Below, piece after piece: positions 1-42,764 of a DNA stretch of 42,764 nt (within the stretch, counting starts at the first letter, position 1; every line of letters begins with the position of its first letter). The position numbers were made by a program, and so were the translations under genes. Below the pieces are notes generated by a model, which searched no databases, had not been told where the DNA came from, and worked only from the letters and a program-made list of their open reading frames with translations. This DNA comes from Cytophagales bacterium (GTDB lineage Bacteria; Bacteroidota; Bacteroidia; Cytophagales; Microscillaceae), in NCBI GenBank assembly GCA_038248005.1, contig JBBRUH010000001.1:1-42764 (forward strand). The letters are read 5' to 3'.

Positions 1-208
1 TCGAGATAATGAAAGGCAAAAGAGGTAGCCAAGTAAAAGTGCATGCTGGCTAAAGGGTTGATTTAGTGAAGGGTTGAGGGATTGATTTAATGAGTAACCT
101 TCCTGTCATTCTCTTAGAAATATGAAGGTGTGTCAAAAAGCCATCATATAATAAAACCATATATACCATTGTCAAGGTAAAAAACTGTTTTGAAACGCAC
201 TGCACCTC

Positions 209-260
209 AGTTCGTGTCTTCACGAGCCGAAATTAATACTGGTTCGTGAAGACACGAACT
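209..260. repeat. Paired GTCTTC/GAAGAC-core hairpins (REP-like intergenic palindromic element)
   Basis: agttcgtgtcttcacga (209-225) is the exact reverse complement of tcgtgaagacacgaact (244-260). Each arm can also fold locally around a TCTT or AAGA loop. The same core recurs at 9756-9779, 15179-15235, 41289-41345 and 42224-42247. Confidence 0.7.
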
Positions 261-304
261 AGGGAAAAGAAACATTAGAGTTGTTACGTGCAGACTACCA
301 ACAC

Positions 305-346
305 TTTAGCTTTTTTACAACCACATAGACACATAGAAAACATAGG
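305..346 (+). repeat. Copy of a TTTAGCTTTTTT + iterated ACAnAGA repeat module
   Basis: tttagcttttttacaaccacatagacacatagaaaacatagg aligns by eye with tttagcttttttggaacacagatgacacagatttagcgg at 13000-13038. The upstream gaaacgcact (193-202) also matches gaaaaacgcact near 12938. Confidence 0.5.
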
Positions 347-476
347 AAATTGTTTACGAAAAGCTTTTGTATTAGCTTATCATTCCAAGATTCCCAAATG
401 AAAAATTGATGTAAATCATTGAAAATCAAGAAGTAACAACTTTATCAAACCGATACTGTTATTTGATACTGAAAAT

Positions 477-1265
477 ATGAATACTGAACTACTACCATAC
501 CAAGAACTTATCATCTCTGTGGCTCAAAAAGCAGGGAAAGCCATTTTAGAAATCTATCATTCTGCTGACTTTGGGATAGAAGCCAAGGCTGATAACTCTC
601 CCCTTACGCTTGCCGACCAAGCTGCACATCAAGTCATTGTAGAGAGCTTAAAAGATACGCCTTTTCCAATGTTGAGTGAAGAAGGTAAAAGTATTGAGTA
701 CTCCGAAAGAAAAGATTGGGAATACTTCTGGATGGTAGATCCTTTGGATGGTACCAAAGAATTTATCAAAAAAAATGGAGAATTTACGGTCAATATTGCC
801 TTGATTCACCAAAATAGACCCGTACTAGGGGTGGTGCATGCTCCTGTGTTAGGCACTACTTTTTATGCACTCAAAGGGCAAGGATGCTACAAACAAGTAG
901 GAGATGAAAGACAAAAACTACTCGCAGATGATACAGATACTCTTCCAGAGGTGTTTAAAATCATTGCTTCACGCTCACACATGAACGAGGAAACTACCCA
1001 ATTCATCAATCAATATCCAACTCATGAGTTACTGAGCATGGGAAGCTCGCTTAAATTTACATTGATTGCAGAAGGAAAAGCACATGTCTATCCAAGAGCT
1101 GCCCCTACGATGGAATGGGACACTGCCGCAGCTCAAATCGTAGTGGAAGAAGCAGGTGGACAAGTATTTCAGTTTGGGACAGAGAATCCAGTGCTATATA
1201 ATAAAGAAAATCTCCTAAATCCTTACTTCGTAGTGTATGGCAAACCCATTTATGCACTTTCTTAG
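477..1265 (+). CDS. cysQ: 3'(2'),5'-bisphosphate nucleotidase (CysQ, inositol monophosphatase fold)
   Basis: 262-aa ORF. The block WMVDPLDGTKEFIKKNGEFTVNIALI is near-identical to the CysQ signature. It also has the LSEEGK metal site and the WDTAAAQIVVEEAGG motif. Confidence 0.9.
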   Translation: MNTELLPYQELIISVAQKAGKAILEIYHSADFGIEAKADNSPLTLADQAAHQVIVESLKDTPFPMLSEEGKSIEYSERKDWEYFWMVDPLDGTKEFIKKNGEFTVNIALIHQNRPVLGVVHAPVLGTTFYALKGQGCYKQVGDERQKLLADDTDTLPEVFKIIASRSHMNEETTQFINQYPTHELLSMGSSLKFTLIAEGKAHVYPRAAPTMEWDTAAAQIVVEEAGGQVFQFGTENPVLYNKENLLNPYFVVYGKPIYALS

Positions 1266-1322
1266 TATGCCAAATCAATAAACTTTGTAACTTTGCGACC
1301 GAATTAATATTGAACAATAACA

Positions 1323-2192
1323 ATGAACGAAACAATCCAAAATATAGAAGCTGAAGAGCAATGGACAGAAATCATTAGCCCAAAAAAAAGCTGGTTTGAT
1401 TTAAGGCTAGGAGAACTCTGGCGTTACCGAGATTTAGTAGCACTTTTTGTGAGGAGAGATTTTGTAGCAGTCTATAAACAAACTATCTTAGGACCACTCT
1501 GGCACATTATACAGCCTTTGATGACTACAGTGGTTTTTACCATTATTTTTGGACGAATTGCAGGAATTTCTACAGATGGTCAGCCGCAGTTTTTGTTTTA
1601 TATGTGTGGAGTTACTATCTGGAATTACTTCTCTGGATGCTTGAGCAAAACCGCCAATGTCTTTACTGCCAATGCTGCTGTGTTTGGTAAGGTTTATTTT
1701 CCTCGCCTTACGGTGCCTGTAGCTACAGTGATTAGTGGTTTGATTTCCTTTGGGATTCAGATGGTTCTTTTCTTGCTATTTTATGTCTATTATCTTGCTA
1801 TAGGCACTGATCTTAAACCCAATATTTGGTTACTTGCTATTCCTTTCTTTGTCATCATCATGGCAGTATTAGGACTAGGATTAGGGATTTTGATTTCTTC
1901 TATGACTACCAAATACAAAGATTTAGTGCAACTTGTTACCTTTGGTGTACAGCTATTTATGTATGCTTCTCCCGTGATTTATCCTATGTCTGCACTTTCA
2001 CCAGAAGCACAGTTTTACCTTTCTTTTAATCCTGTCGCTCCTATTATAGAAGGATTCAGATATGCTTTCTTTGGGACAGGTGCTTTTACTTTAGAGATGC
2101 TTCTGTATAGTTTGGGAGTTACTACATTTATGTTTTTGATAGGTTTAGCTTTATTCCATCGTGTAGAAAAAACCTTTATGGATACAGTTTAA
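1323..2192 (+). CDS. ABC-2 type polysaccharide/O-antigen exporter permease (Wzm/TagG/KpsM-like)
   Basis: 289 aa with about 6 TM segments. The N-terminal LWRYRDLVALFVRRDFVAVYKQTILGPLWHIIQPL is typical of the ABC-2 permease family. It lies 57 nt downstream of cysQ. Confidence 0.85.
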   Translation: MNETIQNIEAEEQWTEIISPKKSWFDLRLGELWRYRDLVALFVRRDFVAVYKQTILGPLWHIIQPLMTTVVFTIIFGRIAGISTDGQPQFLFYMCGVTIWNYFSGCLSKTANVFTANAAVFGKVYFPRLTVPVATVISGLISFGIQMVLFLLFYVYYLAIGTDLKPNIWLLAIPFFVIIMAVLGLGLGILISSMTTKYKDLVQLVTFGVQLFMYASPVIYPMSALSPEAQFYLSFNPVAPIIEGFRYAFFGTGAFTLEMLLYSLGVTTFMFLIGLALFHRVEKTFMDTV

Positions 2193-2342
2193 ATTACTGA
2201 TAATAAGATATTTATATAAAAGAATGACTGCTTTAATTCAAATTATACTGGAGTTATTTGACAGTTAATAGTCATTTGAATTTAAAGGTTGAACATTAGT
2301 CTTATTTTGGTGAAACACCTTGCTAGGAGTTTAAAGGATACT

Positions 2343-2375
2343 AGACTTTCCAAGTCTGACAGACTTGGAAAGTCT
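2343..2375. repeat. Perfect 14-bp stem / 5-nt loop palindrome
   Basis: agactttccaagtc (2343-2356), loop tgaca, gacttggaaagtct (2362-2375). No adjacent T-run on either strand. It lies in the 365-nt gap between the permease gene and lgt. Confidence 0.6.
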
Positions 2376-2582
2376 AAAAACTCTAGAGACTATGTATTAT
2401 TAAACTCTAAATGTTTGCACTAATATTCAAATCAGGATAGTCATCTTTATATTTATTCTGATTTAAAAGTAAAGCTTTTCTTAGAGTAGCTCATTACTTT
2501 CAAAAAGTAAATTAAAGAAACAAAAACTCTCAAGGAACAAGCTATTTTAATCAAGGAATGGCTAATTTTTCAGATTGCTTCT

Positions 2583-2590
2583 TATATTTG
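2583..2590 (+). promoter_or_regulatory. Candidate Bacteroidota -7 promoter box (TAnnTTTG) for lgt
   Basis: TATATTTG lies 21 nt upstream of the ATG at 2612. I found no clear -33 TTTG. The box sits inside the 5' extension of the computed ORF, which argues for the 2612 start. Confidence 0.3.
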
Positions 2591-2611
2591 CGACTTAACA
2601 AAAGAATAAAA

Positions 2612-3703
2612 ATGCTGAGTTATATTATTTGGAACGTAAGACCCGAGATTTTTAGTAGTTTACCTGTACGCTGGTATGGATTACTTTTTGCACTAGGATT
2701 TTTAGTAGGGCAATACATCGTAGGCTGGATGTTTAAGGTAGAAAATAAGCCTCAGAAAGACCTAGAAAAGCTGATGATTTATATGGTAGTGGCTACTATC
2801 TTGGGTGCAAGATTAGGACACTGCTTATTTTACCAACCTGATTATTACCTGAGTAATCCGATAGAAATTTTAAAAATCTGGGAAGGTGGCTTGGCTAGTC
2901 ATGGGGCAGCTGTCGGGATTTTATTGGCTTTATATCTTTATTCTCGCAAACGCAAAGGACAAAATTTTTTGTGGGTGGTAGATAGAGTAGTGGTAGTAGT
3001 AGCTTTGGCAGGTGCATTTATCAGAATGGGCAATCTTATGAACTCAGAAATCATAGGCAAGCCGTATGATGGTACTACAGCATTTGTGTTTACGTATAGC
3101 TTAGATGAAGCACTTAAAAGCTATGATGGACTTTATTTTGACTATGCCGAAAAAAAAAGGGCAGGTACACCAGATACCACCGTAGCAGACATTACTTACA
3201 TTCCATTGAATATTACACTTCATTTTGATAAAAAAATAGATGAAACAGGTGTTCGTAACTTTATGAACAATAACTGGTCACGCTCTCTGCAAGCTGGTGA
3301 AGTTAGCAAACATTATAAATATTTTGGGAAAATGCCTCCCCCTTATACTTTTGAGAATGGGCGAGAAGGCATCAGTGTCAAGACCGATGTGTATGGCATT
3401 CCTAGACATCCATCACAGCTTTATGAGTCTATCTCTTCATTTTTTGTATTTGTGCTCTTACTCGGGATATACTTTAAATACCGAGCTAGAACTCCAGAAG
3501 GTTTACTCTTTGGCTTATTTATGATTTTGATTTTTACCTCAAGATTTTTGATAGAATTTTTAAAAGAAAATCAAGTAAGCTGGGAAGATGGAAGAGCATT
3601 TAACCAAGGGCAGTTGCTCAGTATTCCTGCCATTTTGATAGGTCTAGTAGCGTTGTTTTTTGCTTACAAAAACAGAAATAAGCAACCCCAAGAAGAAGAA
3701 TAA
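2612..3703 (+). CDS. lgt: Prolipoprotein diacylglyceryl transferase (Lgt) with an enlarged head insertion
   Basis: Motifs WYGLLFALGFLVG, GARLGHCLFY, IWEGGLASHGAAVG, RMGNLMNSE and RHPSQLYES. The ORF opens at 2558, but the Lgt-like N-terminus starts at Met 2612. Confidence 0.85.
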   Translation: MLSYIIWNVRPEIFSSLPVRWYGLLFALGFLVGQYIVGWMFKVENKPQKDLEKLMIYMVVATILGARLGHCLFYQPDYYLSNPIEILKIWEGGLASHGAAVGILLALYLYSRKRKGQNFLWVVDRVVVVVALAGAFIRMGNLMNSEIIGKPYDGTTAFVFTYSLDEALKSYDGLYFDYAEKKRAGTPDTTVADITYIPLNITLHFDKKIDETGVRNFMNNNWSRSLQAGEVSKHYKYFGKMPPPYTFENGREGISVKTDVYGIPRHPSQLYESISSFFVFVLLLGIYFKYRARTPEGLLFGLFMILIFTSRFLIEFLKENQVSWEDGRAFNQGQLLSIPAILIGLVALFFAYKNRNKQPQEEE

Positions 3704-3706
3704 ACG

Positions 3707-3829
3707 ATGATACAACTCCAACGTCTCAATATGGACTCTGCTTGGTATCTAAAGTGGGATGAAACAAGCTTGCTGATAGATTCATGGCTTATAGGCTCTG
3801 AGGTGGATAGATTCAAATACCCACGATGA
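3707..3829 (+). pseudogene. 40-codon remnant resembling the N-terminus of an MBL-fold metallo-hydrolase
   Basis: It translates to MIQLQRLNMDSAWYLKWDETSLLIDSWLIGSEVDRFKYPR then stop. The pattern (L..DS.W.L......LLID.WL.GS) matches N-termini of MBL-fold hydrolases, but the metal-binding HxHxDH region is missing. Confidence 0.35.
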
Positions 3830-4121
3830 AGATGAAAATGAAAGGAATCGTTTCAAAGTTAACTAAAGTAAAACTTCCCCATTTTGATACAATCATTTCT
3901 CACGAAGATTTTAATTTTATAAAGTCTGAAAACTATGAGCTTTTTTCTATTGAAGATTAGTTGTTTAAGATTTATTTTTGGGTTTTTTCAAGAGTTTTTA
4001 TTACATCTAGGCTTAAAATTTGTCATTTGGTATGAGCTTGGATATTTTTTTGCTAATTAAGTTTAAGATTTTAAATCTTAAAGATACACAATAGCCAAGA
4101 ATGAACAAATAAAATACATTC

Positions 4122-6380
4122 ATGAAAAATAGATACACATACTTTAAGTTCACAAACCAGCAATTTGTATTCTTAGGTATTTTATTTTGGATTCATCTTT
4201 CACTGTCAGTACAAGCCCAAGAGGATTCCACAAAATCAGAAAACGTATTCCGTTTAGAGGTTGAAGATATTTTTGCTCAAGAAAAAGAAAAAGTATCTAT
4301 TAGCAACATGATTGCCTCAGTAACAGGCAAATCTGAAAATACTTTTGAAGTTCCAGTAGGGGCATCTGTGATTACCCAAGAAGATATACAGGCTTCTGGC
4401 TGTCTTAATATCCCTGAAGCTTTGCGTTTATTACCTGGTGTATTGGTGAGAGAGACTTCTTCTGGAAATTATGACATAAATATAAGAGGGTTTAACAACC
4501 TGCCTCCTGCTACTGACCTTGTCCAACAAGACAATAGCAATACCTTGGTGATGATTGATAATCGCCCGATATTCAACTATTTTTCTGGTGGCACTTTTTG
4601 GGAAACACTTCCTATTGATTTACATGATATAGCCCGCATAGAACTCATCCGTGGGGGTGTTTCTGCTTTGTATGGGCCTAACTCAGTAACTGGTGTTATT
4701 AATATCATCACCAAAAAACCTGAAAAAGAAGGTGCTTATAGCCAAACAGAGCTTCAGTATGGCACACAAAACTCTATTATCACAAGAGGCTCTTTTGGAA
4801 TGTATATCAATGAGCGTGCAAGAATCTGGGCATCTGCTCATTATCAACAACGTGATAGAAGTCAGTCAGAATTGTATGCACTTACGCTACAGAAGTTTAG
4901 CACAACTCCCAGTGATTTTGTCAATTACCAGACGGGTCAGACCTTAGGTCAAGAAGCATTTATGGAGGCTTACCCTGACTTAAACCTATCTCTACGCAAA
5001 GTAGGAATGAATCTATTCGGGACATTTATCCCATTCAAAAAACTAAGAACAGAACTGGCAGTGGGCTTAGAAAACTCTCAGTCTTTGCGTCCTTTTGCAG
5101 AAAACACCTCTACCATTAATTCTACGATGCGTTCTAACTCTTGGTATATTGATGTAAAAAATTATATGGGCAATGCACAACTACAAGTAGCCTATCAGCG
5201 AGGAGAGCAAGAGCCCGGGGTAAATGTATTAGGAAGTCATTTTGACTTTAGTACTCTTGATATCAATGCAGATTATAGCATCAAATCAAAATCAAATTCT
5301 TTTCTTTTAAAACCTTCTATCAGCTACCGCAAAGCCATTTATGATGATACTCCCTATTTTACAAATGCAGGTACTGAGTTTGCTTCAGGTTTACTCAATG
5401 CACGTAGTACATTAGATGATCTTGCAGGGTCATTACAACTAGATTGGACTATCAAAAAAATTCGCTTTGTAGGGGCAGCTAGGTTAGATAAGTACAATAT
5501 CCCTAATGATGTATATACTTCTTATCTTGGTGCTATTAATTATCTACCGCATCCTAATCATTTTTTAAGAATTTCTTATGCCAAATCTAACCAAAGTCCA
5601 TTCTTTGTCAATGTATTAGCAGATTACCAAACTCAACTCATTGCTACTCCTAATCCAGGGGTATTTGCTCGAGTAGAAATAAATGGTAATCCTAATCTTA
5701 ATCTCCTGAAAGCCAAGACCTTAGAAGTAGCTTATCGTATCAAGTTAGGAAAATCTTGGCAAGCAGAAATAGAAGCATTTTATATCCAAAGTGAAGATTT
5801 TAATAAGATTATTCAATCCAATGCACTCATCCCAGGCAGCCCCATTGTATTTGACACACAGTTTAATCGTGGTAATGTAGAGATGAATGCAAACCAGGTT
5901 GGAGTTACCTTTTCTACTGAATATACTTTTAAAAAGGGGAAAATCAGTGTATTTGGTACTTGGCAGAAGACCGATTTACAGAATGCTTCGTTTTTTAGCC
6001 TCACTCCCGAAAGCGACCCTAGTGGTGAGCGTAATACCTCTATACAATCTAATATAAATAACTATGCAGCTACTCCTAGTTTTTATGGGGGTTTCTCTGG
6101 CTACATCAAATTTTCTACAAGGTTTCATCTCTCTAGCAATGCCTATATATTTACTAGACAAGAGATTACACATATCTCAGATGTAATTTTGGTGCGTCCG
6201 ATTAATCCATTTGAAGTTAAATCTAAAATATTACTCAATGCCAAGCTTATTTATCTACCTGTGCAGCAACTAAAATTATTTTTAAATATAAGAAATATAC
6301 TCGGGCAAGATAGCCGTGAATATTACTTTACAGATAGAATCGGAAGTTTGGTATTGATAGGAATGAATTTTGAATTATAA
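4122..6380 (+). CDS. TonB-dependent outer-membrane receptor (plug + beta-barrel, no STN extension)
   Basis: Signal peptide ending SVQAQ. Plug motifs VITQEDIQASG..NIPEALRLLPGV, DINIRGFN, LVMIDNRP and IELIRGGVSALYGPNSVTGVINIITK, followed by a long beta-strand-rich C-terminal part. Confidence 0.85.
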   Translation: MKNRYTYFKFTNQQFVFLGILFWIHLSLSVQAQEDSTKSENVFRLEVEDIFAQEKEKVSISNMIASVTGKSENTFEVPVGASVITQEDIQASGCLNIPEALRLLPGVLVRETSSGNYDINIRGFNNLPPATDLVQQDNSNTLVMIDNRPIFNYFSGGTFWETLPIDLHDIARIELIRGGVSALYGPNSVTGVINIITKKPEKEGAYSQTELQYGTQNSIITRGSFGMYINERARIWASAHYQQRDRSQSELYALTLQKFSTTPSDFVNYQTGQTLGQEAFMEAYPDLNLSLRKVGMNLFGTFIPFKKLRTELAVGLENSQSLRPFAENTSTINSTMRSNSWYIDVKNYMGNAQLQVAYQRGEQEPGVNVLGSHFDFSTLDINADYSIKSKSNSFLLKPSISYRKAIYDDTPYFTNAGTEFASGLLNARSTLDDLAGSLQLDWTIKKIRFVGAARLDKYNIPNDVYTSYLGAINYLPHPNHFLRISYAKSNQSPFFVNVLADYQTQLIATPNPGVFARVEINGNPNLNLLKAKTLEVAYRIKLGKSWQAEIEAFYIQSEDFNKIIQSNALIPGSPIVFDTQFNRGNVEMNANQVGVTFSTEYTFKKGKISVFGTWQKTDLQNASFFSLTPESDPSGERNTSIQSNINNYAATPSFYGGFSGYIKFSTRFHLSSNAYIFTRQEITHISDVILVRPINPFEVKSKILLNAKLIYLPVQQLKLFLNIRNILGQDSREYYFTDRIGSLVLIGMNFEL

Positions 6381-6387
6381 ATATTCT

Positions 6388-9198
6388 ATGTTAAAAGAAT
6401 CTAAATATATATTGAGTGATTATTTGAAAATCATTAGAAAAATTTCTTTTGGGTTAGTTCTTATCTTTTTTTATATCTCGCACCTTTCCGCTCAAGAGTC
6501 AATACAGACCCTAGAAATGGAGTTGAAAAAAGCAACAAATGCTTCTAAGAAGTTAGAGATTTTGCCACGCCTTGCAGAATCTTATTTTTTACAAGGGAAA
6601 TATGAAGTAGCCAATCAAAATGCTCAAGAAGGAGTAAAACTTGCCCGTTTGGAGCAGGATAACCTTGCTGAGATATTATCTATTTATTGGCTTGCAAAAG
6701 TTTCTCAACAAAAGAAACAATATACTATGGCACTTAATCAATATTTAGAAGCACTTACTCTTGCTGAAAAAATAAATGATAACGAAATAACTAGAGATAT
6801 TCACCAAAATATAGGCGATTTATATTCCGCACAAAATGCTTATGCAAAAGCAATTGCCAATTACAAACGTGCCTTAGAAATCGATAAAAATACTCAATCG
6901 AGACAACATACAATGTTGTTAGAAAATCTAGCCTATGTCCACGCCCAAAATAAAGAATATGAACCAGCTATACAAAACTATCATAAAGCACTAGATATAC
7001 AACTCCAAAATAAAAACCTAGAAGCACAAAACCGTGTCTTAGAAAAACTATCTAAAATTAGCCTAGAAGATAACAAACTCAAAGAAGCCCTTGGCTATAA
7101 TGAACGAATCATAGAACTTAATAAGATGCTTAGTGATGGAGTTAGTTTGGCTAGTTCATTTAATAACCTTGGCTATATATACAGAGAGCTAGGAGATAAA
7201 AAAAATGCGATTAAGTATATGAAACAAGCTTTAGAGCTTAATGGCAAGTTTGATGTAGAAAATAGAAATAAAGAACTTCGCCAAAAAGATGCACTCTATG
7301 CCATCAACTTAGGTGTAACCTATAGTAATTTACAAGAATATAAAAATGCTCAAAAAAAGTTTTTAGAGGCTCAAAGCATTTATGAAGCACAAGGTAATGA
7401 AAGAGGACTCGCCAAAGTATATAATTTTTTGGCTGCCAATGATTACTTGAGCGGTAAAAGTGAAACAGCTACTAGGCAAATATTTCAAGCAATTGCCATA
7501 GGAGAGAAACTAAAAGATGATGAGGTTTTGAAAACATCCTATTGGCTTCTTTCAGAAATCAACCGAAAAACAAATAATTATCAGGCTTCTAGGCAGTATT
7601 ATGAGCGTTTTCAAGAAAGTAATCAAAGACTTAAAGAAAGAGAGAGACAGCAAGAACAGTCTTTACTCCAAAATCAAATTAATATAGAAAAAACAGAAGG
7701 AGAAATCAAAATACTACTTGCCGAAAAAGAAAGACAAGCTTTAGCCCTCAAACAATCTGAACTTGAGCGCCAAAAACAAGATCAAGACCTTAAACTCAAA
7801 GAAAATGAACTTGCTCTTCTCAAAAGAAATCAAGAACTACAAGTAGCTGCAATCAAAAATCAACAATTGGAGAAAAACCGTGTAGAGCAACTACTGCAAA
7901 TCTCAAGAGAACAGGCACAAAGTGAAAAGCAAAAAAGAAATATCCAACAGCTAGAAGCAAATAGGCGAATTCAAGATTTGGCTTTAAAGCAAAAGACTGC
8001 CCAAGAAAAAGAAAAACAAAAGGCAATAGAACTACTCAACAAAAATCAAGAACTGAAAGATTTACAAATCAAAGAAGCGGATAATGTACAAAAAAACCGA
8101 TTGATAGCTGGGCTACTTGTATTCATATTTCTGGCTGTCATCATTATATTGATAGGCTTTACGGCTATGCAAAACCGTAGAAAAAATAAAAAACTTGCAC
8201 AACAAACCCAAGAACTAGAGATATTTAATAAACGACTTCAGTCTAATGAGAATATCCTCCAAAAAGCCAATACACGCCTGAAAAATAGTGAACATCAAAT
8301 TAAGGAAAAAAACGAAGAACTCCAAGCCAGTGAAGAAGAACTACGCCAGAATATGGAAGAGCTTGGGGCAAATAAGGAAGAAATAGAAAGCCAAAAAGAA
8401 GCCTTGCAATTCGCCTATCAAAAGATAGAAGAACGCAATGATGCTTTTATGCAATCGGTTAAGTATGCCAAAAAAATACAGCAAGCTATTCTTCCTAACC
8501 AACTTCAACTCAAAAAAGCCTTTGCAGAAAACTTTATTCTTTATCTGCCCAAAGATGTGGTTTCGGGTGATTTCTTTTGGTTTACAAAGTTAGGCAAAAA
8601 AGTATTTGTGGCTTGTGTAGATTGTACAGGGCATGGCGTTCCTGGTGCATTTATGTCACTTATTGGTAGTTCATTACTCAACCAAATCGTCAATGAACAA
8701 AAAATAACAGCGCCTAACCATATCTTAGAAAATCTACATACTAGCGTAGTCAAAGCTCTAAAACAAAGAGAAACAACCAATATAGATGGAATGGATTTGA
8801 GCATCTGTGTATTCGAGACTTGGGAAAATGGTGATATTACCTTAGAGTTTAGTGGTGCTAAAAGTTCGGTCTATTATTATAGAAATAATGAACTGCACGA
8901 ACTTAAAGGAGACCGTAAAGCTATAGGAGGCTCACAAAATCATCATATACTAAACTTTTCTTGTCAAAAAGTTACCTTGCACAGAGGTGATTGTGTCTAT
9001 ATGACTACCGATGGCTTCGAAGATGCTCCTAACCCTAAACGTAAAAAATTTGGCACAAAACGCATTAAAGAACTTTTACAAAAAAACTCAAGCAAACCTC
9101 TAGAAACACAAAAAGAAGTATTATCTAAAGCCCTAGAAGACCATCATTCAGGCACATTACAAAGAGATGACATTACTTTTATTGGTCTAAGGATGTAA
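6388..9198 (+). CDS. Transmembrane TPR / coiled-coil / PP2C (SpoIIE-type) serine phosphatase
   Basis: N-terminal signal sequence (..FYISHLSAQE), a TPR array and a Q/E/K coiled coil. One TM helix (LIAGLLVFIFLAVIIILIGFTAM, nt 8101-8169) is followed by RRKNKK. The C-terminal PP2C has SGDFFWF, DCTGHGVPGAFMS, DGMD, TDGF and RDDIT. The computed ORF starts at TTG 6370 and overlaps the receptor stop; the first ATG is 6388. Confidence 0.85.
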   Translation: MLKESKYILSDYLKIIRKISFGLVLIFFYISHLSAQESIQTLEMELKKATNASKKLEILPRLAESYFLQGKYEVANQNAQEGVKLARLEQDNLAEILSIYWLAKVSQQKKQYTMALNQYLEALTLAEKINDNEITRDIHQNIGDLYSAQNAYAKAIANYKRALEIDKNTQSRQHTMLLENLAYVHAQNKEYEPAIQNYHKALDIQLQNKNLEAQNRVLEKLSKISLEDNKLKEALGYNERIIELNKMLSDGVSLASSFNNLGYIYRELGDKKNAIKYMKQALELNGKFDVENRNKELRQKDALYAINLGVTYSNLQEYKNAQKKFLEAQSIYEAQGNERGLAKVYNFLAANDYLSGKSETATRQIFQAIAIGEKLKDDEVLKTSYWLLSEINRKTNNYQASRQYYERFQESNQRLKERERQQEQSLLQNQINIEKTEGEIKILLAEKERQALALKQSELERQKQDQDLKLKENELALLKRNQELQVAAIKNQQLEKNRVEQLLQISREQAQSEKQKRNIQQLEANRRIQDLALKQKTAQEKEKQKAIELLNKNQELKDLQIKEADNVQKNRLIAGLLVFIFLAVIIILIGFTAMQNRRKNKKLAQQTQELEIFNKRLQSNENILQKANTRLKNSEHQIKEKNEELQASEEELRQNMEELGANKEEIESQKEALQFAYQKIEERNDAFMQSVKYAKKIQQAILPNQLQLKKAFAENFILYLPKDVVSGDFFWFTKLGKKVFVACVDCTGHGVPGAFMSLIGSSLLNQIVNEQKITAPNHILENLHTSVVKALKQRETTNIDGMDLSICVFETWENGDITLEFSGAKSSVYYYRNNELHELKGDRKAIGGSQNHHILNFSCQKVTLHRGDCVYMTTDGFEDAPNPKRKKFGTKRIKELLQKNSSKPLETQKEVLSKALEDHHSGTLQRDDITFIGLRM

Positions 9199-9254
9199 TT
9201 AAATAATTTTTCTGAGGAAAAACGTTATATTTGTGTTTCACCAAATTAAAAATT

Positions 9255-9617
9255 ATGCAAAATATATTTTTCCGTGTCCTAATTTTTGTGGTTGCGGTTT
9301 TTATAACAGATTGGCTGCTAGTCGGGGTTGCCTTTGAAACCGTTCCTGATGCCATTATTGTAGGCTTACTTTTTGCCTTTGTCAATACTTTTATCAAGCC
9401 TATTCTTAAGATATTTACTTTTCCCCTTACTCTGATGACTTTGGGCTTCTTTCCTATTATTCTGAACATAGCCATTGTATTGATTATCGCTCAGATGATT
9501 CCAGGGTTTAGGATTATAGGAGATTTCTTCTTTACTGGTGTTTGGGCATTGGCATTTAGTGTATTGCTCACCATAGTCAATACAATATTGGATACTTTCT
9601 TTAAAATTGCTAAATAA
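9255..9617 (+). CDS. DUF360 / holin-superfamily-IV-like small membrane protein (YvlD-like)
   Basis: About 120 aa with 4 TM segments and FVNTFIKPILKIFTFPLTLMTLGFFPIILN, typical of the family. Met 9255 gives the family-like N-terminus; the ORF opens at 9231. Confidence 0.7.
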   Translation: MQNIFFRVLIFVVAVFITDWLLVGVAFETVPDAIIVGLLFAFVNTFIKPILKIFTFPLTLMTLGFFPIILNIAIVLIIAQMIPGFRIIGDFFFTGVWALAFSVLLTIVNTILDTFFKIAK

Positions 9618-9622
9618 TAGCT

Positions 9623-9682
9623 GTTAAGTAATAAGTTATAAATAATGAGTACTAATTTTTATTAGTAAGATTCTGATAATCA
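9623..9682 (+). repeat. Stop-codon-proximal modular repeat (module 1 + module 2), plus orientation
   Basis: It starts 5 nt after the TAA at 9615-9617. Module 1 is gttaagtaataagttataaataatgagtac. Module 2 is ttagtaagattctgataatca (9662-9682). Related copies are at 15076-15112, 39478-39522, 41471-41511 and, inverted, at 9838-9893. Confidence 0.6.
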
Positions 9683-9755
9683 ATCACTTACAACAAGGTT
9701 AATAACAAACTGATTTTGATGAATCACTCAAAGAATCAGAATATCAGCCTATCAA

Positions 9756-9779
9756 GTGGCTCGTGAAGACACGAGCCAC
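9756..9779. repeat. GAAGAC-apex hairpin (10-bp perfect stem, AAGA loop)
   Basis: gtggctcgtg aaga cacgagccac. It sits near the midpoint of the convergent intergenic region 9618-9898. Confidence 0.7.
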
Positions 9780-9837
9780 AGAAAAGAACTTAGTAACACT
9801 TTAAAAATAAAGTAGTCGTTAAATTTGAGTAAAATTC

Positions 9838-9893
9838 TCACTATCAGACTCTTACAGTCTAATAACCAATAACTCATAACTCATCTCTTACTG
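9838..9893 (-). repeat. Stop-codon-proximal modular repeat (module 1 + module 2), minus orientation
   Basis: The reverse complement reads cagtaagagatgagttatgagttattgg ... ttagactgtaagagtctgatagtga. It begins 5 nt after the stop (9899-9901) of the minus-strand gene and mirrors 9623-9682. Confidence 0.55.
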
Positions 9894-9898
9894 AGTAT

Positions 9899-10420
9899 TT
9901 ACTTACTTTTCTTTTTATACCAAGATTGATATTTTTTATCTCCCACCATTTCAGGGTTAGGAAAAGTATCAAGGCCCGAGCAATTAGGAGCTTCATACTC
10001 ATCATTTCTCACCAAATAACCCAATTGAGGGGCTCTTTGATTGGTAAAATAAAATTGATAATTGAGCAAGGCATATTCCATAGAATTAACCTCATAAGTA
10101 GCCTTTCCCATATATTTCCCTTCATTGACAGCAAAAGAAGAAAGCATCTGTGTCTCCATCTTGACTGAAAAACGAGCATCATCATATTCACAAGATACGA
10201 TACTTAGTTTTTTGATAAAAAGTAAATTGGCTGTTACATCGCCATTCTCACTAGCATCATCACAGCAATCACAATAATCTACAATGTAACGTTCTTTTTT
10301 AAGTTTTTTGACTAAGGTTTCTGCCTCTTCCTTAGACATGCAATCCTCAGGGTCAGCCCAAGACTGAGATACACCAAACACCATAATAAAAACTAAACAA
10401 GAGAGTAATTTTTTCATCAT
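9899..10420 (-). CDS. Secreted Cys-rich hypothetical protein
   Basis: 173 aa with signal peptide MMKKLLSCLVFIMVFGVSQSWA and a CDCCDD cluster. I recognise no family. Confidence 0.55.
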   Translation of the reverse strand: MMKKLLSCLVFIMVFGVSQSWADPEDCMSKEEAETLVKKLKKERYIVDYCDCCDDASENGDVTANLLFIKKLSIVSCEYDDARFSVKMETQMLSSFAVNEGKYMGKATYEVNSMEYALLNYQFYFTNQRAPQLGYLVRNDEYEAPNCSGLDTFPNPEMVGDKKYQSWYKKKSK

Positions 10421-10693
10421 TTAAAAGATTAATTGAAATAATAGTTTTTAAAATCCACTTGTAAAAATACGATAGCTTTCAGAAAAAATAAATTAAATGT
10501 GTGAAAGGCAACATTTAATTGATGAATGGAAACAAGTATTTTATCAATCAGTCAAAATATAATTTATTACTCACCAAACCTTACATCACAGTTACCAAAT
10601 TTCTAAAAGTCATGTGAATTTAAAGGATTTACCCTATTTTATTACGATTTTTGCTATGTATCAAATATCAAAAATATAACTACTTTATCATTA

Positions 10694-12760
10694 ATGTTAT
10701 CAAAGTATAGTTCTATTATCATTTTTTGCTTTTTAGGATTTATACATTCCTACAATGTGTTAGCACAAGAAAGTAAAGAAATCAAAAATCTAAAAGAAAG
10801 CCTTATTAAAGCTGACCCTGAAGATAAAGTAGCTATCCTCAATAAGATAGGCTGGGAATATAGAAATACTGACCTCAAATTATCCCTACAGTATTTTAAT
10901 GAATCCAGGGATATGGCAAGAACCAGAAAAGATGAAGTGGGTCTTGCTGAAGCTCTTAATATGACTGGTGTGATTCATCGTAAACTAGGAAACTACAACA
11001 AAGCAATAGATTTCTTCTTTGAAAGTCTAAAAATATCCGAAAAACTAAAAGATAGTATTCAAATAGCATACGCTTTCAATAACATGGGGGAAGTCTATAC
11101 TTATCAACTAGACTATAATAACTCTGAGCTGTATATCAAGAAGGCACTGGCTATTTTTCAAGGCTTAGATGATAAGAAAGGAATTGCTTACTGTTACTTG
11201 AGATTTGGAGAGAATCTAGAACTACAAAAGCAGTATAGACAAGCACTTCGTTATTTTTTATCCTGTGCAGAGATTAGAGAAACCCTAAATGACAAGCGAG
11301 GACTTGCAGTAATTTATGGAAATATTGGTAATCTCTATTTTCAGATGTCAGACCTTGATAAAGCACTACTCTATGCTCAAAAATCAGTAAAACTATACCT
11401 AGAAAATGATAAAAGTGGCATGGCTCAAAGCCAAAATAACTTAGCTAAAATTTATTTTCAATTAGGAGACATCACTCTTGCAGAACAATATGCACAAAAA
11501 GGATTAGACTTAGGATTAGAATTTAATTCTAAAAAAATAGCTTTAGAATCAAGTTTACTGCTTACTAAAATTTTTGCAAAACAAGGTAAAATACAGCAAG
11601 CCTATGATTTACAATCACAAGCTCTTTTATACAAAGATTCACTATTTGAAGAGGAAGCTAACAAAACCATCAGTAATCTGCGTGAAAGCTATCAGTCAGA
11701 CAAACAGGATCTTGAGATTAAAAATCTGAATTATTTACGAAAAATCAAAGAAGAAGATGCTCAATTAAAAAACACCCTACTCTATGTATCACTAGCTGCT
11801 TTGCTACTCATAAGTGTTTTTTTGATTCTCCTATACCGAAATCTCAGACATAATAAAGTCATTACTAGACAGCTAGAAGAACAAAAAGAAGAGGTATCAG
11901 GCACTGCTGAAAACCTCAAAAAAGCCAACTCTGAAATTTCTATCCAACATGAAATTATCGAACGCAAGAATAAAGACCTTACTTCTAGTATCAATTATGC
12001 CCGACGCATCCAAGAAGCCATGCTTCCTTCTGCTAAAATGCTAGAAAATGCTTTGCCAGAGCATTTTGTATTGTTTCGCCCTAAGGACATTGTATCGGGT
12101 GATTTTTATTGGGTTGTTCAAAAAAAGTATAAGACCATTGTAGCAATAGGCGACTGCACAGGACACGGAATTCCTGGTGCATTTATGAGCTTGATAGGCA
12201 ACGATTTGCTCAATGAAATAATACTTGGGCGTAATATCACTGAGCCAGATAAAATTTTAACTGAACTTCGTCGCCTAGTCAGAACTGTTCTTAGACAAGA
12301 AGAAACGGGAAATCATGATGGAATGGACATTACAATTTGTGCCTTTGATACTTTTCCAGAAGGTTATGAGGAGTTACTAGGCACACCCAAGCTAGAGTTT
12401 GCAGGTGCAGAGAATCCTTTATATTATTTTGTGAATGGTAAGCTCCACGAAATCAAAGGAAGCAAGGCAATGATAGGAGGATTTAATATCTTAGAGCGAG
12501 AGCATGAGTTTACCAAACATACTATTTTGCTCGAGAAAAGAATGCTTCCCTTTACTTTTTATATGTTTTCGGATGGTTACCAAGACCAATTTGGTAAGAA
12601 AGGTAAGTTTATGAAAAGACGCTTCCGTGATATTCTCTCAGAAGTACATGAAGAAGAGATGCCTCTACAAAAACAACTGCTTGAAGAGACTATAGACGAA
12701 TGGAAAGAAAATCATAATCAGATGGATGATATTCTTGTACTTGGTGTCAGAATCAAATAG
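10694..12760 (+). CDS. Transmembrane TPR / PP2C (SpoIIE-type) serine phosphatase, paralog of 6388-9198
   Basis: Signal sequence (..HSYNVLAQE), a TPR array and one TM helix (LLYVSLAALLLISVFLILLY). The PP2C has SGDFYWV, DCTGHGIPGAFMS, DGMD and SDGY. By eye the catalytic domain is roughly 60 percent identical to the first copy. Confidence 0.85.
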   Translation: MLSKYSSIIIFCFLGFIHSYNVLAQESKEIKNLKESLIKADPEDKVAILNKIGWEYRNTDLKLSLQYFNESRDMARTRKDEVGLAEALNMTGVIHRKLGNYNKAIDFFFESLKISEKLKDSIQIAYAFNNMGEVYTYQLDYNNSELYIKKALAIFQGLDDKKGIAYCYLRFGENLELQKQYRQALRYFLSCAEIRETLNDKRGLAVIYGNIGNLYFQMSDLDKALLYAQKSVKLYLENDKSGMAQSQNNLAKIYFQLGDITLAEQYAQKGLDLGLEFNSKKIALESSLLLTKIFAKQGKIQQAYDLQSQALLYKDSLFEEEANKTISNLRESYQSDKQDLEIKNLNYLRKIKEEDAQLKNTLLYVSLAALLLISVFLILLYRNLRHNKVITRQLEEQKEEVSGTAENLKKANSEISIQHEIIERKNKDLTSSINYARRIQEAMLPSAKMLENALPEHFVLFRPKDIVSGDFYWVVQKKYKTIVAIGDCTGHGIPGAFMSLIGNDLLNEIILGRNITEPDKILTELRRLVRTVLRQEETGNHDGMDITICAFDTFPEGYEELLGTPKLEFAGAENPLYYFVNGKLHEIKGSKAMIGGFNILEREHEFTKHTILLEKRMLPFTFYMFSDGYQDQFGKKGKFMKRRFRDILSEVHEEEMPLQKQLLEETIDEWKENHNQMDDILVLGVRIK

Positions 12761-12811
12761 TAGTGTCATATCTCAGTGCCAAATAGCAGTATCAGTATCA
12801 AATAACAGTAG

Positions 12812-13315
12812 TATTACATTTTGGTAATTTTGTCAGAAAATATACCAACTCGTAAGGTGTCCCTCCTGCCAAGATTTTGGTATCACACCAAAATCGGGTG
12901 CATCTCAAAATATCGTTTTTGCTTAAAATGTAGTTGAAAAACGCACTCTATTGAGAATAGTTGGTTACTATTTTTTCTAAGTACATGACAAAAAATAAGT
13001 TTAGCTTTTTTGGAACACAGATGACACAGATTTAGCGGATTCATACGGATTTTTATCTGTGGCTCATCCGTCAAATCCGTGTTCCAATAAAATGTCATGT
13101 ATTCAGCTATTTTTTATAAAGCAACAAAATGAGATGCACCCGAAAAAAGTGATATTAATATTTTAGTAGAATTTGAAAGACATGTGGGATGAGATTTTTT
13201 TGATTTAGAAGATTTATTGTACTAATATCTCTATCAAAAAAATGATTTAGTCTCTGTAAAAGTTCTCAAAGCACAATTAAAAGATTCCATTTTAAAAGAA
13301 GTAATCTTTGTATAA
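12812..13315 (+). pseudogene. Decayed MNT-type nucleotidyltransferase (antitoxin of HEPN-MNT pairs), interrupted
   Basis: A single frame reads ..IPTRKVSLLPRFWYHTKI (12812-12895), then the 246-nt element, then EKSDINILVEFERHVG*DFFDLEDLLY*YLYQKNDLVSVKVLKAQLKDSILKEVIFV* (13142-13315). This follows the MNT pattern LFGS..(x)..SDIDILVEFE...F.ELE..L...LG.KVDLV....LKP.I...ILKEA. It has two in-frame stops (13190, 13223), and the GS catalytic motif is lost. Confidence 0.6.
12896..13141. repeat. 246-nt nested inverted-repeat (MITE-like) element
   Basis: Outer IR: gggtgcatctca (12896-12907) / tgagatgcaccc (13130-13141). Middle IR: tacatgaca (12982-12990) / tgtcatgta (13093-13101). Inner IR: ggaacacagat (13012-13022) / atccgtgttcc (13075-13085, 1 mismatch). 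The inner part shares the tttagctttttt module with 305-346. Confidence 0.45.
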
Positions 13316-13326
13316 AACTTGAATGA

Positions 13327-13521
13327 ACGTTTTTAAAAGAACATGTCATAGAAGAGCATAAACCTGTTTTCTTAGCCATTGAAAATCAAATAAGGCAGTT
13401 TATATTAGATTTCTACAGGAAAAAAATCTTCAAAATTAATGGAAGATACGTCAAAGTATTTCTCGGAAAAAGAGATATATTTTATCATTCACCATTCAGT
13501 TGCTTAAAGTACGTTCACTAG
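13327..13521 (+). pseudogene. Possible HEPN (DUF86-like) toxin remnant downstream of the MNT remnant
   Basis: The 64-codon frame TFLKEHVIEEHKPVFLAIENQIRQFILDFYRKKIFKINGRYVKVFLGKRDIFYHSPFSCLKYVH contains an Rx4H motif (RDIFYH, 13471-13488), as in HEPN RNxxxH. It is too short for a full domain and has no start codon. Confidence 0.3.
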
Positions 13522-13853
13522 TTTAGATTTACAATCTACCATAGGAGAAAGGCAAGTATCTGTAGATTCGATTGTTGAGGTCTTCAATCACCAACAATGC
13601 TGACTAAAAACGCTTTTAATGGTCAAAGACATTGACAATCGACAAGAGGAAGTTATGAACGTACACGATTTTCGATAAATGCGATTGTTGGGGGTCTGCA
13701 ATCATCATCAACGCTAACAAAGTAATACTGTTACTGAAAATATGCCACTGAAATATGATACTGTCATTTGTTACTGTAAAATCATCACATATTTTTACGT
13801 AATTTGAGAGGAAATCTTTTACTTTGCGAAAAGGATTTTATTTCAATATCAAA

Positions 13854-15065
13854 ATGAGTACAGAACAAGCAACCCTCCATTTATCAGAACGAGTAAATCA
13901 GATGTCGATTTCTCAAACTATCGCCATGGCTCAAAAAGCACGTGAACTTACTGCACAAGGCAAACCTATCATCAAGCTAAGTCTTGGCGAGCCAGACTTT
14001 CAAACCCCAGAACACATCAAAGTGGCTGCCAAACAAGCCATAGATGATGGATATACTTTCTACACTGCCGTACCAGGAAACATTGAACTGCGTGAAGCCA
14101 TCGCTCAAAAACTCAAAAGAGACAATGACCTACACTGGGAGGCTAAGAATATCGTGGTTTCTACGGGTGCAAAGCAATCACTTGCCAATGTATTTATGGC
14201 CTTGCTAAATCCTGGTGATGAGGTAGTTATCTTAGCTCCTTATTGGGTATCTTACAGTGAGATTGTGAAGCTGGCAGAGGGTACTTCTGTTCTGGTGACA
14301 GGAGACATTGCAAAGGATTTTAAAGTAACTCCTGAACAGATAGAAGCAGCGATTACTCCACGCACCAAGGCTATTTTATATTCATCTCCTAGCAATCCTA
14401 CAGGCACTGTGTATAGCCGTGCTGAGTTAGAGGCAATTGCAGAGGTAGTAGCTCGCCACGAAAATGTATTTGTGGTAGCAGATGAGATTTATGAATACAT
14501 TACCTTTGAGGATGATTATTTTAGCATAGGATCAGTAGATGCTATCCGTGATAGAGTGATTACCATTAATGGTTTTTCAAAAGGCTTTGCGATGACAGGC
14601 TGGCGTGTAGGCTATATGGCTGCACCCGAGTGGATGGCACTGGCTTGTGATAAGATACAAGGACAGATTACCTCAGGCACTTGTTCTATAGCACAGAAGG
14701 CAGCTTATACCGCTATTAGTAGTGATTTAACGCCTACTTTTGAGATGAAAAAAGCCTATCAACGCCGCAGAGATTTAGTCTTAGGGCTTTGCAAAGAAAT
14801 AGAAGGAGTGAAGACTTATACTCCACAAGGTGCATTTTATCTTTTCCCTGATGTGAGCTATTATTATGGCAAAAGTGATGGTACACAGACCATTGAAAGT
14901 TCTGATGATATGTGCCTTTATTTATTGAGTGATGCACATGTTGCCCTAGTACCTGGCTCGGCTTTTGGAGCACCTGAGTGCATTCGTATCTCTTATGCAG
15001 CTTCTGATGAAGAACTAGTAGAAGCTATGAAGCGTATCAAAAATAGCCTTGCGAAATTAAAATAA
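13854..15065 (+). CDS. aspC: Aspartate aminotransferase (class I PLP-dependent)
   Basis: KLSLGEPDFQTPEHI, STGAKQSL, ADEIYE and NGFSKGFAMTGWRVGY (PLP lysine). The computed ORF starts at TTG 13824; ATG 13854 (MSTEQ..) is more plausible. Confidence 0.9.
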   Translation: MSTEQATLHLSERVNQMSISQTIAMAQKARELTAQGKPIIKLSLGEPDFQTPEHIKVAAKQAIDDGYTFYTAVPGNIELREAIAQKLKRDNDLHWEAKNIVVSTGAKQSLANVFMALLNPGDEVVILAPYWVSYSEIVKLAEGTSVLVTGDIAKDFKVTPEQIEAAITPRTKAILYSSPSNPTGTVYSRAELEAIAEVVARHENVFVVADEIYEYITFEDDYFSIGSVDAIRDRVITINGFSKGFAMTGWRVGYMAAPEWMALACDKIQGQITSGTCSIAQKAAYTAISSDLTPTFEMKKAYQRRRDLVLGLCKEIEGVKTYTPQGAFYLFPDVSYYYGKSDGTQTIESSDDMCLYLLSDAHVALVPGSAFGAPECIRISYAASDEELVEAMKRIKNSLAKLK

Positions 15066-15075
15066 TAATAATAAT

Positions 15076-15112
15076 TAAGTGATGAATTGTCTTAGTAAGA
15101 CTTTGATAATCA
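15076..15112 (+). repeat. Stop-codon-proximal modular repeat (truncated module 1 + module 2)
   Basis: taagtgatga begins 10 nt after the aspC TAA (15063-15065). ttagtaagactttgataatca (15092-15112) matches 9662-9682, and weaker similarity continues to about 15160. Confidence 0.55.
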
Positions 15113-15178
15113 GTTTTTTATAACAAGATTAAAGTATAAGCTAATTTTAATCATCTACTTACCAGTTTATTTATAGAG

Positions 15179-15235
15179 GTGCAAGCGAAGATATTTGCAC
15201 CCATATTTGCCTTGTTCAAGCGAAGATGCTTGAAC
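15179..15235. repeat. Dual GAAGA-apex hairpin element
   Basis: gtgcaagcgaagatatttgcac (15179-15200, degenerate stem) + 13-nt spacer + gttcaagc gaagat gcttgaac (15214-15235). About 80 percent identical by eye over about 70 nt to 41283-41355. Confidence 0.7.
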
Positions 15236-15263
15236 GATATTATAGGATAATTTTATAGATGTA

Positions 15264-16259
15264 ATGAGTTCAAAAAACATTGAGCAAATTTTTGAAGATT
15301 TTAACCAACTCAGAGTACTAATCATAGGTGATGTGATGATAGATTCATACCTTTGGGGAGATGTCAAACGCATTTCACCCGAAGCACCTGTCCCTATCGT
15401 AAACGTCAAGAAGAGAGAAAAACGACTTGGAGGTGCAGCCAATGTAGCCCTTAATGTAAAAGCACTCGGAGCTACTCCTATATTATGTTCTATAGTGGGG
15501 CAAGATGAAGACGCACAGGCTTTACTTGAACTGATGGATGAAGCTAAACTTCCTACAGAGGGGATATTATCTAGCCCTCATCGGATTACGACTATCAAGC
15601 ATCGGATATTGGCAGGGCATCAGCACATTTTAAGGGTAGATTCTGAATTAACTGACCCACTTATAGAAACTGATAGAGAGCAGTTATTAAATTTTGTATT
15701 AGAGAATTTAGCTAAATGTGATGTCATTATTTTTGAAGATTATGACAAAGGGGTATTAGATACAATCCTCATTCAGCAAATCATTCAGGCAGCACACAAA
15801 GCAAAGATTCCTACAGTAGTAGATCCTAAGAAAAATAACTTCTTTGCGTATAGTGGTGCAACTCTTTTTAAGCCTAACCTCAAAGAACTAAGAGAAGGAT
15901 TAAAAATAGAGATAAATCCTAAAGAAGATACTCAACTAGATAAGGCAGTTACCGAGCTTAAAAGTCAATTAAATTTAGAACAAGCCTTAATCACTTTATC
16001 CGAATTAGGTGTATATTTGGATGCGAAAACAGAAAAAATAAAACTTCCAGCACATTTGCGTAGCATTGCAGATGTATCAGGAGCAGGAGATACCGTAATT
16101 AGTGTAGCAGCACTAAGTTTGGCATTAGGCTTGCCTCCTTTGCAGTTAGCTGGTCTAGCCAACCTAGCAGGGGGACTAGTGTGTGAATATCTAGGGGTAG
16201 TGCCCATTGATAAAAGTAAACTATTAAAAGAAGCAGTGATAAATCAGCTTTTCAAATGA
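15264..16259 (+). CDS. rfaE: D-glycero-beta-D-manno-heptose-7-phosphate kinase (RfaE/HldE domain I only, PfkB family)
   Basis: IIGDVMIDSYLWGDVKRISPEAPVPIV..RLGGAANVALNV closely parallels the HldE N-terminus. PfkB signature DVSGAGDTVI is near the C-terminus. Confidence 0.88.
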   Translation: MSSKNIEQIFEDFNQLRVLIIGDVMIDSYLWGDVKRISPEAPVPIVNVKKREKRLGGAANVALNVKALGATPILCSIVGQDEDAQALLELMDEAKLPTEGILSSPHRITTIKHRILAGHQHILRVDSELTDPLIETDREQLLNFVLENLAKCDVIIFEDYDKGVLDTILIQQIIQAAHKAKIPTVVDPKKNNFFAYSGATLFKPNLKELREGLKIEINPKEDTQLDKAVTELKSQLNLEQALITLSELGVYLDAKTEKIKLPAHLRSIADVSGAGDTVISVAALSLALGLPPLQLAGLANLAGGLVCEYLGVVPIDKSKLLKEAVINQLFK

Positions 16260-18331
16260 TAAACCGTCAGAGAACCATAGAACGCATCAATGAAGTCATC
16301 TACAATAGTAGAGAAAGAATCTATGGGATTCTCAAAATCACCAATACCATTACCTTATTTGTGGCAATAGGAGCTTTAATATATTCCTTGGGTTTTGACT
16401 TGGAGAGTGATGAGATTACACGTGTGTTTGGATGGCTAGAGGTTTTGATTGTTATTTTTATATTAGATTATTTTGTTCGCCTTGTCTATTCCTACAATAC
16501 TTGGGATCATGTACAAGAAAAAATACTAGAAAGCTTTTTAGTGGCATTTTCATTGTTTATAGGATTCTTTTCATTGATAGGTTTAGATATCTCTTACTAT
16601 ATCTTTTTGTTATTAGGTTTGGCAGATTTTAAGGCTTTTTATGAGTCTTTTGTGGCATTATACATTATTATCCTCAGCATGATTGGGCTTGCCCGTGTGA
16701 GCCAAATTATCTCATCCGTTAAAGTAAAACCCGCTACTACCTTTATCTTTAGTTTTATTTTGCTTATCTTGATAGGGACTTTTTTGCTGATGATGCCTTC
16801 TATGACTACCAAGCCTGGAGGGATGCCTTTTTTGGGAGCATTATTTATCTCTACAAGTGCCTCATGTGTTACAGGGCTTAGTACAGTTACAGTCGCTTCT
16901 TATTTTACGCTCAAGGGGCAGTTAGTAATCCTTTTTTTATTACAGCTTGGAGGGATAGGTATTGTATCTTTTGCTACCTTCTTTGCTACCTTTTTAAGTC
17001 AGGGTGTAGGGATGAAGCAGCAAGCCATTATGCAAGATGTATTGAGTACTGAGAATTTATCTTCGGCTCGTAAAACACTCCGTCAGGTAGTATTACTTAC
17101 TTTTAGTATAGAGGCAATAGGTGCAGTCGCTTTGTTTTTTTCATGGGGACCTGAGGTGAAATATTACTCACCACTTAGGCAGAATCAAGACCTTATGGAG
17201 ATGATAGCAGAAACAAAAGATAGTACCAAAACTTCCCAGACCAATACTGAAGTAGAATCTCTTGAAAGTGGCCCAGTAGAGTTAGAGTCGCTTTCACAGC
17301 CAGTCCAAGAAGAAGTTTCAGAAGAAGATGCTGATCAAGCTTTAGAGATACTCTTTGTAGAACCTGAAGAAGAAGTTCCCTTTAATGTGGAGGAAAGCAC
17401 TAACATCACAGAAAATAACTCATTAGCTAATAAAATTTATTTCTCTATTTTCCATTCTATTTCAGCTTTTTGTAATGCAGGATTCAGCCTATTCCCTAAT
17501 GGATTAGCAGAAACGGGAGTAGATACAAGTTATGTTGCACACATTGTATTAGCATTTATTATTATTTTTGGTAGTCTAGGTTTTACTACGATTCAAGATG
17601 TATTCTCTCCTAGAAAAATGAGAGAACGACTTAGCATGCCCTGGAAAAGCTGGTCAATGGGAACTCAAATCGCAATAAATATGACTATATTGTTTGTAAT
17701 AGCGGGAACTGTTGGTTTTTTCTTTTTAGAGCAAGGGGAAAATCATACATTGGTAGGTAAAAATATATATGAGTCTATTATTATTTCTTTTTTTCAATCC
17801 GTAACTACTCGTACAGCAGGCTTCAATACAGTAAGTCTAGGAATCTCTGATATCTCACAGCCTACTTATATCATGTTTATATTTTTGATGTTTGTAGGAG
17901 CTGCCTCTGGTTCTACAGGGGGAGGTATCAAAACCTCTACGTTCCTGCTCTTGGCAGTATCTGCAGTAGCCAGTATTCGTGGTAAAAAGACAGTAGAACT
18001 GAACAACCGCTCTATAGCCAATGATACCATCAATAGGGCTTTTTCTATTGTAGCATTTGCCATTACTTATAATGCGATATGTATCTTTGTGTTATTGATA
18101 GTACAGCCCGATGCAGATATTCGTGAGTTGTTTTTCGAGCTGATTTCTGCTTTTGCTACCGTAGGGTTGAGTACAGGAATTACAAGTTCTCTCAATGAAT
18201 ATAGTCAGGTTATCCTCATTATTACTATGTATGTAGGGAGAGTGGGCACACTTACACTAGCCCTTGCATTGAGTAAAAAAGTACTCAGTACTTCTTATCA
18301 ATATCCTACTGCACACGTGATGGTAGGCTAA
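16256..18331 (+). CDS. trkH: TrkH/KtrB-family cation (K+) transporter, extended form
   Basis: Multi-TM protein with SVTTRTAGFNTV, GGIGIVSF and SGSTGGGIKTST selectivity-loop-like motifs. ATGA overlap with the rfaE stop. Extra N-terminal TM segments and an acidic insert (nt 17159-17435). Confidence 0.8.
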   Translation: MINRQRTIERINEVIYNSRERIYGILKITNTITLFVAIGALIYSLGFDLESDEITRVFGWLEVLIVIFILDYFVRLVYSYNTWDHVQEKILESFLVAFSLFIGFFSLIGLDISYYIFLLLGLADFKAFYESFVALYIIILSMIGLARVSQIISSVKVKPATTFIFSFILLILIGTFLLMMPSMTTKPGGMPFLGALFISTSASCVTGLSTVTVASYFTLKGQLVILFLLQLGGIGIVSFATFFATFLSQGVGMKQQAIMQDVLSTENLSSARKTLRQVVLLTFSIEAIGAVALFFSWGPEVKYYSPLRQNQDLMEMIAETKDSTKTSQTNTEVESLESGPVELESLSQPVQEEVSEEDADQALEILFVEPEEEVPFNVEESTNITENNSLANKIYFSIFHSISAFCNAGFSLFPNGLAETGVDTSYVAHIVLAFIIIFGSLGFTTIQDVFSPRKMRERLSMPWKSWSMGTQIAINMTILFVIAGTVGFFFLEQGENHTLVGKNIYESIIISFFQSVTTRTAGFNTVSLGISDISQPTYIMFIFLMFVGAASGSTGGGIKTSTFLLLAVSAVASIRGKKTVELNNRSIANDTINRAFSIVAFAITYNAICIFVLLIVQPDADIRELFFELISAFATVGLSTGITSSLNEYSQVILIITMYVGRVGTLTLALALSKKVLSTSYQYPTAHVMVG

Positions 18332-18396
18332 GTAGATTCTAAAGATTTTATTTATAAAAATAGTTAGTTAGTGAAGCAAATAAATAAAGCATTAAG

Positions 18397-19191
18397 ATGA
18401 AAAAAAATTGGATAATATTAGGATTAATAGTACTTAGTGTAGTATTCCAATCACATGAGTTTTGGCTTCAAGCCAATAAATATACACTCAAGACCAATGA
18501 AAAATGTCTTATAGACCTCAGAGTAGGAGAGGGTTTTGAAGGGGAGTTATGGGACTATCAAACGACTAAAATCAAAAAATTCTCACTTTTTGAGGATAGT
18601 CAAGTATCAAAAGATTTAAGTATTCAAACACAGGTAGGGAAGGGAAATAATTTAACTCTTTCTTTTGAAAAGCCCGGTACTAAGCTAATTGCTTTAGAAA
18701 CTAATAATTTTTTTATAGAATTGGAGGGAAAAAAGTTTAACTCTTATCTCTTAGAAGATGGCTTATTTAATGCCTTAGAATACCGCAATGAAGAAGGTTT
18801 ACTAGAAAAAAGTGCCAAAGAGCATTATACCCGAAATATCAAAATGCTCTTAAATGTAGGTAATAAAACCAGTAATAGCTACCGAATCAATACGGGAATG
18901 TCTCTAGAAATCTTACCTTCACAAAACCCTTATGAACTCAAAAAAGCACAATATCTAGATTTTGAAGTCTTATTTCAAGGCAAACCTCTAGGAAAGGCCA
19001 TCGTAAAAGCTTGGCATCAAGAAGGTGAGAGTGTAACACTAAATACTCAAATCTCTGATGCAAGTGGGAAAGTGCGATTTTTGGTAGAGCCAAAAGGAGA
19101 GTGGATGATTAGCATCGTAACGATGGTTGAGAGCAAGGCCGAAGAGGTAGATTGGCAAAGTTACTGGGGTTCTCTTACCTTTGGATACTAA
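18397..19191 (+). CDS. DUF4198-like periplasmic protein (NikM/CbiK-like metal-uptake associated fold)
   Basis: Signal peptide, then the HEFWLQ start typical of DUF4198. All-beta composition, 264 aa. Confidence 0.6.
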   Translation: MKKNWIILGLIVLSVVFQSHEFWLQANKYTLKTNEKCLIDLRVGEGFEGELWDYQTTKIKKFSLFEDSQVSKDLSIQTQVGKGNNLTLSFEKPGTKLIALETNNFFIELEGKKFNSYLLEDGLFNALEYRNEEGLLEKSAKEHYTRNIKMLLNVGNKTSNSYRINTGMSLEILPSQNPYELKKAQYLDFEVLFQGKPLGKAIVKAWHQEGESVTLNTQISDASGKVRFLVEPKGEWMISIVTMVESKAEEVDWQSYWGSLTFGY

Positions 19192-19306
19192 AAATAAAGA
19201 ATGCTAAAGGAGATATAGATTATAAGACGTGTCTTCCTTCTCAGTTAGTATAAATGCAAATTGGTAGTATTTTTTACACCATTTTAATACATTCAAAGCC
19301 TCACAG

Positions 19307-20755
19307 ATGGATATTCTTTTTTATCGGATTTTACTTTTATTTGTAGGCTTGGCTTTTTTATTTATACAATCAGGAGAGTATAAGTCCTTTAAAATTAAAC
19401 TGGAAGTTTTACCTCAGTTCACTACTTTCTTTGGGTGGGCAGGTTTTGCTTTTTTACCTTCTTCTAAAAATAATCAAAAATATCCTTCTCCTTTGCTGAT
19501 TGTTTCTTGGCAAGAACTAATAAATCTTTCTGAAGATGCCTTACTACATTTTAAAACAGACCTAAAACAAAGAAACCAATCTTTGATAGTAATTTACCCT
19601 GTGTTCATGCACAATTGGCAAGAAAGCATAAACCAATTTCAACATTTTAAGGATTTGCCCATCAGTTATTGGGAGTTTAGTGCAACTATACCCAACACTT
19701 TCTCAAGAGAATGGCAAGAAAGTTTGATTTCGGAATATGTAAGTGAATTTGGTGAATTAGTCGGGGAGATTAGAAGAGAATTTCCTAGAACTCAGTTTTT
19801 TGCTTGGGGTGCATTTCAAAAACCTACTCACACTACACAGCAAATATGGAATCATCTTTTAGCAAGTCAGCAAAATAATCTGCAAGGATACACACTGGTG
19901 ATTGATACACTTAATTTACAGACTTTTCAAGCACTTTTGAAGGTAAAGTCAAATCTTTCACATCCCCAAAACAGAGCAAGACTACTCTCTCTTCATCTAA
20001 AAAATAAAGATTTAGAACTCTCTAACGGCTTTTCTAGCAGTCTACTTATCTTAAATAGTATTCTGCAACTGCCACTAGCATACCTTTCCTACCAAGATGA
20101 AAAATCAGAGGAATCTCTTATCTCTACAGAGATGCTTCTTTCTAGAATACTATGGAGAGTACCTCGCCTACAAAATTTACAATTTAAAGCAGAGGCTACT
20201 ATCACCAATGTCCGCTTACAAGGGTGGTACTGGCAAAAAAACTGGGAAACAGGAGTGATTTTGATTAACCTAGGAAATGAAACTCAAAGAATACATACTG
20301 CAGATTTGTTCCCATCTTTCTTTTTTCAAGAGGTATTTACAATTTCTGCTGTTGAACAAGAAAAACCTCAACTCTCAACTAAAAAAACACAAGGATTCCA
20401 TAAAGTAGTTTTACCTCCACATAGCCTAGTATTTTTAAGCACCAAATCTATGCTTCCTCATTCATTTAGCAATGATACAACACATCTCTTAGATTTCAAG
20501 ATAGAACTGATTTCTCCCAACACTCTTAAAATGGAGTATCATCTGGCAGATTATTCAAGAAACCTTCATATTCGCTTATTTGATATGAAAGGAGAAGAAA
20601 TCTATGCTTGGCAACAGCAAGACTGTAAAAAAGGATACTATAAACTCAATCACCAAATCAAGCATTTATCAGCAGGAGAATATCTTTGTTGTGTAGATGT
20701 TGAAAATGAAAATTTACTCAAAACCATAGAAATAGACCAAGACATACAATCATGA
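19307..20755 (+). CDS. Hypothetical exported protein with a T9SS C-terminal-sorting-like tail
   Basis: N-terminal hydrophobic anchor. Segment VILINLGNETQRIH...KVVLPPHSLVFLS resembles an amylase-type C-terminal beta-sandwich. The last ~80 aa (IRLFDMKGEEIY...LSAGEYLCCVDVENENLLKTIEI) resemble a T9SS CTD. Confidence 0.5.
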   Translation: MDILFYRILLLFVGLAFLFIQSGEYKSFKIKLEVLPQFTTFFGWAGFAFLPSSKNNQKYPSPLLIVSWQELINLSEDALLHFKTDLKQRNQSLIVIYPVFMHNWQESINQFQHFKDLPISYWEFSATIPNTFSREWQESLISEYVSEFGELVGEIRREFPRTQFFAWGAFQKPTHTTQQIWNHLLASQQNNLQGYTLVIDTLNLQTFQALLKVKSNLSHPQNRARLLSLHLKNKDLELSNGFSSSLLILNSILQLPLAYLSYQDEKSEESLISTEMLLSRILWRVPRLQNLQFKAEATITNVRLQGWYWQKNWETGVILINLGNETQRIHTADLFPSFFFQEVFTISAVEQEKPQLSTKKTQGFHKVVLPPHSLVFLSTKSMLPHSFSNDTTHLLDFKIELISPNTLKMEYHLADYSRNLHIRLFDMKGEEIYAWQQQDCKKGYYKLNHQIKHLSAGEYLCCVDVENENLLKTIEIDQDIQS

Positions 20756-21621
20756 AACAATCTACCTGGATACATTTAAGGTTTCCATTCTCTTTTTTTT
20801 TGATGCCTGTATTTTTATTTGCACTAGGCGTAGTACCTGAGCCTGTTGGGTGGCAAGTAGCTTTGGTGTTTTTTATACTTCATTTTTTGGTTTACCCTGC
20901 CAGCAACGGCTACAACTCCTACTATGATAAGGATGAAGAAAGTATAGGAGGAGTAGAGAATCCCCCTCCTGTAAGCCCAGAACTGTGGAGAGTTTCTATT
21001 TTGATGGATGTGGTTGCAGTAGGGCTGAGCTTATTTATTGATTTATATTTTGCTTTGGCAGTGCTAGTATATGGTTTGATATCTAAGGCATATAGTTATG
21101 ATAAGATTAGACTTAAAAAGTACCCTTTCATTAGCTGGATTACGATAGGTGTTTTTCAAGGAGCATTTACATTTTGGATGATTTATTGGGGTGTTGGTGC
21201 TGAGCCTACTTGGGCAAGTTTATCAGAGGGAAAAGTAGCTATGGCGGCTTTGTTAAGTACGGTGATGCTTTTGGGTTCTTACCCTATGACCCAAGTTTAT
21301 CAGCATTCTGAAGATTCTAAACGTGGTGATAAAACGCTCAGTCTAATCTTAGGCATTCGGGGAACATTTCTGTTTACTAATTTAGTATTTGGGGGTGTAG
21401 CAGCGGCTTATTTCTTTTATTTTTGGCATTATCAGAGTTTGTATTGGGCTGTGGGTTTTGAGTTGGCTTTACTTCCAGTATTGATTTATTTTTTTAGCTG
21501 GTTTTATAAAGTATGGTTTGATGAAAGAGCTGCTAATTTTAAATCTACGATGATGCTTAATCTAATCTCGGCTATATGCCTGAATCTTTATTTTTTGAGT
21601 TATTATTTACTGAAGGTTTGA
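20752..21621 (+). CDS. UbiA-family prenyltransferase
   Basis: About 8 TM segments, Asp-rich NGYNSYYDKDED motif, 289 aa. ATGA overlap with the upstream ORF. Confidence 0.75.
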   Translation: MKQSTWIHLRFPFSFFLMPVFLFALGVVPEPVGWQVALVFFILHFLVYPASNGYNSYYDKDEESIGGVENPPPVSPELWRVSILMDVVAVGLSLFIDLYFALAVLVYGLISKAYSYDKIRLKKYPFISWITIGVFQGAFTFWMIYWGVGAEPTWASLSEGKVAMAALLSTVMLLGSYPMTQVYQHSEDSKRGDKTLSLILGIRGTFLFTNLVFGGVAAAYFFYFWHYQSLYWAVGFELALLPVLIYFFSWFYKVWFDERAANFKSTMMLNLISAICLNLYFLSYYLLKV

Positions 21622-24163
21622 GAGGAATATGAAAAGAAAAAGTACTGCCTTTGTCCACTTCGCTTTTAAACCAGATTTTCCCACCTAATTTTTTGATAAA
21701 ATCTTGGCTCAAAGAAAGCCCCCATCCATTACCCTCTTTACCCTCGGTATCAGGGAGAGAGACTTTTTGTTCAGGGTTAAAAATATGACTTTGGTGTTCA
21801 TCAGAAATGCCTATCCCTGAATCTTGCACATGCACCACACAATGCTCAGGAGTATGCTCAGAATAGACACGAATTTTACCCTTTTTGGGAGTAAAACGAA
21901 TGGCATTAGAAATCAGATTTTGAAGTACATTCCCTAATGCAGAGCGGTCTGTATCCATACATAAATAAGAAACTTCTACTAATAAATCGATTTCCTTTTC
22001 TCTGATTTGTACTTCTAAGTTACTCACAACACTATTTACCATCTCTTGAATATCCAACCTTTCTAATGAAATTTGCCAATTATCCAATTGTAGGATAGTC
22101 ATTAAGAAAAGATTATCTACCATCTTATTAAACTCTTTGGTAGCATGCTCTAATTCTGAACCTAGTGCTTTAATTTCTTCTGAGGAGAGGGTATCATATT
22201 GTGTGCTAATCTGGTTTGCAAACTGAAATAAAGATTTAAGAGGACGTTTGAAGTCTTGAGATAAAATCTTCAAAAACTGGTCTTTGGTATTGTTGAGAGA
22301 TTGCAGGATTTTTTTCTCAGACTCTAATGCTTCTACTTGCATCTGTAATTTGGCTTTTTCTACACTATTATTTTCAGAGGGCAGTGTAGTACCTTTGGTA
22401 TCAAGCATAGCCGATACAGGACTAATTTCAGGAATATTCTTAAAGGGTGGTAAGATGATATGAAATCGAGAGAACTCATCCTCTTTACTAGAAAGTGAAA
22501 TCTGACCACCAAGTGCGTTTAGTGCTTTTTTGACTACATAGAGTCCTAGTCCATTGCCTTGTGAAGAGTGATTTGCTCTCATGTACATTTTAAATACCTT
22601 GGAGTGATACTCAGAGGCTATGCCTTGCCCATTGTCATTGATAGTAATGTTCAAGACATCTTCTTTCTGGAATACACTAATCTTTAAAAAAGATTCTTCT
22701 TCTAAATTAGCACTAGAAAAATTAATGGCATTTTCTATAAGATTTTGGAGTATGATTTCTATAAGTTTAGGTAAACTCTTAAATTCAATATCTTGCTTAA
22801 TCTCTTGTTCCCAACGGATAGATTTACTCTCTAACTGTGGCAAATACTGCTTATGAATAGAATCTAAAATACTCTCGAAATCAACCAATTTTACTTTAGA
22901 ATCTGTTGCTTCATGGATTTCATTAATCATTAAGAGTTTCATAAGCATCTTATCCATAAAATGAGCAGTAGTATTGACCTTCTCAAATAATTTGATAGCA
23001 TCTGGGCTATCAAGAGAAAGAATGGCTACTTGGGTAAGACCCATCAGCGTAGTGAGTGGACGGCGTAAATCATGGGATGCACGATAAAGAAAAAGATCTA
23101 ACTCTTCTTTGGTTTGGCGTATTTCTAGAGTCCGTCTCTGAATTTCAGTCTCAAGACGAGCATTGATAATTTGAATATCAGCTTGTTTTTTTTCTAACTC
23201 ACGGTTGATTTTAGTAAGTTCTCTAGCCTGTTTTCTAATTTCTACTTTTTGAAGGCGAAGTTGATCTTGGTTTTTTTGCTTTTCGGTAATATCCCAGAAA
23301 GTAGTCTGAATCCCAATCACACGGTTTTCCATATCAAAGATAGGAGATTTAATCATCTGCACTACAGTAGCCTCTATTAAAGGGGAGGATTTAAGTACTC
23401 TGATGGCTTCTAAATCACTCTCAGTTTCAATAACCAAAGCGTCATCGCCACGAAGAATATCAGTTACTTCTTTGACATAAAATTCATAAGTCTTGCGACC
23501 TATTAGATTTTCGAGCTTAATTCCTAACTGTCTTAAGAAAGCTTGGTTAGCAAAAGTAATATTTCCTTCTATGTCTGTACGAAAGAGACTTTGTGGCATA
23601 GCTTTAATGAGAGATTGATACTCTCGAGATTGCCTCATAATCTCCTCATTCTGGTTTTTCATTTTTTTATAAACCTGTGCATTTTCAATAGCAATACCAA
23701 CAAAAACCGCAAAGTTTTGAAGCACGTACATATCTGTAAGTTCATAAGCATCTGAGTCTATGCTTTGTACTGTGACTACACCTAGTTTTTTATTGGATTG
23801 ATTAATAGGCACATAAATAACTGATTTACAGTCCTTTTTGTTACCAAGAGAGGCTTTCAGAGAATAATCAGAAACGTCAGATTCTAATAATGATGATTGA
23901 TTCTCGAGGCAGACTCTTGAAAGATGAGTATTATTTTTGGGAGTAATAGTGTCTGTGTCAATGCCGTCTCTATCAGTATTTTTGATTAGAAAACTTAAGC
24001 TTTGCTTGGAACTCTCATAAGTGCCAATAGCTAATACACTAATAGGCATGAAGTCTTGTAATAACTGGAAAGAAATATTGAGAAGACGCTTAAGGTTAGG
24101 TTGCGAAGTAATTACCAAGCCTATTTGGCTAAGTTGCGAAAGTTGGTTTTGTACTTTTTCCAA
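21572..24163 (-). CDS. GAF-PAS sensor histidine kinase with two tandem DHp/HATPase_c cores
   Basis: GAF is about aa 20-160 and PAS about aa 180-295, followed by a coiled coil. Core 1 has H-box LYRASHDLRRPL (His364, nt 23072-23074), N-box LQNLIENAINF, G1 DNGQGI and G2 GNGLGLYVV. Core 2 has pseudo-H-box ILSQDFKRPL (Gln636, nt 22256-22258), N-box LQNLISNAIRF, G1 DSGIGI and G2 GNGWGLSLS. Confidence 0.85.
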   Translation of the reverse strand: MEKVQNQLSQLSQIGLVITSQPNLKRLLNISFQLLQDFMPISVLAIGTYESSKQSLSFLIKNTDRDGIDTDTITPKNNTHLSRVCLENQSSLLESDVSDYSLKASLGNKKDCKSVIYVPINQSNKKLGVVTVQSIDSDAYELTDMYVLQNFAVFVGIAIENAQVYKKMKNQNEEIMRQSREYQSLIKAMPQSLFRTDIEGNITFANQAFLRQLGIKLENLIGRKTYEFYVKEVTDILRGDDALVIETESDLEAIRVLKSSPLIEATVVQMIKSPIFDMENRVIGIQTTFWDITEKQKNQDQLRLQKVEIRKQARELTKINRELEKKQADIQIINARLETEIQRRTLEIRQTKEELDLFLYRASHDLRRPLTTLMGLTQVAILSLDSPDAIKLFEKVNTTAHFMDKMLMKLLMINEIHEATDSKVKLVDFESILDSIHKQYLPQLESKSIRWEQEIKQDIEFKSLPKLIEIILQNLIENAINFSSANLEEESFLKISVFQKEDVLNITINDNGQGIASEYHSKVFKMYMRANHSSQGNGLGLYVVKKALNALGGQISLSSKEDEFSRFHIILPPFKNIPEISPVSAMLDTKGTTLPSENNSVEKAKLQMQVEALESEKKILQSLNNTKDQFLKILSQDFKRPLKSLFQFANQISTQYDTLSSEEIKALGSELEHATKEFNKMVDNLFLMTILQLDNWQISLERLDIQEMVNSVVSNLEVQIREKEIDLLVEVSYLCMDTDRSALGNVLQNLISNAIRFTPKKGKIRVYSEHTPEHCVVHVQDSGIGISDEHQSHIFNPEQKVSLPDTEGKEGNGWGLSLSQDFIKKLGGKIWFKSEVDKGSTFSFHIPLKPSVNNNSKNKDSGI

Positions 24164-24530
24164 GGCAATTACCTAGTTTTGTTTATTGAGTGTGTAAATG
24201 GCAAATATCATTTTACTAAACAAAGAATGCAAATATTATTAATCAAAATCTAAAAACCTATTTGGATATTTGTTTACCAATGTAATAAAGTTATTTATAA
24301 TATAGTTGTTTTTAACAAATAAATCTTAAAATATATAACATCATCTGAATAAAAATAGTTTGAAAAATAAATTGTAATAAGTTTGTTTTTTCAAGAAAAA
24401 ACTAAGTAGGGTTTCGCATAAAAATCATTTTTTTGACTTGTTTTTTTTAAAAAGGTACGCTTCTTAAAATAAATAAAAATACTATCTTAATTTATGTACT
24501 TTTTTGTTTTTTAAATTTTACAATTCCTTT

Positions 24531-24923
24531 TCAGTATGCATCCAAAAACGTACTTTCAAACTCTTGATAATTAGAAAATATCTTATATTCAAGTTCTTTA
24601 TCTGTTAAGCTGTTTTTATATTGCATGGTTTCTTTAAAGTTACTAGAAATATGTTCTTTGATGAAGTAATTTTTCACCATTGATATTTTAGGCACAAAAT
24701 AGCTTGAAAACCAATGTTCAATCTCTTCTGAGTTTTGAAATCTTAGTTTAGTCCGATCCTCAGCTATCATACCTATATCATATTTACAGGCTTGCTCTGC
24801 CACTAAATCTAATACAATCTTGTATTGAAGAGTAGTTAAGAAACTCTTCCAAACTATTTTAATTTTTTTCTCTTCCTTGTTAATAAATACAGCAGCATAA
24901 TTTGCTCCAAATATCTTGTTCAT
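24531..24923 (-). CDS. Hypothetical 130-aa cytoplasmic protein (possibly SpoIIAA-like/STAS-fold)
   Basis: The pattern ..VFINKEEKKIKIVWKSFLTTLQYKIVLDLV......IGMIAEDRTKL......EIEHWFSSYFVPKI resembles small SpoIIAA-like (DUF3478-type) proteins. This is a weak, eye-only call. Confidence 0.4.
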   Translation of the reverse strand: MNKIFGANYAAVFINKEEKKIKIVWKSFLTTLQYKIVLDLVAEQACKYDIGMIAEDRTKLRFQNSEEIEHWFSSYFVPKISMVKNYFIKEHISSNFKETMQYKNSLTDKELEYKIFSNYQEFESTFLDAY

Positions 24924-25139
24924 AAAGACCCTTAATAAGTGTGAATAAATTTAAAATAACAGTTTTTCTGTTATTGTAAGATGGAATTAATACTATGAAG
25001 AAGAATATGATTTATACTCCTAATACCTTAATTTATTCACAAGGTTTTCTATCATCAAAATTTCAACCAAAAAAGCTGTAAGGAAAACAAGAAAAAGTCT
25101 TAAAACAACTCATAAAACTAATTCTTGTTTCTTATTCTG

Positions 25140-25619
25140 TTACCAATTATCTGTACTAAAAAGTAATTGCTCCATCGCATCCGAAGAAGTAGCTACTATA
25201 TCTATGGTAGAGCGAAAATCTTTTTCACTTTGATTTGCAGGTATTTTAGCAGTAAATACTAAAAATACTTGACTGTTTTCTACAATCATTTCCCAAGCTC
25301 CTAGCTTTTTTTGGCTATTATCTGTCAGTAGTTTGGCAAGTTGTGTCTCTGTCGGTCTTTGGTTAGATTGATAAATCACCGAAAAAACTTCTCTAATTTC
25401 CATTTGGTCATATTGGCTAGTAGCAGAATGAACAAAGACCATCTGAGTACGAGATCCTACTGGTACTGTAAATAAAAATGTGCCATCATCTTTGACATCA
25501 TATTTAAAATTTAGTTTGGTAAGGTTTTCAATGACTCTTGTGTCATTTGGTGTTTGAGCCATCAAGGCACAGCTTGAAGAGATAAAAACAAGTAATAATA
25601 GATAAATTTTATTTTGCAT
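25140..25619 (-). CDS. Secreted YbjN-like (putative sensory-transduction-regulator fold) protein
   Basis: Signal peptide MQNKIYLLLLVFISSSCALMAQ. The body (NFKYDVKDDGTFLF..GSRTQMVFVHS...LLTDNS...VFLVFTAKIP...DAMEQLL) follows the YbjN-family pattern. Confidence 0.5.
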   Translation of the reverse strand: MQNKIYLLLLVFISSSCALMAQTPNDTRVIENLTKLNFKYDVKDDGTFLFTVPVGSRTQMVFVHSATSQYDQMEIREVFSVIYQSNQRPTETQLAKLLTDNSQKKLGAWEMIVENSQVFLVFTAKIPANQSEKDFRSTIDIVATSSDAMEQLLFSTDNW

Positions 25620-25702
25620 AGTTTTGTAGTTTAGGTTTCATTAATAAACTTACAAATATTATACTTAATAAACTAATATTCAAAAACTACCCTTTAAAAT
25701 AC

Positions 25703-28309
25703 TTAAAATCTCTTGCCAACTACTACTTTTTCTTTGTAAACTTGTGTCTTTCCATTTAAGTCTAATGCTTTAACCAAGACCATATAATAACCCATTCGTG
25801 CGATTACTCCCGAATTATCAGTGCCATCCCAAGTAAAAAACCCTGCTTCTGTGCCAAGTAAGTTCCTTTCAGCGATTCTTTTTATTTCTCGTCCATTGCG
25901 GTCATAGATAAAAATATCTACTACATAACTTCCTCTGTCAAAAAGGTATTGAATCTGAGTAAAATCACTTTGTCCATCACCATCAGGCGTAAATACAGTA
26001 GGGTTAATTGTAATCTTAGCCGAAGGCTGATTAGCATTGGCTTGCTGTGAGTTTAGATAGCCAGGGGTAGCAAAACCCACATTGGCAGAAGCTGATTTCC
26101 AACTATCTCTCTGGTTAGTAGGCACTTCAAAAGAAATTCTTTCCAAAGACACTCCTTCTTTATCATCTAACAATGGAAAATGAAAATCCTCATTATAATC
26201 AAAACGCTCTATAAGTAGGTCTTGATTATTGATAAGAAATACAGTGCCATCATCATCATTAAAACTAGGCAAACTACTCATCTGTAAAAAAGTACGGGTT
26301 ACGGCAAGAGGGTAGTTATCTTGGATATTATCCGTATTAGCACTTAGCAAAAGATAGCTTTTGGGAGCTAATATGTAATCTTCTGTCGTAATCATTCGTT
26401 GATTGGCGATGATTTCATTGCTTAGATTGGCAAGCTTCCAGTCTTTTAGATTGATAAATTTAGAAGAATGGTTATAAATTTCTATAAAATCATTCCCTGC
26501 TGTTCGGGGGTTAAATAAAATTTCATTTAAGATTACATCCATAAAATCACTCTCAATTGCAAGCCCAAAAACCCCTTGATTAGCATTTCTAATCAAATTA
26601 CCATTGCAATCGGTAAGACCTTCTACACTTACTTGATAGCTTTGATTAGGACTTATTTCAGGGCTAACTTGTAATAAGACTTGTCTAAAAAATGGAGCTA
26701 CGGGAACGACACTCACTACATTTAATCCATTGCTAAGAGAATATGTGCCATTTTGTAAGCTAGTTTGATTCATAGACTCATTAAAGGTAAGTCGTAATGT
26801 TTGTGTATTTAAAGCCTCACTACGCCAAAGTTCAGGAGCAGTCAAATCTGGGCGAGTATCAGCTACAGAGTTTACTCGGCTCGGTGTGCCGCCATTGTTA
26901 GATTCGGAAGCAATCCAGTTTTTGCGGGCTACACAAGGATTTTCTGTATCAATCATCTCAAGAGTCCATCCTCCCTCAGCTTTGCTTGAGTTTTGATACC
27001 AGCTATCAGAATATTCTACTGCAAAGATGAGATTTCCAGTAGCACTTTCTAGCTTGAGCAGTTCACCACTATTGGTAAGTGAAGGAAAGGTTGGAATAGC
27101 AATGGCACTCCCATATAGCTGAAAACCACTTAGACTTGATTGCCCACAAAGCACCACATAAGCACCCGAAGCAAGCACATAATCAGGCAATGTAAAACTC
27201 CCCCCATTGTCTTTTAATACTACATCTTTGAGATTAAGACTTCGGTTAGAACGGTTATAAATCTCGATAAATTCTGCCTCAGGCAAGCCATTGAGAGGTG
27301 CAGCATCTCCTGTAGGGTCTGCCATGATTTCGGTAATGATAAACTCATGGTATTGAGGAGGGGCGTTATAGACAAATGTCGCTTGAGTGGGATTAGGGCT
27401 TAGAGGATTTCCAGATAAATCTTGTAATCCACTGATAGTCAACGTATTGCTAATTCCGCTTATAAAGGAATTAGTAAACTCTAAAAAAACTTGACTAGGA
27501 TTTGAAGTATTTATTTGTGCAGTGAGAGGTATTCCTAAGCCATTATTGACAGTATAATTTGCTACGCTTTGGGCTGAAAGGTTGGTCATCGCCTCACTAA
27601 ATTGAAGGGTAAGTCTTTGGGTGGACTCTACTAAAATATTAAGAAGGGTAGGAGACTCATTGTCTATAATCTCATCACCAATATAAAAATCATCTAAGAA
27701 AAAATTATTTCTGTTGGAAGATGTATGATTACAAACTATCCCAAAGAACTGAGTAGAGTTATATGTATTGTCTAAAAAAGGATTCCCCTCTGAATTAAAT
27801 AACTCTCCTCCAGTAGGGTCAGCAAATATTTCCCAATTTCCCAAAGCATCTCTTACTATTTTGATACGTACTTTTACGGTACTGGAGAAGGCTGTACTAC
27901 CTGTAAAAAGCAAGGTAGAGTTAGCTCCATTCTGGCGAAAAATTCTAATAAAATCATTGCCTGTTTGCCCTATCTCGAGGTAATACCCGTTGAGATTGCC
28001 TTTGAGATTACTTTGATTAGAAACCAAATAGACTCTAAGCTGATTACTGCCAGAAGGAGCAAAACGCAAGTCTATCAGAAATCGCCATTCTTTATCATTT
28101 ATCTGAGCATTAGGAGTACTCAGTGAAAGTATAGCTGTAGCACTAGGCCCTGCACTTCTAAGCTGGGCATTGTCTATTATGAATTCACTCGCATCACCAC
28201 TCCAAGTTGGATTTTGAGTGAAATTTCCATCCAAAAAATTATCTTGGAGTTGGGCAAAAGCACTTAAGGAAATACTCCAAATAATGAGAAGACTAATAAA
28301 ATATTTCAT
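25703..28309 (-). CDS. Large surface protein: N-terminal jelly-roll-like domain, 2 x (Ig-like + lamin-tail domain), T9SS/FlgD-Ig-like C-terminal tail
   Basis: Signal peptide ..SLSAFAQ. LTD motifs are ITEIMADPTG...AEFIEIYNRSNRSLNLKDVVL and LNEILFNPRTAGNDFIEIYNHSSKFINLKDWKL. The tail is VFTPDGDGQSDF...IFIYDRNGREIK...FTWDGTDNSG...GYYMVLV. Confidence 0.8.
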   Translation of the reverse strand: MKYFISLLIIWSISLSAFAQLQDNFLDGNFTQNPTWSGDASEFIIDNAQLRSAGPSATAILSLSTPNAQINDKEWRFLIDLRFAPSGSNQLRVYLVSNQSNLKGNLNGYYLEIGQTGNDFIRIFRQNGANSTLLFTGSTAFSSTVKVRIKIVRDALGNWEIFADPTGGELFNSEGNPFLDNTYNSTQFFGIVCNHTSSNRNNFFLDDFYIGDEIIDNESPTLLNILVESTQRLTLQFSEAMTNLSAQSVANYTVNNGLGIPLTAQINTSNPSQVFLEFTNSFISGISNTLTISGLQDLSGNPLSPNPTQATFVYNAPPQYHEFIITEIMADPTGDAAPLNGLPEAEFIEIYNRSNRSLNLKDVVLKDNGGSFTLPDYVLASGAYVVLCGQSSLSGFQLYGSAIAIPTFPSLTNSGELLKLESATGNLIFAVEYSDSWYQNSSKAEGGWTLEMIDTENPCVARKNWIASESNNGGTPSRVNSVADTRPDLTAPELWRSEALNTQTLRLTFNESMNQTSLQNGTYSLSNGLNVVSVVPVAPFFRQVLLQVSPEISPNQSYQVSVEGLTDCNGNLIRNANQGVFGLAIESDFMDVILNEILFNPRTAGNDFIEIYNHSSKFINLKDWKLANLSNEIIANQRMITTEDYILAPKSYLLLSANTDNIQDNYPLAVTRTFLQMSSLPSFNDDDGTVFLINNQDLLIERFDYNEDFHFPLLDDKEGVSLERISFEVPTNQRDSWKSASANVGFATPGYLNSQQANANQPSAKITINPTVFTPDGDGQSDFTQIQYLFDRGSYVVDIFIYDRNGREIKRIAERNLLGTEAGFFTWDGTDNSGVIARMGYYMVLVKALDLNGKTQVYKEKVVVGKRF

Positions 28310-28403
28310 TCCCTTAAATTAATACTTTTACTTAAAAATGCGAAATTGAGGAGTATAAACTTAGGTTAAATAATTATTAAGTTTTTGGAGAGTATCAGAA
28401 AAT

Positions 28404-29261
28404 TTATCGAATACGAAGCATCTGCCCCGAGTTGAGTGTTGCTTGTCTTAACCCATTGAGACGGATGATTTCTTCGGGTTTGACTTCATATTTACTAGCA
28501 ATGACTACGAGCGTTTCGTTTTGGCCTACTTCATGAAAAAGGTATCCTTGCTTGGGAGTAGCATTGCCATAATGCCTAAAATGGTGAGGTTTGATGAAGA
28601 ATATATCTGAGCGGATTTGATCTTTTTGTTTGAAATCATAGACAAGTTGTGGGTTGATAGTATATCCTTGGTATCTCACCTCAAAATGTAGGTGAGGTCC
28701 AGTGCTATACCCTGTACTTCCTCCTAGACCTAATAATTGCCCTGCTTTTACTTGTTGTCCTACATTTACTTTTCGCTTTGATAAATGAGCGTAAAGTGTT
28801 TCTAAGCCATTGTCATGCTTGATAATGACATAGTTACCATACCCGCCACCATACGTAGAAAGCTTTACATAACCATCAAAAACCACAAAAACAGGCTCTC
28901 CCATTCTTAGTGCTAAATCAATTCCGTGATGAAAATGCCCTTGTCTAGGCCCAAAACCAGAGGTCTTTAGTTGGGTATCTCTTAATGGAGGAGCCCACAG
29001 TTTTTTTGTTTTGACCTCATAGAGTTGAATAAAAATAGGGTCTTTAAGGCTGACAGGGTGGAAACTTCCTTTTTCTTGAAATACATACGTAAAGCCAAGA
29101 CTGGCACAATTTTCTTCGAGAGAGTCTATTTGAGGGTTGGCTTCGTGGGCTTCCTGTGCTACACTTCTATTTAAAAAACTTAGCACTAGAATCCATAAAA
29201 AGAATGCAATCTTTAAATATAAACCTTTGATGATAAATGATAAATGCTTGAATATACGCAT
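28404..29261 (-). CDS. M23-family peptidoglycan metalloendopeptidase with C-terminal LysM domain
   Basis: HHGIDLA and GSTGYSTGPHLHFEVR zinc motifs. LysM: HEVGQNETLVVIASKYEVKPEEIIRLNGL..ATLNSGQMLRI. Met at 29261 (MRIFKHLSF..) gives a signal-anchor N-terminus; the ORF opens at 29351. Confidence 0.85.
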   Translation of the reverse strand: MRIFKHLSFIIKGLYLKIAFFLWILVLSFLNRSVAQEAHEANPQIDSLEENCASLGFTYVFQEKGSFHPVSLKDPIFIQLYEVKTKKLWAPPLRDTQLKTSGFGPRQGHFHHGIDLALRMGEPVFVVFDGYVKLSTYGGGYGNYVIIKHDNGLETLYAHLSKRKVNVGQQVKAGQLLGLGGSTGYSTGPHLHFEVRYQGYTINPQLVYDFKQKDQIRSDIFFIKPHHFRHYGNATPKQGYLFHEVGQNETLVVIASKYEVKPEEIIRLNGLRQATLNSGQMLRIR

Positions 29262-29496
29262 AAAGAATACTTGATTAGAATTACCTGTTTCTTTAATCGA
29301 ATTATAGCTGAGAAGGTTTCCCATAATTACTTCTTTTTTGGAATATAACAAACACGAAAGTGTTTGCGATGAATTAAGATTTTATTTTTTGAGAATAAAT
29401 TATTGAAAGATAAAATCTCTATTTTAATCTGTAAATTTTGCGACATAGGAATAGAAAATCCATACTAAGTTCATACTGCATATCTAACTAATTAAT

Positions 29497-30726
29497 TTAA
29501 TCAAATTGGAACTGGTAAGGTTGATTAGATTTTTTTCCTTTTTTGGCTTTGGGGTTATATTTAGGAATCATATAACTAATATTGAGAGAGAAATTATGAA
29601 GTTTAAAATCGCTATCTATGTATCCAAATTTATAAATTAAATCATCATTTACACCTCTATTTTCTCCAATAACTTGTTGGGTAAGCCCCCAGTTAAATCT
29701 CCCTTCAAGAATAACATCACTGCCTGATTTCAGAAAATTACGAAATCTAAATCCTCCTCCTGCTACAAGGCTGTATTGTAGTTTTTCTCTTTGCTCAAAA
29801 GCAAGTAAATCATACGTGCCAGTGATGGGGTCTCTGCTACCTCCACCAGCAATATCTCCTAAGACATCTATCCTGCTTAAGTCAGTTTGTGCTGACATTA
29901 CATAGTTTACAGCACCTCCTAAGACGAGAAAAGGTTGGATTTTATTTTTGATAAGTTCTTTGTTTACTTTTGATTCAGCGGGATTTTCAGGGCTTTCTTT
30001 ATCTACTTTATATCCTTTTCTTTTGAAATGATATTTAAGTAGGATAGGCAACGAAAGTTGATTTTGAGTTTCGGTAAAAGTAATATTAGCGAAATCTAAT
30101 ACCTGATCACTAAACTGATACCCTTGTTGCCTATATACTAGCTCGGGAACAAGCGAAAACGAACGCTTTTGTCCTCCAAAAGGAAACTCTAAGGCGAGAG
30201 CTACTTCATAACCTAGTTGTGATTGATAGCTACCTCTTGCGATATTAGATTGGTCTATGCTAAAGTTGGTAGTGGTTTCTACTTGGGCAAAATTAGCACC
30301 TACCCTTAATCCTAAATAATAAATTGGTAGTGCCTGTAACTCATAATACAGTTCAAGAAACTCTGGCACTTTAGATTCAGGTATAGAACGTGAATTACGT
30401 GGGTCATACTCAGGGTTATTTTTCAGCTGAGATTTCATGAACTTGACCATGCTTTCCCTTGCTTTTTCATTATCATTTACATAGATATAGATAAGGGTCA
30501 TGTATTTGTAAGCTTCTATCTTTTCCTCTTTTTTGAGTGATTTACCTTCTAGGCATCCTAATAAGATATTCTCACTTACTACTTTATCAATGGTACCTTG
30601 ATTATAGGCATCTTTGACTTGAGCTAGTTTTTGGGAGCACTCTTGGTCTTGTGCTACCATGATTTGAAAAGGAATCATTAAGGAAAGTAGAAGAATACCC
30701 CATTTTTCAAAGAATAATTGTATCAT
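29497..30726 (-). CDS. Outer-membrane beta-barrel protein (PorT/OMP_b-brl_2-like) with ~110-aa helical (TPR-like) N-domain
   Basis: Signal peptide MIQLFFEKWGILLLSLMIPFQIMVAQ from Met 30726. A helical segment is followed by alternating-hydrophobic beta strands (YYLGLRVGANFA, YEVALALEFPF, LVLGGAVNYV, YSLVAGGGFRF). Confidence 0.65.
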   Translation of the reverse strand: MIQLFFEKWGILLLSLMIPFQIMVAQDQECSQKLAQVKDAYNQGTIDKVVSENILLGCLEGKSLKKEEKIEAYKYMTLIYIYVNDNEKARESMVKFMKSQLKNNPEYDPRNSRSIPESKVPEFLELYYELQALPIYYLGLRVGANFAQVETTTNFSIDQSNIARGSYQSQLGYEVALALEFPFGGQKRSFSLVPELVYRQQGYQFSDQVLDFANITFTETQNQLSLPILLKYHFKRKGYKVDKESPENPAESKVNKELIKNKIQPFLVLGGAVNYVMSAQTDLSRIDVLGDIAGGGSRDPITGTYDLLAFEQREKLQYSLVAGGGFRFRNFLKSGSDVILEGRFNWGLTQQVIGENRGVNDDLIYKFGYIDSDFKLHNFSLNISYMIPKYNPKAKKGKKSNQPYQFQFD

Positions 30727-30779
30727 GTTGTGTTGTGTATAATTCAATGTGAGATTTTATTTTCCAAGAAATTGCTTGT

Positions 30780-33700
30780 TTATTTTTTTATAGGTTCTAA
30801 ATCATCTTTAGTAATCTCCTCACCAAGACCATATTGATTACAAGTTTTTTCATAATAAATAGTGCTACCTGTCTTTCCCTGATTTTTTGTGTTAGATTTA
30901 TCATCTTCTTTATTTTGAAGAGTTGCTACAAAACGTTCCCATTCTTTTTTACTCATATTTCGGGTAAGTTCAGGACATATCTGCGAAGACATTGTCTCTA
31001 AATCAGTAGGCCAAGCCCTCACTAAATTATCTCTACAGCCTGCTAATAATTGACTTCCATCTGCATTAAAAGTAATAGACCAAACCCAGTCTTTGTGGTC
31101 TTTGAGGATAATAGGTGGTCGGTCAAAATCCTTCTTTTCTCTGATATTCCAAATGCGTACAGTCTGGTCAAAACTTCCTGTGGCAAGTTTAGAACCATCT
31201 TTGCTAAAGGCCATTTGATTTACACGGGCAAAATGACCCTTCAGGATACCTTTTTGTGATTTTCTTTGTACATCATAAACCTGCACCATACCATTGGCAT
31301 CACCTACTGCTAAGAATCGTGCATCATCACTCAGAGCCAATGAAATAATAGTACTTAGCCCTGAAATAGGAAAAGCTTGTTTTTGGGTATAATCACCAGT
31401 CAGAAGCACTACTTGATTTCCGAGAGCATACACCACGATGCCTTCAGAAGAAGCAATGGCATTAATCTGTCCTTGTTGTGGTTGTATCACACGGCTAGTA
31501 CCAATTTGGACATCGGCTAGATTAATATTTCCACCTTCATCAGCGAAGATAAGTCGTTGATTATCTATAAAAGTAACATACCAAACCTGCCCTATTGCGG
31601 CTTGCTCGAGTTTAATTTTCTTAGGTGCAACTTGTAGATTGCCATTGGCAAAGAGTTGTACACCTGAATAATTACCTACACAAGCCAACCAATTTTGGCT
31701 AGGACTCATCGCCAATGCTCTATGAATAGAATCTTGTTTTATACTTTGAATGATTTGATGGCTTTGGCTGTCCCAAAGAATGATTTTACCATCACTACCA
31801 GCCGAATAAATCTGATTTCCTTGTTTACTGACCAAACCTCTTACATTGGCACCATGCGCTATGAGTTGATTATATTGGTCTCCTTTGAGTGCTTTGAGAG
31901 CATAATATAAGCCATTATAAATTTCAGGATTGCTAGGGTCACCACCACTTCGCTTATGAAAGCGGTAGGCTTGCTCTGCTATGAGTGCTTTTCGTTCTTT
32001 TTCGTCTTGGTCAGATTGAGGGAGTTCTAGAGATTTAATAGCCATTGTGCTGGCTATAGAGAGCAAGCGTAGTTTGTCAGCCTCTTCTCGTGCGAGTTGT
32101 GCGAGTTGCTTTTCTATTTCAGCAAGTTCTTTGTTCATTTCTGCGATTTTCGCTTCTTTTTTCGCTTTTTCCTCAGCAGTACGAGCCTCCTCAGCTTTTG
32201 CTCTGGCGATTCCTTCTGAGATAACGGCCGCCTCAGCAGAAAGCCTAGCTTTTTCTTTTTGAATCTCAGCAATGCCTCTTTGAAGTATTGCTTCTTTTGT
32301 TTTTACTTTTGCATCATCTTCAGCTGCTTTTGCTTTTTTGGCTTCTCGTTTGGCATCTTCGGCTGCTTTCTTAGCTTCAATGGCAGATTTCCTAGCAATT
32401 TCCCCTTTTTCTAATGCTAATTTCCCCTGCCTAGTAGCCTCCTGACTTTGTTGCCAAGCGAAGCCCGCCAAGATAATCGCAAAAATAAGGGCTGCTATGA
32501 TAAATCTAAAGATAAAATTATCTCTTCGGCGATCTCTGAGTCGCTTCTGTTCTTTATTGACAAGAAGTTGCTCGTGTGCTTCTTTGCTAGACTCTAAGAA
32601 CCACATAGTGCGGTCATAAGTAGGGTGATAGCGAGTTCCCCAAGCTTTGGTGGGTTTTTGTTTGTTTCGCCAGTCTAGGGCTATTTCTAAATCAGGATTT
32701 GTCCAGAGTCCTGCTTGTCCTTTTTGGTGTTTTTCGGCATCTTCAGCAAGACGCAGATAAAGCTTTACGGATTCTGCTTCTTCTTCCACCCAAGTTTGTA
32801 AGGTAGTCCAGACACGGATAAGGCTTTCATGAGAAATATCTACAATGCTATCACCATTGAGAGGTTCTTCTTCGGGAGGCATTAAAAGCCCTCTATCTTT
32901 ACGGCGAAAAGGTTCTACTATAGCCATTACTTCGGCTTCTGAGGTATCTACCTCATGAGCGATTTCTTTGACTTGTGCTGGTCTTCTGACACGTCTGCCA
33001 TCATTGGTGATTTCTGTAATTGTCCTGAATATCTTAGCACAGATATTTCTTTGCTCTGGTGGAAGTTCATTATAAGCCTCATTGGCATGTACTGAGAGTG
33101 CTTGAGCGATTCCTCCTATGCTTTCATAGTGATAGACTTTGATAGTAGAATCTCTGTTACGGTGCTGTTGCCACTCATTCCAAGTTCGCATCAAGGCATG
33201 TTGCATCAGAGGGAGTTGATCAGGAATTTCTTCTACATCATCTAGCACTTTTTTTACTAACTCATCTTCTATCTCAGCATTCATATACTCAATAGGTCCT
33301 TTGATGGCGGCTCGTTTTTCTTCACGAGTCATAAAGGGAATCAGGAACTGACTGTCATTGATTTTCTTGGTAAAATTAGGATACCTTGAGCAGTTGCCGA
33401 TAAAATCAGAACGCATCGTGATGACCACATAGATAGGCACTTCTGCCTGTGCAGTGAGGTCTAATAATAACTGTACAAACTGTTCAGAAGAAGTATGATT
33501 TGATTTATTGATGTTTTCGAAGCGAAATAACTCTTCAAACTGATCTACAAAGATGAGTCTATTATGAGGGTTTTCTTCAAATTCTTGGCGTAGCTGTGTG
33601 GAAATTTGTGAATACTCAGTAGTGTCTTCGGGAACGCCAAGAGCATCGAGGAGATTTTGAAGGGGTGCTTCCCCAGGCTGCATATTACTTATTTTCCATT

Positions 33701-33947
33701 CAAGTTCATTATCAGCAGGGTTTTTATCATGTAGGGTAGGGAATAAGCCACAATAAATAAAGGAAGATTTACCAATACCTGAAGGCCCTATGACAGATAC
33801 AAAACGGTTTTTAATTAGTTTTTGGGTAACCTCTTGCACTTGTACTTCTCTCCCAAAAAACAGATAAGACTCGTCTGGACGAAAGGCACGTAACCCAGGG
33901 AACGGGTTTTGGAGTTTTTTTGTGGAAGTAAGTGTATCAGTTTCCAT
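30780..33947 (-). CDS. nSTAND-type P-loop NTPase - TM helix - K/A/E coiled coil - WD40 beta-propeller protein
   Basis: N-terminus NPFPGLRAFRPDESYLFFGRE is typical of the nSTAND1 class. Walker A GPSGIGKSS (nt 33762-33788) and Walker B LIFVDQFEE (33531-33557). A TM helix NFIFRFIIAALIFAIILAGFAW (32454-32519) is preceded by RLRDRRRD. Coiled coil is about 32064-32435. WD40 repeats (SDGKIILWD, GMVQVYD, DQTVRIWN, DNLVRAWP) span about 31008-31865. C-terminal CPELTRNMSKKEWERF motif. Confidence 0.85.
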   Translation of the reverse strand: METDTLTSTKKLQNPFPGLRAFRPDESYLFFGREVQVQEVTQKLIKNRFVSVIGPSGIGKSSFIYCGLFPTLHDKNPADNELEWKISNMQPGEAPLQNLLDALGVPEDTTEYSQISTQLRQEFEENPHNRLIFVDQFEELFRFENINKSNHTSSEQFVQLLLDLTAQAEVPIYVVITMRSDFIGNCSRYPNFTKKINDSQFLIPFMTREEKRAAIKGPIEYMNAEIEDELVKKVLDDVEEIPDQLPLMQHALMRTWNEWQQHRNRDSTIKVYHYESIGGIAQALSVHANEAYNELPPEQRNICAKIFRTITEITNDGRRVRRPAQVKEIAHEVDTSEAEVMAIVEPFRRKDRGLLMPPEEEPLNGDSIVDISHESLIRVWTTLQTWVEEEAESVKLYLRLAEDAEKHQKGQAGLWTNPDLEIALDWRNKQKPTKAWGTRYHPTYDRTMWFLESSKEAHEQLLVNKEQKRLRDRRRDNFIFRFIIAALIFAIILAGFAWQQSQEATRQGKLALEKGEIARKSAIEAKKAAEDAKREAKKAKAAEDDAKVKTKEAILQRGIAEIQKEKARLSAEAAVISEGIARAKAEEARTAEEKAKKEAKIAEMNKELAEIEKQLAQLAREEADKLRLLSIASTMAIKSLELPQSDQDEKERKALIAEQAYRFHKRSGGDPSNPEIYNGLYYALKALKGDQYNQLIAHGANVRGLVSKQGNQIYSAGSDGKIILWDSQSHQIIQSIKQDSIHRALAMSPSQNWLACVGNYSGVQLFANGNLQVAPKKIKLEQAAIGQVWYVTFIDNQRLIFADEGGNINLADVQIGTSRVIQPQQGQINAIASSEGIVVYALGNQVVLLTGDYTQKQAFPISGLSTIISLALSDDARFLAVGDANGMVQVYDVQRKSQKGILKGHFARVNQMAFSKDGSKLATGSFDQTVRIWNIREKKDFDRPPIILKDHKDWVWSITFNADGSQLLAGCRDNLVRAWPTDLETMSSQICPELTRNMSKKEWERFVATLQNKEDDKSNTKNQGKTGSTIYYEKTCNQYGLGEEITKDDLEPIKK

Positions 33948-34172
33948 AATTTAAGTAGTTTTTTTAAAGAGTCATATAATTTGACCTAGAGTTAATTTTT
34001 TTTTAACGATAAACTTTAATAAAAGAATCATAAAGATATATTTTTAATATTGTGCAGTTTAAAAACTACTTTTGTTCAAAATTTAATAATTCTTTTATAG
34101 AACACAAATCGCTATTTTTTTGCAAAATAAGAAATCATTGGCATAAAAAAAACATTCTAAATCTAAATATTA

Positions 34173-35255
34173 ATGAATCTAGTAAACTTTTATCCTGGCC
34201 CCTCTAAATTATATCCTCAAATACCTCAATATATCCAAGAAGCAAGTCATTTGGGCATTTTAGGAGCAAATCACCGAAGCAGTACTTTTATTGAAATTTC
34301 TAAGCATAGCATTGCTTTGCTCAAAGAAAAACTCTCTATTCCTGAAGATTATTGGGTTTTTTATACTTCTTCGGCAACTGAGTGCTGGGAAATCATAGCA
34401 CAATCTCTTATCCAAAAAAATAGTTTACACATTTTTAATGGAGCTTTTGGAGAAAAATGGTGGAACTACACACAAAAGCTAAAGACTCAACCTGAAAAAA
34501 TAAAAAAATATAGTTTTGAGATAGAAGAGGAACTCACTTCTGCACATGTCAAATCACAATATACAGAAGAAATAGAAATGATTTGTCTCACTCATAATGA
34601 GACTTCGAATGCTACGGCTATTTCTTATGATGCTTTAAGACAGATAAGGCAAGATTTTCCTGAGACTCTCATTGCTGTAGATGCCACGTCTTCTCTAGGA
34701 GGTGTAGCTCTTGAGATAGAGCAAGCAGATATTTGGTATGCATCTGTCCAAAAATGTCTGGGTCTTCCTGCTGGGATGGCTGTGATGATTTGCTCGCCTC
34801 GTGCCATTCAAAAAGCCTTGGAGATTGGTGAGAATCAGCATTACAATAGCTTGGTATTTATGATTGAAAACATGAAAAAGTGGCAGACAACGCATACTCC
34901 TAATATCTTAGACATTTATTTGCTGGGCAAAATCATGGAGAAAGTATCCCCGATTCGTCAAGTCTCTGCTGAACTCAATCGTCAGGCTACCTATTTATAT
35001 GAACTTTTCTCGAATGTAAAAGGAATAGAACCACTCATTAAAAACAATGAAACTCGCTCTTCTACAGTGCTTGCATGGCAAGGAAGCCAAATAATCATTC
35101 AGGAAATCATAGATAAATCTTTAAATCAGAATATTATTCTGGGAAAAGGCTATGGTTCTTGGAAAAATACAACTTTCAGAGTGGCTAATTTTCCTGCTAT
35201 TTCTGCCCAAGATATTGTATTATTAGATGAATTTATCTTAAAATATCTGATATAA
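34173..35255 (+). CDS. Class V aminotransferase, phosphoserine-aminotransferase-like
   Basis: N-terminus NFYPGPSKLYPQ resembles SerC NF.AGP. It also has DATSS and YASVQKCLGLPAGMAVM (PLP lysine context). It is divergent, so the substrate is uncertain. Confidence 0.65.
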   Translation: MNLVNFYPGPSKLYPQIPQYIQEASHLGILGANHRSSTFIEISKHSIALLKEKLSIPEDYWVFYTSSATECWEIIAQSLIQKNSLHIFNGAFGEKWWNYTQKLKTQPEKIKKYSFEIEEELTSAHVKSQYTEEIEMICLTHNETSNATAISYDALRQIRQDFPETLIAVDATSSLGGVALEIEQADIWYASVQKCLGLPAGMAVMICSPRAIQKALEIGENQHYNSLVFMIENMKKWQTTHTPNILDIYLLGKIMEKVSPIRQVSAELNRQATYLYELFSNVKGIEPLIKNNETRSSTVLAWQGSQIIIQEIIDKSLNQNIILGKGYGSWKNTTFRVANFPAISAQDIVLLDEFILKYLI

Positions 35256-35312
35256 TAGTAATATATCTTTTTTTTGGCGTGAGAAAGCGAATCAATTAAA
35301 ACCAAATATTGT

Positions 35313-35344
35313 TTTGATTTGGATGTAAATAATTTATAACTTTG
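35313..35344 (+). promoter_or_regulatory. Candidate Bacteroidota sigma-A promoter (-33 TTTG / -7 TAnnTTTG)
   Basis: TTTG at 35313-35316, a 20-nt spacer, then TAACTTTG at 35337-35344, 26 nt upstream of the ATG at 35371. Confidence 0.45.
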
Positions 35345-35370
35345 CATCCTATATTAAAACATTTATTTAT

Positions 35371-35985
35371 ATGAATTGGAAAGAGATATTATCGGTTTCA
35401 TTGGTTTTGTTTTCGGTGATTGATATTTTGGGTTCTATCCCAATAGTGATTGATTTGCGTCAAAAAGCAGGACGTATTCAATCTGAAAAAGCAACTATAG
35501 TAGCGGGCATTATTATGCTGGCTTTTTTGTTTTTGGGAGAATCTATTCTTAAACTTTTTGGTTTGGATGTGCCTTCTTTTGCGATTGCGGGAGCATTGGT
35601 AATCTTTTTCTTAGGTTTAGAGATGGTTTTAGGGATTCGCTTTTTTAGAGATAATGCAGGTGTAAACCCTCAATCATCTTCTATTGTGCCTTTGGCTTTT
35701 CCACTCATCGCAGGGGCAGGCACTATGACTACTATCTTATCATTAAGGGCAGAGTTTAGCCAAACCAATATTTTGATAGGTATTCTTGTCAATTTGGTTT
35801 TTGTATATTTAGTGCTTAAGACATCACATTGGATTGAAAAAAGGCTTGGTCAAGCTGGTGCAGATGTGCTTCGTAAAGTATTTGGAGTGATTTTGCTGGC
35901 TATTGCCGTCAAACTCTTCAAAACCAATCTTGCTATAGATATTAATGCCATGCTTGAAGCTTATAGACAAGTGAAGCAACAATAG
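35371..35985 (+). CDS. MarC-family (UPF0056) integral membrane protein
   Basis: 204 aa with 6 TM segments. The pattern SVIDILGSIPIVIDL ... FAIAGALVIFFLGLEMV is typical of MarC. Confidence 0.8.
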   Translation: MNWKEILSVSLVLFSVIDILGSIPIVIDLRQKAGRIQSEKATIVAGIIMLAFLFLGESILKLFGLDVPSFAIAGALVIFFLGLEMVLGIRFFRDNAGVNPQSSSIVPLAFPLIAGAGTMTTILSLRAEFSQTNILIGILVNLVFVYLVLKTSHWIEKRLGQAGADVLRKVFGVILLAIAVKLFKTNLAIDINAMLEAYRQVKQQ

Positions 35986-35993
35986 TTGTAAGA

Positions 35994-36018
35994 AAGGCTT
36001 CTCTTTATGGGAAGCCTT
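35994..36018. terminator. Candidate bidirectional terminator hairpin between convergent genes
   Basis: aaggcttc (35994-36001) / gaagcctt (36011-36018) with a 9-nt loop. It is the relatively GC-rich stem in an AT-rich 45-nt gap between the MarC stop and the MerR-family stop. The flanking T-runs are weak. Confidence 0.4.
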
Positions 36019-36030
36019 CATTGTATATGA

Positions 36031-36915
36031 CTAATTATTCGCATCTGTAAATGCTATTAAGTCTTCTATTTTGTTGATAATCATTCCATTAGTAGGCACT
36101 TTGAGGTCTTGCCCTACTACTTGGTATCCACTCAAAAGTACTTTAGAATCAGGAAATTTATTACAAACTTTGCCAACATATTCTTGAATCGCATCTTGCC
36201 CAGGAGTAGAAGTAATGATACTTAATACATATTCTGGTTTGTGTATTTTGTGAGCCTCTACCAAATCTTGGAAAGGCAAACTTTGCCCTAAATAGATTAC
36301 TTTATTGTTGCGAGATTTGATGATAAAGCAAGCAAATAACAGAGCAAGCTCGTGAGTCTCACCCTCAGGAAGATAGAGTAAATATTTGTGAGAGTCTGGG
36401 TTTTGGCTATAGACTTGTCCATCAATCGCTACAATGATTTTTTGTCTGATAAGATGACTTATAAAATGCTCTTGTGCGGGATTGATAGCTCCTGTCTGCC
36501 ACAGAAAGCCTATTCTTACCAAAAATGGATAGATAATCTGTGTCATGGTGCGTTCAAACCCGATTTGGAGGGCATTGGTAGAGATGATTTTCTCGAAGCG
36601 GTCTTCGTCTAAATCTATCATTGCAAGGGTCAAAGCTTGAATCTGTTCTGGTGATTTGGAGCTTTGTTCGGTAATCTCTATAACTCTTTGTCGTAGGTCT
36701 GCTTCAGTCATCTCAGCTATTTTAGAGATTTTAAAACCATTTTCTTTTAAAAGAGATACATTAAGGATTAATTTTAAATCTACATCATCATAATACCTGA
36801 TGTTAGTATCAGTTCGTTTGGGTTGCACTAAATTATATCTTTGCTCCCAAACTCTTAAAGTATGGGCTTTGATGCCAGATAAATGCTCTAAATCACGAAT
36901 AGAATATACACTCAT
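36031..36915 (-). CDS. MerR-family regulator with B12-binding photoreceptor module (CarH/LitR-like)
   Basis: MerR HTH: YSIRDLEHLSGIKAHTLRVWEQRY. Exact Wx9EH motif (W139..E149-H150: FLWQTGAINPAQEH). Candidate lower-axial His188 in EGETHELALL (nt 36352-36354), followed by a Rossmann-like KVIYLGQSLP. Confidence 0.8.
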   Translation of the reverse strand: MSVYSIRDLEHLSGIKAHTLRVWEQRYNLVQPKRTDTNIRYYDDVDLKLILNVSLLKENGFKISKIAEMTEADLRQRVIEITEQSSKSPEQIQALTLAMIDLDEDRFEKIISTNALQIGFERTMTQIIYPFLVRIGFLWQTGAINPAQEHFISHLIRQKIIVAIDGQVYSQNPDSHKYLLYLPEGETHELALLFACFIIKSRNNKVIYLGQSLPFQDLVEAHKIHKPEYVLSIITSTPGQDAIQEYVGKVCNKFPDSKVLLSGYQVVGQDLKVPTNGMIINKIEDLIAFTDANN

Positions 36916-37129
36916 TGTTCTATTTATTAAAAATCTAATCTATCTACAAATATTAGAATTCAGCTTAAAGAGCTAAATAAAATTGTCATAAATATTAACA
37001 TAGAAAAACTTAAAAAATGAATTGATTAAGATTTTTTATAGCCTTAAAAGATGACTTATTTTATATTATTACCTAGAAAAGTCTATTTCAATTTATTAGA
37101 TTACTAAACTTTGTGAAATAGGATATTGT

Positions 37130-37810
37130 TTAAAAAAAGTTGATGAAATAGGTTAAATTGTGAAACAAAAAGAAAAAAAATTGTGCTGAATAAATCCAAA
37201 TTGCTATGTAATTGTCTTTTTTAAAGTTTAAATTAAAGAAAACAAAGAGAAGCAAACCAGACACACTAAACCAAGCCAAATAATTACGGATAGGTACAGT
37301 TTCGTGGTTCCAACTCCACATTTGATGCTTTATAGCTACAGGCTCAATCAAAATATCAATCAAGACCATCAGACTTGCTCCTATCAATACTCTCATCCAG
37401 ATAGAAGAGTGAAACCGCATAGCGATATTGCCAGTAGCATAAATTAGTACTAGCCAGTTAAGCCCGATAATCAGAGGAATCTCATCTAACTTAAAGCCAA
37501 GCGTAGAACCATATTGGTAACTGCCAAAAATAACTCCCGTATGTACACCAAGCCACTCTATCCCAAAGCCAACACAGAAGCTAATAGCTATAAAGGCAAT
37601 GAAAGAACTTCGCCAGTCTTGATGAAAATAAAGTAAAATCACTGTGCTACTCACCAGATTAAAGGGGATAAGCATCTCAAAAAAAGCCCTAGAGGGTTGC
37701 CATTGCAAGCCAATAAAACCAGCAATGTGCATAGAGACAACCAAGGCGACTGCCCAAGTATAGTCTGTAACCTGTATCAAATTAATTTCTTGATTTCTTT
37801 TCGTCTGCAT
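37130..37810 (-). CDS. Carotenoid-biosynthesis membrane protein (DUF422 / CruF-like)
   Basis: About 7 TM segments. GVHTGVIFGSYQYGSTLGFKLDEIPLIIGLNW matches the family core pattern (G.PFG.Y.Y...LG.....VPL.I.L.W). Start taken at Met 37810; the ORF opens at 37828. Confidence 0.6.
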   Translation of the reverse strand: MQTKRNQEINLIQVTDYTWAVALVVSMHIAGFIGLQWQPSRAFFEMLIPFNLVSSTVILLYFHQDWRSSFIAFIAISFCVGFGIEWLGVHTGVIFGSYQYGSTLGFKLDEIPLIIGLNWLVLIYATGNIAMRFHSSIWMRVLIGASLMVLIDILIEPVAIKHQMWSWNHETVPIRNYLAWFSVSGLLLFVFFNLNFKKDNYIAIWIYSAQFFFFLFHNLTYFINFF

Positions 37811-37986
37811 AAAAAATGTTAAAAACAAGCCTTTATTAAACTATAAAAAGACCTAATGTTTTGTATATTTGATAATAGATAAATGTTTTGAAGTATAATT
37901 TTAAGTAAGAAATAAAAAATAGAGAAAACTCTTAACCAAAATCACTCATAAATTTTATATCCACAACCTATAACTACATAAACTCC

Positions 37987-39468
37987 ATGTCTGTTTTGTC
38001 AGAGCCTATTCACTTAGAAGAAATTCAACTTGCTCCTCAGCCCATAGGTCAAGGCGGTGAGGGGAGTGTCTTTGAGATACTAGCTCCTCTGTCTTTATGT
38101 AATTATGTAGCCAAAATCTATCATCCTAATCAGAGAACACTGAAGAGAAAAGAGAAACTAGACTTTATGATGTCTAACGCTCCTCTGTTAAGTGATTCAT
38201 TGTCAGTGATATGGCCCGAAAAGATTCTCTATGAATCAGCACAATTTGCAGGTTTTTTGATGAAAAAAGCAAGAGGTAAATATGACCTTACGGTGCTGAG
38301 TAGCCTTAAAATCCCTTTGCGAATAGAGCCTGAATGGGCTACTCTTTTTTCTAGGCACACTCAAGAGGGAATGGAAAGACGTGCTAGGATTTGTTTCAAT
38401 ATTGCTCATGCAGTCAAAGAACTACACGAATCAGGGCAATATGTGATTACAGATTTAAAACCCGAAAACATTAAAGTAAATATTCAAGGCTTGGTTTCTC
38501 TGATAGATATGGACTCTATTGAGATTTACTGGGAGGGTATCGTAAAGTTTCCTGCCTATAAATGTAGTCCTGAGTATGCACCTCCTGAGTTGAAAAAACT
38601 CAATTTTGAGGATGATTTTATTTCTGAAAGTTGGGATAGATTCTCTCTGGCAGTTGTTTTCTATAAAATTTTGCTGGGTTTGCATCCCTTTGCAGGCACA
38701 GGGCGAGGTAGGCTAGACAAATTAGCAACACTACAAGCCAAAATCCATGCAGGCCTATTTGTGATGGGAAGCCGCAAGAGTGATTTTAGGATTATACCAC
38801 AGCCACACTATAATTTTGAAGCCCTTACGGAGGGCTTGAGGAGTTTATTTTTGCAATGCTTTGATGAAGGAATCTTTGAGCCATCACTCCGCCCCAAAGC
38901 TGCTGATTGGTTTAAGCAATTACAAGAATTTAAACTTCACAAAAAATCATATCATCTCACATACACTGAAGTAAAGCCTCAAACATATCAAACTCATCAA
39001 GATGCACAAATATTTGAAATTGAAAAGACATGGATGAATTGGAATGGAAACTTGAATTGGATTTATTGGCTGATTATTTATAATTATGTAACTAATGCAA
39101 CTGTCCTAGGACATTCTTTTTCCAATATATGGTTTTTGCTTCTTTTTGCTTCTATCCCCTTGCTTTTTGGGAAAAGAGTTACCAAGATTGATTTTGATTT
39201 GAATGATGAAGATTTTTATTATACCCAAAAATATTTGTTGGGTTATCAGCGCATTAAAAAAGTTGCATTTGACAAGCTGCGCTGTGAAAAAAAGGAATCC
39301 AATAAATCATATCAGGTAGTTTTTTATAAAAAAGGACGTTTTTCGGGGAAAAAAAAGCTGTTTAGTGTTAAATTTAAGAAAATTGACCCTTCTTCCAAAG
39401 ATCAATACGATGCTTTGGTAATGTTCCTAAAAAAATGGAAAATGATAAGCAGAGAAGTAATAGTGTAA
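37987..39468 (+). CDS. Membrane-anchored Ser/Thr protein-kinase-like protein with unknown C-terminal domain
   Basis: G-loop IGQGGEGSVF, VAKIY (Lys43), catalytic loop VITDLKPEN (Asp156, Asn161), LIDMDS in place of DFG, and SPEYAPPE (APE). A hydrophobic region follows at about nt 39058-39174, then about 100 aa of unrecognised sequence. Confidence 0.75.
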   Translation: MSVLSEPIHLEEIQLAPQPIGQGGEGSVFEILAPLSLCNYVAKIYHPNQRTLKRKEKLDFMMSNAPLLSDSLSVIWPEKILYESAQFAGFLMKKARGKYDLTVLSSLKIPLRIEPEWATLFSRHTQEGMERRARICFNIAHAVKELHESGQYVITDLKPENIKVNIQGLVSLIDMDSIEIYWEGIVKFPAYKCSPEYAPPELKKLNFEDDFISESWDRFSLAVVFYKILLGLHPFAGTGRGRLDKLATLQAKIHAGLFVMGSRKSDFRIIPQPHYNFEALTEGLRSLFLQCFDEGIFEPSLRPKAADWFKQLQEFKLHKKSYHLTYTEVKPQTYQTHQDAQIFEIEKTWMNWNGNLNWIYWLIIYNYVTNATVLGHSFSNIWFLLLFASIPLLFGKRVTKIDFDLNDEDFYYTQKYLLGYQRIKKVAFDKLRCEKKESNKSYQVVFYKKGRFSGKKKLFSVKFKKIDPSSKDQYDALVMFLKKWKMISREVIV

Positions 39469-39477
39469 CATAATAAT

Positions 39478-39522
39478 CAGTAAGTGATGAGCTATAAGTT
39501 TGTAATAAATTGATAATGAGTG
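39478..39522 (+). repeat. Stop-codon-proximal repeat module 1 (long form)
   Basis: cagtaagtgatgagctataagtttgtaataaattgataatgagtg begins 9 nt after the kinase TAA (39466-39468). It matches 41471-41511 and the reverse complement of 9866-9893. Confidence 0.6.
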
Positions 39523-39574
39523 TTTTAATTATTCATAATGAGTAGTTCATTTTTAGCATTTTACTAAAATACAA

Positions 39575-40765
39575 TCATTCTCTTGCTTTGATTATTTCAG
39601 TTAGTCTATCTTGTTGGATGGTAGCCAATTCATAAATAATCTTTACCCAAATCAGAATACAAGGAAAAACTTTGAGTTCATAAGGTTTTACCAGATAATC
39701 CCTCAAAAAAGAAGGGAAAATATCAGTAGGGGAGAGAGAAGTAAAGACAAAAGCAATTATAAAGAGTGCTAGGTTTAGAGAAGTAGGTTTACTCACCACA
39801 AACCAGAGAGCAGCCCCAGCCATTGCTAAAATAAAAGTAGGTGACTCTGCCTTATGATTAAAGATGACTACCCAAATCAGAATAGAGCAAAGCACTAAAT
39901 ATCTAAATGTATCATTTGAATAAGATTTCAACCTTATTAAAGGTGCTAAAAAAAGTAATACACCTACAATAACTACAAAAAGCTTATTGATTTCTAAACC
40001 AAACCAAGCATAAAGCCAACCCATTACCGAATATCCATAGGAAAGCGTATGATCATTGGCCAATAGATTGCCATAGCTAGCAATCAAAAATCTATATTGA
40101 GCAACATCAATGAATAAAAAAGGCACTAAAAATAAAATAATTGCCCAAACCACAGAATAGATAATAAAACGCAACTTATGTGGGTAAAATAAAAACAAAG
40201 CAAAGCCCACAATCCCAAAAAATTTAATATAAACAGAAAACATGAGGCAGAAAATAGCCAGAAAATATTTATCCCTCTCTAAAAGACCCAATGCAAAAAT
40301 AATTAGCCCTGCTATCAAAGCATTTGATTGAGAATTTTGAATAGAAGTCAGGAGTTCAATCAAACTAAACATTAAGACCATTCCTTTCTGAGTATTAGAA
40401 AGCTTAGGCAAATAATAAACGGATGCAAGAAATACAAAAGCATTGAGTAGATTCCAAAGGGTAAGCCCAAGCCAATCAGGAAAAATTGCAAAAATTCCAA
40501 ACATGCCTGCAAAAGTAGGAGTGTATTTATACAAATCCCAATGTTCATCAGGGTAGAGAGCATATAAATCTTGCTGATGAGTAAGGTGATAAAATGATTG
40601 CTTGAAGATAAGATAATTATTATAGTGTGTATATAATTGCCCTCCATCTTCAAAGGCTTTAGGACTCAAAAGCAATGATTGTACACTAGCTATTACTGAT
40701 ATTAAAAAAAATATCCCAATGATAAGGTATCTTTTAGACAAGATAGAAGCAATATTAGTCTGCAT
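39575..40765 (-). CDS. GT87 / DUF2029-family polyprenyl-phosphate-dependent glycosyltransferase (GT-C fold)
   Basis: 396 aa with more than 10 TM segments. LYKYTPTFAGMFGIFAIFPDWLGLTLWNLLN is typical of DUF2029. Confidence 0.65.
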   Translation of the reverse strand: MQTNIASILSKRYLIIGIFFLISVIASVQSLLLSPKAFEDGGQLYTHYNNYLIFKQSFYHLTHQQDLYALYPDEHWDLYKYTPTFAGMFGIFAIFPDWLGLTLWNLLNAFVFLASVYYLPKLSNTQKGMVLMFSLIELLTSIQNSQSNALIAGLIIFALGLLERDKYFLAIFCLMFSVYIKFFGIVGFALFLFYPHKLRFIIYSVVWAIILFLVPFLFIDVAQYRFLIASYGNLLANDHTLSYGYSVMGWLYAWFGLEINKLFVVIVGVLLFLAPLIRLKSYSNDTFRYLVLCSILIWVVIFNHKAESPTFILAMAGAALWFVVSKPTSLNLALFIIAFVFTSLSPTDIFPSFLRDYLVKPYELKVFPCILIWVKIIYELATIQQDRLTEIIKARE

Positions 40766-40801
40766 ATATTATTCTATAAATAAATAGAAGTTTTAGAATA
40801 C

Positions 40802-41197
40802 TTACCCTTTAAAGTTGAAGAAATAGTTAATCAGATAATTCCAGATAAATACTGCTACAATTGCTATAAACTTAGAGATATAAAATTCAAATAAATTCAA
40901 GTAATCATCTAAAAACCAGATAATTAGATTATTTAAAATTAATCCTATACTTGCAATGCTAATAAATAGAGCAAATTCTTTGAGGACATTGGGGTTTTTA
41001 CTTTTGAATGTCCATATTTTATTAAGTATAAAGTTACTGAGGGCAGCAGTAGCAAAACCAATACTATTGGCAATGTATTTATCAGTAAAAAAGACCTCTT
41101 TGAACAAGTAAGTGAGGCTATAATCAATGACAAGTCCTGAAAATCCAACTATGCCAAACTTAATAGCTTTAACTAAAAACTGCTTATAATTATTCAT
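40802..41197 (-). CDS. GtrA-family membrane protein
   Basis: 131 aa with 4 TM segments. Typical N-terminal FGIVGFSGLVIDY and NFILNKIWTF motif. Confidence 0.8.
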   Translation of the reverse strand: MNNYKQFLVKAIKFGIVGFSGLVIDYSLTYLFKEVFFTDKYIANSIGFATAALSNFILNKIWTFKSKNPNVLKEFALFISIASIGLILNNLIIWFLDDYLNLFEFYISKFIAIVAVFIWNYLINYFFNFKG

Positions 41198-41288
41198 ATT
41201 ATCCCGACCAAAAAAACAAAACCTATTTCTTAATAGAGGATGTTTTTTTTACTACTCTTTAAATATTATTCTGATTTTATTTGTAGAG

Positions 41289-41345
41289 GTGCAAGCGAAG
41301 ACGCTTGCACTAGTATTTACCTCGTTCAAGTGTCTTCGCTTGAAC
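41289..41345. repeat. Dual GAAGAC/GTCTTC-apex hairpin element (best-preserved copy)
   Basis: gtgcaagcg aaga cgcttgcac (41289-41310, 9-bp perfect stem) + 13-nt spacer + gttcaagtg tctt cgcttgaac (41324-41345, one G-T pair). In this copy the loop of the second hairpin is flipped relative to 15214-15235. Confidence 0.75.
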
Positions 41346-41470
41346 GGTATTGTCAATATAAAAACATCGTAATAATCTCTTTTATAGTTAAAGTTGTTTT
41401 CAACTATTTACTATCTTTTTTTTGAGCAAATTTATTACTTAATTGCCAAAAAATGGTAGAAAAGAATAGA

Positions 41471-41511
41471 TTAGTGAGTTATAAGTTTATAATAATTTGA
41501 TAATGAGTATC
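41471..41511 (+). repeat. Repeat module 1 copy not adjacent to a stop codon
   Basis: ttagtgagttataagtttataataatttgataatgagtatc matches 39481-39522. Confidence 0.55.
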
Positions 41512-41629
41512 TTACATAGACTAACTTGTCGCTTTATTTAACTTTTGTTCCTTATCTATCTTTTTTAGGAGTACTTTCAAAACAAATAACCAATATCTCA
41601 CTAAGCTCTCAATCTTAAAGCATATTCAC

Positions 41630-42199
41630 TTGGAAACACTCAATATTCAAACCCAACGCCTTCAAATCAGAAATTTAAAAACCTCTGATGTAGATAATTT
41701 TTTTGTATATCGCTCCAATCCAGCCGTTACTGAGTATCAGGGCTTTGATGTGATGAGCCTTGAGCAATCTGCCGATTTTATAGCTTCACAAAAAGAAAAA
41801 CTCTTTGGTAAACCTACCGAATGGGTGCAATATGGGCTTGAAAACTTAGCCACAAATACAATTATAGGCGACTGTGCCATCAAACTTCATGAAGACCCTA
41901 GAATAGCTTCCATAGGAATTAGCATCTCACATTTATACCAAAAGCAAGGCTTTGCAAAGGAAGCATTGCAAGGAATTTTAGATTTTTTATTTTACCAAAA
42001 AAAGATTCATAGAGTAGAAGAAATCGTAGATGCAGATAACATAGCCTCTATTCAGCTACTCAAAAGTCTCGGTTTCAGGTTAGAGGGGCATTTTGTGGAG
42101 AATATTTTTTTTAAAGGAAAATGGGGTAGTGAATTTCAGTATGCAATACTCAGACGTGAATGGGTAGATGAACCTTCTAGTTTGGATAAGAACTCTTGA
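41630..42199 (+). CDS. GNAT-family N-acetyltransferase (RimJ/RimL-like)
   Basis: TQRLQIRNLKTSD N-terminus, Q/RxxGxG/A-like YQKQGFAKEAL, and C-terminal GFRLEGHF...EFQYAILRREW. It apparently starts at TTG (41630), because there is no in-frame ATG near the N-terminus. Confidence 0.8.
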   Translation: METLNIQTQRLQIRNLKTSDVDNFFVYRSNPAVTEYQGFDVMSLEQSADFIASQKEKLFGKPTEWVQYGLENLATNTIIGDCAIKLHEDPRIASIGISISHLYQKQGFAKEALQGILDFLFYQKKIHRVEEIVDADNIASIQLLKSLGFRLEGHFVENIFFKGKWGSEFQYAILRREWVDEPSSLDKNS

Positions 42200-42223
42200 G
42201 TCTGTACTTTTGAAATAAATGCC

Positions 42224-42247
42224 GATGCAATGGTCTTTGCTTGCATC
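42224..42247. repeat. Degenerate inverted copy of the TGCAAGCG-AAGA-CGCTTGCA hairpin
   Basis: gatgcaa tggtctttgc ttgcatc. Compare the reverse complement of 41289-41310, gtgcaagcgtcttcgcttgcac. It lies 25 nt after the GNAT stop. Confidence 0.45.
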
Positions 42248-42298
42248 ACTACAAATAAAAGCTGAACAAGATATTTATCTAAAAGAAAGATACTCAAA

Positions 42299-42619
42299 AT
42301 GAAAAACTCTTTTATGAAGGAAAAGATAATTTTAGGAATCATCATGGGGCTGATTTGGCTTCCTATTTTTTTCCTTTTTATTCAAAATTCTTTCTCAAAA
42401 CCTGACTTTACGCCCAAAAGAGAATTGGTAAGTCGGTTTTTATTGACAGATTACTGCTTTTCTACCGAATCTAGGCATACACGACACCTTAACTTTCCTG
42501 AATTAATTGCCCCTTTTCAAGATTTACCAGGAGGACACGATCATTTTCCGTCTTCTTCTTTTCTTTGGGCAAATCCTCAAAGATTTCAACCTGTCTTTAT
42601 AGGAGATGATGAGCAATAA
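42299..42619 (+). CDS. Hypothetical small membrane-anchored protein
   Basis: 106-aa ORF with one N-terminal TM helix (IILGIIMGLIWLPIFFLFI). No family recognised, so coding status is uncertain. Confidence 0.35.
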   Translation: MKNSFMKEKIILGIIMGLIWLPIFFLFIQNSFSKPDFTPKRELVSRFLLTDYCFSTESRHTRHLNFPELIAPFQDLPGGHDHFPSSSFLWANPQRFQPVFIGDDEQ

Positions 42620-42719
42620 AATAATTAGCTTCATTTTGTCACAGAATAGCAGCATTTAGATAAAAACCAGCCTGAAACCTTTTATATTTAACAGAAGTGT
42701 TTTACTTTTAAAGTGGAAA

Positions 42720-42760
42720 TAAACGCAAGTTTTTAAGAGAAAAACATGAACTTGCGTTTA
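42720..42760. other. 12-bp perfect inverted repeat at the window edge
   Basis: taaacgcaagtt (42720-42731) / aacttgcgttta (42749-42760) with a 17-nt loop. The window ends 4 nt later, so its context is unknown. Confidence 0.35.
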
Positions 42761-42764
42761 TACA

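Follow-up and report, generated by a model that had tools for sequence, protein, structure and literature searches.

Genes of the locus

The window analysed here, by which we mean the whole stretch of 42,764 nt, covers positions 1 to 42,764 of the forward strand of contig JBBRUH010000001.1 (Cytophagales bacterium, Microscillaceae; assembly GCA_038248005.1). Positions 25703-33947 hold a minus-strand string of four ORFs, which encode a STAND NTPase, an outer-membrane barrel, an M23/LysM endopeptidase and an LTD surface protein. These ORFs and their domains had been proposed in an initial annotation and were borne out by the ORF list, the sequence and Pfam; the junction lengths of 53 nt (32 nt on the computed ORF), 235 nt and 94 nt were correct when checked again on the sequence. 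Promoter and terminator scans of the string were uninformative.

The first gene (30780..33947, minus strand) encodes a bitopic STAND NTPase of 1055 aa, as judged from the ORF, Pfam, AF2 and a structural match. Its layout consists of an nSTAND1 module, a TM helix, an Ala-heptad helix, a helical cap, a 7-blade WD40 propeller and a C-terminal tail. The nSTAND1 module (aa 14-410; 32718..33908, minus strand), predicted to be cytoplasmic, matched Pfam PF20703 over residues 15-410 with E=2.3e-100 and is the best-conserved domain of the protein. Mean column identity in the NTPase alignment was 46-50%, and both Walker A (GPSGIGKSS, G54-S62) and Walker B (D135-E139) were invariant or nearly so among the 54 homologues aligned. 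Pfam WD40 families matched at about residues 690-990.

The topology of the NTPase was derived from hydropathy and charge bias. A single TM helix (aa 478-500; 32448..32516, minus strand) is the lone strongly hydrophobic segment of the window protein and is preceded by KRLRDRRRD. Exactly one such segment was present in 79 of 83 orthologues, with a K+R count of 6.1 before it versus 2.5 after it and a net charge of +4.8 before versus about 0 after. Because this bias sits before the segment, the protein is taken to be oriented N-in/C-out, with the NTPase domain predicted to be cytoplasmic and the WD40 propeller periplasmic. The predicted periplasmic location of the WD40 'sensor' changes the mechanistic view taken in the initial annotation.

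The TM helix leads into 21 uninterrupted heptads having Ala or Ser at one register position (aa 490-630; 32058..32480, minus strand), a feature found by alignment, shuffles and AF2. The AF2 model (mean pLDDT 85.6) contains a single helix at residues 510-641, about 20 nm long. Across 87 orthologues, register position 0 was Ala in 93% of cells, and length differences of the helix were whole heptads in 86 of the 87. The alignment-free heptad run was 21, compared to a maximum of 8 among 2000 shuffles. One Ala per heptad with the other positions polar does not make a classical coiled-coil core, so any statement on the oligomeric state or rigidity of the helix is tentative.

The predicted periplasmic head comprises the helical cap (aa 631-690) and the 7-blade WD40 propeller (aa 691-982), together at 31002..32057 on the minus strand and defined by Pfam, AF2 and fold search. 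In the AF2 model the propeller spans residues 694-980 and the head reaches a pLDDT of about 95. A structural search with the full-length model gave Apaf-1 as top match; the propeller alone matched the G-beta-like fold with a TM-score of 0.75-0.8 to target. Identity to orthologues outside the clade was 0.45 for the cap, 0.29 for the WD40 domain and 0.47 for the NTPase. The AF2 models of both the NTPase and the barrel are monomers.

The second gene encodes an outer-membrane barrel protein of 409 aa (29497..30726 from an ATG, minus strand; alternatively from a TTG, ORF 29497-30747), identified by Pfam, AF2 and fold search. The signal peptide (aa 1-25) is followed by a helical periplasmic N-domain with a Cys30/Cys58 pair (aa 26-132; 30331-30651, minus strand; AF2 and conservation) and by a small OmpA/OmpX-like beta-barrel (aa 133-392; 29551-30330, minus strand; AF2 and fold search). 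Pfam assigned OMP_b-brl_2 with E=8.3e-15. The AF2 model, which is moderate (mean pLDDT 65, built from 6 sequences), likewise shows the N-domain as helical, and its barrel matches 8-stranded OmpA-TM/OmpX/OmpW folds. In orthologues the N-domain is conserved above the beta-barrel part, and 75 of 82 retain both cysteines of the pair. The family amounts to about 657 clusters at 50% identity.

The third gene (28404..29261, minus strand) encodes a secreted M23 metalloendopeptidase with a C-terminal LysM domain, as supported by Pfam, NCBIfam, PDB relatives and synteny; its ORF spans 28404-29351, with the most likely start at 29261. Pfam placed Peptidase_M23 (E=4e-33) at aa 110-204 (28650-28934, minus strand) and LysM (E=4e-8) at aa 243-284 (28410-28535, minus strand). 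The M23 motifs HxxxD and HxH are intact. The nearest NCBIfam models are of the MepM/ShyA type, with scores below cut-offs, and relatives of the domain in the PDB include M23 peptidases, ShyA, lysostaphin and EnvC.

The last gene (25703..28309, minus strand) encodes an 868-aa surface protein in which Pfam and NCBIfam indicate a Big_5 domain, two LTD stretches (E=1.9e-28) and a T9SS type-B-like C-terminal domain. The match to CHU_C was barely above its cut-off (27.4 bits versus 27) and that to TIGR04131 was below it (26.2 versus 35). Signal peptides were present on the barrel, M23 and LTD proteins.

Conservation of the gene neighbourhood

The initial annotation had described the four genes as a same-strand envelope gene string. 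They are not one conserved unit; the string consists of three layers of linkage, namely a deep NTPase-barrel pair, a lineage-specific M23 gene and a loosely attached LTD gene. The barrel as conserved partner passed the neighbourhood tabulation that had been put forward as a refuting test. Of 80 species loci with NTPase identities of 34-43%, 76 have a barrel homologue as the next gene downstream, encoded on the same strand; two of the other four stop at a contig end, which leaves 76 of 78 loci with room for a barrel gene. This adjacency places the pair far beyond chance. The gap between the two genes has a median of 6 nt in orthologues (30 nt or less in 62 of 79, with overlapping genes in 15 pairs), and the 53-nt junction of the window (30727..30779, minus strand) contained no terminator-like hairpin in our scan. 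The pair is kept in every cassette variant, including loci that consist of the NTPase and barrel only.

The NTPase does start without an N-terminal effector, as initially noted; the suggestion that this is unusual did not hold. Among the best 120 of more than 7800 matches, all 120 homologues combine nSTAND1 with WD40-type families and 119 are 990-1090 aa long. The lack of an N-terminal effector is normal in this family, which occurs in at least 585 species-representative genomes with a stable cassette order. In most relatives that order is a cNMP-binding membrane protein (gene A), a DUF4062 TIR-like protein (gene B), the NTPase, the barrel, a propeller lipoprotein (gene C) and a giant T9SS cargo, or A-B-NTP-barrel-C before the cargo; at some loci a HAMP-PP2C phosphatase is added to, or replaces, the cNMP-binding protein. 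The window has neither the upstream DUF4062 gene nor the cNMP-binding gene, and because of this the initial annotation could not see the larger cassette. In most relatives the DUF4062 protein encoded directly upstream, with the cNMP-binding membrane protein, is a candidate trans effector.

Such a cassette could be read as an anti-phage or conflict system in which the STAND protein detects invaders at the cell envelope and sets off abortive infection; canonical cassettes would do so through a membrane effector and DUF4062-driven NAD+ depletion, the window clade through damage of the wall by M23. The resemblance of the cNMP-binding membrane proteins to known defence effectors (Pycsar/CBASS) fits this reading, as do the hypervariable surface protein downstream and the faster evolution of WD40 relative to the NTPase. 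nSTAND1 was defined as a clade within conflict systems (Pfam; PMC10907252), and DUF4062 proteins act as TIR-like NADases against phages (bioRxiv 10.64898/2026.05.01.722283, 10.64898/2026.06.25.731849). However, only 198 of 589 STAND clades are defence-associated (PMC13581612). The PADLOC defence models gave only a marginal P-loop match, to the NTPase; the barrel, the M23 and LTD proteins and the products of genes A, B and C had no match. With stable order, 46-50% column identity and a presence in 585 or more species-representative genomes, the family does not show the patchy, mobile pattern of defence genes; housekeeping genes flank the string in the window, and the window variant has no known defence-type effector. 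We regard a defence function as unlikely.

The M23 gene is orthologous in about 7-8 genomes with NTPase identities of 42-100%. In the seven other loci (L001, L002, L003, L088, L089, L091, L092) it adjoins the barrel or, in Raineya, gene C, and its contexts are NTP-barrel-M23, A-NTP-barrel-M23 and A-B-NTP-barrel-C-M23. The orthologues share 44-70% identity and retain the catalytic motifs. None of the 80 species-representative loci outside the superclade of the window carries the gene, so the core module needs no dedicated hydrolase. The tree groups all M23-bearing loci in one superclade, which is consistent with stepwise reduction of the cassette. M23 is a conserved neighbour in the window lineage and Raineya, but not beyond the superclade; it is a lineage-specific third member of the module, linked beyond chance only inside one lineage.

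An LTD orthologue occurs at the locus only in L001, the nearest relative, and as an orthologue its linkage is not beyond chance. It is quite improbable, in our estimate, that the adjacency of both M23 and LTD is inherited synteny, with an ordinary wall hydrolase and a surface protein beside a two-gene module. The 235-nt gap between barrel and M23 in the window, from which M23 may have its own promoter, and the 94-nt gap between M23 and LTD fit such a view, as do the absence of M23 adjacency outside the superclade and the restriction of the LTD orthologue. Yet M23 adjacency survives changes of both flanks and gain or loss of genes A, B and C over the whole range of NTPase identity, and its junctions are 4-nt overlaps of stop and start codons in L089 and L092 and a 7-nt gap in L091. 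At the level of orthology, inherited synteny is probably right for LTD.

By position, the LTD gene corresponds to the giant T9SS cargo gene after canonical cassettes. In 47 of the 48 canonical loci with room, the next ORF after gene C, on the same strand, is a giant T9SS/SprB-repeat ORF, and 41 of the 47 extend past the 8-kb flank. These ORFs have signal peptides, mutually unrelated N-termini and Ig/PKD/SprB repeats, and every one with a visible end closes with Por_Secre_tail (L021, L048 and L087 by Pfam, L086 by precomputed Pfam, L025 by C-terminal similarity). The cassette might be a surface-protein accessory that anchors, regulates or senses a variable giant adhesin, its client in the window being the LTD/CHU_C protein. 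WD40 and barrel would relay the state of the adhesin or outer membrane inward, and STAND would activate the DUF4062 and cNMP/PP2C partners. This has the same architecture as our preferred explanation below, with a different purpose and outside-in signalling. The near-constant long ORF after gene C, its export and repeat features and the T9SS-type surface protein in the equivalent slot in the window and L001 speak for it, and PorE is a precedent of a periplasmic TPR+WD40 protein in T9SS (PMC5053529, PMC12773672). However, within the window clade a surface-protein gene is confined to the window and L001 (L002, L003, L088, L089 and L092 are without one), the window has no cytoplasmic partners to receive an outside-in signal, T9SS cargo genes are very frequent in such genomes, and the CHU_C match is marginal with TIGR04131 below cut-off. 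We consider a surface-protein accessory or surface-sensing role rather unlikely.

Proposed mechanism

The explanation that we favour, with moderate confidence, is that the window carries a reduced, M23-bearing variant of a widespread trans-envelope STAND module of Bacteroidota with periplasmic output. The NTPase-barrel module appears to be undescribed in the literature, although the gene for the NTPase, which is predicted to extend from the cytoplasm through the periplasm, almost always neighbours that for the barrel in hundreds of Bacteroidota species; the window shows a stripped-down form plus a cell-wall-cutting enzyme. The invariant core would be the bitopic STAND NTPase and a small barrel whose conserved helical domain, with its disulfide, faces the periplasm. 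We infer that the WD40/cap head docks on this N-domain and so bridges the inner and outer membranes, and nucleotide-dependent switching or oligomerisation of the STAND module may be coupled to the head through a rigid helix of unbroken register. The head is predicted to be able to meet both the conserved N-domain of the barrel and the M23 enzyme. Its lower WD40 conservation relative to the NTPase, a point against this explanation, is equally expected of a diversifying sensor.

In canonical cassettes the cytoplasmic partners would be the DUF4062 TIR-like protein and the cNMP-binding membrane protein or PP2C phosphatase. The window lineage seems to have lost these, together with the outer-membrane propeller lipoprotein, and to have retained the NTPase-barrel pair with a secreted M23/LysM endopeptidase that is catalytically intact by its motifs; whatever output is left would thus most likely lie in the periplasm. 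That output may be local peptidoglycan cleavage recruited or gated by the bridge, following a logic like that of FtsEX-EnvC. Alternatively, cleavage by M23 might open the sacculus for passage of the propeller (about 4-5 nm) and helix.

Comparison with known systems

PknB-type bitopic receptors are likewise oriented N-in/C-out, their catalytic domain in the cytoplasm and their exported sensor both being large. They differ in having a kinase rather than a STAND NTPase, PASTA sensor domains and no outer-membrane partner. PorE (PG1058) and PorT-type components of T9SS belong, like the module, to the envelope of Bacteroidota and have TPR-like and WD40 elements in the periplasm. Pfam assigns the barrel to OMP_b-brl_2, one homologue is labelled 'PorT family protein' (a generic label), and T9SS cargo genes adjoin the cassette. 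However, PorE differs in being an OmpA_C-domain lipoprotein that lacks an ATPase, and PorT- or PorP-specific NCBIfam models did not match the barrel.

Tol-Pal/TolA and Lpp resemble the module in extending a long, Ala-rich, inner-membrane-anchored helix toward an outer-membrane partner, and Tol-Pal includes the periplasmic beta-propeller TolB. There is no sequence homology, and NTP is predicted as the energy source here instead of proton-motive force. In contrast to Tol-Pal, the propeller is fused to the connector, and the place of Pal is taken by a small barrel whose N-domain is helical. TolA and TonB are covered in PMC12204202.

FtsEX-EnvC (also FtsEX-PcsB/RipC) likewise combines a cytoplasmic ATPase, a long periplasmic helical element and an M23/LytM-family protein. 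FtsE is of ABC type whereas the ATPase here is STAND, an FtsX homologue is absent, and the helix belongs to the ATPase polypeptide and not to the LytM protein. EnvC is catalytically degenerate, whereas the window M23 keeps its catalytic residues. The similarity would thus be one of logic only, and the window module is not a member of that family.

Apaf-1/NWD1/TEP1-type STAND ATPases have, like the window NTPase, a P-loop STAND NTPase, a helical domain and a 7-blade WD40 propeller. In the window protein a TM segment and the helix of about 20 nm intervene between NTPase and propeller; the propeller, predicted periplasmic for this reason, cannot fold back on the NTPase as in Apaf-1. The module also differs in its obligate outer-membrane barrel partner and the absence of a fused effector, and the window has no DUF4062 gene. 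The fused DUF4062-NACHT-WD40 arrangement of NWD1 and TEP1 is mirrored by the separate DUF4062 protein and NTPase of the canonical cassette.

Linkage of the NTPase and Barrel Genes

The four minus-strand ORFs of the string at 25703-33947 were correctly placed in the initial annotation, as were the lengths of their junctions (53/32, 235 and 94 nt). Neither a scan for sigma-70 and terminator signals nor one for the Bacteroidota -7 motif TAnnTTTG gave more matches than chance would, or any in the junctions, and both are uninformative on co-transcription. A one-genome-per-species scan for relatives of the 1055-aa NTPase (30780-33947) returned at least 585. We fetched the best 80 of these loci (34-43% identity, from Cytophagales and some Bacteroidales) and searched them with HMMs built from proteins of the window clade. 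A homologue of the barrel protein (29497-30726 in the window) lies directly downstream of the NTPase gene on the same strand in 76 of these best 80. The four loci without an adjacent barrel comprise two contig ends and two true exceptions (L015 and L033), which gives 76 of the 78 loci with room. From the NTPase stop to the barrel ATG the median distance is 6 nt. The gap is 30 nt or less in 62 of 79 loci and becomes an overlap in 15; in the window it is 53 nt, also on the same strand. The pair is kept in every locus variant, including loci that have the NTPase and barrel genes alone. The barrel had been proposed as a partner of the NTPase on the understanding that linkage across genomes would decide the matter, and these counts decisively identify it as a true conserved partner.

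A word-index search for barrel homologues recovered six close relatives only, and a profile repeat gave the same six; distant barrels were recovered through our own HMMs on the fetched loci and through an exhaustive HMMER profile search. The latter returned about 657 clusters at 50% identity, a number of the same order of magnitude as that of the NTPase loci. Most of the members listed are 340-400 aa long, and the matches take in the N-domain.

Domain Organization and Topology of the NTPase

Pfam nSTAND1 (PF20703) matches residues 15-410 of the NTPase with E=2.3e-100 and 337 bits against a cut-off of 27.1, covering profile positions 1-374 of 379. Walker A (GPSGIGKSS, G54-S62) and Walker B (D135/E138/E139) are invariant or nearly so among 54 homologues, and many WD40 families of Pfam match at about residues 690-990. 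The protein is a STAND NTPase of the nSTAND1 clade whose C-terminal repeat 'sensor' is a 7-blade WD40 propeller; nucleotide-dependent oligomerisation is putative. Members of nSTAND1 in conflict systems usually have an N-terminal effector or effector-associated domain. No such domain was found on the window NTPase by Pfam or in the sequence, where only 13 residues precede nSTAND1, and likewise in homologues. The effector-less layout had been regarded as unusual, and it is instead the norm of the family. A homologue search gave more than 7800 matches; among the 120 listed, all 120 have nSTAND1 together with WD40-type families and 119 are 990-1090 aa long. Those listed range over Cytophagales, with Cytophaga hutchinsonii, Rhodocytophaga, Fulvivirga and Roseivirga among them, and their usual database names are 'WD40 repeat protein', 'nSTAND1 domain-containing NTPase' and 'High-affinity carbon uptake protein Hat/HatR'. 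Many orthologues carry the 'Hat/HatR' or an 'EcfA2' label, neither of which is supported by domain content or gene context.

Exactly one strongly hydrophobic segment is present in 79 of 83 NTPase orthologues, corresponding to residues 478-500 of the window protein (mean Kyte-Doolittle 2.7). The 15 residues before it hold 6.1 K+R with a net charge of +4.8, and the 15 after it 2.5 K+R with a net charge of about 0. An ATPase has to lie in the cytoplasm, which by prediction places the C-terminal 550 residues in the periplasm. The AF2 model, built from 54 sequences (mean pLDDT 85.6), runs from the NTPase module through a helix that enters the membrane (444-498) to an uninterrupted helix at 510-641, which has 132 residues and would be about 20 nm long if straight. 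After these come a helical cap (647-688), the 7-blade WD40 propeller (pLDDT about 95) and, last, a short helical tail. Among known structures Apaf-1 was the best match over the full length, and the propeller is G-beta-like.

The long helix is strikingly regular. One position of the heptad register is Ala in 93% of cells over 87 NTPase orthologues, the other positions being mostly polar, so that the pattern differs from a classical a/d hydrophobic core. An alignment-free count finds Ala/Ser at period 7 over 21 consecutive heptads at residues 490-630 (window 32058-32480, minus strand), compared with a longest run of 8 in 2000 shuffles; among orthologues the commonest run length is 19 heptads. 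Spacer lengths are 92, 99, 113, 120 and 127 residues, with whole-heptad differences in 86 of the 87 orthologues. The register starts inside the TM helix and stops at the cap, and being unbroken between the two it suggests that the Ala-heptad helix is a rigid connector. We rejected a fixed-length ruler, as the spacers are 92-133 residues long, though varying by whole heptads.

The Barrel Protein

The barrel ORF matches Pfam OMP_b-brl_2 (E=8.3e-15) and consists of a signal peptide, a helical N-domain (residues 26-132) and a beta-barrel. In Pfam only this generic family was found, the specific model for PorT/PorP-SprF being unmatched, and NCBIfam gave TDE1717 below threshold only. The AF2 model, from six sequences, is of moderate quality (mean pLDDT 65). 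Its closest structural matches are the 8-stranded OmpA-TM, NspA, Ail, OmpX and OmpW (TM-score to target 0.5-0.6), and this OmpA/OmpX-like modelled fold indicates that the protein is an anchor and not a channel. Over 82 orthologues the N-domain is better conserved than the barrel (0.47 versus 0.33), and Cys30 and Cys58 of the N-domain are kept in 75 of the 82. The kept cysteine pair and the conserved N-domain fit a domain that lies in the oxidising periplasm and has a conserved role in binding.

The Canonical Cassette in Relatives

Clustering the flanks of the 80 fetched loci gave three further conserved families, A, B and C. Gene A (about 1060 aa) encodes a multi-TM region, HEAT repeats and a cNMP-binding domain; in some loci a HAMP and PP2C (SpoIIE) protein, A2, is added to it or replaces it. 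Gene B, immediately next to the NTPase gene, encodes about 480 aa with DUF4062 and TIR_2 matches. Gene C, which directly follows the barrel gene, encodes a lipoprotein of about 410 aa with propeller-like repeats. The order A(/A2)-B-NTP-barrel-C, where NTP is the NTPase gene, is found in about 60 of the best 80 of at least 585 loci. This canonical form is present in both Rhodocytophaga paralogues and in C. hutchinsonii ATCC 33406 (CP000383.1 1170055-1189189), whose NTPase, ABG58301.1, is annotated 'possible membrane protein'. By tblastn, genes A, B and C have no significant match in the whole window: the DUF4062 part has been lost in the window lineage, and the cytoplasmic partners and the OM lipoprotein are gone.

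Two 2026 preprints show DUF4062 to be a TIR-like NADase that serves in defence against phages, and note that human NWD1 and TEP1 are DUF4062-NACHT-WD40 fusions (bioRxiv 10.64898/2026.05.01.722283, 10.64898/2026.06.25.731849). By this likeness, the canonical cassette is a split, membrane-spanning analogue of the NWD1/TEP1 architecture.

The nSTAND1 domain, DUF4062 and the cNMP-binding protein would suggest an anti-phage role for the module. We disfavour this reading, as the cassette is stable and vertically conserved, with the family in at least 585 species genomes, and the window variant is without every defence-type effector. The only PADLOC match was mad3 (E=1.1e-5), confined to P-loop residues 46-82 of the NTPase with the partners unmatched, and specific models for the NTPase, the barrel and the products of genes A, B and C are absent from both NCBIfam and PADLOC. 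The neighbours in the window are also of a housekeeping kind; its other genes are ordinary chromosomal ones (Lgt, TrkH, aminotransferases, a TonB-dependent receptor and carotenoid genes), and we found no tRNA, Rfam match or mobile-element signature in it.

The window also encodes two paralogous TPR and SpoIIE/PP2C phosphatase proteins (6370-9198 and 10694-12760, both plus strand), whose output domain is the same as that of the HAMP-PP2C gene of some canonical cassettes. A MerR-HTH and B12-binding regulator that is CarH-like (36031-36915, minus strand) adjoins a carotenoid biosynthesis gene (37130-37828, minus strand); the two are probably a light- or B12-controlled carotenoid module.

The M23/LysM Gene

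The protein encoded at 28404-29261 matches Peptidase_M23 (E=4e-33) and LysM (E=4e-8) in Pfam. It has an N-terminal signal ending VA|Q, with LysM as the wall-binding module, and the motifs HHGID (HxxxD) and HLH (HxH), which are conserved in 7 of 7 orthologues. Judged by these motifs, the product is a catalytically intact secreted M23/LysM enzyme, and peptidoglycan hydrolysis is predicted. EnvC is among the PDB relatives of its M23 domain.

An M23 gene follows the barrel gene in none of the best 80 of at least 585 species loci. The M23-bearing relatives were found by targeted look-ups of the closest NTPase homologues. The nearest locus, L001 (67% NTPase identity to the window), has NTP-barrel-M23-LTD, and loci L088 (66%) and L002 (63%) have NTP-barrel-M23. 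The same order occurs in L003 (48%), where the flanks are completely different. Two further loci, with 4-nt overlaps at both junctions, are from Microscillaceae: L089 (56%) has A-NTP-barrel-M23, and in L092, whose contig begins inside the NTPase gene, barrel-M23 follows. The Raineya locus L091 (42%) has A-B-NTP-barrel-C-M23 with a 7-nt gap before M23, and shows that M23 is not confined to relatives at 48% identity or above. The 1564-aa protein upstream in L089 was considered as a fusion of A and B and proved to be gene A with two extra cNMP-binding modules, gene B being absent. In L002, defence-like genes (GmrSD_N and AAA_15/AAA_21 (DUF3696), 2974-6279) lie 4-7 kb upstream of the NTPase gene and are not present in other relatives.

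The M23 proteins are orthologous, having 44-70% identity over their full length and a common architecture. In a neighbour-joining tree the window clade is monophyletic with Raineya in the sister group, and the gene orders fit a reductive series from A-B-NTP-barrel-C-M23 through A-NTP-barrel-M23 to NTP-barrel-M23. The presence of an orthologous M23 gene in the gene string of both the window clade and Raineya makes it a real but lineage-restricted member, and pure coincidence of adjacency is unlikely for this gene. The M23 peptidase suggested as a partner thus holds for these seven loci, but not for the family at large.

The LTD Protein and the T9SS Link

The 868-aa T9SS-like surface protein (25703-28309) has LTD twice, Big_5 and CHU_C in Pfam. 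Its C-terminus, a candidate sorting domain, scores 27.4 bits with CHU_C, barely above the cut-off of 27, and 26.2 bits with the type-B TIGR04131 of NCBIfam, short of the cut-off of 35. An orthologue follows M23 only in L001, the nearest relative; other genes stand there in L002, L003, L088, L089 and L092. For this gene coincidental adjacency is likely, and its assignment to the unit was not borne out. We rejected it as a conserved member at the level of orthology and keep it as a positional analogue of T9SS cargo only.

The slot it occupies is that of giant T9SS cargo in canonical cassettes. A very long same-strand ORF follows gene C in 47 of the 48 loci with room, extending beyond the 8-kb flank in 41 of them; with this variable gene the canonical cassette counts six genes. 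The encoded proteins carry a signal peptide and Ig/PKD/SprB repeats and have unrelated N-termini, and every one whose end is visible closes with a Por_Secre_tail T9SS sorting domain. As an alternative reading, the module may serve the downstream T9SS surface protein, in surface sensing or adhesin control. This is well supported for the canonical cassette and weak for the window clade, in which such a gene is kept in only 2 of about 7 genomes. The 947-aa protein that follows M23 in Raineya was rejected as T9SS cargo; it has no signal peptide and no Pfam match and abuts sheath/tube genes. At that locus (L091 15213-21072, Raineya sp., GCA_025454915.1) the cassette and M23 are followed by the 947-aa protein and then by phage-sheath and gp19 tube genes, a stretch that looks like a contractile injection system locus.

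Downstream of the LTD gene are two small ORFs (24531-25619, minus strand) of 159 aa, with a lipoprotein-like signal peptide, and 130 aa, neither of them matched in Pfam or NCBIfam. In L001 the two are also kept behind the LTD gene; in the window they lie within the GC-poorest kilobase (24001-25000, GC 0.26). A GAF-PAS-HisKA sensor kinase (21572-24163, minus strand) with two HATPase_c stretches (about residues 469-565 and 739-849) is likewise conserved downstream of the string in L001. The signal peptides of the barrel, M23, LTD and 159-aa proteins end in Ala followed by Gln (VA|QDQ, VA|QEA, FA|QLQ and MA|QTP, respectively). Substrates of signal peptidase I in Bacteroidota follow a 'Q-rule', and the Ala|Gln ends of these four exported proteins fit it.

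Discussion

The observation in the initial annotation was sound, and its interpretation was right in part: the barrel and, within the lineage, the M23 peptidase belong with the NTPase, whereas the LTD gene and the 'effector-less' layout as an oddity do not stand. The components come from known families. The arrangement, consisting of a membrane-spanning STAND ATPase, an obligate OM barrel partner and an Ala-heptad connector, appears to be new; no paper in the library searched describes the NTPase-barrel pair, the cassette or a STAND protein with a periplasmic sensor, a result that is weak for the C. hutchinsonii locus tags, CHU_1029-1034, as these were estimated.

An inner-to-outer-membrane bridge is the best-supported model. 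The three conserved window proteins (NTPase, barrel and M23) are predicted to meet in the periplasm, where the WD40/cap head would dock on the N-domain of the barrel. The state of such a bridge could be coupled, via the helix of unbroken register, to nucleotide-dependent switching of the cytoplasmic STAND module. As the window lineage retains the pair and an intact M23 without the cytoplasmic partners and the OM lipoprotein, its output is most plausibly periplasmic. Peptidoglycan cleavage may be recruited or gated by the bridge, following the logic of FtsEX-EnvC; alternatively, cleavage may be needed for the bridge to pass through the sacculus. In all this the domains, the linkage and the regular heptads are observed, the topology is predicted, and the docking and the control of M23 are proposed. 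Taking the bridge model further, we can picture a trans-envelope NLR-like switch with its periplasmic propeller docked to the OM barrel. Its canonical form would be a Bacteroidota-wide pathway that connects a cNMP-binding membrane protein and a TIR-like NADase of the cytoplasm with a giant T9SS surface adhesin, and could, for example, sense surface contact or the state of the envelope. In the window lineage the bridge would have been rewired to an output confined to the periplasm, an ATP-gated M23 peptidoglycan endopeptidase. This complete scheme is tentative, and we consider it rather doubtful as a whole.

In the current understanding, a STAND/NLR ATPase is a receptor in the cytosol with a sensor that folds back onto its ATPase. 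If the model is true, a large, conserved family having its sensor across the membrane and an obligate OM partner would represent a different use of the STAND switch. The association with giant T9SS surface proteins is relevant to the control or sensing of adhesins by gliding Bacteroidota, and the presence of the cassette in the genetically tractable C. hutchinsonii ATCC 33406 makes it directly testable. The window variant offers a minimal version (ATPase, barrel and M23) for a periplasmic output without cytoplasmic partners. The label 'High-affinity carbon uptake protein Hat/HatR' is unsupported by anything we found.

The bridge, if real, would join Tol-Pal, TonB, Lpt and FtsEX-EnvC as a new connection between the inner and outer membranes. 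Unlike FtsEX-EnvC, the window string has no FtsE ABC ATPase and no FtsX permease, and its ATPase is an nSTAND1 protein; what the two have in common is a periplasmic partner of the LytM/M23 family.
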